A stretch of DNA of 64,000 nt from Auanema rhodensis (GCA_964057225.1 OZ059894.1:7688001-7752000), one strand, 5' to 3'; positions 1 through 64,000 are shown, counted from the first letter of the stretch. Numbers and translations: made by a program. Notes: generated by a model from the letters alone, not told the origin.

Positions 1-96
1 TCAATAAATATATTAAGATATCGAAATGATTAATATGGGATTTGTTTGCAAAATTTTCTGAAAATATACACAGAAAAAGAATCCAGACAAGGTAAA

Positions 97-370
97 TTAC
101 TGGTTTTTAGTTAAAGTTTTGATTGTCTGGTGCAATGTATTCTCACACTTTACGCCTGACTGCTGATATTGCCTCTAATGGAATAATGTATACAAGAAGC
201 TATGAAAGGAAATACTTACACATATAAGATCGAGAAGATGAGATCTTATGAGACTTGATGAGTATCAAGCCATACATGCGATACGATCTATCAGCTTACT
301 AACAGAGCAGTATACGGATATAAGCATGAATCAACGCCACAACTACAGATACAGTGGCAATATTCGTCAT
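97..370 (-). CDS. Possible small 3-exon gene (~60 aa, hydrophobic N-terminus: MTNIATVSVVVALIHAYIRILLCY...TKNQ)
   Basis: TTTGCCAG acceptor just before ATG 370; two introns of 46 nt (254-299, GTAAGC..CAAG) and 45 nt (175-219, GTAAGT..TTAG) keep the frame open to TAA 97-99. No recognisable homology. Confidence 0.3.
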
Positions 371-1852
371 TACTGGCAAATATTCAACCAAACAATCTTA
401 AAAACTTTATTGTCTAATAAATTGTTATTAGTCATACTAATAATAATAATTATATATTTTTATTATATATTTAATATCTAAATATGTGATAAAACATAGT
501 ATACATATGTACATACATATATGTATATTCTCCACATAAAAAAAACAAAATAAATAATAATAATAATAATAATATATTACACAATGAACCCACTGATCAT
601 AACGACATGAATTCGAAAAAATGAAGCATTGAACAGACTACCGACCAAGTTTTCTTTAATATATTAGAGCAAACTCAGACAATATTATTTTTATTTAGAC
701 GGAAAATTAAAACTTATATGAATATATTATAAAATATATGTATATCAATATCAATATCTATTTTTATATTTATTTATATTTATGTATATTTAGTGAGTGG
801 ATATATATATATAAATATATGTGTGAATGTATATAGAACTAAAGATATATATATATATATATATATTTTTTTTTTTTTAATAGATAAAATTATAACTGCA
901 AAACTGATGCAAAAACTAATGTCGCTGCTAGCAAAACAGCTCAAGTTGAAAAATCTAATAAAAATTCAAAGACAATTGATGCAAATATACTTCAAAATAA
1001 AAAAAATTATTGCTTCATGATACAACAAACCCAGCCTTTGCTGAATTCCCCCTGATTTTTTTCTTGATATGATTAAGTTGTGAATAGTAAAGCGTAATGG
1101 ATTTTAGCTAGATTAATAATTCTATTCATGATTTAGAAATACATACCTTCACATGGAACTAAATAATAAACAAAAACATACCATCATGATCTTGTGAATA
1201 ATTAGAAAAAATGGAAATAATATATTTTTTCTATCATTTTTATCTTTACTGTAGCTTAAAGCCGCTTTTCTATTTACATTTTTGTTTCCAAAAATACTCA
1301 TTAACGAAGACATCTAGCAAGAGAATATGAATACTAAACCATAAAGAATTATACAAAAATGTTGAGAAAATAACAAAAGTGAATATTCAAACTATTATTA
1401 ATTCTAAGCAGAAAAAAACAATAAATTTGTTTATATGAAAATAGAGTTTACAATATTTGGCTAATTTCAAAGAGATATTTATCCAAATTAGAAAAAATAA
1501 GAAATGAAATAACTAGTTCATCTTTACAATATAGACAAAACAAAACTTTTTTTTCTCAATAATTTTTGCTCATAAATATTAAATATAATATTATTTATTT
1601 TCTACCCTTTTGTTTCAAAATTGATACAAATTCATACAGCAGAACATGATGTATTTTTTCCCGAAAAATGCAAGAACAACATGTTTTTTAATGTTTTTAA
1701 GCAACAAAAATATATATTTAACAACGTTTATAAGATTTATTAAATATATTGCATATAAATAACTATTTCAATAATTAAATATGAAATGAATTTGTTTAAA
1801 AAGTTAAGAAGATCAGAATTAAGAAAATTCTAGGAAAAGCCAATAGGTTAAT

Positions 1853-1856
1853 ATTA

Positions 1857-1893
<37 letters not shown>
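1853..1893. repeat. (TA)n microsatellite; others at about 846-865, 23393-23414, 51853-51883, 52238-52271, 58948-58973, 61931-61968 and 62322-62342
   Basis: Direct observation. Confidence 0.95.
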
Positions 1894-1896
<3 letters not shown>

Positions 1897-1959
1897 GTGT
1901 TAATTAGAAAACTTATCATATGATCATGAACTTTGTTCTTTTTTCTCCCTCCTGAATAT

Positions 1960-4900
1960 TTAAATTGCAGTTAGTGTGCACGAAGTACCAAGAATACGTT
2001 CACGAAGTTGGAAACCTTTGGGGGACAACAGGATATACTGAAATAAGAATCATTTTACTAGTATTTAAAAAAGAAGAATTCTCATGATGTGTTGAATTCA
2101 GTCAAAATAACGAACTATATGCTTTATGAGAATATATGAACAACTAATCCTGATGGATTGGAGTAAAACTTGAAAACTAATTAGTATCTCATACATTCAC
2201 GCGTCATTACACAAGACATATGTATATTTACACATGACCAAAAACTAAGATTGCCTATCTCTGCTCCTCCATCTCTTAATACTAAAAGTTTCTGATTTTT
2301 ATGCATCTCATTTTGTATTCTACGCATTGCTTATAGACCTTTTGCTACTGCTCCCATCAATAGGGGAAATATTCGTGAGAGTAATCAGAGAGTAATGATG
2401 AAGAAATCCTTCTTCTGTTGAAACAAAGCTTACTTCTTTCTGGCCAGCAATATGCAGTAATTCTGCTGTATTTGGTGATATATGATCTTGCATAGCAACT
2501 GCTATAGTACGAATACCCTGATGACGAGCGTTGGATGCAGCGGACATGGGGTCATCCTGAAAATGAAATAATTCTTCAGAAAATGACAAAAATTTTAAAA
2601 ACAGTGATTAATAAGAAGGTGTATATTTCGAATTACTGATTAACCTGTGAATACCCATCCGTAAATACTACAAGCACTTTCTTGACATTAGCTCTGGAAC
2701 CATTAGAATCATTTTTCAGCAATTCCTTTGTAGCATAAGTGATTGCTTCTCCAGTACGTGTTGTACCTCCGGTAGCTACCATTTTGAACATCTCTCTAAA
2801 CGGATTAAAAGTAATTTTAAAATAATGAGGTTATATTCCGCAAAATAATATATTTGTTACATCTTTGTAGCATAATTCAGAGTAATGAAGTTTTTTTCTA
2901 ATTTTTTGCTACACTTTTTAGCAGACCCATGATGAATTCATATAAATTAACCTTTTAAATAAGGGACTTTTGTTTAAAAAAAAAATACGAATATGGAAAA
3001 TTTCAATTTTATGTACTTACTCAATTAAGTCGTCTTTATTCGTGTGTTTATTCAAATCAAACAATATATGTGTACGTCCTGGTCCAGAATACCCTATCAT
3101 CCCAACCTATAACATTGAAAAAAAATTTTCGAAATATTAAACGTGTTAGAAGTTCATAAACAAGGTCTTAATATGTTAATCGATTTCTGCTGATCCCAAT
3201 TTAAGTGTAAAACAAATTCATTTTTTCGAATGTGAAATCATTGAGCGGTTGTACTACAGATTTGCTTTACGTATTTTCTTTTTATTTCTTCTTTGCGATT
3301 TGTTTCTCTCTCACTACACTTCATGTATTGGTATCTTCTTTTTATCTAATTCTCTCTATTCTATAAACTTAGTAAAATCAACCACGTACACGAACAGCAT
3401 TTGCTCCGATTGGTAAAGCGCCCACAGCTGATGCTCCAACATCAAAGTAGCTAAAATATTATTTCAAATAATAAACGTAGTTCGCATACTGTTTTGTTCG
3501 GTCCCCCGTTCCTTGAGACAAATCAACCAAAAATATAATATCTGCTACACAACCTAACAATACTTCTACATTTCCCACATTTTCTTTTTATGAAAAATAC
3601 CTCGTGGAACAGGCTTTGATGTGGTTGTGGTTGTCGGTTTCGTAGTAGGTTCAGTAAGACGAAATAGTGTAGTAGAAATTGGAGGTTCTGTTGTACTGAA
3701 AATACAAAAACTTTTTTTTGAAACTTTTTTATTTAAATTGGCTTCATTTATCTGAATTTTGCTATTTTGTGTATTTAGCTGATCATTCAATATAAGAATA
3801 CAAAGAAAATCATACGTTTTAATTGCTGGTATAAACAATTTTTTTGGCTCCGCTCTCAAAAAATTGAATTCACTTCTGCTTCTTTCTTTTTCAATCCGTT
3901 GAACACCTGGAGTTGTTTTGGTAGATTTTGCTGTAGTAATTCTAATAGTAGTGGTTAACGGAGAGCTGAAATTGCAATATTATACACATAAATTATTCAA
4001 TTTTAAACAGTGTTGTTGCTAGTGTTTGAAAATCTTCATCTGGTATCAAAGCTGTAGTCCCCCCACGGAAAACTGCTCTTAACTTTGGTCCAGTGGTTTT
4101 TGTTCTGAAATTAGATATATTCAACACAATCAATAATATGCTATTCCATATTCTTAGTTTGTTTGATAGTTATTAAACCTTGCGGTTGATGGAGAATGGG
4201 TAGTTCTTGAAAAAGGTTTTATAGACGTTGTAGTTGTTGTTGGGTTTTCATTCTCCTTAGTAGGTCCGGTGATTGAATTGGTCTGAGGTTGTCGTCGAAT
4301 GTCTGTATTCTAGAAAGCATTTAACTCAAAAATTGAGGAGGACAAGTAATAATCTTATGCTTACACTATTATGCTTAGGAGCGCACTGAAGTAAACTTTC
4401 ATAAGTTGGTCCTGTTTCAGCTAGTAAATTACTGAAAATATATAAATTTGTACTATACTTGGTTTAACATGTATAACCTTGTCTGCTTTGCTAATCCAAC
4501 ACGGAATATATGTAATTCACCTCGCTTCATGTGCTTCCATGTCGACATTAACGTTTTATTCACTTCTTTATCAGAAAAGAGTAAAACAATCAAAGGTCTA
4601 TCTGAATTGTTAAGCTTTTTCAGCTTCAGTATATCAAAAAATTCAATAAATTTTGAATTTTCAGTAACCTCGTTTGCGTGTTACTTCCACTGTTACAACA
4701 TTTAAAATTCTGTCATAATCGCCACCTTTCACGTTTTCAATTGTTTGGATTAATTCCCCACCAAGCTGTAATTACTGAGTGTTAAAGAGCGTACTCTTTT
4801 GTGGTAAATTAGTTGAATTTCGTGTTCAACAAACCCTGGTTGTTTTTGCTGTATAGTGTTGGATTCGGTTAACTGCAACCATCGTCCGGATGTCTGGACG

Positions 4901-6417
4901 AAGAGATACATCTTGAGCAACTCGAATTGCCTGCGAATATGAGCTCTGTAAATACAGTGATGATTTAAAACGTTCTTGATGTATATGAAGAAAAAATAGA
5001 AATTTTCTTTTTCGATTTAGTAAATTATAATATATAAACTGTTATCTATTCATCAAATATTTTATGAAGGTTCTTTATCTTTTGAGAAAATAAAATCACA
5101 TATTTCTCGTGTACAATTACTAAGTGTATCAAACAATTTAAATTTTTTTGAGCTTCGGTAGAACAATTCTTCACAGTTTTGCGTAAGCTAGAACTATTAG
5201 ATAGAAAATGTTTTATCTCACTTCGTATGTTTCATCTCAAGCTTCCATTTACATTAAATAGAACTATAATTATATTAAAGATGTACACGTCATATAAGAT
5301 TTTTCCGTGTTTTCATTTATTTTACTAATTGACACATCATGAAAAATCTGGAACTGCTGCTCCCATGTTGTTTCTCCATTCTTTATTGATTGATAGAAAT
5401 GAATGTATAGACAAATATGTATTCTATCGAAATTGAATGAGCAACAAAATTGAATCATAAGATAAATTTCAAGAAAAAGAAAACATCATCAAAGATATAT
5501 TATTGTTTTTAATATACATTCCTCTGTTCTCTTTTAATTTTGTAAAATGCTTTGAAATCATCTCATCAACCTATTAGAAATCATAAGAAATGTCAAAATT
5601 TGTTGTTGTTCCACTTTCGGCTGATTACAACCATTCAAGCGCTGCTTTTCAGCATAGTGTGCATATACAATAGAAACTAGAAGTTCTTTCTTCGGAACAG
5701 GCACGAAAACGAACATTATAACAAAATACCCGTAGTTATTTCGTATTGTCCTTGCCTTAACAATTTTCGTAATGTTTCTCCCTTTAATTTTAAAATAAGA
5801 TCGAGAGTAGTATCTGGATCTCAAACAAAATTGGTCCTAAACTTTGCACCTTCGGTCGTTCGATTGTTATATACTATCGTTCAGTCCAATGACTTGAATG
5901 ACGAGCCAACTTGTCGCGACTGCAGTTGATGACGACAAATGAAAATGTGAGTCGGCTATCTCTGCTACGAATTTTTAACTCTAGACAGGCACAATGACGT
6001 CGAAAACAGGAATGAACGAGACAACCAAAGTTTACAGAAGTTAAATTTGAAAAGATTGGAGATTTTCACATTGGTATTGACAGTGCAGTTTTATTATTCG
6101 AAAAGGGGTGCGTGTAAAGCCAAGCTGTATATGAGCACTGTTCTTGTTTTTACTTTCTATTAAATCAGATAAAGACTGACCGATTATTTCAAAGAATTGA
6201 GAATTCATGACACTAAGCATTATCTCAAAACGAGGAAACGTTACTACCTTAACCTCTCAGAAAATTTGTGTTGTGTGAAAATTTGTGTACAAAACGGATA
6301 AGAATTTCTTTTAGAAATCAAGAACATTACCTCAGATGTTGAATCAATCGCAAATAATAGATCAAGACAAGAGGAAGCAAATTGAGTACAGAGTAGAAAC
6401 GCCAGTAGCCGCCGCAT
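1960..6417 (-). CDS. Secreted protein with a degenerate N-terminal vWA domain, Thr-rich linker and canonical C-terminal vWA domain
   Basis: Exon 1 (6331-6417) MRRLLAFLLCTQFASSCLDLLFAIDSTSE (signal peptide plus vWA beta1) splices in phase over a ~1.4-kb intron to SSYSQAIRVAQD; Thr-rich exons 3600-4310; C-terminal vWA: CVADIIFLVDLSQGT...VGMIGYSG...TGGTTRTGEAI...KVLVVFTDGYSQDDP...IAGQKE; putative last exon YILLSPKGFQLRERILGTSCTLTAI* (1960-2037). Confidence 0.85.
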
Positions 6418-7124
6418 TTTGTTGATACTAATGACCAGAGATGACCGTCAATGATAGAAATCTTTGATGAATATGACTATTATGATATATACATATCCCT
6501 ATATCATTATATGGAATAAATGAAAATCAGAGAGAGAGAGAGAAAGATAGAGAGAGAATAAGATAGAGATTTCAGCACAACATCTCTTTTATCTTGTAGA
6601 ACCCTGATGCTATAAAGACTGGCTTAAGGCCGTTCAGGCACTGGAACATATGATATAAAGATGTATAAGAAACGACAAAACAAGTAAAGAACTATCATCC
6701 TTTATTTTGAAAAATCCGAGAAAAGCTCAGGCAAAGAACAGAGAAACCTCTGCACCAAATCACAAAATCACATCGCGGGTAAAACAGGTATGGAAATATT
6801 ATAGAAAGTACCGACTAAATACGGAGACGTATACACAGCTCAAAACTCCGTAAAGATAGATACAAATTAATAAGTTAAGATTAAAATTAATAAGACAACT
6901 TTATTTTGAAAAACTCGATTGTTCCCCACGAATAAAGTTCTATGAAATAGTAATGGAAAAAACCAAATTTGTCGAAATAAGAGTGACAGAGTGCAAGCTG
7001 GATTGAAGATGCCCAACGGAAACCAGACCATAAATAGTTGTACCGCTGATGCAAATAAAAAAGAAACGAAAGCACCACCACGGTGGAATTAAAGACATAA
7101 TGTCTTTGGTTTCCTTTTATAAAA

Positions 7125-8293
<1,169 letters not shown>

Positions 8294-8880
8294 CTTCCCA
8301 AAAATATAATACAAATGGGAACTACCTGAAAACTGTTTAATTCAACGTCAGCATAGAATAAAAATAGCAAATTGGAAAATCGATCAAGAGCCCTCCATTG
8401 CAAAAGAAACGAAAAGCATAAAGATCAGATTAATTAGACATTAGAACACATGAAACATATTAGATAGTGAAATTAACAATAATAAGTTTAACAGAACAGA
8501 GCACATAAATGGTTTAACAGCAATCAATAGCGGTCATTCCCATGACGAGTCACGACTGCTGGACATTCCACGTGAATCTACCGTAACCAACGAATAAAAT
8601 AGTCTCGCCACGACGAGCCAGTTTTTATCTCGTCGTTTAACTTGAATAAAAAGAATAAAAATATTAATATGATCCGGTTCATTGCAAAAAAAAAGATGAG
8701 TTAAAATTAAAAATAAAAAAACAAGGAAGCATAATGATGCACATGAAAATTAAAGATTATTTTTCCGATCGTTTCCGCCCTTTAATTTAAGAATTCACTA
8801 TATTTGCTTAGCGTTCTTAATATTTAACAGTTGGATATATTATTCATTCTTTAGTTCTTTTCCCGTTCGAAATGTAAAGG
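8294..8880. promoter_or_regulatory. Probable bidirectional promoter between rab-1 and the BTBD7-like gene
   Basis: ~590 bp between divergent ATGs; CpG-richer core 8520-8640 containing a CACGTG E-box (8569-8574) and GTCTCGCCACGA (8602-8613). Confidence 0.55.
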
Positions 8881-11786
8881 ATGGGTGGAAATTTTTCGGA
8901 TTTATCTCGTAGTCGTGCTACAAATTTAGTAGATACAGACAGAATCAGACCAACATCTGAACAAAAAATTCCAAAGCACCGTAGTAAGCTAGCGAATTTG
9001 GCTTTAGTTTCTACAAAATCTATTTCAAAATTATCTTTCAAGGTTTATTAATTAATTACCTTATTATTTCTAAAACATTTTTTTAGAGAAAAAGAGGATC
9101 AAAAGAGAATGTAAAGTTTTTCAAAGAACTGATCAGCTCATGGCCAATTTCAGACATTTTGTCTTTATACAAGGTTTCTTTGCTTCATAATGATTACAAA
9201 ATAACTGTTAAAATAGGAAATGAGTACAGCGAAAGTAGTTAGCGAAGCTAGACGTCTATCTGATTGTGCCCGACCGATTGTATTATCTGTGGGTACAGAT
9301 TTAATCAAAAGTGAAACAAAAGATTTGTTTGTTATAATTTTGGTTAGGAAATCAAAGAGACAGTATTATGAATTATGTTATTATAGGGAGAACGAATAGC
9401 GCTTCATAAATTCTTTATTAATACTCGATGTGAACATTTCAAAAACTTAATAGCAAATGATAATACAGACGTTATTATTGACCCACCCTTTTTGTGTGAC
9501 TCCGACGATGTTAGGTATAACTTTTGAAGAAAACAAAACATTTAACATTATAATTGTAGTAAATTTATAAATTACTTATATACTGAAGAATGGAACAAAA
9601 GCAATGATTTGCTTTACTCTTTTAAAAAATGGTAAAAATAAACTGTCCATCTTTGATAAATTGTTTTTTTTTAGGAGTGGGTGTCATCGCAGCTTAGCTG
9701 ATGACTTGGAAATATTGAAAAAACTTTCATATACAGAGGGAGATGTTGTTGCTGTTCTCTCTCACTCATCTAAAAACGCTAGCTTTCATTCTCATCGTAA
9801 TGTTTTCCCATATTTGTCACAGTTAAAATACTTTTTTCAGCAAATTCCAAAGATTATGAAATAAGATGTCATATGCCTGTTTTGTCAGCAAGAAGTAGAG
9901 TTCTCGCTAATTTACTTAAGGTTTCTTCGTATAAAATTAAAATTTTAAAATTATTTCTCTAGGATCATCGTACTCATATTGTCCTTGAAGAAGCTTTGCT
10001 TCCACGTGCTTTTGCTCCTGCTCTCATTCACTTTCTGTATACTGATAATTTAAATTTAAGTTTGGTATGTGTTTAGAATGTTGCTTATAATTATTTTCAT
10101 ATATCATAGATCTCTGATTCCAACATATCTCAATCTTCACTGTCAGAGGCACGAGCTATAGTATCAGGCCGGAGTCCTAATTCTGCTTTGAATAAGGCTA
10201 TTCATCTATTGCAAATTGCTAAGTTTTTTTCTCTCAACAAGCTTGTACAACGTATGAATTTCACCTATTATTAAGCTCTTTATTATTATTAATTTAGACT
10301 GTGAAGATGTAATTGTTTCTCAATTTTGCACAGAGAGCTGTGCTGCCGTACTAGCCTGGGCTTTAGACGGTGGATCGCTGTTTGTCGCCAGACAAGCACA
10401 AAGGTGGACAATTTTAATGAACTTTAGTCCTTAAATGGCTATTTAGATTTATTGAAGAGGAATTTACGAAAATAGCTCAATCTCACCATATATTTGATTT
10501 GTCGCTTGACACCATGATTTCATGTGTGAGCAGCCAATTTACTCAGGTTATTTCATTTTTTGAGTTTAAGAATTATGTGGTTTACTTGAATAATATTGCT
10601 TTTTGTGGCAATTCTTTTTTTAATTTTCAATATGGATATATTTCATTGCAAACAACCGTGCCTTCTGCCTTTAGTAATTAAAATGAAATAATCTCATAAC
10701 CACGTGATTGTGAATGCACTATGCCTTCTAGAGTGTAAATTTAAAAAAATTGAACTCTACTTATATTATTCAGTACTAATTACTTTCAGGCTACTGAAGT
10801 CGATATTTTGGATGCTGTTGTGAAGTGGGGTGAACATGAGCTATTGAAAAGAATGGAGGTAATGTTTACGTTTACTTATTTTTACTAATGATTTTTTTAG
10901 GAGAGGGAGCCTAATGTTGTTGCCGACACAACACATTCTATATCTAGGAGAGGTGTAAGAAGATCAGATTTAAGTTCAAGTGAACTGAGTGCAATTTTAT
11001 CTCCGTTAACTGGCTTTATTAGAACTGATTTGATATTACCTCCTTTTCATCAAGTAAAATATCATTATGTTTAACTTCTATTGCTATCTGTTTTGAAGAG
11101 TTTAACGAACGCTTATCGACGTGGTATATTGGAACAGGCTCCTTTAAGAAACTTGATTTGTTCCTCATCCAGTGATATTAATCCTGATATACACTGGTTC
11201 CGCCCTGATGATCTATCGGCTGGCCCTCGTTTTTATGAGCCATATTTTGAGGTACTGAGGACTATTATATTTGATTTTATTTCATTGATTTTAGGAGTTG
11301 AAATCACGAATAGATTCTCTTCCTGATATTCAAGTAAATACTTCGGCTTCATCCCCCGTAAATATTGAACTACGGAACGTTTTACCTGATTTGATTGATG
11401 AGACGCTTTTCGAACAAGTAAGTTTTCTGCTTTTCGAATAAGTATTATAACGATAAAAAGTTTAACTAAATACTTTTTTAGGTTAAAAATAAAATTTTGT
11501 CCGAAATATCTTTATTTGATTGTACTTACCATCTTCGTGATTTTCCACGATTCTCTCTTAAGAAGTTAGCGGTTGATTATGTAAGTTCAATTTTTCATGG
11601 TTTATACATATTTACAAGTTCCATATTCAGATTTCCCTCCGTGTTTTACGTGAAATGGATATACCTAGTGAGTGTATTGAAATTATTATCGAATATGATT
11701 CTTCAAAATCATGCAATGATTCTCATGACTTGCCTGACATTATATCTCAAGATATCCAACAATTTGAGTCAAGTTTTCTATGTTAA
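8881..11786 (+). CDS. BTB/POZ-BACK domain protein, BTBD7 orthologue
   Basis: MGGNFS start (myristoylation-type, like the MGANAS start of BTBD7); FKELISSW..., ALHKFFINTRCEHF (BTB1), RCHMPVLSARS (BTB2), LIHFLYTD, BACK region TQATEVDILDAVVKWGEHELLKRMEEREPNVVADTTHSISRRGVRR, GPRFYEPYFE, ISLRVLREM; GT-AG introns; TAA at 11784-11786. Confidence 0.9.
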
Positions 11787-11929
11787 AGCCTTATTTGTAT
11801 ATGTTGTTCTTTTAAATGTTTGCAGGGTCGTAGAGTTTTTCTGTGATTTAAAAAACGGGTTGTGTAACGAAAAAAACTGCTTTCTAGCATATTAATCTCT
11901 TTTATTCTTTGTTAATAAACTTTATTTTT

Positions 11930-14900
11930 TTATAATTGAGTTATATCTTTGTTAATAATAGAAACTATTTTTGAAGCATTTTCAATGGGATATTCTTTTC
12001 GTTCATCGTCATAATGCGTTTCTGTACTAATGGATATGTTGCATTCATCTTTGTGTCGTTTTATCACTAAGGATTCCAACTGTAAAAACTGGGATATATA
12101 ATAAGAAAACCGTTGTAAAAACCTTGGTGAATGGCAGTTCGACTAAAGCTTTCCAAAATACAGCGACGCCAAAAGAGTACATAATAGCAGGCAAGATATG
12201 ATTTACAAACTATAAAGAGTTATAAAAGAGTAAAACATCATTCACTCTTTACCGTATCAAGTTCTCCGGCGTATAAGCGTTCTGATTTGTCTAAGCCCCA
12301 TACATATAAAACAAGAGGAATATGAATGAGATAAGCGCAAAACGAGAGTCTGCCCAGTGGAATCCAAACCCACCAACTCATGAAGCTTTGCAGTGCTCCT
12401 CCCTGATTGTAGTAACATGAGATTGTTATCCATGCAAGAGCCAGAGACCATCCAAGCTTCCCTAAGCTGTTGTATATGGCAGATTCAGCAACGGACATTG
12501 GACGTCCATTTAGGAACCCGTGAAGTCCGAAAACAACTAGGAACATAACAACTAACGAGGATATATAGAACAAGCAATTAAGCACCTAAAATCAATTATT
12601 CTAAAACCGAAAAATGCTTAGTTTAGATACATGATGAATGCGTAGTCGTTTTCTAAACTGAAGGATATAACCAACAACAACTCCTATAATGTATGGTTGG
12701 CATCGAATGTAAGGCTGATAATACATCCAGAATTGATAATCACTGAACCCAGTGTATTTCAGACATGGTTAGGATGTGCTTTATGTTACCTAGATATTCT
12801 CTCATTCGCTTCGTTTAAACGATAAAGGATTGGAGGAAATTTCCAACTGTATGTCTGATACACGGATAAACCTTAAATAATAGATCCGTTGTTATTTTCC
12901 AGAAAACAATACCAATCGAAGCTGAGAGCATCGCTAATGCAGCTGTCAAGCCGCCCATGAATCCTGAGAAAGCGAAGGGGATAAGTAAAAGAGGGGAAAA
13001 AATAAAAAGTTGAATGTCTACCGCTAAGTACCATGACACAACAAAACACTAAAATATGGTTTGTTACTAGTCTATAATCATTACTCATTTTCTATTCACC
13101 ATTTTCTGTTGTTTTACAAAGTTGTTTAGATATAACATGTTAATCCACCATTGATCACGACATGTATCATTTTGTACTTCTGATAAGAGTAACGTTGGCA
13201 TATTGATGTACAAGCGAGTACAGACAAATGTGTAAAACAGGAGAGTTATATAATAGGCTGGTGATAAACTGAAAATATATAAAAATGTTGGTAATTTGTT
13301 TGAAATGAGAAGAAGCAACCGGAAAAAGCGGTGTAAGTAGAACTGTCCCCATGACTTCAAAGACATGGTTTTAATGCAGTCATCTTTAAATTCCTATGAA
13401 GAGATAGCTCGATAAAAGCTATAATTACTGATTCTGACTCACTTTGAACCAAAGAAACCCAAGTAAAAGCCCTGACATGAAAAAGAAAGAATCAACGGCC
13501 GGAAATCCATTGGCATATATAGCTGTCCAGAATCCATACCGTACACTGTCTAACTGATCAATAGGATTTTCTATTGAGCTCAAGAATATGTTCGAAGGAT
13601 AGGTTGCAACTTACTAACAATCAATGACATATAACCATATGAATGAGCAGCTATAACCCACGCAATAGAAAAAAATCTCATGCAATGTAAAACTTGAATA
13701 TGATCTTCCTTAAATATACTTTTTTTTAAATTCAAAATTTCATCTGACAACCTTTGTTTTGCGGATTTTAAAGATGTCTCGAACATTTCTGTGAAATGAA
13801 AATGCTATTACAAATCTCATATATACATCTAAATTGTTAGGTTATTTCACATTCTGATAGCTATGTTTGGCTACAAGTTACCTGTTTTACGTTTATTAGA
13901 CTTGGACAACCAAAAATAATCAACGATACTGGACAAAATACAAAAACCGAATAGCACAAATATCAATGATCTAAAAAGAAAATAGCAATATTAATAATCA
14001 TTATGTGAATTTATATATATATATAGATATATATTTATTTGTTTATTTAATAAACTATTTAATTTCAAATTATTTATTGTTATAAATCACGTCAACAAAT
14101 TTACGTGAAGCTAATACCCATTTTTGAATTTACAATTTACAGATCGGTTGCATTTATAAGCTAAAGTTTTTTTTTCCAAAATTTAAAAATACCTAATTTT
14201 CAATTATTGTTAATCAAATATAAAAAATATATAAAATTAACATACAGCACAATATATGTTCCTATATCTGCCGGAGGAATATTAGCATTGATATGTTCTG
14301 CTTTTGTTACGTGATTCTTCCATTTGCCTGTCTTTACTACAACAAATAGGGCAATTATTTGATATTTGAATTAACAAAATACTTGATTGAAATAATGGAG
14401 TTAATTGGTCATTCTTACAGCTGTGTGGTAAACATAAATCCAGACTGGGACAAAGATATGGTTCGGAACAATCTGTGTTATTGATTGATGAAAAGTTCAT
14501 AAAAACACTAAATTGTATGGTTACCGGAACAAATAAACTATGAGCATTACCGGTAATAATCTCCTCGAATCTCTCTATCAAATTCTTTAACAAAGTAGTT
14601 GACATTTAAACATTGAGGTAAAAAGCCCATAAAATGTATATGACCACGCAAAATTCCAGAGCCAAGTTTTGAAGAAGAATCAAGCACTATTCAACCAATT
14701 ATTTTCTGAAACATAATAACACGCACTTGGTAAAGCTAGATGTTTCCCCGCTTCTGTTAAAGATGTCGCATTTCCTTGTATCATACTTTCAATCTGTAAG
14801 TCCAAAAGAATTGATAAAAAGGTACACGGTTTAATGTTTACCTGATGTACTACTTCTGTTATTGTTGTAGCGAGATACCCAAGATCTTCTCGACATGTGT

Positions 14901-15123
14901 CAGTGAGGTTAACTTCTCTTAGATCGAGACTAGGTAACAATTCTTCCAAATGATAATATTTCACAACTGTGGTTAACTGATTAAGCTAAACTGAAGAAAA
15001 TTTGAAAGAAGTTAAGATACGACATACCAATTTATCCCAATTCCATTTGTTATAATTATTGGTTTTGTGAATTTGAACAGATAGACATGATGCAGACAGT
15101 AAGAGATATAGAAAAATTTTCAT
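11930..15123 (-). CDS. NRF-6/OAC-family membrane O-acyltransferase (NRF domain plus acyltransferase-3 domain)
   Basis: Signal peptide MKIFLYLLLSASCLS; NRF-domain motif MLDSSSKLGSGILRGHIHFMGFLPQC; AT3 motifs LHCMRFFSIAWVIAAH, AVDSFFFMSGLL, HRFFRLSPAYY, WWINMLYLNNF, SWYLAVDIQLF, YYQPYIRCQPYIIG, PLGRLSFCAYLIH, VELPFTKLE; intact spliced frame. Confidence 0.93.
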
Positions 15124-16939
15124 TCTAAACTTAAGAAGTATTGTATAGTAACAGAGTTAAGAAAAAGAATATCATATACTCACACTATAATCTAAAGTAG
15201 ATGACAACTAGTGTTATCAGGTTTGGAGGCATAAAGAAGTAATAACAAAATATTTTTTGATGGAAGTTTGTTCTGTAAATGAACTGATTTCGATTTTTAA
15301 TAAGTTTTATCAATAAACACACAGTTCTTAATGGCTATATTTGTAATATTTTAAAGAAACGAAACGAATTAAGTGAAAAAATACTGAAAGTAAGAAGTTA
15401 TCAATTTAAAGTTGAGTTATCTCTATCAAAGGTTTCAGAATATTCATTATGAAAAGTGCATATTGTAGAAGTTTCATTTTTGTATTAAATATGAGATTCT
15501 CATGACAACCATTCTTGAAAATACTCTTCTTATTTGGTGAATGATGAGTATAAATCCATTTTTTTAAGTTTGATATCCAATTTTATTTATTATATACTTT
15601 ACTCATATAGTATAATTGATTAGTCTTGGTTTACTATCCAGTGTTTTAATGGGAAAATCTAACATGGTTTAGTCAATTCTATATTGTTGGATGTATTAAG
15701 TTGTTCAGTGTACGAGAATCGAGACGAAAATTTCAATTTTTCAAACTATGCATATGTGGCATCTGGAAGAATTCATTTTCTTCATGACATGCTGCTGTAT
15801 GACATTCAGTCTTTGCTCACATGACAAGTACCACAAGTCAACCAATAGTTCAGTCTCGATGATATTCATCTTATTCGTCTTACATCTCTTTTAAATTGAC
15901 TTAACAAGGCTGCTACAATGTAATTGATTCTGATTTGAATATGCTTTTTCTTTGAAAATATGAAATTGACGTCGCATTTGGAGGGATGTAAGAAAGTAAC
16001 AATGTAATTGATTCTTTTCCCTTATTTAGTAAAAGGGGTTTACTATATTCTCATTACTTGCACCATATGAATAAAAACTTCAAACTGTTACTAGTTGAAA
16101 GTTTTTTATAAATGGTATTACAAAGTAATGTTTAATTTTTTGTATTGCTTGAACAATAATATTATTCCAAGTTTATGCATTAACTTTTTGACAGAAGAGA
16201 AAGTTTAAACAAAAAAAGGCATGTGTACACGCATGAATATGTTTGGAGGTTTTCTTAAGTCATTCTGTATGTTTCATGTTTTTTTCACGAAAAATCTCTT
16301 CGAAGTACACGGTAGAAACAACCGATCGCTACGCCTTTTAACAATGAAATGAAAAATTTAGCTTGCGCGGCTAGTATTCTAACTTTTTTTGTTTTCAATT
16401 TGTTCATACACCACAACAATTACTTATATATTATAATTTTATTATCAATTATATTTTTTCGTTGATTTAATTTGGTTTTCAATTTTTTTAGCCACATTGC
16501 ATAAAAACCCAGCAAAATTCGTTGTTTTTTGCGTTATCCCCTTTCTTTAGTTTCCTTTCTTTAAAATAAGCATAATTTACTTGTAGTTTATAATTGCTTT
16601 ATATTATATAAATATGTTTTTCTATTTTTGTGATGAAGCTGTATAGGCTACCGCAGCCAACGATAGGAAGTCATGATTGGCTTCTACGGGATTGCCATTA
16701 TGTCAGTGGAACGGCTAACGGATTTACTACGACGGGACCTAACATCTGACGGCAGCAACTCTTTCTATTTGCCTACATTAGCATATTCTAATGAGTGCAC
16801 AAGCACGATTTATCCATTTCTATTTCTCTGTCGGCCATTCTTCTCTTTAGTCTCCCTCTCTTACATAATTCTCTCAAAATCTCTCATACCTTTTGCCTTG
16901 ATTACCAGCCTTCACTTCCTCATCCTGTTAGCACAACAC

Positions 16940-17030
16940 TCTCTATTTCTCTCTCTATCTCTCTCTCTCCCTCTCTCTTTCTCTTGGTCTCTTTCTCTTT
17001 CTCTCTCACCCAATTTCTCTCTCTTTCTCA
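16940..17030. repeat. (CT)n-rich polypyrimidine tract; similar CT/GA tracts at about 6530-6570 and 18555-18630
   Basis: Direct observation; explains the spurious Leu/Ser-rich ORFs here. Confidence 0.85.
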
Positions 17031-20000
17031 ATCTATCGTCTATATATATCTCTTCATGTTCAACCGAATTCCAGCATTTTCCTTCACACATTCTATCCGT
17101 TTTATGCTTCGCACTGCTACGGCCTTGATACAAAAATCACAATTGTATAATCTGAATAGTCTGTCTACCGTCCTAGTTAAAGATGCTCCGAAAGTTTTTT
17201 TGCCTCTTTCAATTTTTAGATCACACAAATCCCGGACAAAAACAATGTGAAAACATCGTCAATTCCATTTAATTTCTATTCCCACATTTTCAACACTTAT
17301 ATAATAGCGCAATACATTCAACTGACTTAAGTATCTTCAATTATGAAGAGTATTCGTCTAGAATAATCGAATATAAAAATACCTCAGCTAACCTTAATAT
17401 TAATAATATTTTTATTCTTTTGTTAATGAAAATCAATAACACTTAAAAAACTTAACTTTTTAGTGTTTAACTTCTGGTTATAGATCTGAAGTTATTAAAT
17501 TCTCCTCACCCATCATTATAATAATCAGCTCACTCTTGGAATACTATGTTGCATCATTGAATTTATACGTTTATGAATTGTTTCCGGTTATATATGGCCT
17601 GCTTTTGATCTATAAGACTATTCATCCAGAAAAAGTGAAGTTTCGATGAGAAAATAGACAGTGATCTTTTTCACTTATGCTTTTGAAATATTTTATTCCC
17701 TCATTCTCTAGCTAATGCCCTATTTAATACGATTGATCTGTGTTTTGGTAATATAGCCATTAGAATCAAATCGTTTCAATTCGTCTTTTGTTAGTCTATT
17801 CTGTAACAATATGCTTTTTTCTCCCTTTTTTCATATTTTCCTTTCATTGTACGTATGAGCGCCCACAACAACGACCACGACACCGACACTATATTCAACT
17901 GAAATATCTCGCTCTTTTCTTCATGTTTTTTGATCCTGAAATATCATCCCATTCTTAAAGTATGATTTTCATAACCGCATTATTCTGCTAGCATTGCTTG
18001 TTTTCTTAAATGTTTTTATGAAGCTTAGATCCTTAAATGTAAGTAAGTGGATACTACTAATCCCATTGTACTAGTCGTACTCTCATCAATTCATCCGTCT
18101 CCCCCTCCCTCACATTCTTTCCATCAACGCCTAATTGCTACCTTCTGAGTCGATTCCCCCTTGAATACTATTCAAGCAGCATATACGTAATGTATACAAG
18201 TCTAAACACCTTTATATATGATATTTATGAATTGAATTAAGCATCTATAAACTTTCTTTGGTATTTCTATGATCTTTGATATTATTTCTAGTCGAAATAT
18301 CATGCTTTGTCTTTTATTAACGTTTTATGAAATGTCTTTATTGTCTGAATTCTCTTATTTGTGTTCATAAATGTTTTTTTTTGTTATAATAATTCATTAT
18401 ATCCGCATAACCCTAAACTATCTATATCATTACTATCAGATCTTCTTCTGTATCATATATCCTTTTGTATCTAATTGACTCTTCATCATCTTCAGAAAGA
18501 GCCGATGAGTGTTCTGATCTTACTCCCACACACGTACACACATATACACACAATTCTCTCTCTCTCTTTCTCTTTCTCTTCCTCTCTTTCTTTATTTCAC
18601 CCTCATACACAATCTTTCTGTTTCTCTCTTTGTATCCATATGGAAACGATATCATTTAATCGATTACATGTAATGTTTGCCTATAGCACATCACAAGCAA
18701 AAAGAGCAATATTTTCATTCCATCTACCTGCTTTCTTTATCGATTTCAATCAATTTACTCAATTTATACTGAGAATAACTTTTCACCCTCGCAACGTTTT
18801 CAAAATAATACTTTTATCTTTCGATATAACAAAGTAAGCACACAATCTCCAATAATCAATGATGGTTGTGACTCATGTCCGAGTTTTTCTCTCATACTTC
18901 ATCTCCCGATAATTTGATGAGGTTTCCATCTCAACTGTTTCGCATGTGGCTAGCCTTCTCTTGCCTTCCGGTTTACACGCCGTTGTTTTACTCTTTCTCG
19001 CTTTTTTAAGGTCATTTTCCACAATGAGCTTCGAACCACAAGTGTTCAAACTTTATTCCAACTTTTCTATTCTTTTAGTTTATTATAAGTTTTCACAATA
19101 TTACTATGTATCTGAATACTTCACTCAAAATATGTGAGACATCACTGGTAAACATTAATCATTTCTATTATCAAGCCTTATTGTTGTCCAAATATGATAA
19201 TAAGACCAATAACGTGGTAGAGAACTTTCTCCCAATTTCATTGTTGTCTAAATACAAAATACGATGAGTAGCAACTATTGGAAAAAGCCTTATCTGAATC
19301 CAGTTTACATTATATTTGCATTAGTCATATGGACACAGTCGGCATAGCCGTGAATCATGCCACGAGCAAGTCCCTTTGCTTCATAAGCATCATCCGTCCA
19401 TCAACATCTTCGTCAACTCAGTTTCATTTCACGCATTTAGTTATAATTCTCTAAAGCTTAAATATTAGTTCGATAGCTTAACCTGTTGTCCTGACTTCAA
19501 ACGTGCCATGTAGAAGCAAGAGATTTTGTTTACTTCCAGCTTGCAAGAATGTTTTTTCCATATTTTGAACTATCTCACTAATTCTGACCAGCCAATGATC
19601 AAATCCAAATAAAGCTTTAAATTTAAATATAAGATCGTCTAAGGGTATCCACATGTTCGTATACTTGTGTTATTTTTTTAGCGAAATGTCAACAAAGAGG
19701 TGAGAATTCTTCAGTTTTTAAATGCTGTAGCTTTCTAGTAGTGTATAAATCTTGAAAATGCCTAAACAACTGATAATGTCTTACTTATATTATTATTCAT
19801 TGAAGTTTATTATAATTTTATTAGTTTCTTGACTATTTTCATACATTTAATGTTTTACTTTTTTCTATTTCATAAACTTCTTTGCTCTGTATTTGTTTAC
19901 TTTCTCTCAGGAAGACCGGATATTCCGGTTCATCTTTTGTACGTGAAGCTTGCTGATATACTGTTCCGCCTCTTCAGCTCTTCCTTCTCTAAGAAAATTT

Positions 20001-20222
20001 CCAACAAACTCTAAAGTTTTGTTTTAATACTCTTCTTTGTTTCGTATATACTGTCTTCGAATAAAGGCAATATTTCTAGTATTCACAAGCTTTTTATCTT
20101 TTGAAGTTCAGTCCTGGATTCAAAATGCTTAATATTTTTTTTTTCGTGCTCAGTGTTCTAAATATTATTTTTTAAAAAAAACTCCTTGAAATATGATTTG
20201 CAATTTCTTTTCAGCATCTGCT

Positions 20223-20430
20223 ATGTGGTCAGCATGGTTAATTGTGATTTATACTATAACTTGCCTACTTGTGCTAATTATCTTAGCCGTAGCCGCCTGG
20301 TTCGTCAGAGTTGACATTCGAAGGACAAAAGTTATCAATGGTACGTTTGCATATATTATTTTTATACATAGTGGTGGAAATTCTTATTTTAGAAATGGTA
20401 GTGAACCATAAGCAAGCTACTCAAGTTTAA
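20223..20430 (+). CDS. 51-aa single-pass membrane micropeptide MWSAWLIVIYTITCLLVLIILAVAAWFVRVDIRRTKVINEMVVNHKQATQV
   Basis: TTTTCAG acceptor 8 nt before the ATG; exon 20223-20340, intron GTACGT..TTTTAG (20341-20392), exon 20393-20430; ~23-aa hydrophobic helix followed by basic residues; AATAAA at 20745-20750. Confidence 0.7.
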
Positions 20431-21898
20431 AACTTAAAACTGATTTCTCTAATAGTCTAGTCTGTGATTTTTCAAATTCTCACGCCGTGTATGCTCTGCT
20501 GCAGAACGTCATCATCATCAGTTATATTTCAAATTTTCATACTAATTAACTCACAGTCTAGTATATATTCATCTAATTCAGTTTCTGTGATATTCGGTAT
20601 TCTTGTTATTTGATTATACATATTATAAGTGTTTCTACTTAATCCACAAAAAACTTTGTTACCAGAAGTCTTGCTTGTTGTCTATATTGCCTTGTACATT
20701 TCAAAAATGTGTTTATGTTTTTCTGTTTAAATAGAGTAAATTCAAATAAAACTTTTAGAATATTTATATTTTGGTTTACTTTCACATGATATAGGGAGCT
20801 AATGAGTTAGATGGACTCTTCTTATCAAATGCTAGATAAAAGGCCTTACGATTAATGAAACGATAGTGTAAGGATTTTCGTATTTTATACGAATTTTATA
20901 AATTATACTTTGTCAACATCGATGTTATCCAGACTCATTATACATTGGGAAGATGTTTTCTTTTTTGTTTGATTAGTCAAATTTCATTAATTAAATATCC
21001 TAAAATCTGTATAATAACCAGCTTGGCTTTGCGAATTGGACGTATTGAAGAAGTATATGTGCAAAGCTGGCAGCAATGCCATATCGATCTTAAGTATTGA
21101 AGTTACTCAGTCATGTATATTACTACTTCATATTCACCTATATGCTTTCAAACAAATAATATTTCTATGGATTTATTCCTTTAATATGTATTTATATAAG
21201 AATGTTATTTTAAATTCAGTGAATAATACAATGATTAATGTTTTTTTAATTGTTTCAAACACTCAATCTTATTTTGATTATTGAGCGATCCACAAAGGCA
21301 TCAGTTTCTATGATATGTATATTCAGCATAAACATAGCATATTCAGGCTACTCTTTCCTAGATTTTTTTGGCTTTGCAGAGGTTTAGCTAACCAATTTTC
21401 AATATACTATTCAACGAAATATCCATCATAACTATTATATGTTCCTTATCAGTTAAAAGCAAAAAAATGAGAAAAAAAAGTCTCTTTTTAGTAGTCATTT
21501 GTAGTTATTGTGTGATATCTTTGATTTTTGGATAGTTTCTTTTAGTTTCCATTATTGAGACCAATTTTGTAATTTTATTTGGTCTGCGTGAACGTTGAGA
21601 TTATTTTTTATAGTTTTCTATTTATTTTTTAAACTGAATTTCCTGCTTACTATTTGTCAAATAAGACAATATCAAAATCAAACATTCCTTGCATAGACTT
21701 CTTTTCTTTTTTTTGAACCAAAAAATGTTTGTGGCCTTTACACTTGATCTAATCTAATCATACCAATAAAGTGCAAGCCTTCTTTGTTTGATAATAAAGA
21801 GTTAGTAGCTCTAGCGTCTTCTTGTGCGATTAGTCTGCTTAAGCACCTACTTTCTCTCTCAATACGATCCTTGTATTCATTTTCCAGTTAAGGTAACT

Positions 21899-23959
21899 AT
21901 GACAGATAGACTCGTCAAAGAATATTCAATCACTAAAGAATGGGTGGAGAAAAGCCTTCAGCAATATCACCAAACCAAATCTCTTCCAACTATTTCCGAG
22001 GTTTGATACCAAGTTTTTTTTGAGGTTATCATATTTGGCATTCAGATTCATGTACTAGGTGATAGTGTGTTAGGCTACATGTCAGCCATAGTACGAGTTC
22101 ATATCAAATGGGCGCCAGAAGAGTCGGCAACTTTACCTCCAACAGTCATAGCCAAGGTATATTTATTTGTTTATAAATCTGTGAAACAATGGGTAGAATA
22201 TAACATTTAAATCGTATAGTATTACAAGCATTTTGAAACAAATGGTTTTAATAAGTAAAACCTTTAATTATAAAAGCAACAAATCTTTAATTATTACATG
22301 ATATTTGCAGTTTAATTTTGATTTCATGACCTCAAAAGCTCAAGAATTATGTTTTTTTGTATATTATTGTTTTTATCAAGCTAGTTTGTTGAGTACAGCG
22401 AAATAGAATTTGATAAGATTTGGTCATAAACTATTAAGTTGATAAGAATACTTCTGATTTTTTAGATATTTATATCAGCTTAAAACTTTTTTTTTTCATA
22501 ATTTCATGCATTCAAAACTCTTATCTTCAGATTCCAAGCCCACATAAGGCAGAAGAAGCTTGGAAGAAATGTGGGCACAAAGAGGAGAATGAAGAAGGAA
22601 AGTTTGAAGAAGATCCTATTCATGAATTTATGCACGAAAATGAAGTGAAATCTTATACAATATTTCAAGAAAGTAAGCTCTATTTTAAAATTCGATTGAT
22701 TTTAGTGATTACGGTAGATTTGATAATGATCCCAGTTCTAAGAGGCCCTTTATCTAATTAGCATATTTCATTTATGATTTTTATTTTTAAAGCTATTTGT
22801 GTGTAGATCGGTTGCATTTTCTTACCTTTCTTCTTTCAACTAATTTTTCTTATTTCCAGCTACGCATTCTATGAAAATTCCAAAGCTTTATGGATACCAA
22901 TCTTATGCAAGTGGATCACCTGTACTTCTTCTTGAAGATATCGCTGATTCCATTACTGTGGACTTAGTTGAAGGATTCAACGAGCAACAAGTATATTATT
23001 TTTTTCAATTGCGATTCATATTCATTTCTAATTTCTAGGTTTATGCTATCATGGATGAACAAATTGCTTTGCACAAATGGTCAAAAACCACTGATAAATG
23101 GAGAGATTTATTCAAAACGAACGATGTGAGAAATTTTACCATTATCTGTAGTATTTTTCAAATACCTTTTAGAATGATTCTGAATACAATGCGGTATTCT
23201 GTAAAACTATATTGGTCATGCATCAACAGTTAAAACAAGAACATCCTGAGCTAACCGACTGTTTAGATATATTAGTTAGAAATTATATGCATGATATAAA
23301 TTGGTTCTCTGCATCACTCAAAGAGGCACAAGAAGGTTAGAAAATTCATTATTTTCTTTTTTCATTATAAAATTTTTCGAATATTTGAAATGATATATAT
23401 ATATATATATATATGTATGTATTAGAATAAAGTTGAATTACTTTAGACCCTCAGTCCGTATTCAACCATGGTGATCTCTGGGCCCCACAGATCTTATGGC
23501 AAGGTAACACTATCACTGGAATTGTTGATTGGGCTTTGTGTCATGCTGGTAGTTGGGTACAAACTATAGCTTCACACATATTTTAAATTAAAGTGAATTA
23601 CTTCTAGACAGGGGATATTTTGAGAATCCTCTCAACTTGCTGTACGTCAGAAATGCGTAGAAAACTGGAAAAACCATTGCTAGCGTATTATGCTGAAAAA
23701 ATGAATTTGTCTTTTGACGATGTACTTGTAAGAAGATTTTTATAAAATTTCTTCATTAACTTTAAATATTTTCTTCCAGAAAAACTATTATAAAACTTTG
23801 CCACAAGTATGCGCTATGACAACGTTTGCTGTAGCCATGTGGGCCAACTCCCCCGTTCTTAGAAGGGGAAAGCCAGATGATGAAGCTAGAGTTAAAGAAA
23901 TGAACAAGAGATTGAAAGATGTAATAGAAGACACTGCCAAATACTTTAACTGGATTTAA
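21899..23959 (+). CDS. Choline/ecdysteroid-kinase-like (CHK / DUF1679-type) small-molecule phosphotransferase, copy 1
   Basis: LGYMSAIVRV (P-loop-like), TVIAKIP, HENEVKSY, PVLLLEDI, catalytic VFNHGDLWAPQILW, IVDWALCHAG, GDILRIL; GT-AG introns; ends YFNWI*. Confidence 0.88.
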
Positions 23960-24734
23960 ATTGTGAATTTAACTGTGATACAAACATAGAAGGTGTAAAA
24001 AGGTTTTTTCATTTTAATATTAGAAATGTAATTTTATTGAGGAATAAATTTATATCTAATTAGTTGAATAATACAATTCCTAGGTGTTCCCTTCCCCTCC
24101 CTTGAAAAATAATATCAGCTGTCATTGTTAAAACCTAATAATAAACAGTGGAATTTTGAAAGCGAGATATTTTGTATCATTTTATATATAAGAAATATAT
24201 TATCATACCCGTTTTGAGGTTTAAACCAACTCATAGTGTTTCTCGTTCTATATTTGTCAGGCTTCAAAGAACTGTTAGCATTTTGATATTTGGTATAGGC
24301 GGGCGGTGTAAAGGGCGAATGTCAAACTATTGCATAAATACCATCAGTTGTTATTATTTTATCAAAGGTTTTATTATATAAAATTTTTTAAACTACATTT
24401 ACTGATATCTTTTCAAATATTCCGAAATAATGTTTTACTTTTTGTATGATGGCAATTTTATCCATTTTTGTGTGACTTTATATTAATCTTGTTTTGTACA
24501 TAAATATGTCCGTTGGACGGTGCAACGTAGAGGTGACTAATACAAATTTAACGTATTAGTTGATTTGATAATCCTCTTTATTTTTACTTTATATATAAAT
24601 TTTGGTCGTTCCATAACAATCGTTCTCATTTATCAGATGTGCCTTTGAGAAATAACCTCAACACATAATTTTATACTTATCATCACATATCTCTCCAATA
24701 CGATCCTTGCATTCATTTTCCAGTTAAGGTAACT

Positions 24735-26764
24735 ATGACAGATAGACTCGTCAAAGAATATTCAATCACTAAAGAATGGGTGGAGAAAAGCCTTCAGCAA
24801 TATCACCAAACCAAATCTCTTCCAACTATTTCCGAGGTTTGATACCAAGTTTTTTTTGAGGTTATCATATTTGGCATTCAGATTCATGTACTAGGTGATA
24901 GTGTGTTAGGCTACATGTCAGCCATAGTACGAGTTCATATCAAATGGGCGCCAGAAGAGTCGGCAACTTTACCTCCAACAGTCATAGCCAAGGTATATTT
25001 ATTTGTTTATAAATCTGTGAAACAATGGGTAGAATATAACATTTAAATCGTATAGTATTACAAGCATTTTGAAACAAATGGTTTTAATAAGTAAAACCTT
25101 TAATTATAAAAGCAACAAATCTTTAATTATTACATGATATTTGCAGTTTAATTTTGATTTCATGACCTCAAAAGCTCAAGAATTATGTTTTTTTGTATAT
25201 TATTGTTTTTATCAAGCTAGTTTGTTGAGTACAGCGAAATAGAATTTGATAAGATTTGGTCATAAACTATTAAGTTGATAAGAATACTTCTGATTTTTTA
25301 GATATTTATATCAGCTTAAAACTTTTTTTTTTCATAATTTCATGCATTCAAAAGTCATATGTTCAGATTCCGAACCCACATACGGCAGAAGAAGCTTGGA
25401 AGAAATTTGAACATGAGGAAGAAAACCTAGAAGGAAAATTTGAAGAAAATCAAATAAATAAACTTATGCACGAAAATGAAGTGAAATCTTATACAATATT
25501 TCAAGAAAGTAAGCTCTATTTTAAAATTCGATTGATTTTAGTGATTACGGTAGATTTGATAATGATCCCAGTTCTAAGAGGCCCTTTATCTAATTAGCAT
25601 ATTTCATTTATGATTTTTATTTTTAAAGCTATTTGTGTGTTGATCGGTTGCATTTTCTTACCTTTCTTCTTTCAACTAATTTTTCTTATTTCCAGCTACG
25701 CATTCTATGAAAATTCCAAAGCTTTATGGATACCAATCTTATGCAAGTGGATCACCTGTACTTCTTCTTGAAGATATCGCTGATTCCATTACTGTGGACT
25801 TAGTTGAAGGATTCAACGAGCAACAAGTATATTATTTTTTTCAATTGCGATTCATATTCATTTCTAATTTCTAGGTTTATGCTATCATGGATGAACAAAT
25901 TGCTTTGCACAAATGGTCAAAAACCACTGATAAATGGAGAGATTTATTCAAAACGAACGATGTGAGAAATGTTATTGTATTTTATCATATTTATTCCTTT
26001 TAAGAATATGTGTGAACTGAATCAACAGTTCTGTAAAACTATATTGGTCATGCATCAACAGTTAAAACAAGAACATCCTGAGCTAACCGACTGTTTAGAT
26101 ATATTAGTTAGAAATTATATGCATGATATAAATTGGTTCTCTGCATCACTCAAAGAGGCACAAGAAGGTTAGAAAATTCATTATTTTCTTTTTTCATTAT
26201 AAAATTTTTCGAATATTTGAAATGTATTAGAATAAAGTTGAATTACTTTAGACCCTCAGTCCGTATTCAACCATGGTGATCTCTGGGCCCCACAGATCTT
26301 ATGGCAAGGTAACACTATCACTGGAATTGTTGATTGGGCTTTGTGTCATGCTGGTAATTGGGTACAAACTATAGCTTCACACATATTTTAAATTAAAGTG
26401 AATTACTTCTAGACAGGGGATATTTTGAGAATCCTCTCAACTTGCTGTACGTCAGAAATGCGTAGAAAACTGGAAAAACCATTGCTAGCGTATTATGCTG
26501 AAAAAATGAATTTGTCTTTTGAAGATGTACTTGTAAGAAGATTTTTATAAAATTTCTTCATTAACTTTAAATATTTTCTTCCAGAAAAACTATTATAAAA
26601 CTTTGCCACAAGTATGCGCTATGACAACGTTCGCTGTAGCCATGTGGGCCAACTCCCCCGTTCTTAGAAGGGGAAAGCCAGATGATGAAGCTAGAGTTAA
26701 AGAAATGAACAAGAGATTGAAAGATGTAATAGAAGACACTGCCAAATACTTTAACTGGATTTAA
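24735..26764 (+). CDS. CHK / DUF1679-type small-molecule phosphotransferase, copy 2 (tandem duplicate)
   Basis: Same exon structure and motifs as copy 1, intact frame, TAA at 26762-26764. Confidence 0.88.
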
Positions 26765-27244
26765 ATTGTGAATTTAACTGTGATACAAACATAGAAGGTG
26801 TAAAAAGGTTTTTTCATTTTAATATTAGAAATGTAATTTTATTGATGAATAAATTTATATCTAATTAGTTGAATAATACAATTCCTAGGTGTTCCCCTAC
26901 CCCATTAATAACAGCAGATTTCACTAAATCCGTTGGAAATCAATGAAAAATCTAAGAGAATAATTTCTCGATATCTTTTTTACACTACCTTGGAGCACAA
27001 AAATATTTAAAAATTTGATATTTTCATGTTTACATATACTTCATCCTGCTATTTTAATACTGAAACCCTCTGATCAAAGTTGAAAAAGACACTGCAAACG
27101 AAAAAAAACCCTTAATGACGTAGTTGCAATATTCAATTTTGGAACGAACGAAAATTGTGGGTTACGGCACGAACACTCTGTATAGCAATTGTACTGTTCA
27201 ACTAGAGTAATCTTCATGTTATATGACAGACATTTATTTGTCTG

Positions 27245-27497
27245 CCAAGCCCCGCCCACCTGCGAATCAAACAAAACCGCCTAGCGCACGCAGTGACGTC
27301 ACTCCCTCGTTGCGTATATATACTCAGTTTGTCGCCATTTCTTCGTCGTGTGGGTGAGTGTATCTTTATAGTTTTTGGGTAGCTGCTTGATATGTATCTG
27401 AAGAAATTAATAATTAAATCAAACAAATGAAATTTTAAATGGAGGTTAAAATGAATGCTTGTTAAAAAACGAGAAAACATGTTATCTTCTTTCTAGA
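27245..27497 (+). promoter_or_regulatory. Promoter and probable non-coding first exon/5'UTR intron of the TFIIA gene
   Basis: GC box GCCCCGCCC, perfect palindrome AGTGACGTCACT (CRE core TGACGTCA 27294-27301), TATATATA, TCAGTT initiator-like sequence, then GTGAGT donor (27354) and TTCTAG acceptor (27497) upstream of the ATG. Confidence 0.5.
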
Positions 27498-27549
27498 CTG
27501 AAAAATCGCTAACTGCCGCCTCCTGATTCTCGCTTAGCATCATTTAAAA

Positions 27550-29030
27550 ATGGCTCAACAAAGTCAGGGCCACGCTATTGTATGTTTCACGTTTTTTAAT
27601 TTTGTTTTTAATTGATGTAATTTTAGGCTGATATATACAGAGGTGTTATTTCTGATGTGATTAACCAAGTGAAGGAAGCATTCCTTGATGAAAATGTCGA
27701 TATTGATGTTTTGAATCAGCTCCGAAAGGTTTAAAAATTTTTTATTTTGTTTAATTGATCAAAATTGTTGTTAGGAGTGGGAAGACAAAGTTAATTCGAG
27801 TGGCTGCGTTGATATGGATACCAGACATCCTTCACATACGCAGCATGTTCCACCCGCGGCTATGAGGAGTATGCCTTCAAATCCTGTACCGAACAGAATG
27901 GCCATGCCTCATGCAAGAATACAACCACATATGGTGGGTTACAAGTTTATTATCTTTCAACATTTTTTTTCTAGCAGAATGTTCCTGCACAAATTCCTCA
28001 ACATATCGAGGTTCAAAATCAACCTCGTCAAATGACTGTGGGGCAGATAGCTCAACAGCAACATCAACAGCAACAACAGCAGCAACAACAGCAGCTACAA
28101 CAACAACAAAATATTGGACAAATTCAGGTCCAGGTTAGTTCTTGATCACCTCCTTTATGAGATGATTGTAATTTTTTCAGCCTAATCAAATTGGTAATGT
28201 TCCTTTCCCCGCTGGTCAGGTACGCATGGTTCAAACTATTGGTCAACCTGGCCAGTTTATTATACCAAACCAAAGTGTCATGTTTATTCAGAATAGTGGT
28301 ATATTTGTAACTTTAAATATACTATGTATGCTCTCTGATTAGGTCAACAAATACCAATTGCTATGGGACCCACTAATATGGTTCAACAGCGTGTTCAATT
28401 GAATCCCGGACAAGTATTGGGACAACAAATTCATCAAGTCGATGGAAACGCTGATGTTGACGTGAGCAATGTAATGAAGATATCATTTTTATTGACTAAT
28501 TTTTATTTTTTCAGGAAGAAGCTACGTCCTCTTCATCTGGTATCAAAAAGCACCAGAAAGTGAAAAAGACACGTATGCACTTTTTTGTGCCTTTTTTATT
28601 CAGTTTTAAAATTTTCAGGCAAAGAAGCTGAAATGATTGCTAGACAGCTTGGTCTTTTGCAACTTGATGGAGGTGGAGGGGGAATGTCTGATTCTTCTAG
28701 TGAGGAAGAAGATGAAGACCCACTTAGTTCGATTGCTAACATCGGTGATGGGCATATCGACGATGGGGAGACTGTTAGTTTGCGCTATTTAAAAAAAATA
28801 GAAACTACTTCATTTAGATTACTGAGGAAGATCCTCTTAATTCCGGAGATGATCAGAGTGATGATGAAGATTTGGAAACCTTATTTGATGCTGAAAATGT
28901 TATCATGTGTCAATTTGAGAAGGTTCACAGAGCTCGATCTAAATGGAAGTTCCAGCTCAAGGATGGAATTATGCACATTGATAATCGTGACTACTGTTTC
29001 CAAAAGTGTACTGGAGAAGCCGAATGGTGA
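27550..29030 (+). CDS. pqn-51: Transcription factor IIA large subunit (alpha/beta precursor; GTF2A1/TOA1 orthologue)
   Basis: N-terminal IYRGVISDVINQVKEAFLDENVDIDVLNQLRKEWEDK, Q-rich linker, QLDG cleavage site, acidic region, C-terminal EEDPLNSGDD...NVIMCQFEKVHRARSKWKFQLKDGIMHIDNRDYCFQKCTGEAEW*. Confidence 0.95.
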
Positions 29031-29449
29031 AACTGTTCTGAGATTTATTTTTTGCAAATTTTGATTGTTTTCTCCCACTGCGACTTGGTTTAGATTCTGA
29101 GAATTCCTCTGCTTCCTGCTTCTACTTGTCAGTTATTCACTTACTTGGCATAGATTCGATTCTCATCTCTGTGATTAACGTTTTTTTTTGTTCTGATTAT
29201 ATCTGTCAGTGTTTTTTTTAATTGTGACCTTAGCTCGTTTTTTCTTTCATCATGTTTATGAATTACCAGTCGGTGTATTTCTCTGTGTTATGATTAATAT
29301 AGAAGATTGTTGCGTTCTATTACATGTTATGATAGAGTGGGATTAGATAAATATTTATTTTGTTCATATTTTCTTATTTAATTAGGTATAACTTCCAAGA
29401 TTTATTAGGAGAATAATAATGCAATTTTCGAATAATAGCAATCAGATAA

Positions 29450-30577
29450 ATGTCCAGCACATGCTTAGTTTTGAAGAAAGCGAATGTCAGCTATCCCTAT
29501 GTTCAAATTTTAGTTTCTAAAATTAATGAAGACTTGTATCATGTATTTGTGCGAACACGGTTTGGTTATTTCTAATTTTAAGCTCATAAAACTATTCAGG
29601 AATGAAACCTTATGTTTGAACTTGAGTTCTGTTATTATTCATTCACTAATTCGAGAAGCTTGTAAAGCCTATTGGAGAGACATAATTCCGGAATTCCGAA
29701 TTAAGAACAAATATCAAAGGTGTCTGCATTATACTTTCTCTCTCACGCTGTTCTTTAAGTTTACATTCATCAGTTTCTCATTCGGTAACGCCTAGAATCG
29801 TTGAGATTACTTCTGATGATGAACTGGAGGATTGCTCCTCATCAACAAATCAGCCTTTCGTTCAAGTAATAATAGTTTTTTTATTGTTTTTTTTAATCGT
29901 ATGCCTTAAGTTCCCTAGAAATAGGATAATTGCATTGCCTTTCAATACTGATAATAAAGGTTCATCAAAAAGAAGAAAGAAAGTAACGGTTGCGTCGTTA
30001 TTAGGACAAGATGATTATTATGCTTGCAAGGTCTATATATCATTCTTCTACTTAAATGCAAAAAAAATAATTTCAGACATGCTTTAAATCGTTTCAGAGA
30101 AAATATAATCTTCAACGTCATGAATTTGGATGTAAAGTCAATACTATTTTTTTCTTTTGTCCTATATGTTCGTGTACATATAAAAGAGCAAATCATTTAG
30201 CTGTAAGTTTATATATAAAATATATATCACTCATATTCCATACAATTACATAGGATCATATACGATCACATGAAGGTTTCAAATTTGAATGTAAAATATG
30301 TCTCAACCAATATGGTACGAGAGCAGCACTAACAGTGAGTTTTTCTAGCCCAAATGAAGTTATTAATATACTGATTAGGCTCACATGAAAAAACACAAAA
30401 ACTCTACCAAAGATAAACCATCAACAGATGTAAGAAAAGATGGGAAAAGGAAATCTGCGTCTTACATTGAACCTGCCGCACATGGTATACGAAATTCTGA
30501 ATTGCTGTTGATTATTGGTGAATTTAGAAACTGCTGGTAAAATTAGAATACCTTTGGATTTTGAAGTGCAGATGTGA
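29450..30577 (+). CDS. Small zinc-finger protein (one C2HC plus two C2H2 fingers, basic NLS-like stretch)
   Basis: Spliced frame gives SKRRKK, YACKTCFKSFQRKYNLQRHEFGC, FCPICSCTYKRANHLADHIRSH, FECKICLNQYGTRAALTAHMKKH; ends EVQM*. Confidence 0.82.
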
Positions 30578-30791
30578 ATCAGTATTCAATAAGGTTTGGG
30601 AATCTAATATAAAAGTATTTTTGTCTTTTGAGTTGATGTAACCCTCATTTTTGCTGCCTCAAAATGCTTACGTTTTCATTCCATTGTTACAAGAATACCA
30701 ATGAATAGTTCCTAAGAGACTCCCCTAGCTACGAAATTCCATTATTGGCTTCTTCATGTTTAGAAACCTTCTTCTGCTCTAAATTTTTCAA

Positions 30792-32269
30792 ATGACTTCG
30801 GCTCATAAAATTAGACTCTCGCCAATTTTATATCTTTTATTCTATCTTATTCGTTCTGTGGCTGCGCAGTGCTCATCAAATACCAAACGTAAGAAACATC
30901 ATCACATACAAAAAATTAATTAACATAGTTGTTAAACTGAGTACTACATTTTGTTTCAGTTTTTTAAATGAAGCGGTTGCATCAGTTTTTTATTTTTTAT
31001 TATTACAAAAAATTCATCATTTTCAGCAACCAATGCATTATCTCCGCTAGTACTTTATATGATTGGTGATGAAAGCTATGGTATGGATATAGTAATGCTT
31101 TATTTGTTATTTCTACGTATTCAGGCAATCGTTCTCATATTCTCTCGCCTCATTCGGACTTTGAGTCTTCAGCTGCTTCAGTAAATTTTACAGTTCGATT
31201 TGCTGATCAGCTAGATGCTAAAGCTTTAACAAGTGATACAAATGTTGGATGCTCATGTACAACAAGAGTAATAACAGTTACCAAACTCTCATCCGATTTT
31301 TCTCGGCGTAGGCATCTTTAGGTTGCTATTATTTGAATTACATTTTTTTTATAGTTACAATTAGTCATACAACCGACGTTTTCTTGAATAATTGGATTGA
31401 TGCTGGTTTTCAAGCATCTCCTGATGGCACTTTTTATTGTGTAAAAAATAAAAATGAATGCAAAGCTGATGTCGGCCTCTATCTATATAAAAGCAACACA
31501 TCCGAAGGCAAAATTGGAATACTGTGGACATTTTCAAGAGTTTTGTAATTTAGATTATTACGTGTCAACTGAAAACAAAGGTCCACAGTTTGGTGAAGAA
31601 CCATATAGCCTACATTATCCTCCAAATCGTCCTGATCTTTACGGTATTCCCCTGTGCTACGTTTGGTTAGATACATCGTAAGTTATCAGAGAGCTGATAA
31701 CCTTTCTTTTTGTTTTAAGATTGACAACTACCACGACCACCAAAGCTACAACTACTACGTCTGCTAATGAAGCAGCCATGACTACAGTGTCTGATAAAAA
31801 TGACACTTCAGACGCAACAATACCATCCGAAACAGTATAAGATAATAACTGGTAACTTGATGATATTTTTTATTACAGTTAACTTCTACCAAGAGTAGCG
31901 AAGAGGACCAGACGAGGGATAAAAGTTAGACCAGTTATTGATATGCACTAATATAATTTTTTAGAATGGAAGTCGTCCTGGTGGAAATGGGTGGCTGGTT
32001 TATGTGCTGGATTATTCATGATAGGAATATGTTGCATAGCTGTATGTTTTACCCTAAAACTATCAAATATTTTTTTAATTCGTCAGGTTATCTGTTGCAC
32101 TATGATGTTTATAAGTCCGGCGAGTAAAATCACTCATGTGGTCAAATACTCTGGGGAACCTACGAACTCCCGTGATGTACTACCCCCTCAACCTGTTCAA
32201 GCAGCCGCAACAGGGCAACAGTTACCCGCTAATTTCGTGCCTTTACCACCTGGTTATGTCCCCTCTTGA
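30792..32269 (+). CDS. Type I membrane protein with a DUF5648-like ectodomain, Thr-rich stalk, TM helix and Pro-rich tail
   Basis: Signal peptide ...ILYLLFYLIRSVAA; GTFYCVKNKNECKADVGLYLY...DYYVST...GIPLCYVW resembles nematode DUF5648 repeats; TTTTTTKATTTT stalk; TM WVAGLCAGLFMIGICCIAVICCTMMFI; tail ends PLPPGYVPS*. Requires one GC-AG intron (31508-31553). Confidence 0.78.
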
Positions 32270-32413
32270 TCAATTACAGTAAACGTATATGTACATGAAT
32301 ATTTAAGACTAGCGCCGAAGTTGCAAAGTACAATGTATAAAATTGTTTAAAATGGACATGTAAAGGCATAAAGTGAACTCGTATGATTAGAAGGAGCTCG
32401 CATCCAAAATTGT

Positions 32414-35400
32414 CTATGACGCAACTTGACGAACCGGCGGCCTAAAATGAGCTTAGTTTGCATTGAATAAACTATGTAAAACTTACAGTCCTACTGTTCC
32501 TTCCCGAGGTGGAATTGCTGGAGGAGAGATAGCTGATTGTGTTGGGGGGGGAGGTGCGACTATCTGAGGCACTTGATTGTCTAATGATGCCATAGATACA
32601 TAAGCTGAACTATTTACAGTGCCGATGGTTCTACTTTCCAGTGTAGTAGGTCGCCTTGCTGCACTCCTGTCCTACAAGCTTACAAAAATATAAATAATTA
32701 TTTTTAAATCATACCGGATTGCAATAAATATAATGAGGATTAGTAACAGCTGAATGACTAGAGGCCACAGTAGGCTGAAACAAAAGTAATATTTAGAAAA
32801 ATGATAAACTTAATTCCTACATGCATATAATTGTCATTATTCACAATTCGGTTTACTCCTGGAGGAATCTCGCCACAATCAACATATGGATCTTCATCCT
32901 GACCGGCAGGACGATTAGACGGAGGAACTACAGCAGAAATAGTATACTGAAAAGCCATATGAATCCTTGAGCTGTTCATGCAAAACTCACATATGGAGAA
33001 GGGGCAGGGTAAGTTGGAGGAGACATAGAATGAATATTTGGATCAAGGGTATGTGAGCGAGAACGAATAGAAGAAACGGGTTGAGATATAGGTATATAAT
33101 TGTCATCTGGAAAAATACAGAAATAAATAACCATAAATACTAAACTTACCGCTGTCAAAGCGTATGTTACCTGGTGAAGGAACTGTTTCACTCAAAGAAA
33201 TCTCCCTAGTTTGAACAGGAGCAGGTATTCGCGGTGCAGGCCGCTGAAAAAAAACCATGAGTCAGTATTTAAGATTTCGAACGTAGTCAAGATAGGATCT
33301 TAAGATAACTCACAGTTGGGACTTTAGCGACAGTTCCGCGCGAAAGAGAATTGGAATACTTTTGCCTGTCTTTTTCATTATTTGACACAGAAGATCCATC
33401 GGGACTATACACAACAGTTGAAGATGCGGTCTTGGAACTTGAACTGCTGGCAATATCATCTGAACAATATTACTTGGTAAATAATCAATCAAAATATAGA
33501 TTAAATTGAAACAATCACAAAAACAATCACAACACTAACCATCACCAACTACTTCAACAACGGCAAATTCAGGTTCTGGTCCAGATCCTCCATTTTTCTT
33601 TTTCTTTTTCATAGCATGAGCTCTTTTCAATGTACCATGCCCACCATCAACTCCCAGCAAGTTTAGATGTGGTGTACTACTTGAATGTGCACCTTGAAGC
33701 CTGCCCATGTGAAGACCATTCCGTAAAGTTTTGGAATCTTCCGGTGTTCCGCCTTTTTTCACTCAAACAACACAAATACCAAATAACAAAACAACATTGA
33801 ATGTAAAAAAAATTAAACTTACATATCAGTATATTTTCTGCATTTTTCTTATATGCAACGTTATCAACCACAGACACTAAATGTCTTAGATCTGAAACTA
33901 TCTTATGAAATTACATACAATATTTGTGTGATATACCTCCTTCGGGGCTACCAATTGAACTTTTACTGATCTTCTTTCTAGTTCTCGGTTGTTGAAAGGG
34001 AACTCCAGGTATTTTCTCGTTCTAAAAACAAACAAATTGGTATTTGAGTAATAACTTGGATCAACCTTATCCATAATCGTACTTGCACGGTCAAGATATA
34101 GGATACACAACGCATGCAACTTGCTTTCCAAACTGCATGCCATCTCACTTAATATAATTAAAAATAAGAATTCTAAGAATTCTAAGAACAAGCAGAAACC
34201 TTTTATTTTCATTTTGTCTCACAAATTCTGCTACCACTTGTTGAGCAAGATGGACAGTTCTTTCTTCGTCGATCTAAAATTAGAAACACTTTTGGAAATA
34301 TCAGCATATGCATAAAAATACGGTTATTTTATCGACTTCAAGAGTAGTTCTATAATTACAAAAGCTGTTATATAGAGCTGAAAACTTAGGGCGAGAACAA
34401 GGCATTGCCTGAATTCCAAAATTAAAATATCACAATCAAAATCAAAAAAAGCACCCAACAAGACAGCATTATATTCTTCCACTGATTTGGGCATTCTTCA
34501 TTAACTATCAAAGCAGATCCACCATTTTTTGCAACCTAAGAAAACCATATAAAATAGAAATAAACGGTTTTTTCACAACCTCAAAAGCTCCTGAAAGTTC
34601 TAATCCTTTATAAGGTTCTTCCTTAGTTATTATAGACCATAAAATAACTCCAAAACTCCAAACATCAGATGCTTCAGAAAATTGTCGTTTACTGAAAGCT
34701 TCGGGAGCCAAATATGCTAGAGTACCGGCTTCATTATGACTTTGTCTAAAAATAATGTAATCGTTCAATTCACTTATTAAAATTAAATATACCTTTTTTC
34801 TTCTTCACGAAGAGCTTTGGTAAATCCAAAATCAGTTAATTTCAAGCTAATTTTAGAAAGCGGAGTATTATTACAATCAACACAGCGTGAACTATCCTAG
34901 AAATATAAATAAAAATATTAAAGCATGAAATCAACATATGAACCTCATCCAAATACTGCGAAGTTGTTTCGCAAAGACATATTTTTTCTTTGATCAATAT
35001 ATTAGCGGTTTTTAAATCACGATGAATACAGTGATTTTCAATAACAAATTTCATGGCATTTGATATTTGAATTGCCCATTCAACAAAAACACGAACCGAC
35101 AAAAATGTTTTATTTTTGTTAAGTTCCTGAAGTAACTCTTTCAAGGAACCACCTGAAGGGAATGTTTTAGATTAGATTTATTATACATCGAACCTTCACA
35201 AAGTTCCAATACTAAGCCATGAGGTGAGGATAGAGAAATTCCATAAAGCTCAACAATATTATGATGTTTAAAACGATTAATCATTATAGCTTCCTTTTTT
35301 AGAACTGAACAAAAAATAAGTAAAACCAAGTCAAGCTTCACTTACTTCGAAGATATTCATTACGTGTGGGAGTTTTAAGAGCAGCCTCTTTATTATTATA

Positions 35401-36551
35401 CTTGACTCTGATAACTTTTGCGAAAGCTCCTTGTCCTAGCCATTGATTATTAGCAACTTCTTCTATTTCACTAGAAGCTATTTTTTTCGCTTCGATACCT
35501 AAAGTTAACTTTTAAAATATATCGAGCAAAAAAAATAAGATACCAATAAAATTAACATATTGTGAAGGGAAAAGTCCTTTCATACCAGTTTCTTCCAGTT
35601 CTCCATACCACCAATCTTTTTCACCTCTGATACATTAAAAAATAGGGAGGTAAAACAAATATATCAAACGTTTCAGTGGTGAGAAGCCTTATGGTGTCAC
35701 TGCTATGTAATGTTAATTCGTCTTCCCTCTCTCCTATATATTCATGTAAAACTTCATAAATCTAAAAAAGGAAAAAAATATATATATATGAATAAACCAA
35801 AATACATTTAGAAGTTCTCCATTATTTTGCTTCGCAACTATGCTCGTTATTGCAAGTTCAGAAGATCCTGAAACGTCACATGATGAATGTAAATAATAAT
35901 TAATGAATCAAAACCTTCGCGAGCTGCACCACATGAAAATGAATTTCTAACTAATCTAGCCCCAGGCTTTTCACCTGGATCATGTACAGATAATACATTT
36001 GCTGAAGTAATATCAAGAAATTAAGAACTTTAAACTAAGCATACTAGTAGGAAGGTTTTGATGAGCATCGAGGTTTGAATCAGACTGGTAATTGGAATTC
36101 ATTGCATTTTCATGTCCAATACGATTTAGCACCTTAACAAAATCTTGATTATTGCACTGATAAAGTGAGAATGAAAACATTGAACATGAAAAAATGAAAC
36201 GGAAAAATACACTAATAGTACGAACATACCTCGCAGCTTATACTAGCTTGCTTTCGAAACAACGAACTACAAGTTTTTTTTCGTGATCGTATGGGAACTT
36301 CCTTAAAAAAATTATAAAGTACAAAATAGCTTAATTAAAGTTATTAAAAGCTTGATAAATCTAAAGCAAGTGAACTAGGCTTTAACTGTCTGGCGCTCTC
36401 CGCAAAAGTCACACTCTCTCTTCTTAATTGAATTGAGCATTTTCATCGTAACGGGACTATATTGCAAAGCAGCTTCTCACTTTAAGATGCCTACCTGAAC
36501 GTCCATTTCAGTACCATTTAGTTTTATATATGGAGGCTCTTTATATTTCAT
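32414..36551 (-). CDS. mlk-1: Mixed-lineage kinase (SH3 - kinase - CRIB-like - Pro-rich tail), MAP3K
   Basis: SH3 (VLHEYIGEREDELTL...DWWYGE...GLFPSQYV), GQGAFAKV, AALK, HHNIVELYG, HRDLKTANILIK, TDFG, AGTLAYLAPE, SDVWSFGV, CRIB-like IGSPEGDLRHLVSV. The first exon (ATG 36551 after TTTCAG) is less certain than the rest. Confidence 0.88.
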
Positions 36552-37786
36552 TCTGAAATATCACAATTTTAGACATTAATCATTTTACTCAACGATATTT
36601 CAAATGTAGGCAAGGTATAGTAAAATGCTTATATAAGACAAATGTTTTGATGAAACATTTATTCAGCTGTTAGTCGTACGAGTAGTTTCTTTGGGCACGT
36701 TGTCATTCCAGAATAATTTATCTTTGCAATTACTTTTTTCTTTAGTAATGGCCATTTTTCTCAGTTATGCATGGAATATAGGTTGTGCCACTTGACGGGC
36801 CAGATACTGACAAAACTAAAACGGAAATCGAACAAAGTATGAAGATTATAGGCTTCTTCGTAAAATAAAAGACAAGAATAGAAGAAATGGCTCGGTTGAA
36901 GGTCGTTAGTTGGCCTGCGATAAGTCTATGCCTAAAACAGGTTGTAGACCGAGACGTCTCGCATCGCGGTCAATCTTTCGGTTTTAGAACAGCTGTTCCC
37001 AAGATAAAAAAGAATTTACACTTGAATAGTTGAAGTAGTAACTGTCTTTAAAATTTGATCATATTCTGTACCTATTCATCATTTATTACTAAAAAGACGG
37101 ATGCTGGCAAGTTCTGATCCATATTACTTACGCCGCCGGCTACATTTTTACAGATTATTTAGACATACAAATGCAGTTATTCGCTGGCTAAGAAGGTATA
37201 AGAATTTCTATACTAAAAAAATTATTATAACAGTTTCTTAGACAAATGATATCTTAAAACAATATAACAACAAGTAATATGCTAGAAAAGGATTATATAT
37301 AATTTAATCTGAATTGACATAATACAACACTTGCTGAACAAATAGAATTGCCTCCATCAGTTGAAGTCGATTATGATAATGTATGACATCACTTTTATTT
37401 CTGTTCCTCGTCTATGTTATTTATTCCGATAAAGTACCTCAAGGTCCCAAAATTCAAGTGAAATGAAAATAAAAACAAGAAATCTTACCTAAAAATATTT
37501 TTTTTTAAATGCAACCGGTTGGCAAAACTTTAACTACCGAAATAGCTTTCATGTTTCTTACAATTGGCTACATGATGAAATGAACAGCGTTCGGTCAACG
37601 TTATGAATAAATATGAATAAAGAAAAATAAATGTTTATTAATACAGCTTTTTTAATTAAATAGAATATTTCGAGTATATATACATATATGCAGGAACAAT
37701 AGAATGCTATGAAAAAAATTAAAATAGTTTGCAGTAGCATACTTAAGACGCATTTTTAACTAACCACACATTTTATACGTCTCCTT

Positions 37787-37989
37787 TCATATGTCATACT
37801 GAAATAATATTTTTAATAAATGTTTCAAAGAACAGTCTTGTTTACGTATTCTTCTTGTAGATCTAGTTCATTACTTGTCAAACCACGTAGGTTATATTCG
37901 TGAAAGTACCATGAAAAAGTGCCGAAAATTATCAAAAAGCAACTAGCTAAAGATGCGACAACCACTATGCCAAGAAAATAAACATCCAT
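37787..37989 (-). CDS. 51-aa single-pass membrane micropeptide MDVYFLGIVVVASLASCFLIIFGTFSWYFHEYNLRGLTSNELDLQEEYYDI
   Basis: TTCTCAG acceptor 12 nt before ATG 37989; exon 37846-37989, 47-nt intron GTAAAC..ATTTCAG (37799-37845), exon 37787-37798; long hydrophobic helix; AATAAA on the minus strand at 37634-37639. Absent from the ORF track (under 60 aa). Confidence 0.62.
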
Positions 37990-38715
37990 TAAGTATTGAT
38001 GCTGAGAATGATAATAAGATGTTGGTAATGACTGACACTGTAAACAAGTAAAGTTGATTAATGGAAATATATTTTAAAAATTGTTGTACAAAGTTCAAAT
38101 GGTTAAGTGCTAATAAACATTCTTTTACCAAAAAAAAACCAGCAAGGTTTTCATTTTTCATTGATATTAACCACATGAACAATAAAAAGTGTAGTTGACA
38201 AGGCTGATTTATTCATTTTCATGGAACTTCCATTAGGAAAAACGGACTAATGAGAATAAAATTTTGGGAAAGAGGAAATATAGAATAAAACGTTAATATT
38301 TTTGGTTAATGGAATTGGTGAGTTCTGTGAGTGATCTTGAAATATATGAGTACTTGTAAATACTTAGGCAATTGACTATATGAATACACTATAGTATCTA
38401 CATATCTGATTCCCAAAGGCAAAACGAGGAATCGGAAGAGAACCTACAATGAGTATTAGCTATTCATTCTGATAATCATCAATGAAGCCTTGATCAGATT
38501 TAAAAAAAATTTGTTGGAACATTATATAATTTGTGAATAGAATTAAATTACTGCTCTTCAATATATATTCTACGATTGCAATGTGCTTATAGTGTTCAGT
38601 AATACTTCAATAAATGCTAAGTGGATTGCTGCTCTATCATATTTAAGACAAATGTTGTGTATAAAGACTGCATATATTAAAAAAACTTTATTATTAAAAT
38701 TTTGGTACATATTTT

Positions 38716-41700
38716 TTACTTCTTACCGACGCGTGTTCTTTTATTAACTCGCTTATTATTATTATTATTATTAATGATTGTTTTTCGGATAGGTGAAAGA
38801 ATAAAAACTCCTGGAGAATTCTGAACGCAAGCTCCACACGTTTTTGGACATTTGCTCCTAATAGAAGGTGAAGCGCATCTGTTGGCGACCTGGCCGCAAG
38901 GAACACGTCGAAAAGCAAACTGAGCATCAACGCAATCTGAACGCTTTCTTACGTCCGTGCATACTCCACATGTTTTTGGACATTTGCTCCTAATAGAAAT
39001 TGAAGCGCATCTGTTGGCGGCCCGAGGGCAGGAAACACGTCCAAAAGCAAATTGAGCATCAACGCAATCTGGACGCTTTCTTACGTCCGTGCATACTCCA
39101 CATGTTTTTGGACATTTGCTCCTAATAGAAGGTGAAGCGCATCTGTTGGCGACCTGCCCGCAAGGAACACGTCGAAAAGCAAACTGAGCATCAACGCAAT
39201 CTGGACGCTTTCTTACGTCCGTGCATACTCCACATGTTTTTGGACATTTGCTCCTAATAGAAGGTGAAGCGCATCTGTTGGCGACTTGCCCGCAAGGAAC
39301 ACGTGCAAAAGCAAATTGAGCATCAACGCAATCTGGACGCTTTTTTACGTCCGTGCATACTCCACACGTTTTTGGACATTTGCTCCTAATAGAAGGTGAA
39401 GCGCATCTGTTGGCGACCTGCCCGCAAGGAACACGTGCAAAAGCAAATTGAGCATCAACGCAATCTGGACGCTTTTTTACGTCCGTGCATACTCCACACG
39501 TTTTTGGACATTTGCTCCTAATAGAAGGTGAAGCGCATCTGTTGGCGACCTGCCCGCAAGGAACACGTGCAAAAGCAAACTGGGCATCCTCACATTTAGG
39601 TGTTGGATTATTGGATTCCGTACATAGTCCACAAGTAGCTGGACAAAGTTTCTTTATTCTTTCACCAGATCTGAAAGTTATTGAATAAAAATGTATAATT
39701 TATAAGGATAATTCACGTTCTATGATTGCAAAGTGATTTGTACCGAAGGCAAGCGCTAGTTCCATTACGCAAGGGTCTCAAAGTATCAACACATTCTGAA
39801 ATGAAAAAGTTATAATCTGAACTAAAATAATAAGAATATACCGTTTTGAGAAGTTGGTTCATTTGATTTGCAATATCCACAAGTTCTTGCACATTTTTCT
39901 TTCATTAGTTTGATATACCTTGAAAATATTGAAACATCTCAGAATTGTGATATCAAACATACCCAGTTTTGTGGCATAACCGTTTCATGTTCCCACATCT
40001 ATTGTACGAATCGACACACTCTTCTGATATAGATCCGAATTTACACCGTTTCACTAATTTTAGGCTTACTTGATTTATTTTTATCGTTATCTTTGAACAA
40101 GCCATCTCCCGAGGGCTTCTTTGTCGTTGTTTTTGAAGGCCTAGAAGAAGTAGTTTTCACCAATAATGATGTGGTTAATTCAACAGTAGGCCGCGTTGTA
40201 GTTTCACTCTCTGCTTTGACTGTTGTCACCTGAATTACAAGATTAAGAATAATCAATTACGCTACGCGGTCTAAAAACCTCCTTGAATATTTTCTCAGTG
40301 GTCCTTTTAGCTTCATCATTATTTTCTTCGTCTTCAGAAAAGTTATCCTAAATATAATTTGAAAACGATTTGAAACGTGTTTAAAACTTGAGAAACCTTA
40401 TCAACTGTCATCTTTTCAGTGGTAGATGCTCTCAGAGTAGTGAATTTCTTATTTGGCTCCGTTGTGTCTTCTTGATTACTGGTTAATGTAGTGGTTTCAG
40501 GCTTCATGGCATCGTCGTCCACAGATTCCTCAACAGCGTCTTCTTGGTTACTGGTGAATGTAGTAGTTTCAGGCTTCGTGGCATCATCATCCACAGATTT
40601 CTCAATAGCGTCTTCTTGATTATTGGTTAATGTAGTAGTTTCAGGCTTCATGGCATCGTCGTCCACAGATTCCTCAACAGCGTCTTCTTGGTTACTGGTG
40701 AATGTAGTAGTTTCAGGCTTCGTGGCATCATCATCCACAGATTTCTCAATAGCGTCTTCTTGATTATTGGTTAATGTAGTAGTTTCAGGCTTCATGGCAT
40801 CGTCGTCCACAGATTCCTCAACAGCGTCTTCTTGATTACTGGTTAATGTAGTAGTTTCAGGCTTCATGGCATCGTCGTCCACAGATTCCTCAACAGCGTC
40901 TTCTTGATTACTGGTTAATGTAGTAGTTTCAGGCTTCGTGGCATCGTCGTCCGCAGATTCCTCAACAGCGTCTTCTTGATTACTGGTGAATGTAGTAGTT
41001 TCAGGCTTCATGGCATCGTCGTCCACAGATTCCTCAACAGCGTCTTCTTGATTACTGGTGAATGTAGTAGTTTCAGGCTTCATGGCATCGTCGTCCACAG
41101 ATTCCTCAACAGCGTCTTCTTGATTACTGGCTAATGTAGTAGTTTCAGGCTTCGTGGCATCATCATCCACAGATTCCTCAATAGCGTCTTCTTGATTACT
41201 GGTTAGTGTAGTAGTTTCAGGCTTCATCGCATCGTCGTCCACAGATTCCTCAATAGCGTCTTCTTGATTACTGGTTAATGTAGTAGTTTCAGGCTTCATG
41301 GCATCGTCGTCCACAGATTCCTCAACAGCGTCTTCTTGATTACTGGTTAATGTAGTAGTTTCAGGCTTTGTGGCATCGTCGTCCGCAGATTCCTCAACAG
41401 CGTCTTCTTGATTACTGGTTAATGTAGTAGTTTCAGGCTTCATGGCATCGTCGTCCACAGATTCCTCAACAGCGTCTTCTTGATTACTGGTTAAAGTAGT
41501 AGTTTCAGGCTTCATGGCATCGTCGTCTACAGATTCCTCAACAGCGTCTTCTTTATTACTGGTTAGTGTAGTAGTTTCAGGCTTCATGGCATCGTCGTCC
41601 ACAGATTCTTCAACAGCGTCTTCTTGATTACTGGTTAATGTAGTAGTTTCAGGCTTTGTGGCATCGTCCTCCACAGATTCCTCAACAGCGTCTTCTTGAT

Positions 41701-43676
41701 TACTGGTTAATGTAGTAGTTTCAGGCTTCATGGCATCGTCGTCCACAGATTCCTCAACAGCGTCTTCTTGATTACTGGTTAAAGTAGTAGTTTCAGGCTT
41801 CATGGCATCGTCGTCTACAGATTCCTCAACAGCGTCTTCTTGATTACTGGTTAAAGTAGTAGTTTCAGGCTTCATGGCATCGTCGTCTACAGATTCCTCA
41901 ACAGCGTCTTCTTGATTACTGGTTAATGTAGTAGTTTCAGGCTTCATGGCATCGTCGTCCACAGATTCCTCAACAGCGTCTTCTTGATTACTGGTTAGTG
42001 TAGTAGTTTCAGGCTTCATGGCATCGTCGTCCACAGATTCCTCAATAGCGTCTTCTTGATTACTGGTTAATGTAGTAGTTTCAGGCTTCATGGCATCGTC
42101 GTCCACAGATTCCTCAACAGCGTCTTCTTGATTACTGGTTAATGTAGTAGTTTCAGGCTTTGTGGCATCGTCGTCCGCAGATTCCTCAACAGCGTCTTCT
42201 TGATTACTGGTTAAAGTAGTAGTTTCAGGCTTCGTGGCATCATCATTCACAGATTCCTCAACAGCGTCTTCTTGATTACTGGTTAAAGTAGTAGTTTCAG
42301 GCTTCATGGCATCGTCGTCCACAGATTCCTCAACAGCGTCTTCTTGATTACTGGTTAAAGTAGTAGTTTCAGGCTTCGTGGCATCATCATCGACAGATTC
42401 CTCAACAGCGTCTTCTTGATTACTGGTGAATGTAGTAGTTTCAGGCTTCATGGCATCGTCATCCACAGATTCCTCAACAGCGTCCTCTTGATTACTGGTT
42501 AATGTAGTAGTTTCAGGCTTCATGGCATCGTCGTCCACAGATTCCTCAACAGCGTCTTCATGATTACTGGTTAAAGTACTAGTTTCAGGCTTCATGGCAT
42601 CGTCGTCCACAGATTCCTCAACAGCGTCTTCTTGATTACTGTTGAATGTAGTAGTTTCAGGCTTCGTGGCATCATCATCCACAGATTCCTCAACAGCGTC
42701 TTCTTGATTACTGGTTAAAGTACTAGTTTCAGGCTTCATGGCATCGTCATCCACAGATTCCTCAACAGCGTCCTCTTGATTACTGGTTAGTGTAGTAGTT
42801 TCAGGCTTTATGGCACCGTCGTCCACAGATTCCTCAACAGCGTCTTCTTGATTACTGGTTAATGTAGTAGTTTCAGGCTTCATGGCATCGTCGTCCACAG
42901 ATTCCTCAACAGCGTCTTCTTGATTACTGGTGAATGTAGTAGTTTCAGGCTTCGTGGCATCATCATCCACAGATTCCTCAACAGCGTCCTCTTGATTACT
43001 GATTAATGTAGTAGCTGCCCGCTTGACGATTGCATATTCTTCAGGGTTATCAACAAAATCTTTTTCAAAGTTATCATCGATGATGGTTCCTGGTTTCTGA
43101 TCGTCATCATCCACAGATTCCTCAACAGCGTCTTCTGGATTACTGGTTAAAGTAGTAGTTTCAGGCTTCATGGCATCATCATCGAGAGATTTTTCGTCAG
43201 CATCTTCCTTTTTGCTAAAAACTGTGGTAAGTTCAGTTTTTATAGAGTCATGTTCGGCAGAATTTTCTATCGCATCTTCACGATTGACATTTGTTATATT
43301 TTTAGTAATGGTGTTCTGGTCATTTTCCTGTGATGATTCCTTATCGAGATCAATCTTTTTATTGTCTCGAGACTCGTCTTTGAGCTGTGTAATAGTGGAA
43401 TCACTATTTGAGTTTGAACTTATCTCAATAAGGACATCATCTAACTTCATGGAGGTATGACGGTATTTGATGGAAGCTGGAAGATTATCCAAAGTAAACC
43501 CGACAGTTTGTTTTAAATCCGACTCTTCATTGGAAAACAGTTGAGATGAATCCAAATTTATTTGCTAAAAATAATATAAACTAGAAAATGAAGCTTATAA
43601 GCATGGAAACCTGTGAAGTAGCTAGAGCAATCTGAGAGATTATCAGAGATAAGATGTATGAGCCGAGACGAGCCAT
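38716..43676 (-). CDS. Large secreted acidic mucin-like protein with ~35 x 24-aa repeats and 8 C-terminal ShKT (SXC) domains
   Basis: Signal peptide MARLGSYILSLIISQIALA; ~3.2-kb exon with (KPETTTLTSNQEDAVEESVDDDAM)n; two divergent ShKT domains (CVDSYNRC...KCARTCGYC; CVD...LCPATCGLC), then six near-identical ShKT units (CVDAQFAFARVPCGQVANRCASPSIRSKCPKTCGVC). The 3' end could instead splice at a GTAAGA donor near 38725. Confidence 0.92.
38830..39595 (-). repeat. Coding tandem repeat, 132-bp unit x6 (44-aa ShKT plus linker)
   Basis: Unit recurs at 39481, 39349, 39217, 39085, 38953 and (3'-diverged) 38821; period 132. Confidence 0.96.
40465..43185 (-). repeat. Coding minisatellite, 72-bp unit, ~35 regular copies plus one or two degenerate copies
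   Basis: Period 72 (for example 40801 vs 40873); open frame throughout with no visible indels. Confidence 0.97.
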
Positions 43677-44189
43677 AATCAGATGGGATGTGCAAGATAC
43701 CTCAATCCACCCTTATATAGTCAATTGATTGCAGCTGTTTATTAGCTACGAATTCGGTGTACCCTGGTGGAATCAAGCTTGTAGGTGAGAACAACCTGAT
43801 CAAATAAGCTAATAACTTATGGCCTAATTCGAGACAATAGACTGTAAACATTTACTTGTAGTTCTTGTTTATGTTTTGAAAAACTTTTCGAGGTCAGCAC
43901 AACAAAATTCATTGAGATAATTAAGTATTTATTTATTATTACATACAATATTCAACTAACTCATATACATTACGGATAAATGATATAACATGTCATAACA
44001 ATACAAAACCCGTGACGATTGACAAAAAGAATCTTAATAATGAGATATTTGATTACATCCTGAATCCGAGTGAATGATAGATAACGTATAGTTGTTGAAA
44101 AGCAGCAATTTCTTCATGAAATTTCGGTATTCTATCAAAAATCGTTTAATTTATTCTTTTTCTTCCTGTTAATTTCGTTAATACGTAAT

Positions 44190-47100
44190 CTATTGAATCG
44201 TTGCAAAACGTAATAGTTTTCGTCGAGAGCTTGTTCTGTGGGAACCATCTGAAATAAATCCAATTATAATTCTTTATTTTTTTGAAGATATAAAATCTTT
44301 TTCACTTTCATCAGTAATTGATATATCAAAATAGAATTGAATTTTGCTTAACTGATGCTTACCTCTGTCAATAATATCTAAATCATCTCCCAGCTCTCCA
44401 GCTGCATCTCCTTGATCTCCATCACTTGATATTGCTTCCTGCAAAGCTTATAATTACGTCATCACATGTGTATACGTGTAAATCACGTCATACACTTCAT
44501 TTTATGTTATATTGGCATACTGAACGGTTGTGCATGCATTGAAAAACAAAATTATACTAACCCGAACATCATTAGCAGATCCATGAGTATGTGCATTAGC
44601 AAATTGATTTCTTATTGCTTTCGTCTTCTTTATAAACATTCCAAGACGAGCTTCTCTTCTATTTCGTCGAGCTTAAAAATTGTTTATAAATACCAGCTTC
44701 TTCAGATTTTTCAATTACCTTCAGCTTCATCTGGAAGAATTGATAATTCCAAAGCTTTTTGTGCAACCATTGCTGTTGTTAAAGCAACACCATTGACCTT
44801 AAAAGAACAAAATATAAATTAAATTTAGTTTTACTTCATTACCTTCTTTCTTTTTTCTAATCCGAGCCAATGTTTTATAATAGCTCTATACTTGCTACTA
44901 AAAATTAAATAGACAAACATAGATGACGATGAGTTAAGTGAAATAAGGATGTTACTAAGTTCGACTGAAAAATCGAATGTGTCTTGGCTGCTATTGGCTG
45001 TGTACGATTCCTGAAAAGCAGCAACGTTTGATCTTGAAACATCTTTATCTATGTTACGTACCGTACTATTACCATCCATTGGCTGATATTCAACTGCAGT
45101 GGCATCACGTACTATTTCATAGATATTGTTACAGAATGCTAGACAGTTGCAACAAAGAAATATTGCAACGATAGCCAAAAGCATCAATGTAACGCTACGG
45201 TCTCGAACTGAATTTCCATTCGTTTTCAGAAGGGATGGATTGCGTAAAGGACTGAAATAATTGCTCTAAAGTACCCTCGATGTGTTAATGACAAACTTGA
45301 AATTCAGTTTACTGAATTTTCCAAAAAGTTCGGAATACTTGGCGTTACGTAAAAGACGAAAATTATGCATTAGACGGCTGTAAAATTTTGTTTCAATTCG
45401 CGAGTACTGTGCAAAATGTGCCGAATGCATCACCATTTGTGCTACAGTTGGTGGTATAGTTGCGAATTAGGGAAAGAAATTTGGCTTCAAAACATTTTAA
45501 CTATTTCAAGCATAGTGTGCAATCCGTAGTTGCAATTTTGAGTTTGTGCTTTATTAGTTAGATTTGCGGCTTAATTTGAATTTTGTTCTTTTTAGTATTT
45601 TCAGAGTGTTCGAGAACTCTGATCTCTGTCAACTAAATTCAATTCAATAAAGAGATTTTTTTTAAGGTTTTTGCTGGTAAAGTATGTCTTAGTGCACTTT
45701 TTCTTTTTCAAACTGAATTAGAGGGAGATATAGATAGTGTAAGAGGAACTGAAGAAGAAGATAAAGAAGTATAAGTAGAAAACTAGTTATTAGAGATGAA
45801 AAGGATATAGACGAAAGAAACATTTGTGAAAAGTGTTGCAATGTGTTAAAGATAGTTGTAAGTATATGAGGAAAAACAATAGGATAGCGTTTAAAGAGCA
45901 GAAAACAGCTTGAAACTCACGATTGGTTCGTTTTTCTGGAAGAATGCAAATTTCGCATTCTCGTGCTTTCCTTCAGAGCCACAATAATTCTCCAGTTTAC
46001 GATAATCAGGGCAATGAAAGGAATTACAAACATAACCAAAGTATAGAGAATACATCGTGTTATCACATTATATATATGATTTGTCTTGAGATCCGTCAAT
46101 CGGATAGTTCTAAATTAAATAAATAAAACATAAAAAAAATAAATATTTTCTTAAAAAAAACCAAGAAAACAACGTGAAGTTACGAACTTTATAGTCTGTT
46201 GGAACTCTTTGGAATAACATTCACTTGTGCTTAGTTCAAGCCAAGTGTGTAGGTTAATCAAAATACTGAAGACTATGGATCCTGAAAAGAAAAGTTTTTT
46301 ATTTATCAATCGCTCTTTTGTCTACTTTATATTCTAATTGTGAATATTTTTGAAATTAAAACGTTTCTTTTTAAGAGCTTATTTTGATAATTCTTACCGA
46401 TTATGGCACATTTTACTGGCTTTCCGCTGACCCATCGTTTGGCACGAAATGGATGACAAACCCCCAAATATCTAAAATAAAATTATTATATAAGTAGAAA
46501 ATATATTTTTTGTATTTATAAGATGAATAACAAAGGATTTTTTTACGCTTCTCATTTCTGAGGCTAAAAAAAGATTGGAAGAAAATAATTTGTTGAGAGT
46601 GAGATAGTGAGGAAATTGAAGAGAAATGAATTACCTATGAACAGAGACAAGAACCGTTAGATATACTCCGCATGTTTGAGTACTAAGACCAATTGGAAAT
46701 GAATACCTAGGAAAATTTTATAATAAAAAAATCTTATTTTTAGATAAAAAATACCAAAGAATATTTGGATAAGTATCATGCAAAGCCACAGAATCGCTCA
46801 TAGATGCAATAACCGGAAATGTTAACATGAAGAAGTTGCAAATTAACAATAATAAATCTGATATGGATAAAACCTGGAAAGAGATCTCTAAAACAATTTA
46901 ATTTTTTAAAATAAGAAATTTGTTTGAAAAACAAGCTCATATGACATGACTTTGTAGCCGGCTCCTTGAGCTGGCTCAAAGCTTAAGCTTCATACATTTT
47001 TTAAAAATAAAAACGGATATACTAATTCGATGTATTCACGAACTTTACTCTTTATACTTTAATGTAAAAATTAAACCTACGAGTAAAAAATGGTTGACAA

Positions 47101-47266
47101 GACTGCATCTCATTTCTGGATCAATAAAGACAATAATATTTATTGTGTTTGTGATCATTCCTAAAATTGCAATTGGCATTCCGCCGAAAAGCCGAGCTGT
47201 TTTCTGAATATCATTGAAAATAGAAGGCTCACAGATTGGTAGTATAGGAGGTCCCGTTGTTGTCAT
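44190..47266 (-). CDS. Class A neuropeptide GPCR, FMRFamide-peptide-receptor (FRPR)-like
   Basis: TM1 GMPIAILGMITNTINIIVF, TM2 FLLVLSISDL, TM3 QTCGVYLTVLVSVHRYLGVCHPF (HRY in place of DRY), TM5 LYTLVMFVIPFIALIIVNWRII, TM6 RDRSVTLMLLAIVAIFLCCN, TM7 LISLNSSSSMFVYLIFSSKYR; spliced C-tail ends LRFATIQ*. Additional 5' exons are possible. Confidence 0.92.
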
Positions 47267-50200
47267 TGGAAAGGACAAACTGCAAAAAAAAACGAGTTAA
47301 ATAAGAAGAAAAGATTTAAAAATTGAAGTATAAAAAATCAAATACGAATGAAAAAAGCTTATTATCAATTACAAATCTTTCACATATGTCATAGTAGAGT
47401 GATTGCTGTTAACGACGACATAGATGAGCTCTTCGAAGTACTAACTCGTCACGGATAGACGAAGATTGAAATGACGAAAAAGCACAGGAGATTGATAAAC
47501 GAACAGAAGATTTCAGAAAGAATGAGAGGAATAGAGAAAGACACAGAGGAAGAATGTTGTAGATTACATATAGGAAGAGAAACCAATGAATACAGGACAC
47601 TTCGAAGATGAAACTTTCATTTGGTGACGACAGCATGTAAATGAGAAAAATTGATTTTAAAGATATATATCATAGTTTTGAAGAACTATTTAGTTGTAGA
47701 GATGAAATAGTTAGTTGATATACATACATGAGAAAGAAAGAGAAGCCAAATTACATACAGAAGTCTGAGATATGTAGATATAGAAAGCTAAGACGAGAAG
47801 ACGAGATGAAACAAATTGAAAAACAATAGAAAGAACAATAATAATAAAGTAAAATTATACATATGTATAACAATACAAATATAAGAAAAGTTTATTAAAA
47901 AATAATTGTTTTAAGCGAAAGAAGCAGAATAAAACGAATTCATTTTCTTTGTTCAATGTAATCTATCATGAAGTTGAGCTTAGTAACATAGATAGGAACA
48001 ATGAAAGCCTATTGAGAGAGGACAATACCCTATTTTAAACATGTTTTTAAACTTCTAAAGTAAGGTATTCAATTTTTTCATTTTTAACATCTATATCAAA
48101 GTTTTTGAGCTTTTGCTATTTTCCTGATTTAGCCAAAGTTTTAATAGAACGTGAACTAAGTATGCATAGATTGACTGCTACTATCCGTTAGATTTCAAAT
48201 ATCATATACATTGAACATGAGAATATTAGACAGATACTAGAAGTCATATTGTGGAATTTGATCCTATTATTCTTTAGAATGTACTAGCAACATTAGCAAT
48301 GACTTGATGTTCATTCAAGTCTTTAATAAAATTTTTGAAAGAAATAGAAAACAGAAAAGCTTAACCTTCGAACAACAGGACTTTAGCGAAATCAAATCAG
48401 GCGTTGAATGAATATTTGAAATGAAAACGATTAGGGGTAACATCTCAAGTACATTAACGATACTCTTTGTTGTTAAAAATGTAAATTAAGGGATTTTTTT
48501 TAAATAAATGGATAAAGCTTTAGCTCCATATATAGTATTACTAACTCTTATATTGAATTTATAGTCTATAAGTCAGGAGTTATCAACAATCTTTTTATGA
48601 TATTTGATGAATTGCTTCCACTATCAATTAAAAAATTACTGAAATATTCATGAAAACAAGATTATGAAGATTGATGTCAGAAACAAAATGCAATTGGTCA
48701 AAACCTAACTTCAAATGACCAGTATAAATATAGAAAACTCTTATTCTCATATGTGTCTGGTTTCTCACTTTGTTTTAGCTTTTACTTGTTCTTTTTACCC
48801 GATTTTTTCGTTTTTCATCGTTGTCCCCGTTTGTGCCGTCCTCTAACATATACATAATTCTATCGGACTAAAGTCGAATAGTATGTATTAGGAATGTGGT
48901 ACAGGTCGTAATATTTGATTAGAATTTATAAAATTACATACTTTTCCGAGAAATTGTTTGGGAAAGAGAAAGAGAAGGATGTAATGGGCAGCTAAATCAA
49001 AGGGCACAAAGAGATATAGAGAGAGGGAGAACTATGCAAGAAAGTAGGAACTTAGTACGAAATTGAAAGAAGATTTCGAAATGAGTTAGAGATGCTATGT
49101 AAAGTGTATGAGGTGAAAAAAAAGAATGAAAGCTAAATGAACAACCGTTCTTATTTGGTGATATTGAGAAAATGAAGTTAAACACATCCAAATTGAATGA
49201 CGTCAACTCGTTTTCATATAATTTAAAATTTAATGATTAAATAGCAGGTGAATGTTGAATATACAGGAAGGAATATGGAAGATAAAGTTCCAAATTGTCC
49301 AATACATATATAAAAATCAAAATGAATTTTTGTGATTACTCTTTTTAGATTTCAACACATAAAATGAAATAAAATTCTTTCACTAAGACAGTCAGTGAGT
49401 AATGTTCGGGTAAGTATTTTGAGAATAAGCTTCTGAAGATGGTACTTCTATAGTGCAATAGCATAGAAATGAACTTCTACTGACCGCGAAAAGTTGCGAA
49501 AATAAAGGAAAAGAAAGACAAGTTCTTATAAAAATTTGCTATTCAATTTCTTTCAACTTAGATGAAAATCAAATGCGGTAAGTATAATTTCAGTTGCTAC
49601 GTTACTTTAAGAAGAGGATGAAGAAATAGCTATGTGATTTGCTAACTTCATGTTCTTATATAGTTAAAATACCAATGAGAAACAACAGGAAGAACAACCA
49701 GCACATACTTAAATATTCATTTCTCGAACTACCCTCATTCAAATATGATTAGAGCACGTATAATTTGGTTCTGTCGTCGGTTAGACGTCTTGAAAAGAAT
49801 TTTTGAATTTTAGTCGCGAATTTGAGAAATTAGAACATGAAAGCTGGTCAAGTATCTGGCAACAACTTTTGGAAAACTTTTGAATATTTATAGATCTTCC
49901 TGGTTAAGTTGTTTCAGTTTGTTCCGGAAACATTGTTATAAGAAGGAAAATGAAAGAACAGAAAGAAACTTTACGAAAAACGGCACAAAACAGGTATAGA
50001 AGAAACATGCAAATGAAAATTATTGGAAAATAAATTATATTTTCATTAGAAGATATCGAAAAAAAGCAAAAAAAAATGGAAGCCTTACGAACAACTGGTT
50101 AAGAATTGATAATGTTTTCGATGTTTCTCCCAAATTTTGATGTCAAAGAAATTAAAATGAAATTCAGTTACGTCAAAATGGTGGTGTGATCATTAGGAGT

Positions 50201-51848
50201 TTAGGACATGTCTTGGAACTAGATTAGAGAAATGAAAAACGATGCTCATGTTCTTGAATATCTCAAAACATTTGAGTGAGATAACCGAGAGGTTAGTGAG
50301 AAACAATATATGTATAGGAAAAACTGGTAAACCAGGAAATAGCACCGAAGAACCTGCAATTTTATAAAAAAGGGAAAACCTTATTCACTCTGGGCTGCTA
50401 CACAAAAATGTGAAGTTTTTCTTTAACAACATGATGCAAAATGAAAAAAAATACTTACAAGTATGAGAAAGCATAATATTTCATACACCATGAGATCAAT
50501 TATAAAACAGAACAAAGAACCGTTAGATTTCTTGCAAGAAAAAAAATTAAAATAAAAGAATAAATAATTTGGTAAGAAGAAAGAGAAAGAAGGAGAAAGA
50601 GAGGAAGATTTTAAGGATCTTAACATCGGTATGTTCAACGAGCATGAAGACAAATTGTAGGCTGTCTTTCAGAGAACATTTCAATACTTTTAAAAAATTC
50701 GCCGAAATATTCTAGCGTTAATCACGAATTAGATTTTTTTATTCTTCTCGAATAAAGGAAATATACAAAGTAATTACTATTGAGATCATTGATCGACGTC
50801 AACGGTGCTTAGTTTCAAATACATGCATCCGTTGTAACTCACTCTTATCATTATTGCTAGTGACAGTCATATATTGGAACAAAAAAAAATATTCTGTGGT
50901 TTATGTTTCGGTGAATTTTATAGGAAATCTTTTGAATATTCAACAAAGGAAATGAAAGGCTTCTGGCCATCCGTAATCGCTTAATGTTTCTTTCGATCCT
51001 TTCTCATTTCCTACTGATTTCACGGACCTTATTCTACTTTCATTTCTAGTCATTTACTTGATTATTCGAAAATCTTTTCTCACACGTATTAAAATTCTAT
51101 TTTCCAACAATTTTTTTATGTCTTCGATTGAAGAATAGAATTATATGAATACTACTTACATGGAACGTGAATTATTGCAAGTTAATTTTTTTGAGAAAAA
51201 GACAAATTCATAATGAGCTAACATACATTTTAAGAAAATTGATTATAAATCGAACTAATAAAGTATTTAATACAGTATTTCTCTTGTATAATTTAATTTG
51301 AATATGATTGAGATGATGATTACTATCATGTTCATCATCATCAAAACTAATTTAAAACAAAGAGATGATGATTGTTAGAACTCTAAACGACACATACAGA
51401 TAAGCTGCATCAAGCAAAATAATAACAAAAAAGTGCCAGAGATTTGCACACTCAATAGGCATTTGGAGAGGCAAAATGTAAGACATATACCCAAACATAT
51501 ATATGATTTTTGAAACCAAAATGTACGGAAATCGACCATCACAATACATGTTTTGAATAAAACAAGCAGTTCTTCAAACAATAAAATAAGCAAACGTTCG
51601 AAGAAGTAGAGCAGGTAGCTTAAATAACGATGCTTAAAGCGAGATGATGAGTGAATGCTATAGGTGAACGTTGAACAGCTAGTGAAACATACATAACAGT
51701 TTTAAGTAATAAGATATCTCAAAAAAAAACTAAATATGAATAAACATGAGAAGATATTGGGAATATTGGTGCAATCTACACCAAAACCAAAAAGCTAGTT
51801 CACGTTTGTTATTGTTTTATAAACATTTTAATAGGATGATGGTTTTAT

Positions 51849-51884
<36 letters not shown>

Positions 51885-52234
51885 CTATATGTATAGTTAT
51901 AGGAAAGCTTAGAGCATTTTATTTCCTTTTTAACCTTTTTTTACTAAGATTAGTATCCTTAGAAATAAAATACAAACATGAATGAGAAACAACAGGATTA
52001 TTATCCTAATTGGAAAAAATAAAAGAAATATTTTGGCAGAAAGATGGCAATGAAAGTTTGTGGGAGAACAACCGCTCATTGGAATCCGCTACGAATAAAT
52101 AAAAAAAGAATTAGATGCTAGGGACGACAACGTGATGTGTAAACTCACGTAGATGAAATATGCTAATTACAAAAAAAATAACGAATTCTGTTGAGGATAG
52201 ATTAGTTCTCCGAAACAAAGAAAAACGAGGATGA

Positions 52235-52274
<40 letters not shown>

Positions 52275-55200
52275 AACTTATCACAGTAGGATCTTTCGGC
52301 TAGGTGGACTGAAGACAACAAAGGAATAGACACGAATTGAAGAAACTCATGTAAGCGATCTTGCAATCAGTCGTCGGAAACAAACTTTGAGAAGCAAGTC
52401 CTTCTCGTTTTTGGGTGAGATTGTTTGGATCGCTAACCGAATATTTTCATAGAGAAATGTGCATATTAGTTTTACGTATTGTGGTATGGAGCAAGAGACA
52501 AGACAAACAAAGGCGAATGTGCTGCAGATAATAGACCAATTAGGAAAAACACTGATTAGCATGATGTAGTTATTTGCCCTTCAACAACTAACTTAACTAC
52601 TAAATAGCTTCTGATCAGATGTTTTTATTATTTTACAAAAATAAAAATGACAAAAGACAAGTTTTCCCGTTTATTCTGGTATAGTTCTCATATTCTAACA
52701 TAAAGTACTTAGTTATTCCAGATTTATATATGGTTAACAAGATTATAAACTATATTTAGTCAAAATGAAATGATAAACTATTCGTTAGTTTAATGTTATA
52801 TAGTATATGAGTATGAGCTTCTATACAATAACATCACATAGTATTGGCTACAAGTTGTAACCAAATATAATGACTAACAAAGCAGCAACATATTCTGTAC
52901 AGCACAAATTGATGTGTCATTATTCGATCAGAAAAAAGAAACTTTTTTAAAAGTGCAATAGAAACAAAAACAGCATGCTGATTATAAGCTGGAATATACA
53001 CATGTGCACATTCAGTAGACGTATCAGATGATTGATAATCTGTTTTGTATGTATTTTTCTTTTTAATTTCTAGTTATGTATATACTAATTATAGTAGTTT
53101 ACCATTTTTTTATAAAATATAATATTTTTGTTAAAATAAATTGCTGAAGAAAAAGTTATACTGCATTTACATATTTTACTATATTTATATAGGTTTATAT
53201 GTCTAAATATAGATATTTATAATGTAAAAGAGCTAGGTGAATTGTTAACTAGGCGAGAAAATATAATTGTAAACATGATATGCCATATGAAGGAGAAGAT
53301 AGAAGCCCTAAAGAGGTTGAGATGAATTGCTTCAGAATAAAATTGAATATCTATACGTACATATATTGCAAAGAAACAATCCAATTGATAGAATGAAAAT
53401 GATAAAAAGAATAGAAAATGATCGGGAAAGGATCGAAAGAAGAAAGTATACGACGAGAGGCGGAAGATTTTCTGGACAAAGCGAGAGTACATGAGAAAAG
53501 AGAGGAAGCTAAAAATCTTGAATATCTCTGAAAGTTGTATTAGGATAATTATACAAAAGAAGTTAAAATAAATAATACTTCTAAGAATATTATAGCAAAG
53601 AGCTGAAAAGGTTTGAGGCCATCTTAGGCAGGATAAAGTGCATTTTACAGATTAGATTGTTCTTGCTATCAGTCGCACTATTAAAGCTAGATACGAAGGA
53701 TCTTATTTAGTTTAATTATGTTTTTTTTTTCAAAATATTTAATATATATTATATGATTCTGATTTTGATTGAAAATATTATAAAAATTTGAAATGTTTTT
53801 GTTAATTTAAATCTTTAAAAATGTCTTTTTTTCCTGTTTTTCATGCACAAAGAGCAAAGAAAAGAGGAAGTCTTAGGTGAACTGTGAAGTTTATAGATAA
53901 TATGATTCGGAAAAAAAGTTCACTGCATCAAAGTTCCACGAAAATAAGAAATACATTTATAAATCCGAAAAGTTTTGAACAATAAATGCTTTAAAGGAAA
54001 TTTCGAAATAGTAATCTGTTTTTGATTATTAAAAATAGCTCCGAATAGATGTATTGAGCATACGCTTTAGTGTCAACTTTGAGGCATTAATGCAAAATAA
54101 CCAAAAAAGCTCGAAAACTACTCAGTGTTTGAACATTTTTTTTTTAAATTTGGGTGTTATGTATGTGTGGTTGCAAGTTTGTTGAATGTCCTTTCCTGAA
54201 CTGCAAGCAGATTTAGGAAAAAATTGGTCAGCTAATCTGGTCAAAGATCAATAAGTTCTTGTCACATGGGGGTTAAGGATACATTCAAGTCTATTAGAGA
54301 TTAACTGATAAGCCCAATATAACTGATATCTAAATATCCCAAATCAATCAGTTCAACTACTTAAGGAGGACTTGTAGGATGATTGTAATTTTAGCTCAAA
54401 GAACGATTTTCCAATTGTACCTGACCTAGTCCAAAACATTGCTCATGGTATATGCGATGTTCTTCATTATCTATAGTTTTCCTTTCCAGATGAAGCTTAA
54501 CTGATTCAGAAAAAAAATGTTCTGCTAAATTGAATAATAATGGAATTTTTAATCCTGACAATATATTAAAATAAGAAATTTATGAATTGAAACACAAAAA
54601 AAAGGCACAAAAGCCTTAATCGAAGAAGCAGTAGCTCAGTACAAAAGTAATTTGCCGCATTCTCATCGTTGATTTTGGCTTCATACTGCTTGACCACTTT
54701 ACGTTTTTGACTACTCTTCAGCCAAAACTCGTTTGTCTTCGTTAATATTCATCAAGACCTTCATCAACTCCATTTTCCATAGTCTATTCAGCTTACTAAA
54801 ACGATTTTCTACATCGTCTCAATGGCCGGATCACCTTGGTTGAAAATGCGAAAAAAAAAACTGTTTGGCAGGTCATATATAATTGTTTTTTTCTTCAAAA
54901 TTGAAAATAAACTAAAATTCAAAGTAATTTAAGAGTCTTATATCATGGTAAAATGAGTAAAAAAGTTTGAGGAGAGAAAAAAAAAACTTTTCTTCTAGGT
55001 TATCTCATGTGATACTTCATACTATATGTATAATCCGCTCTATGTTTAAGTAGGTTTGACAACGATTGTTAGATAGAAAATAAAGAAAAAAGAAAGAGTA
55101 ACAGAGAAATATTGAAAGAAATAGCGATATAGAGAGATTGAATATAAAGAGAAAATGATATATGTATATGTAGAGAAACAGTGAGAAAGGGATTGGAAGA

Positions 55201-57262
55201 ACGAGAGAGAAGAAGAAGATAATGAGGAATAAGAGAAGAATAACTGAAAACAACAAAATATTAATAAATTATTATAATAATTATATGCTAGATCAATAAA
55301 AATTGTATAAAAACATGATATATACATTCATATATCATCTTGATGAGCTAGTCTATCGGAATATCAATGACATGGGTTTTTGTGATCTATTCATCGTTAT
55401 TCTTCAAACATTACATGAACATCTTTTAGAGTTTATGCAATTTTTATAAAAAAAAAAAAGATCACATTAGTTGTGATCAAATAAAAATTATTATTTTATA
55501 TTCTTGGATAAAACATTTCTGGGATAAAGCATCGAACATTCAAACAAAAGCTTATTAAATATCTACAACAATATTTTCAACATTCATTTCTAATCAAATA
55601 ATATTTAAATTTATTATAATCTTCTGAATCAAAGTTTTTCTACTATTCCTATGAATAATTCATAATTAAAACATTTAAGTGTTATTCCTTTTTTTTTCTC
55701 TCTATTGTCACATATCGAAAATGAAAAATTGAAGAATCTTGAACAAAAGTGAAAGGTTGATATGAACCGAGAACAACCGTTCAAGTATGCGAAAATGAAT
55801 ATAATGAAAAGTACAAACACGTAAATTCTTAAAATGACCCTCCTCCCTACGTGAAGAATTAGCGTACGTGAAAAATGTTTTTTTATAGTTTAAATTAAAT
55901 ATCTGGGAAATATAAACAAAGAAGGTGAAATTTTGTGGGAGGAGGAGGGGGGGAGAAAACACAGTAATTCTTCTGCTTGTTTGCGTATGTTTGATTTCAA
56001 TACAATTTAAATAGTAAATCAAACAAAATTCAGTATAGTTATCAGCTGTTTAGAAGCATCTTATAAGATTTTTTTGCATCATTATGCTGTATTAGTATTG
56101 AACCCATATATGAATATCAAAAAGTAACCTCAATAACCTATCTTAATGCTTTTTATTTATTTTTTTTCTTAAAAAAATTGATAAAGAAAACTTCAATTTT
56201 ATCATTCATATCATTATTGAATAAAGAAAGTAGAAAAACGAATAAAAAATGCAATTGATGATAGCAATGATCATCGTAAGCTTCTTAATTCTATTTTGAA
56301 TTACCTAGTTTTTAGAGGATTTTTTTGAAATCATTGGCTAAGATGTAGTCATTCATAGAAAAACGTGGTTAAATATGTGTTGAACCTTGTTATGCTGGTA
56401 GAGTTCAAATTCTTAAGCAATTAAAATAAAATAGAACATTTCAAATAAATTTAAATGCTGAAATGAATAAAGTGGTAGAGTACTATCAATATTTAAACTG
56501 TTGTTCTGAAAATACATGCCGAAATATTTGAATGAAAATAGTATAAAATCATTAGGATAAGGCTGTAATGAAGAAATATAACATAATAGCATATTAACAG
56601 CTTAATATCCATATTTAGAAATAAGTAGTAAAATAAAGTTGAAAATGAAATAACATAGGTTTTTCTGCTGAGACGAAAGACGAATCAGAACTCAAGAGGG
56701 AGGAAAAGGAGAACGTAATGTTGTTGGTTTGATTGGAGAAGGTGGGTGTTAGTTGGTTAACTTTCAATTTTACAGACTATAAATTCTCTTGAACTGAAGC
56801 TTTAGTGATCAAAGTATTAGAGCTAAACTAAGAGTTTGAAGCTCTGATTAAGCTTAATTATGTTTTAGAATATGGTTCTGACTATGTCAAAGATAAACAT
56901 ACAAAGAAGCATATTTCAAAACTTTATTTGCAATGTCGAGAAAAGAAGAATGACGTTCAGAAAGAAAAATGAAATTTCTAAAACGTTTAACCCGAAATAA
57001 AAGTAAAGAAATTAAAGAAAAAGACAAAAATTGAGAAGGAAAAGCCATATAAAGTTATAGAGTACTAGAGAAAATGATGAGAGAAAGAGAAATAGAGAGA
57101 ATACAAATATAAAATATACCTCGCAAACTGAACAAATTGAGTTGATGAACTTCAGGTTTGGTTTTTTTCAAATATATTATAGTCAGCTGAAAAGCCAACG
57201 TATATGGAATATGGTGACATAAACCTAATCCGTTTGGTTCTGTTTAGTTTTACTCGAACTTT

Positions 57263-57316
57263 CACACACACACATACACACACACACACACACACAGCCA
57301 TACACATACACACACA
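57263..57316. repeat. Imperfect (CA)n microsatellite
   Basis: Direct observation. Confidence 0.9.
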
Positions 57317-58942
57317 AGATAAGGAAAAACCTAATTTTGTAACAGAAAAAAAGAGTTGTAGAATTCAGGGCACAATATAAGTATTTTTATAAAAAAAGAG
57401 GAGAAAATTCTTGTAACTACATCTGTTCTGGTTCTACACGAGATGAAACAAACATATCTAGCATATGTACTGAAGTTATTTCTTTTTTTTTTTGAAATGA
57501 AAGCAGAATCTGAAACTCATTGTTATCTGTGGTTTTTTGATTTCCTTCTGCAGGATGGTGTGACGTGTTGTTTAGGAGATGGTATAATTAAATTCGTGCA
57601 TGAGAGTTCATACATCCAAATTTTGATTCCGGCACTTGTTTGGATGATGCTGGACAAACTAATAGCACGAACAAAAAAAACTTGGTAAGTATGATGTCCA
57701 GCATTATGATGCTTTGATATCTTATATTATCATCTGCATATTTTTCAATAAATTTGTTATGATTGAGTAGATAGTGCTATGGGTTCTTCAAGAATAATTA
57801 GAATGTAGAGAGAGCATTGCATAGAGAGAAAAGGAAGTAAGCTATACAAGATTCAAAAGATTAGAAAAAGTTTATGTGACAGTGAAAACTTAATGAAAGA
57901 ACTTTTTCATGCTCAAACCCTAATAGGGCAATTATCACAATGAGCTTAATGCTGATTTCTTTATTTATTAGAAACGAAAAAAACAAGCAATTCAATAATA
58001 TGAATAGTTCTTAGTTATATATCCATATAATAGAAACTAGCTGGAGGTTTTTAACAAGATCTTGGGCATGTACACTTCAGAAATGATACATCATATAGGT
58101 TTATAAGCTTGAAAACATTTCAAAAATTGCTCGAAGATCATTAATCTTGACTGGATGAGCTGTCAAAATAACCGCGAAAGGATGTTTAGCCTAAATTGAC
58201 AATCATCGATGAGATATACAATATAAAAAATGATTGATGATGATATCAACTAACATCTGCTCAAGAGCTAAATCCTTTTCATATCCATGCCATCTTTATC
58301 AGATTGTGCGTCAACTCAGTGCGGAGTTTATTGATGAAAATTCATATATATATATACATATATATATGTGTGTGTATAGTAGTTATAGCAAGAAATTATT
58401 ATTCAAACAAGAAATTGCTAAGAAAAACATTTCTTGACAATCATCGTATTGACTAATAAGTGGAGTTAAAATGATTATTTACTAGATGTCGTCAAAGTTA
58501 TAATTTTCATTTTACCATTGAAAGGCGTGATATAGATCATGTCATAATGTGCTTGAATACAAAAAATGTTATAAACTTATGCCAATTTACATCTTGACAC
58601 AAGAGATCAAACGAAAAAAAAAAGAGAGAACGGTGAGAAGGAAGTAGCAACTCGAGAAGAAGAGGAGGAGGTGGGGGACGAGGAGGATAGAGAAATGGAA
58701 AAGATAGCATTTTCAGAATTGGGAAACACCAATCTCAATAGATGGATATAGAAGTTTTGTTGTTGAAATATCATAACCGAAAAACAATAGATTGGATGCT
58801 GTTTCAGAGGATTTTGAATATATTATAGATACATATGTGTGTATATGTATGTATCTATAACATGGAAAAAGAAAGATAACACTGTCCTGACCTCAAAGTT
58901 TCATTTAATGTCCTTTAAATTACAAAACATTGAATAAACATA

Positions 58943-58974
<32 letters not shown>

Positions 58975-61926
58975 ACTATATATGTATAGTACAGACTACC
59001 AAAATATGTTAAAATTTTGATAATAAATGAAAGTTTGCGGGAAATACTAATGAAAAGAAAGAAGACAATAATAGCCGGATATGGTGTAAACACACGGTAC
59101 ACAGCAATTTCATAAATGCAAAAAAGAAGAACAACTTTCAACTGTGTTTAAGCTTAATTAAAGTGAAAAGGAAAAAAAGAAGAAGAAGAAGAAGAAGACG
59201 AAATTCATTATATTCACGTGAATCACATAGATCTGGAATAAAATGGCAATGAGCATAATAAATTAAAAATTATTATTAGATTCATATTTAGTTAATAAAA
59301 AAATATTTTAAGAAAAAAATGAATAAAAAAGATTGTGAGGGATCGAGATCGCGAAAAAGAATAATGATTACACGAAAGAAGCACAGCTAGCAATCAACAA
59401 TAACAGAACAAAAAGATGACATTCACAGACCATGTTGTATAATTCGGATGAAGATGATGATCCTCATGCTTTTGATTCAACCTAACACCAGACATATTCA
59501 ATCGGAAATGTAGAAGAAAAAAATGAAAAAAATGAATGAAAATATTCGAAAATAAACAACAATATATTCTCGAGGCATATTATATGACGTACTGATGATT
59601 AAACAGACAAAACAATGAAAGTTGCAATATGTCTGTGAGGGAAGAATTCGAGATGTAAATGTTATTCAGATGAAAGAATAAGAAAAAAATCTGATTCTTC
59701 TTATACTTATTTTGCTTATTTTCGGTCTTGCTCATGCTCTTGGAGCACAAATTAGTTCTCTCTATTAGTTTCTACTCGTCTTGCCTCTCTTATACACTTT
59801 GTATATTTTGTTGAATTGGCGAAATAGGAACGGATTATCTGGAACGGAAAACGATTGAGAACAGCTGAAGAAAAGCTGGACACATAAGTTAAATGATCAG
59901 AGCTAATGACACAATGTGCTCACTAGTTGTTTAAGCTTATCACGCCATTCTAGTTTCTTGCTAAGTATGCTGTTTTCTTTTGATTATATCGAGTTATAAA
60001 CGTATTATAATATTATAATATATGTATATATATATATTATTCTTTTCACTATTCACTTGAGATTATATTCCAAACTACAAGCTTCTTGAAATCTTATATT
60101 AAGCTTTATGTTGAAATATCGAATGAGAGAAAGACTTCTCAATAATTATAATACAGAAAAGATTTATTTTCAAATGTAATCTACTTTTTCAAATTGATCA
60201 CTAAGCTCATAAATTTGATTCAGTTTAATAAAGCTCACACAATGACTGAAAACTGAACTGACTTTTGAATTTTCAAAACAGAATTGAGTAAAGAAGAATA
60301 GTAATGCATGCGAATAGTTTAAAGAAATTCCTTACTTTTCTGTCTATTGAACTAGATATTATGACTAAAACTAACTGCTAATAGCGAAAAGCCTCATAAC
60401 TATAAGTCAATAGAGAGAATTAGCTTAAAAGATATTATGTGAAAATCACTAGTTCCACTTTATTTTCAGATATTTTTCTCTCTTTATCGCACAAATTGCT
60501 ATTTTGTGGGCAATTTTTTGATTTTTTTTCTGAATGGACAGCCTACACTCAGATTTGGTCTCTTCTTTTTTTTTGTTGAAAAAAAGCACAATACTAAACC
60601 ATATTATTCCAAAAACATAGAAGAGATAGTTCTAAAAATTGCTAAATTGAACTATTCGTATATATAAGTTATTAAAAAAAAATAAAAAAAAGGATGTTTT
60701 TTTTCCTAAAATATACGATATTAATAAAGTATTATATGTAACATTGAATGAATGGTAACATTGATCTATTGAATATGATTAATACTAAAGATTAGCTTAT
60801 ATGTATGTTAAAACAAAACTTTCAAGAGTAATAAAGGAAATGTTGGGAAAAGAGAAGAGAAAGAAGAGAAAATAAATAAAAAAATTTAACCTTTAATCAT
60901 ATTGTTTTTTGAGAAAAAAAAGAAAATTGTCATTATGAAATGAAATATTAAGGAGAAACAATCAATTTTTGATGTGTAAACGATGAAAGATCCACGAATT
61001 TTAAGCAGAAAAACCTGAGAAAAAAATTGAAAAACATTAGACAAATCAGATAGAACAAAAAAATTAAAATTTCTTTGTTGTGCTCAATTCCAATAACATT
61101 TCTTCCATTTTTTTTTCATTAAAGCGTTTTTTCGTTTTTTAGTTGTCTTATAGCTGAACTGTTGTGGCTTTTTCAGGATTACCAAGGTCTGTATAGGATA
61201 CCATGATGATTTTTGAAGGTCTTCAATGGAAATATTTGATGATGAAAAACAAGATTTTGAATTAGCAATCACAGACACAGACATATACACACAGAATGTT
61301 TACAGTACGTTACATATGATAAGCAAATCAGGTTTTAAAATTATATAATCCACTCACGTTTTAAAGTGAGGAATAAAAAATTATTGTTATAGTTAATATA
61401 AGTACATTATATAAGAATATTATTCAAAATACTGGAAAAAAATAACTTCAATTGAAGATTGAATAGTTATGAGAAATGTGAGTGTCTTGACGACACATAA
61501 GATTAGGGGAAGGTAGAAAAGAATTAAATGATTTAAAGCTTCTGTTTTCTTTTTATTTTTTTTCTCTCTTTTTCTCTTTCGTCGTACTTCCCATGTGCAC
61601 ATATAAACATAGAAAAAAAAAGTAAAAAATTATTAATAGATTGATGATTCTAAGAAGTGGGAGAATGAAGTAATTGAATAACAAAACAAAGAATATTGAC
61701 CATTTATGACGTAAATAGTAAGAACTCGTTCAAGAGGTTTTAGAATCATGCTTAAAAGTTAATCTTTTTCTGTCTTCCAGGTGTGAACATATAGAAAGAT
61801 TAAAGGAACATGATTAAAGTCACGTCGAATTTAGACGGAAATCTTAGTATCAACATATACATTTAGATTTATGTATATGTATGTATATAGTTATATATAG
61901 TTATATTTAGTTTTATATATAGTTAG

Positions 61927-61970
<44 letters not shown>

Positions 61971-64000
61971 TTACTATTAAATGTTGAAAAGGAGAAAATA
62001 TATGATGAAGATGAAGATATGTGTCTTGAAAAAGATAAATTTGATATGCATATGAGTGTTAGAAATTAAAACGAACTAGATAAGATTATATGTCTTCAAA
62101 TATCAAAAATTGAAGTAAAAGATCGAAACAATAATTTCTTCCAAATATATGATTCAAAAAGAAAATTCTGAATTGCTATTAGGACATCTTCAGCTTAACA
62201 TCAGACTTCTTCAAAGTTTCATTAATTCATTCTAAGCTCTTCCTATGCAAGGTGTAATTTTGTTTTAAAAATATTGAAAAGAAAATACAAATACATAATA
62301 TTTTTAATATAGTTTAAAGAAATATATATATATATATATATACATGTACGCTGAGCTTTAAAGGTAAGGAGCAGGAAGAAAGAGTACTCGATTTGAGTAA
62401 CAGGAAAATTTTGTTCGACAATTCGTGTTTCAATGTGTTTCCTTCTCCGTTGAAGTTACGTTCCGGTAAATTCAAAGCTATCGACTTGAAAGGAACATGA
62501 AAGTATGAAAACCCATCAAAATATTTCTGAATAATAAAATTTGAGTGAGTTTCTTTGTTGCTGTGGGGAGTACGAAGTGAACTAAGCTTTAAAAAAATGC
62601 GAATAAAGCAAAGAGGAGCGTAATCAAGTTCTTCACATTGTTTTCCACGTAAACAGCTAAAGTTCAGAATTATTATAATAGTTTTTTTTCAATATAATAT
62701 TTGTAGATATTTATTATTTTTTTTGTTAAATGAAAATAAAAAATGAACGAAACAACTAGTGGAATCAGAACGAGTATCAGAAAATAGTTTAAGCTTGCTG
62801 CGCATCATCAAATAATAATATTATATACTATATTATCAATATATAAATTTATTTATATTCTAAAGCACGATAAAGAAAAAAAACTAAAATATTAATATTA
62901 ATCCGAAAGAAATTCAATCTAAATCCGGTAATAATTGGACGGATGGCTGTCAAACACACACGTATTTAATTGATCTGAATCAAGCTCATCACATGCTTAT
63001 TTCCGTAAATTTTTGGTTGCAAATGAAAAAGATTGACCTTCTTCTTCTAACTTTATAGCCACAAAAATGTAGAAATTTAATCTTATATTTCAATAAATTT
63101 CGGAAAAAGGAATTTGTTTTCACAAGAATGATGAGATTTATAAAAAAAATAACTTAAAAACGATTTAACTATAGAAAATGAAAAAAAACATATAAAATAT
63201 GTTTTTTTCTAGGATTATATAGTAAATAAAGTTCTTAGTAAAATATGTATATTTATATTAATATAGTAAATTAAATGACAAAAAAAGGTTTTTGGACTTT
63301 TTGAAAAAACAACTGAAATCTTTTTTTTTTTTAATTCAACTATTCATAAACGTATGCATGTATGTATATGACTAGATGATACATGATTATGAATTATAAA
63401 TTCAATTTTTCAAGATATTGTTTACTATATTGTGAAAGGGCAATTGGTTCATAGAATCATATATATGATCAAATGATTAAAAACTTTTTTTAAAATTTAA
63501 TCGAAAACAACTAAAAAGAATATTTTGAGTAAATTGGATTTAAATCAAAAGCACTTTTGATGCCCAAGACTTTGATCTATGATTCACTTGTTCGTAGAGA
63601 AAATAGTAAAGTATGTTCAAATTGAATAGGTATTATCAAACTAAAAGTAAATTAAATATATAAAAAGATTTGTATAAAAGTAGTGAGAAAGATAAACAAA
63701 TTCATTTTGAAGAATGAGAATTAATATCATCTAGTTGTATTGAAAATGAATTAAAATTACTTTATTTTTGTTTATTTAAAAGTAATTATGTTTTTAGTTA
63801 TAGAGAAAGAGAATATTACGGTTCTTCCTCTTTTCACCCTCATTTGAGTATTAGAAAGGAGAAATGAAGGAGTTTTGAATGAGTGAATTGAATGTATAAT
63901 TCAAAAGAAGAAATTATGTTATATTCTCATGAACCTTGATAATTGACCAACTATATATGAATGAGTAAGAAGCATTTTGTCTTAATGATACAAAGATCAG

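Follow-up and report, generated by a model that had tools for sequence, protein, structure and literature searches.

A conserved nematode micropeptide gene and a probable chance look-alike within one 64-kb window

The window, by which we mean the whole stretch of nematode DNA analyzed (64,000 nucleotides, with a GC content of about 31%), contains two short open reading frames (ORFs), here called peptide A and peptide B. The original prediction described both as spliced micropeptides of 51 residues with a single transmembrane (TM) segment, belonging to one undescribed family. The ORFs, their GT/AG introns, the upstream TCAG/CATC (the slash marks the splice junction), and the downstream AATAAA are present at both loci as it described. 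The features of peptide A are as follows.

20208..20214, plus strand: TTTTCAG acceptor, 8 nt 5' of the peptide A ATG
20223..20340, plus strand: peptide A exon 1, codons 1-39 and the first base of codon 40, encoding the predicted N-terminal TM helix and a basic juxtamembrane stretch
20341..20392, plus strand: peptide A intron, 52 nt, phase 1, GT..AG
20393..20430, plus strand: peptide A exon 2, last two bases of codon 40, codons 41-51, and the stop, encoding the conserved A-T-x-V end
20745..20750, plus strand: AATAAA, candidate poly(A) signal of peptide A, ~315 nt past the stop

Exon 1 (20223-20339) is translated as MWSAW...KVIN and exon 2 as (E)MVVNHKQATQV followed by the stop. The TTTTCAG could be an SL trans-splice site or an acceptor in the 5'-UTR. 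Because AATAAA occurs approximately once per 520 nt per strand in the window, its presence past peptide A is weak evidence when taken alone. An Rfam scan of the whole window returned no family at gathering score, and hence neither the A nor the B locus is a known ncRNA.

Databases were queried with single exons or unspliced ORFs (the 62-aa unspliced ORF in the word search for A), and the joined peptides were used for local statistics. Homologues of peptide A were recovered with E-values of 6e-11 to 7e-9 from a single sequence and 2e-31 to 8e-20 from a profile. The open frame of peptide A scored 84.4 bits against the A-family HMM, which is partly circular because exon 1 sits in the alignment, and independent single-sequence matches had E-values of about 1e-10. 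In Cylicocyclus, Haemonchus, and Ancylostoma, the annotation includes orthologues of 51 residues as hypothetical proteins; the models in Necator, Oesophagostomum, Trichostrongylus, and Ostertagia are longer or partial. A GC-rich Logan contig is another carrier of peptide A. The following records represent the family.

Cylicocyclus nassatus: CAJ0589400.1 / UniRef A0AA36DLN7_CYLNA, 51 aa
Haemonchus contortus: XGW03402.1, 51 aa
Ancylostoma caninum: RCN40438.1, 51 aa
Necator americanus: RB195_016388
Oesophagostomum dentatum: OESDEN_16495

Judging from these matches, peptide A is the orthologue of an uncharacterised protein that occurs throughout strongylid nematodes and is already predicted in several parasitic worms. 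The expectation that annotation would have missed such peptides was therefore only partly borne out: the strongylid orthologues are hypothetical proteins for which we found no name, Pfam family, or paper, but 51-aa models exist in three strongylid genomes and longer or partial ones in four. A word-based search of annotated Caenorhabditis proteomes gave no relative of peptide A; if this absence is real, peptide A would be a membrane component enriched in parasite lineages. Nothing was found with the A-family profile in metagenomes. A 981-aa protein (P0009, from the cluster of P0004) was considered as a possible fusion of peptide A and rejected as a clustering artefact, as it is a bacterial AAA/LuxR regulator without similarity to A.

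Full-length identity between the window's peptide A and its strongylid orthologues was 65-67% over 51 residues, and exon 1 was 72-74% identical to the orthologous exon of three other loci. All four genomic loci that were read have a coding sequence of 51 codons and a phase 1 intron after codon 39 (nt 118), with the donor (G/GT) at the same nucleotide in the three other loci. The introns at this position span 51 nt in C. nassatus, 75 nt in Necator, 217 nt in the Logan contig, and 52 nt in the window. Across the family 25 of the 51 positions are invariant, including the N-terminal 16-mer MWSAWLIVIYTITCLL, which peptide A matches at 16/16 residues, and A48, T49, and V51 of the C-terminal A-T-x-V. 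The conserved F27, R29, D31, R34, and E40 are also present in peptide A, as is the A-T-x-V. Among the first 16 codons, 10-12 differ synonymously while the amino acids are unchanged. Comparing C. nassatus with Necator gave a dN/dS of about 0.02 (0.026/1.40). Between the window's copy and every other locus dS was saturated, and dN was 0.25-0.31.

Since the ORF, its length, and its intron position are conserved under strong purifying selection, the description of A as a spliced 51-aa single-pass micropeptide was upheld. Conservation at the sequence level indicates that the protein is made and constrained, and on this basis peptide A is a real two-exon gene encoding a 51-residue micropeptide with a predicted single membrane pass. 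Setting aside the copy on the Logan contig, the window's diverges furthest. Relative to strongylids it has LII for IGI in the helix, N39 for S39, and the tail EMVVNHKQ in place of EKYVDTSK; this divergence suggests that the window's species lies outside Strongylida. When the regions within 10 kb on either side of A in C. nassatus and Necator were compared by tblastx, A was the only element in common with the window. Downstream of A there is a SID-1-family gene in Necator and kinase-like duplicates in the window.

Peptide B lies on the other strand, in a 2.4-kb spacer between a gene encoding an ShKT array and a gene encoding an SH3-like stretch and a kinase domain.

38716..38718, minus strand: TAA stop codon of the upstream ShKT-array gene, with AATAAA within about 30 nt
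37787..37989, minus strand: peptide B ORF, 48 codons, an optional 47-nt GT..AG intron (37845-37799), then YDI and the stop
37639-37634, minus strand: AATAAA, ~150 nt past the peptide B stop
34508..35780, minus strand: downstream neighbour of B, an SH3-like stretch (assigned by eye only) followed by a protein-kinase domain, with PF07714/PF00069 matches on two exons

Exon 1 of peptide B (37989-37846, minus strand) encodes 48 aa ending in EEY, and exon 2 adds YDI before the stop. If left unspliced, the ORF encodes 54 aa and ends six codons later, at 37825. Both peptides do have 51 residues as spliced models, but because the intron of B is optional, their equal length depends on the model chosen. 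A consensus-like acceptor, TTCTCAG, is located 12 nt before the ATG of peptide B.

A and B had been connected through an ungapped alignment at a one-residue offset, interpreted as a motif shared by old paralogues. The alignment exists, with 9 identities in 50 positions and a top local segment that scores 29 under BLOSUM62, but it does not rise above chance. When the TM part and the tail were shuffled separately, P was 0.15 for the score and 0.055 for the identities, uncorrected for the pair having been freely chosen by the original prediction. In a tblastn search of A exon 1 against the window, the B locus came about 20th (E = 8), behind ~19 unrelated places. The A-family HMM gave B 0.5 bits, and at least as high a score was reached by 33% of 2000 shuffles and by 21/91 TM-like open frames in the window. 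An hhalign comparison of the A family with B returned a probability of 0.27% over 12 columns.

Individual residues gave the same picture. Peptide B matches 5/25 of the invariant positions of the A family, three of which are aliphatic TM residues, and agrees with MWSAWLIVIYTITCLL at 2/16 positions at the proposed offset. It has R34 and E40 and lacks F27, R29, D31, and the A-T-x-V, ending instead in YYDI (spliced) or KTVL (unspliced). The introns differ as well, with phase 1 after codon 39 in A and phase 0 after codon 48 in B. Even among the orthologues of A the motif varies: one has F in place of W26, all strongylids have S in place of N39, K or N replaces [ML]41, and IGI or LAI stands where the motif has LII. 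By the original prediction's own standard for refutation, the claim of old paralogues fails. The string TCAGCATC occurs four times in the window and is missing from the C. nassatus orthologue of A, where the acceptor directly precedes the start codon (TTTCAG/ATG).

Anciently diverged paralogues of one micropeptide family, both expressed, could share what A and B share: an N-terminal TM helix with a charged tail of about 22 residues, a similar size, nine ungapped identities, and an acceptor just upstream of the ATG. Against the null results of the alignment and both profile tests, the loss of 20/25 family-invariant residues including the N-terminal signature and the ATxV end, the discordant intron positions and phases, and the lack of B relatives described below, we regard such kinship as extremely improbable. 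Moreover, the A family is almost unchanged across strongylids, and so a paralogue as diverged as B would be unexpected. The comparisons indicate that the motif is a chance resemblance between two hydrophobic segments followed by charged residues, and that A and B do not form one family. With the family claim gone, no further work need be spent on B or on a common motif that does not exist.

No homologue of peptide B was found in a word search of 5.8 billion clustered proteins or, at E <= 1e-3, in a phmmer search of 1.84 billion representative proteins. The JGI metagenome contigs contained no relative, the unspliced ORF was not on record in an exact look-up, and the C. nassatus and Necator loci around A gave no B-like match. 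Short peptides often go unpredicted, and the protein collections included neither the window's own A and B nor the genome of a close relative; for these reasons, the null searches for B are weaker than the size of the databases suggests. One candidate was NCE101 (PF11654), a fungal non-classical export protein of 53 aa, which is single-pass and similar to B in size. Its profile aligns to 15 residues of peptide B, IIFGTFSWYFHEYNL. We rejected this assignment: the score of 14.5 bits falls short of the curated gathering cut-off of 24 bits, and the E-value of 0.03 applies to one query out of four.

Whether peptide B is a gene was weighed against what the window yields by chance. There are 110 ATG-initiated ORFs of 45-90 aa in the window, 16 of them TM-like, and the number of TM-like ORFs flanked by YYYCAG upstream and AATAAA downstream that would be expected by chance is about 0.36 per window. 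No other TM-like ORF in the window combines an upstream acceptor with a poly(A) signal, as peptide B does, and second-order Markov simulations produced zero ORFs with this combination. Counting the intron as well brings the joint chance expectation below 0.1 by a rough estimate. With this joint expectation for acceptor, 47-nt intron, and poly(A) signal, peptide B could be a real orphan gene, that is, a lineage-specific single-pass micropeptide unrelated to A, transcribed under a promoter of its own or, within an operon, as a downstream gene. Its maximal 19-residue hydropathy of 2.64 fits such a gene, and the GT..AG intron is of typical nematode size, but splicing alters only the last 3-6 residues. 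The pairing of TTCTCAG with AATAAA, although unique among TM-like ORFs of this window, has to be set against the chance expectation of about one in a few windows, and the base at position -3 of the ATG is T. An equally TM-like neighbouring ORF on the same strand (37558-37740) shows what such AT-rich DNA yields by itself. As B also lacks conservation in the protein and JGI metagenome searches, we consider an orphan gene unlikely.

Peptide B is on the same strand as both neighbours, and its frame stays open through the 28 codons before the ATG, across two phase 0 acceptors. It might accordingly be a coding exon of one neighbour, serving the ShKT protein as a C-terminal membrane anchor or the kinase gene as its first exon. 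On the ShKT side, the ORF stops at the TAA with AATAAA following almost at once, and the B ATG is about 730 nt further on, which places B outside that reading frame. Late in the ShKT ORF there is a single strong donor (G/GTAAGA), which is in phase 1, while both acceptors before B are in phase 0 in the frame of B; splicing from this donor would put the B exon in another frame with a stop after about 19 codons. On the kinase side, an AATAAA separates B from a gene that, with its SH3-like stretch and kinase domain, appears to have a cytoplasmic architecture resembling a mixed-lineage kinase. Kinases of the mixed-lineage type are cytoplasmic, and B is thus unlikely to be the first exon of this gene. 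Overall, we judge membership in either neighbour highly improbable.

The reading we consider likely is that A is a real constrained micropeptide gene, B is a chance intergenic ORF, and the likeness between them is fortuitous. The hydrophobic stretch of B and its flanking signals would then be a chance product of AT/T-rich nematode DNA, in which TM-like ORFs with splice-like and poly(A)-like signals can be expected at roughly one per few windows.

Returning to peptide A, its most likely insertion would leave an extracytoplasmic N-terminus of near-zero length, a TM segment of ~26 residues (residues 2-28), and a 23-residue tail, predicted to be cytoplasmic because RVDIRRTK follows the helix (positive-inside rule). 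The N-terminus might instead be a cleavable signal peptide and the product a secreted peptide of ~23-25 residues. The hydrophobic stretch begins at residue 2, as it could in a signal peptide, but there is no positively charged n-region, and the run of ~26 residues has the length of a TM segment, not of a signal-peptide h-region. Small residues ahead of W26 (AVAA in the window; AVG or AIG in strongylids) offer a possible cleavage site and basic pairs (RR) follow, yet the RR of the window's copy is QR in strongylids. Furthermore, the hydrophobic part is the invariant part (16/16) and the supposed mature peptide is variable, which is the reverse of the signal-peptide pattern. We hold secretion to be improbable and favor the membrane protein.

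Peptide A is under very strong purifying selection, and its TM half does not vary among hookworms, Haemonchus, cyathostomins, and at least two nematodes more distant than these. This half contains many polar and aromatic residues (W2, S3, W5, Y10, T11, T13, C14), suggesting that the helix makes a specific contact with a helix of a partner membrane protein. C-terminal ends in the family are ATQV, ATDV, ATVV, and ATAV, with T49 and V51 invariant in 8 sequences. The C-terminus of peptide A fits the class I PDZ-ligand consensus, X-[S/T]-X-hydrophobic-COOH, and the invariant T-x-V-COOH may therefore anchor the peptide on a PDZ scaffold. We tentatively propose, as one possibility, that peptide A defines an uncharacterised rhabditine micropeptide family in which a conserved membrane protein relies on the invariant, polar-rich TM helix as its obligatory subunit or regulator and the T-x-V links this complex to a PDZ scaffold. 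Invariant helices of this kind in micropeptides are usually the sign of a close partnership within the membrane, such as that of the regulins with SERCA or of FXYD with the Na/K-ATPase. Hence, finding the partner of A should be a tractable small project in parasitic-nematode biology.

How does peptide A compare with known small membrane proteins? The nearest ESM-Atlas clusters are Stannin, SMIM3, and TMEM52, small proteins with an N-terminal TM segment, at cosines of 0.81-0.86, all below the level of 0.9 often reached by shuffled proteins. Of the ten best matches that have a family, only 1 belongs to the same family or clan as the top match. We attribute these matches to generic single-pass similarity rather than kinship. 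Neither A nor B gave a Pfam match at E <= 10 to the regulins (PF04272 / PF05366), FXYD (PF02038), or KCNE / ISK_Channel (PF02060). Peptide A is not a member of the FXYD or KCNE/MiRP families: FXYD and KCNE proteins have 20-50 extracellular residues, and KCNE proteins are about 100-130 aa long with a glycosylated ectodomain, whereas A and B (51 aa) contain no FXYD string and have 1-5 residues before the TM segment. Nor is it a regulin. Regulins are tail-anchored, with a C-terminal TM segment and a cytosolic N-terminus; the TM segment is N-terminal in both A and B, and in peptide A it is at the extreme N-terminus, with a predicted cytosolic C-tail. In its predicted architecture, peptide A nevertheless resembles FXYD and KCNE/MiRP, which are small single-pass type I/III subunits with a cytoplasmic C-tail that modulate pumps or channels, although it has neither the FXYD motif nor a real ectodomain. 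In principle, it is also comparable to the SERCA-regulating micropeptides phospholamban, sarcolipin, and Drosophila sarcolamban, regulins of <=60 aa whose strongly conserved TM helix provides the functional surface for binding a larger membrane protein.

The window is AT-rich (~31% GC), with short introns of nematode type and TTTCAG acceptors. The original prediction placed in it two spliced 51-aa single-pass micropeptides, peptide A and peptide B, and regarded them as old paralogues sharing an ungapped motif. Its description of the sequence was accurate, as both translations were recovered and each peptide has TCAG|CATC upstream and AATAAA downstream. Peptide A has the following structure.

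20223, + strand: ATG of peptide A, read in the sequence
20223-20340, + strand: exon 1, ending at the donor G|GTACGT
Between exons 1 and 2, + strand: intron of 52 nt, read in the sequence
20393-20430, + strand: exon 2, whose translation agrees with the predicted peptide

In a word-based search, the unspliced ORF of peptide A matched six proteins (E 6e-11 to 7e-9), whose sources were Trichostrongylus, Oesophagostomum, Cylicocyclus, Necator, Ostertagia, and one Logan contig. Looking up clusters brought in further entries of 51 aa, in Haemonchus contortus and Ancylostoma caninum. Orthologue similarity starts exactly at the proposed methionine, and the N-terminal extensions that differ among some orthologue models look like annotation noise. 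We read the genomic loci of Cylicocyclus nassatus (L001), a GC-rich Logan contig (L002), and Necator americanus (L003, CM062682.1). In each, a G|GT donor closes exon 1 after nucleotide 118, and the second exon brings the coding sequence to exactly 51 codons, such that the conserved ORF shares its intron position with the window. The intron measured 51 nt in C. nassatus, 75 nt in Necator, and 217 nt in the Logan contig, compared with the window's 52 nt.

For peptide A, dN/dS was 0.026/1.40 in the pair C. nassatus and Necator. In all pairs that include the window, dS was saturated and dN was 0.25-0.31. Of the first 16 codons, 10-12 differ in their DNA, with zero amino-acid changes. All eight sequences compared are identical at 25 of the 51 positions, namely residues 1-16 (MWSAWLIVIYTITCLL), I20, F27, R29, D31, R34, E40, and, at the C-terminus, A48, T49, and V51. 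These comparisons show strong purifying selection, and peptide A is a real, conserved micropeptide gene. It adds a new orthologue to a nematode protein family that had been predicted before but is uncharacterised. A profile search found nothing past the same six proteins, and the profile had no match in the JGI metagenomes. The 90%-identity cluster of one 51-aa nematode peptide (P0004) also lists a 981-aa bacterial AAA_16/TPR/LuxR-type regulator (P0009), which was ruled out as a relative; it is without any similarity to the peptide and is a clustering artefact.

Upstream of peptide A, an 82-codon open frame ends at 20011-20014, with a TTTCTCTCAG acceptor ahead of it at 19910. An AATAAA (20061-20066, +) comes after this frame, ~150 nt upstream of the peptide A acceptor. 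Such spacing is usual at the junctions of nematode operons, but the frame has no Pfam match and no gene is annotated within 10 kb of the C. nassatus copy. In Necator (L003, CM062682.1, 20465-25359), a SID-1 RNA-channel family gene lies ~5 kb downstream of the orthologue; tblastx revealed no SID-1-like sequence in the window, and the neighbourhood is therefore not conserved. Positions 16000-20000 of the window are strongly asymmetric between strands (GC skew -0.25, AT skew -0.17) and contain long low-complexity runs rich in CT, which produce spurious Ser- and Leu-rich ORFs of 150 aa (16673-17250). By eye, several hydrophobic exons at 12238-13366 (-) resemble a membrane protein of acyltransferase-3 / nose-resistant-to-fluoxetine type.

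The proposed paralogy of peptides A and B did not survive comparison. Aligned without gaps, they reach at best nine identities, with a local score of 29. When the transmembrane part and tail of both were shuffled separately, that score was reached in 15% of trials and the identities in 5.5%; neither figure is corrected for the freedom that the original prediction had in choosing the pair and the offset. When exon 1 of peptide A was searched against the window by tblastn, the B locus had E = 8 and ~19 unrelated places ranked higher. Aligning the A family to B with hhalign gave a probability of 0.27% over 12 columns. The A-family HMM scored A's own frame at 84 bits but B at 0.5 bits, a value that 33% of 2000 architecture-preserving shuffles and 21 of 91 TM-like open frames in the window equalled or exceeded. 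Moreover, the motif positions are mostly variable inside the A family: position 26 is W, but F in one species; position 39 is N in the window and S in strongylids; K or N occupies position 41; and IGI or LAI replaces LII. Of the 25 invariant positions, 20 are missing from B, among them the entire N-terminal signature and the ATxV end, and the two introns differ in position and phase. The TCAG|CATC taken as a common feature occurs four times in the window and is not kept in the C. nassatus orthologue, which has TTTCAG|ATG. No test supported relatedness of A and B, an outcome that the original prediction had itself listed as refuting its claim, and the motif common to them is chance.

Peptide B sits in a ~2.4 kb spacer. 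It and its two neighbours have the following features.

37989, - strand: ATG of peptide B, read in the sequence
37989-37846, - strand: exon 1, 48 codons
Following exon 1, - strand: possible intron of 47 nt, GTAAAC...ATTTCAG
37798-37787, - strand: exon 2, YDI*
38718-38716, - strand: stop TAA of an upstream ShKT-array gene, with AATAAA ~30 nt later
34300-36100, - strand: downstream gene with an SH3-like stretch (YEVLHEY...IRGEKDWWYGEL...PSQYVNFI), then a TKL-type kinase domain (HRDLKTANILI; DVWSFGVILWS)

The downstream gene resembles a mixed-lineage kinase in predicted architecture. Both peptides are 51 aa in the spliced models, but this equality depends on the model, as unspliced B is an ORF of 54 aa. 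Its stop comes merely six codons later, and the reading frame thus leaves the splice untested. Upstream, B's frame stays open through two acceptors. We rejected B as a membrane anchor of the ShKT protein because the sole strong late donor of that gene has phase 1, which would put the B exon in another frame. At 38716-38735 (-), the ShKT-array gene has a strong consensus donor, G|GTAAGA, just 9 nt before its TAA, so splicing to another exon might skip this apparent end; a phase-compatible reading uses an acceptor at ~38040 into a 79-aa open frame (37943-38182).

Exon 1 of B yielded no candidate in a word search, nothing at E ≤ 1e-3 in an exhaustive phmmer search of 1.84 billion representatives, and no match in metagenome contigs; an exact look-up showed the unspliced ORF to be absent from the record. 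These blanks are weakened by the fact that micropeptides are often unpredicted and that the window's species is seemingly absent from protein collections. The window contains 110 ATG-ORFs of 45-90 aa, 16 with a TM-like stretch. Given chance probabilities of 0.046 for YYYCAG within 30 nt upstream and 0.49 for AATAAA within 400 nt downstream, ~0.36 TM-like ORFs with both signals are expected by chance, and one (B) was seen. Counting B's neat 47-nt intron lowers this expectation, so B could be an orphan gene, although this is improbable. Peptide B is unsupported, and the interest of the finding is low to moderate, resting wholly on peptide A.

Peptide A has no Pfam family match, and no paper was found containing its N-terminal string. 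Its nearest ESM-Atlas clusters (TMEM52, stannin, and SMIM3) are generic small single-pass proteins, and shuffled sequences reach such scores too. The hydrophobic run extends from residue 2 to ~28 and is followed by RVDIRRTK. Under the positive-inside rule, which is well established, the C-terminal 23 residues would lie in the cytosol and the N-terminus outside or in the lumen. The alternative, in which a signal peptide is cleaved off and a small peptide is secreted, is disfavoured, as the hydrophobic segment has TM length and is itself the conserved part. For a membrane-spanning peptide A, an invariant helix carrying W, S, Y, T, T, and C suggests a specific contact, within the membrane, with a larger partner. 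The invariant C-terminal T-x-V matches the class I PDZ-ligand consensus and could serve as such a ligand. By analogy, peptide A may act like regulins or FXYD proteins, with a similar intramembrane-partner logic, although it is not a member of those families: regulins have the opposite topology, and peptide A is without the ectodomain found in FXYD and KCNE proteins.
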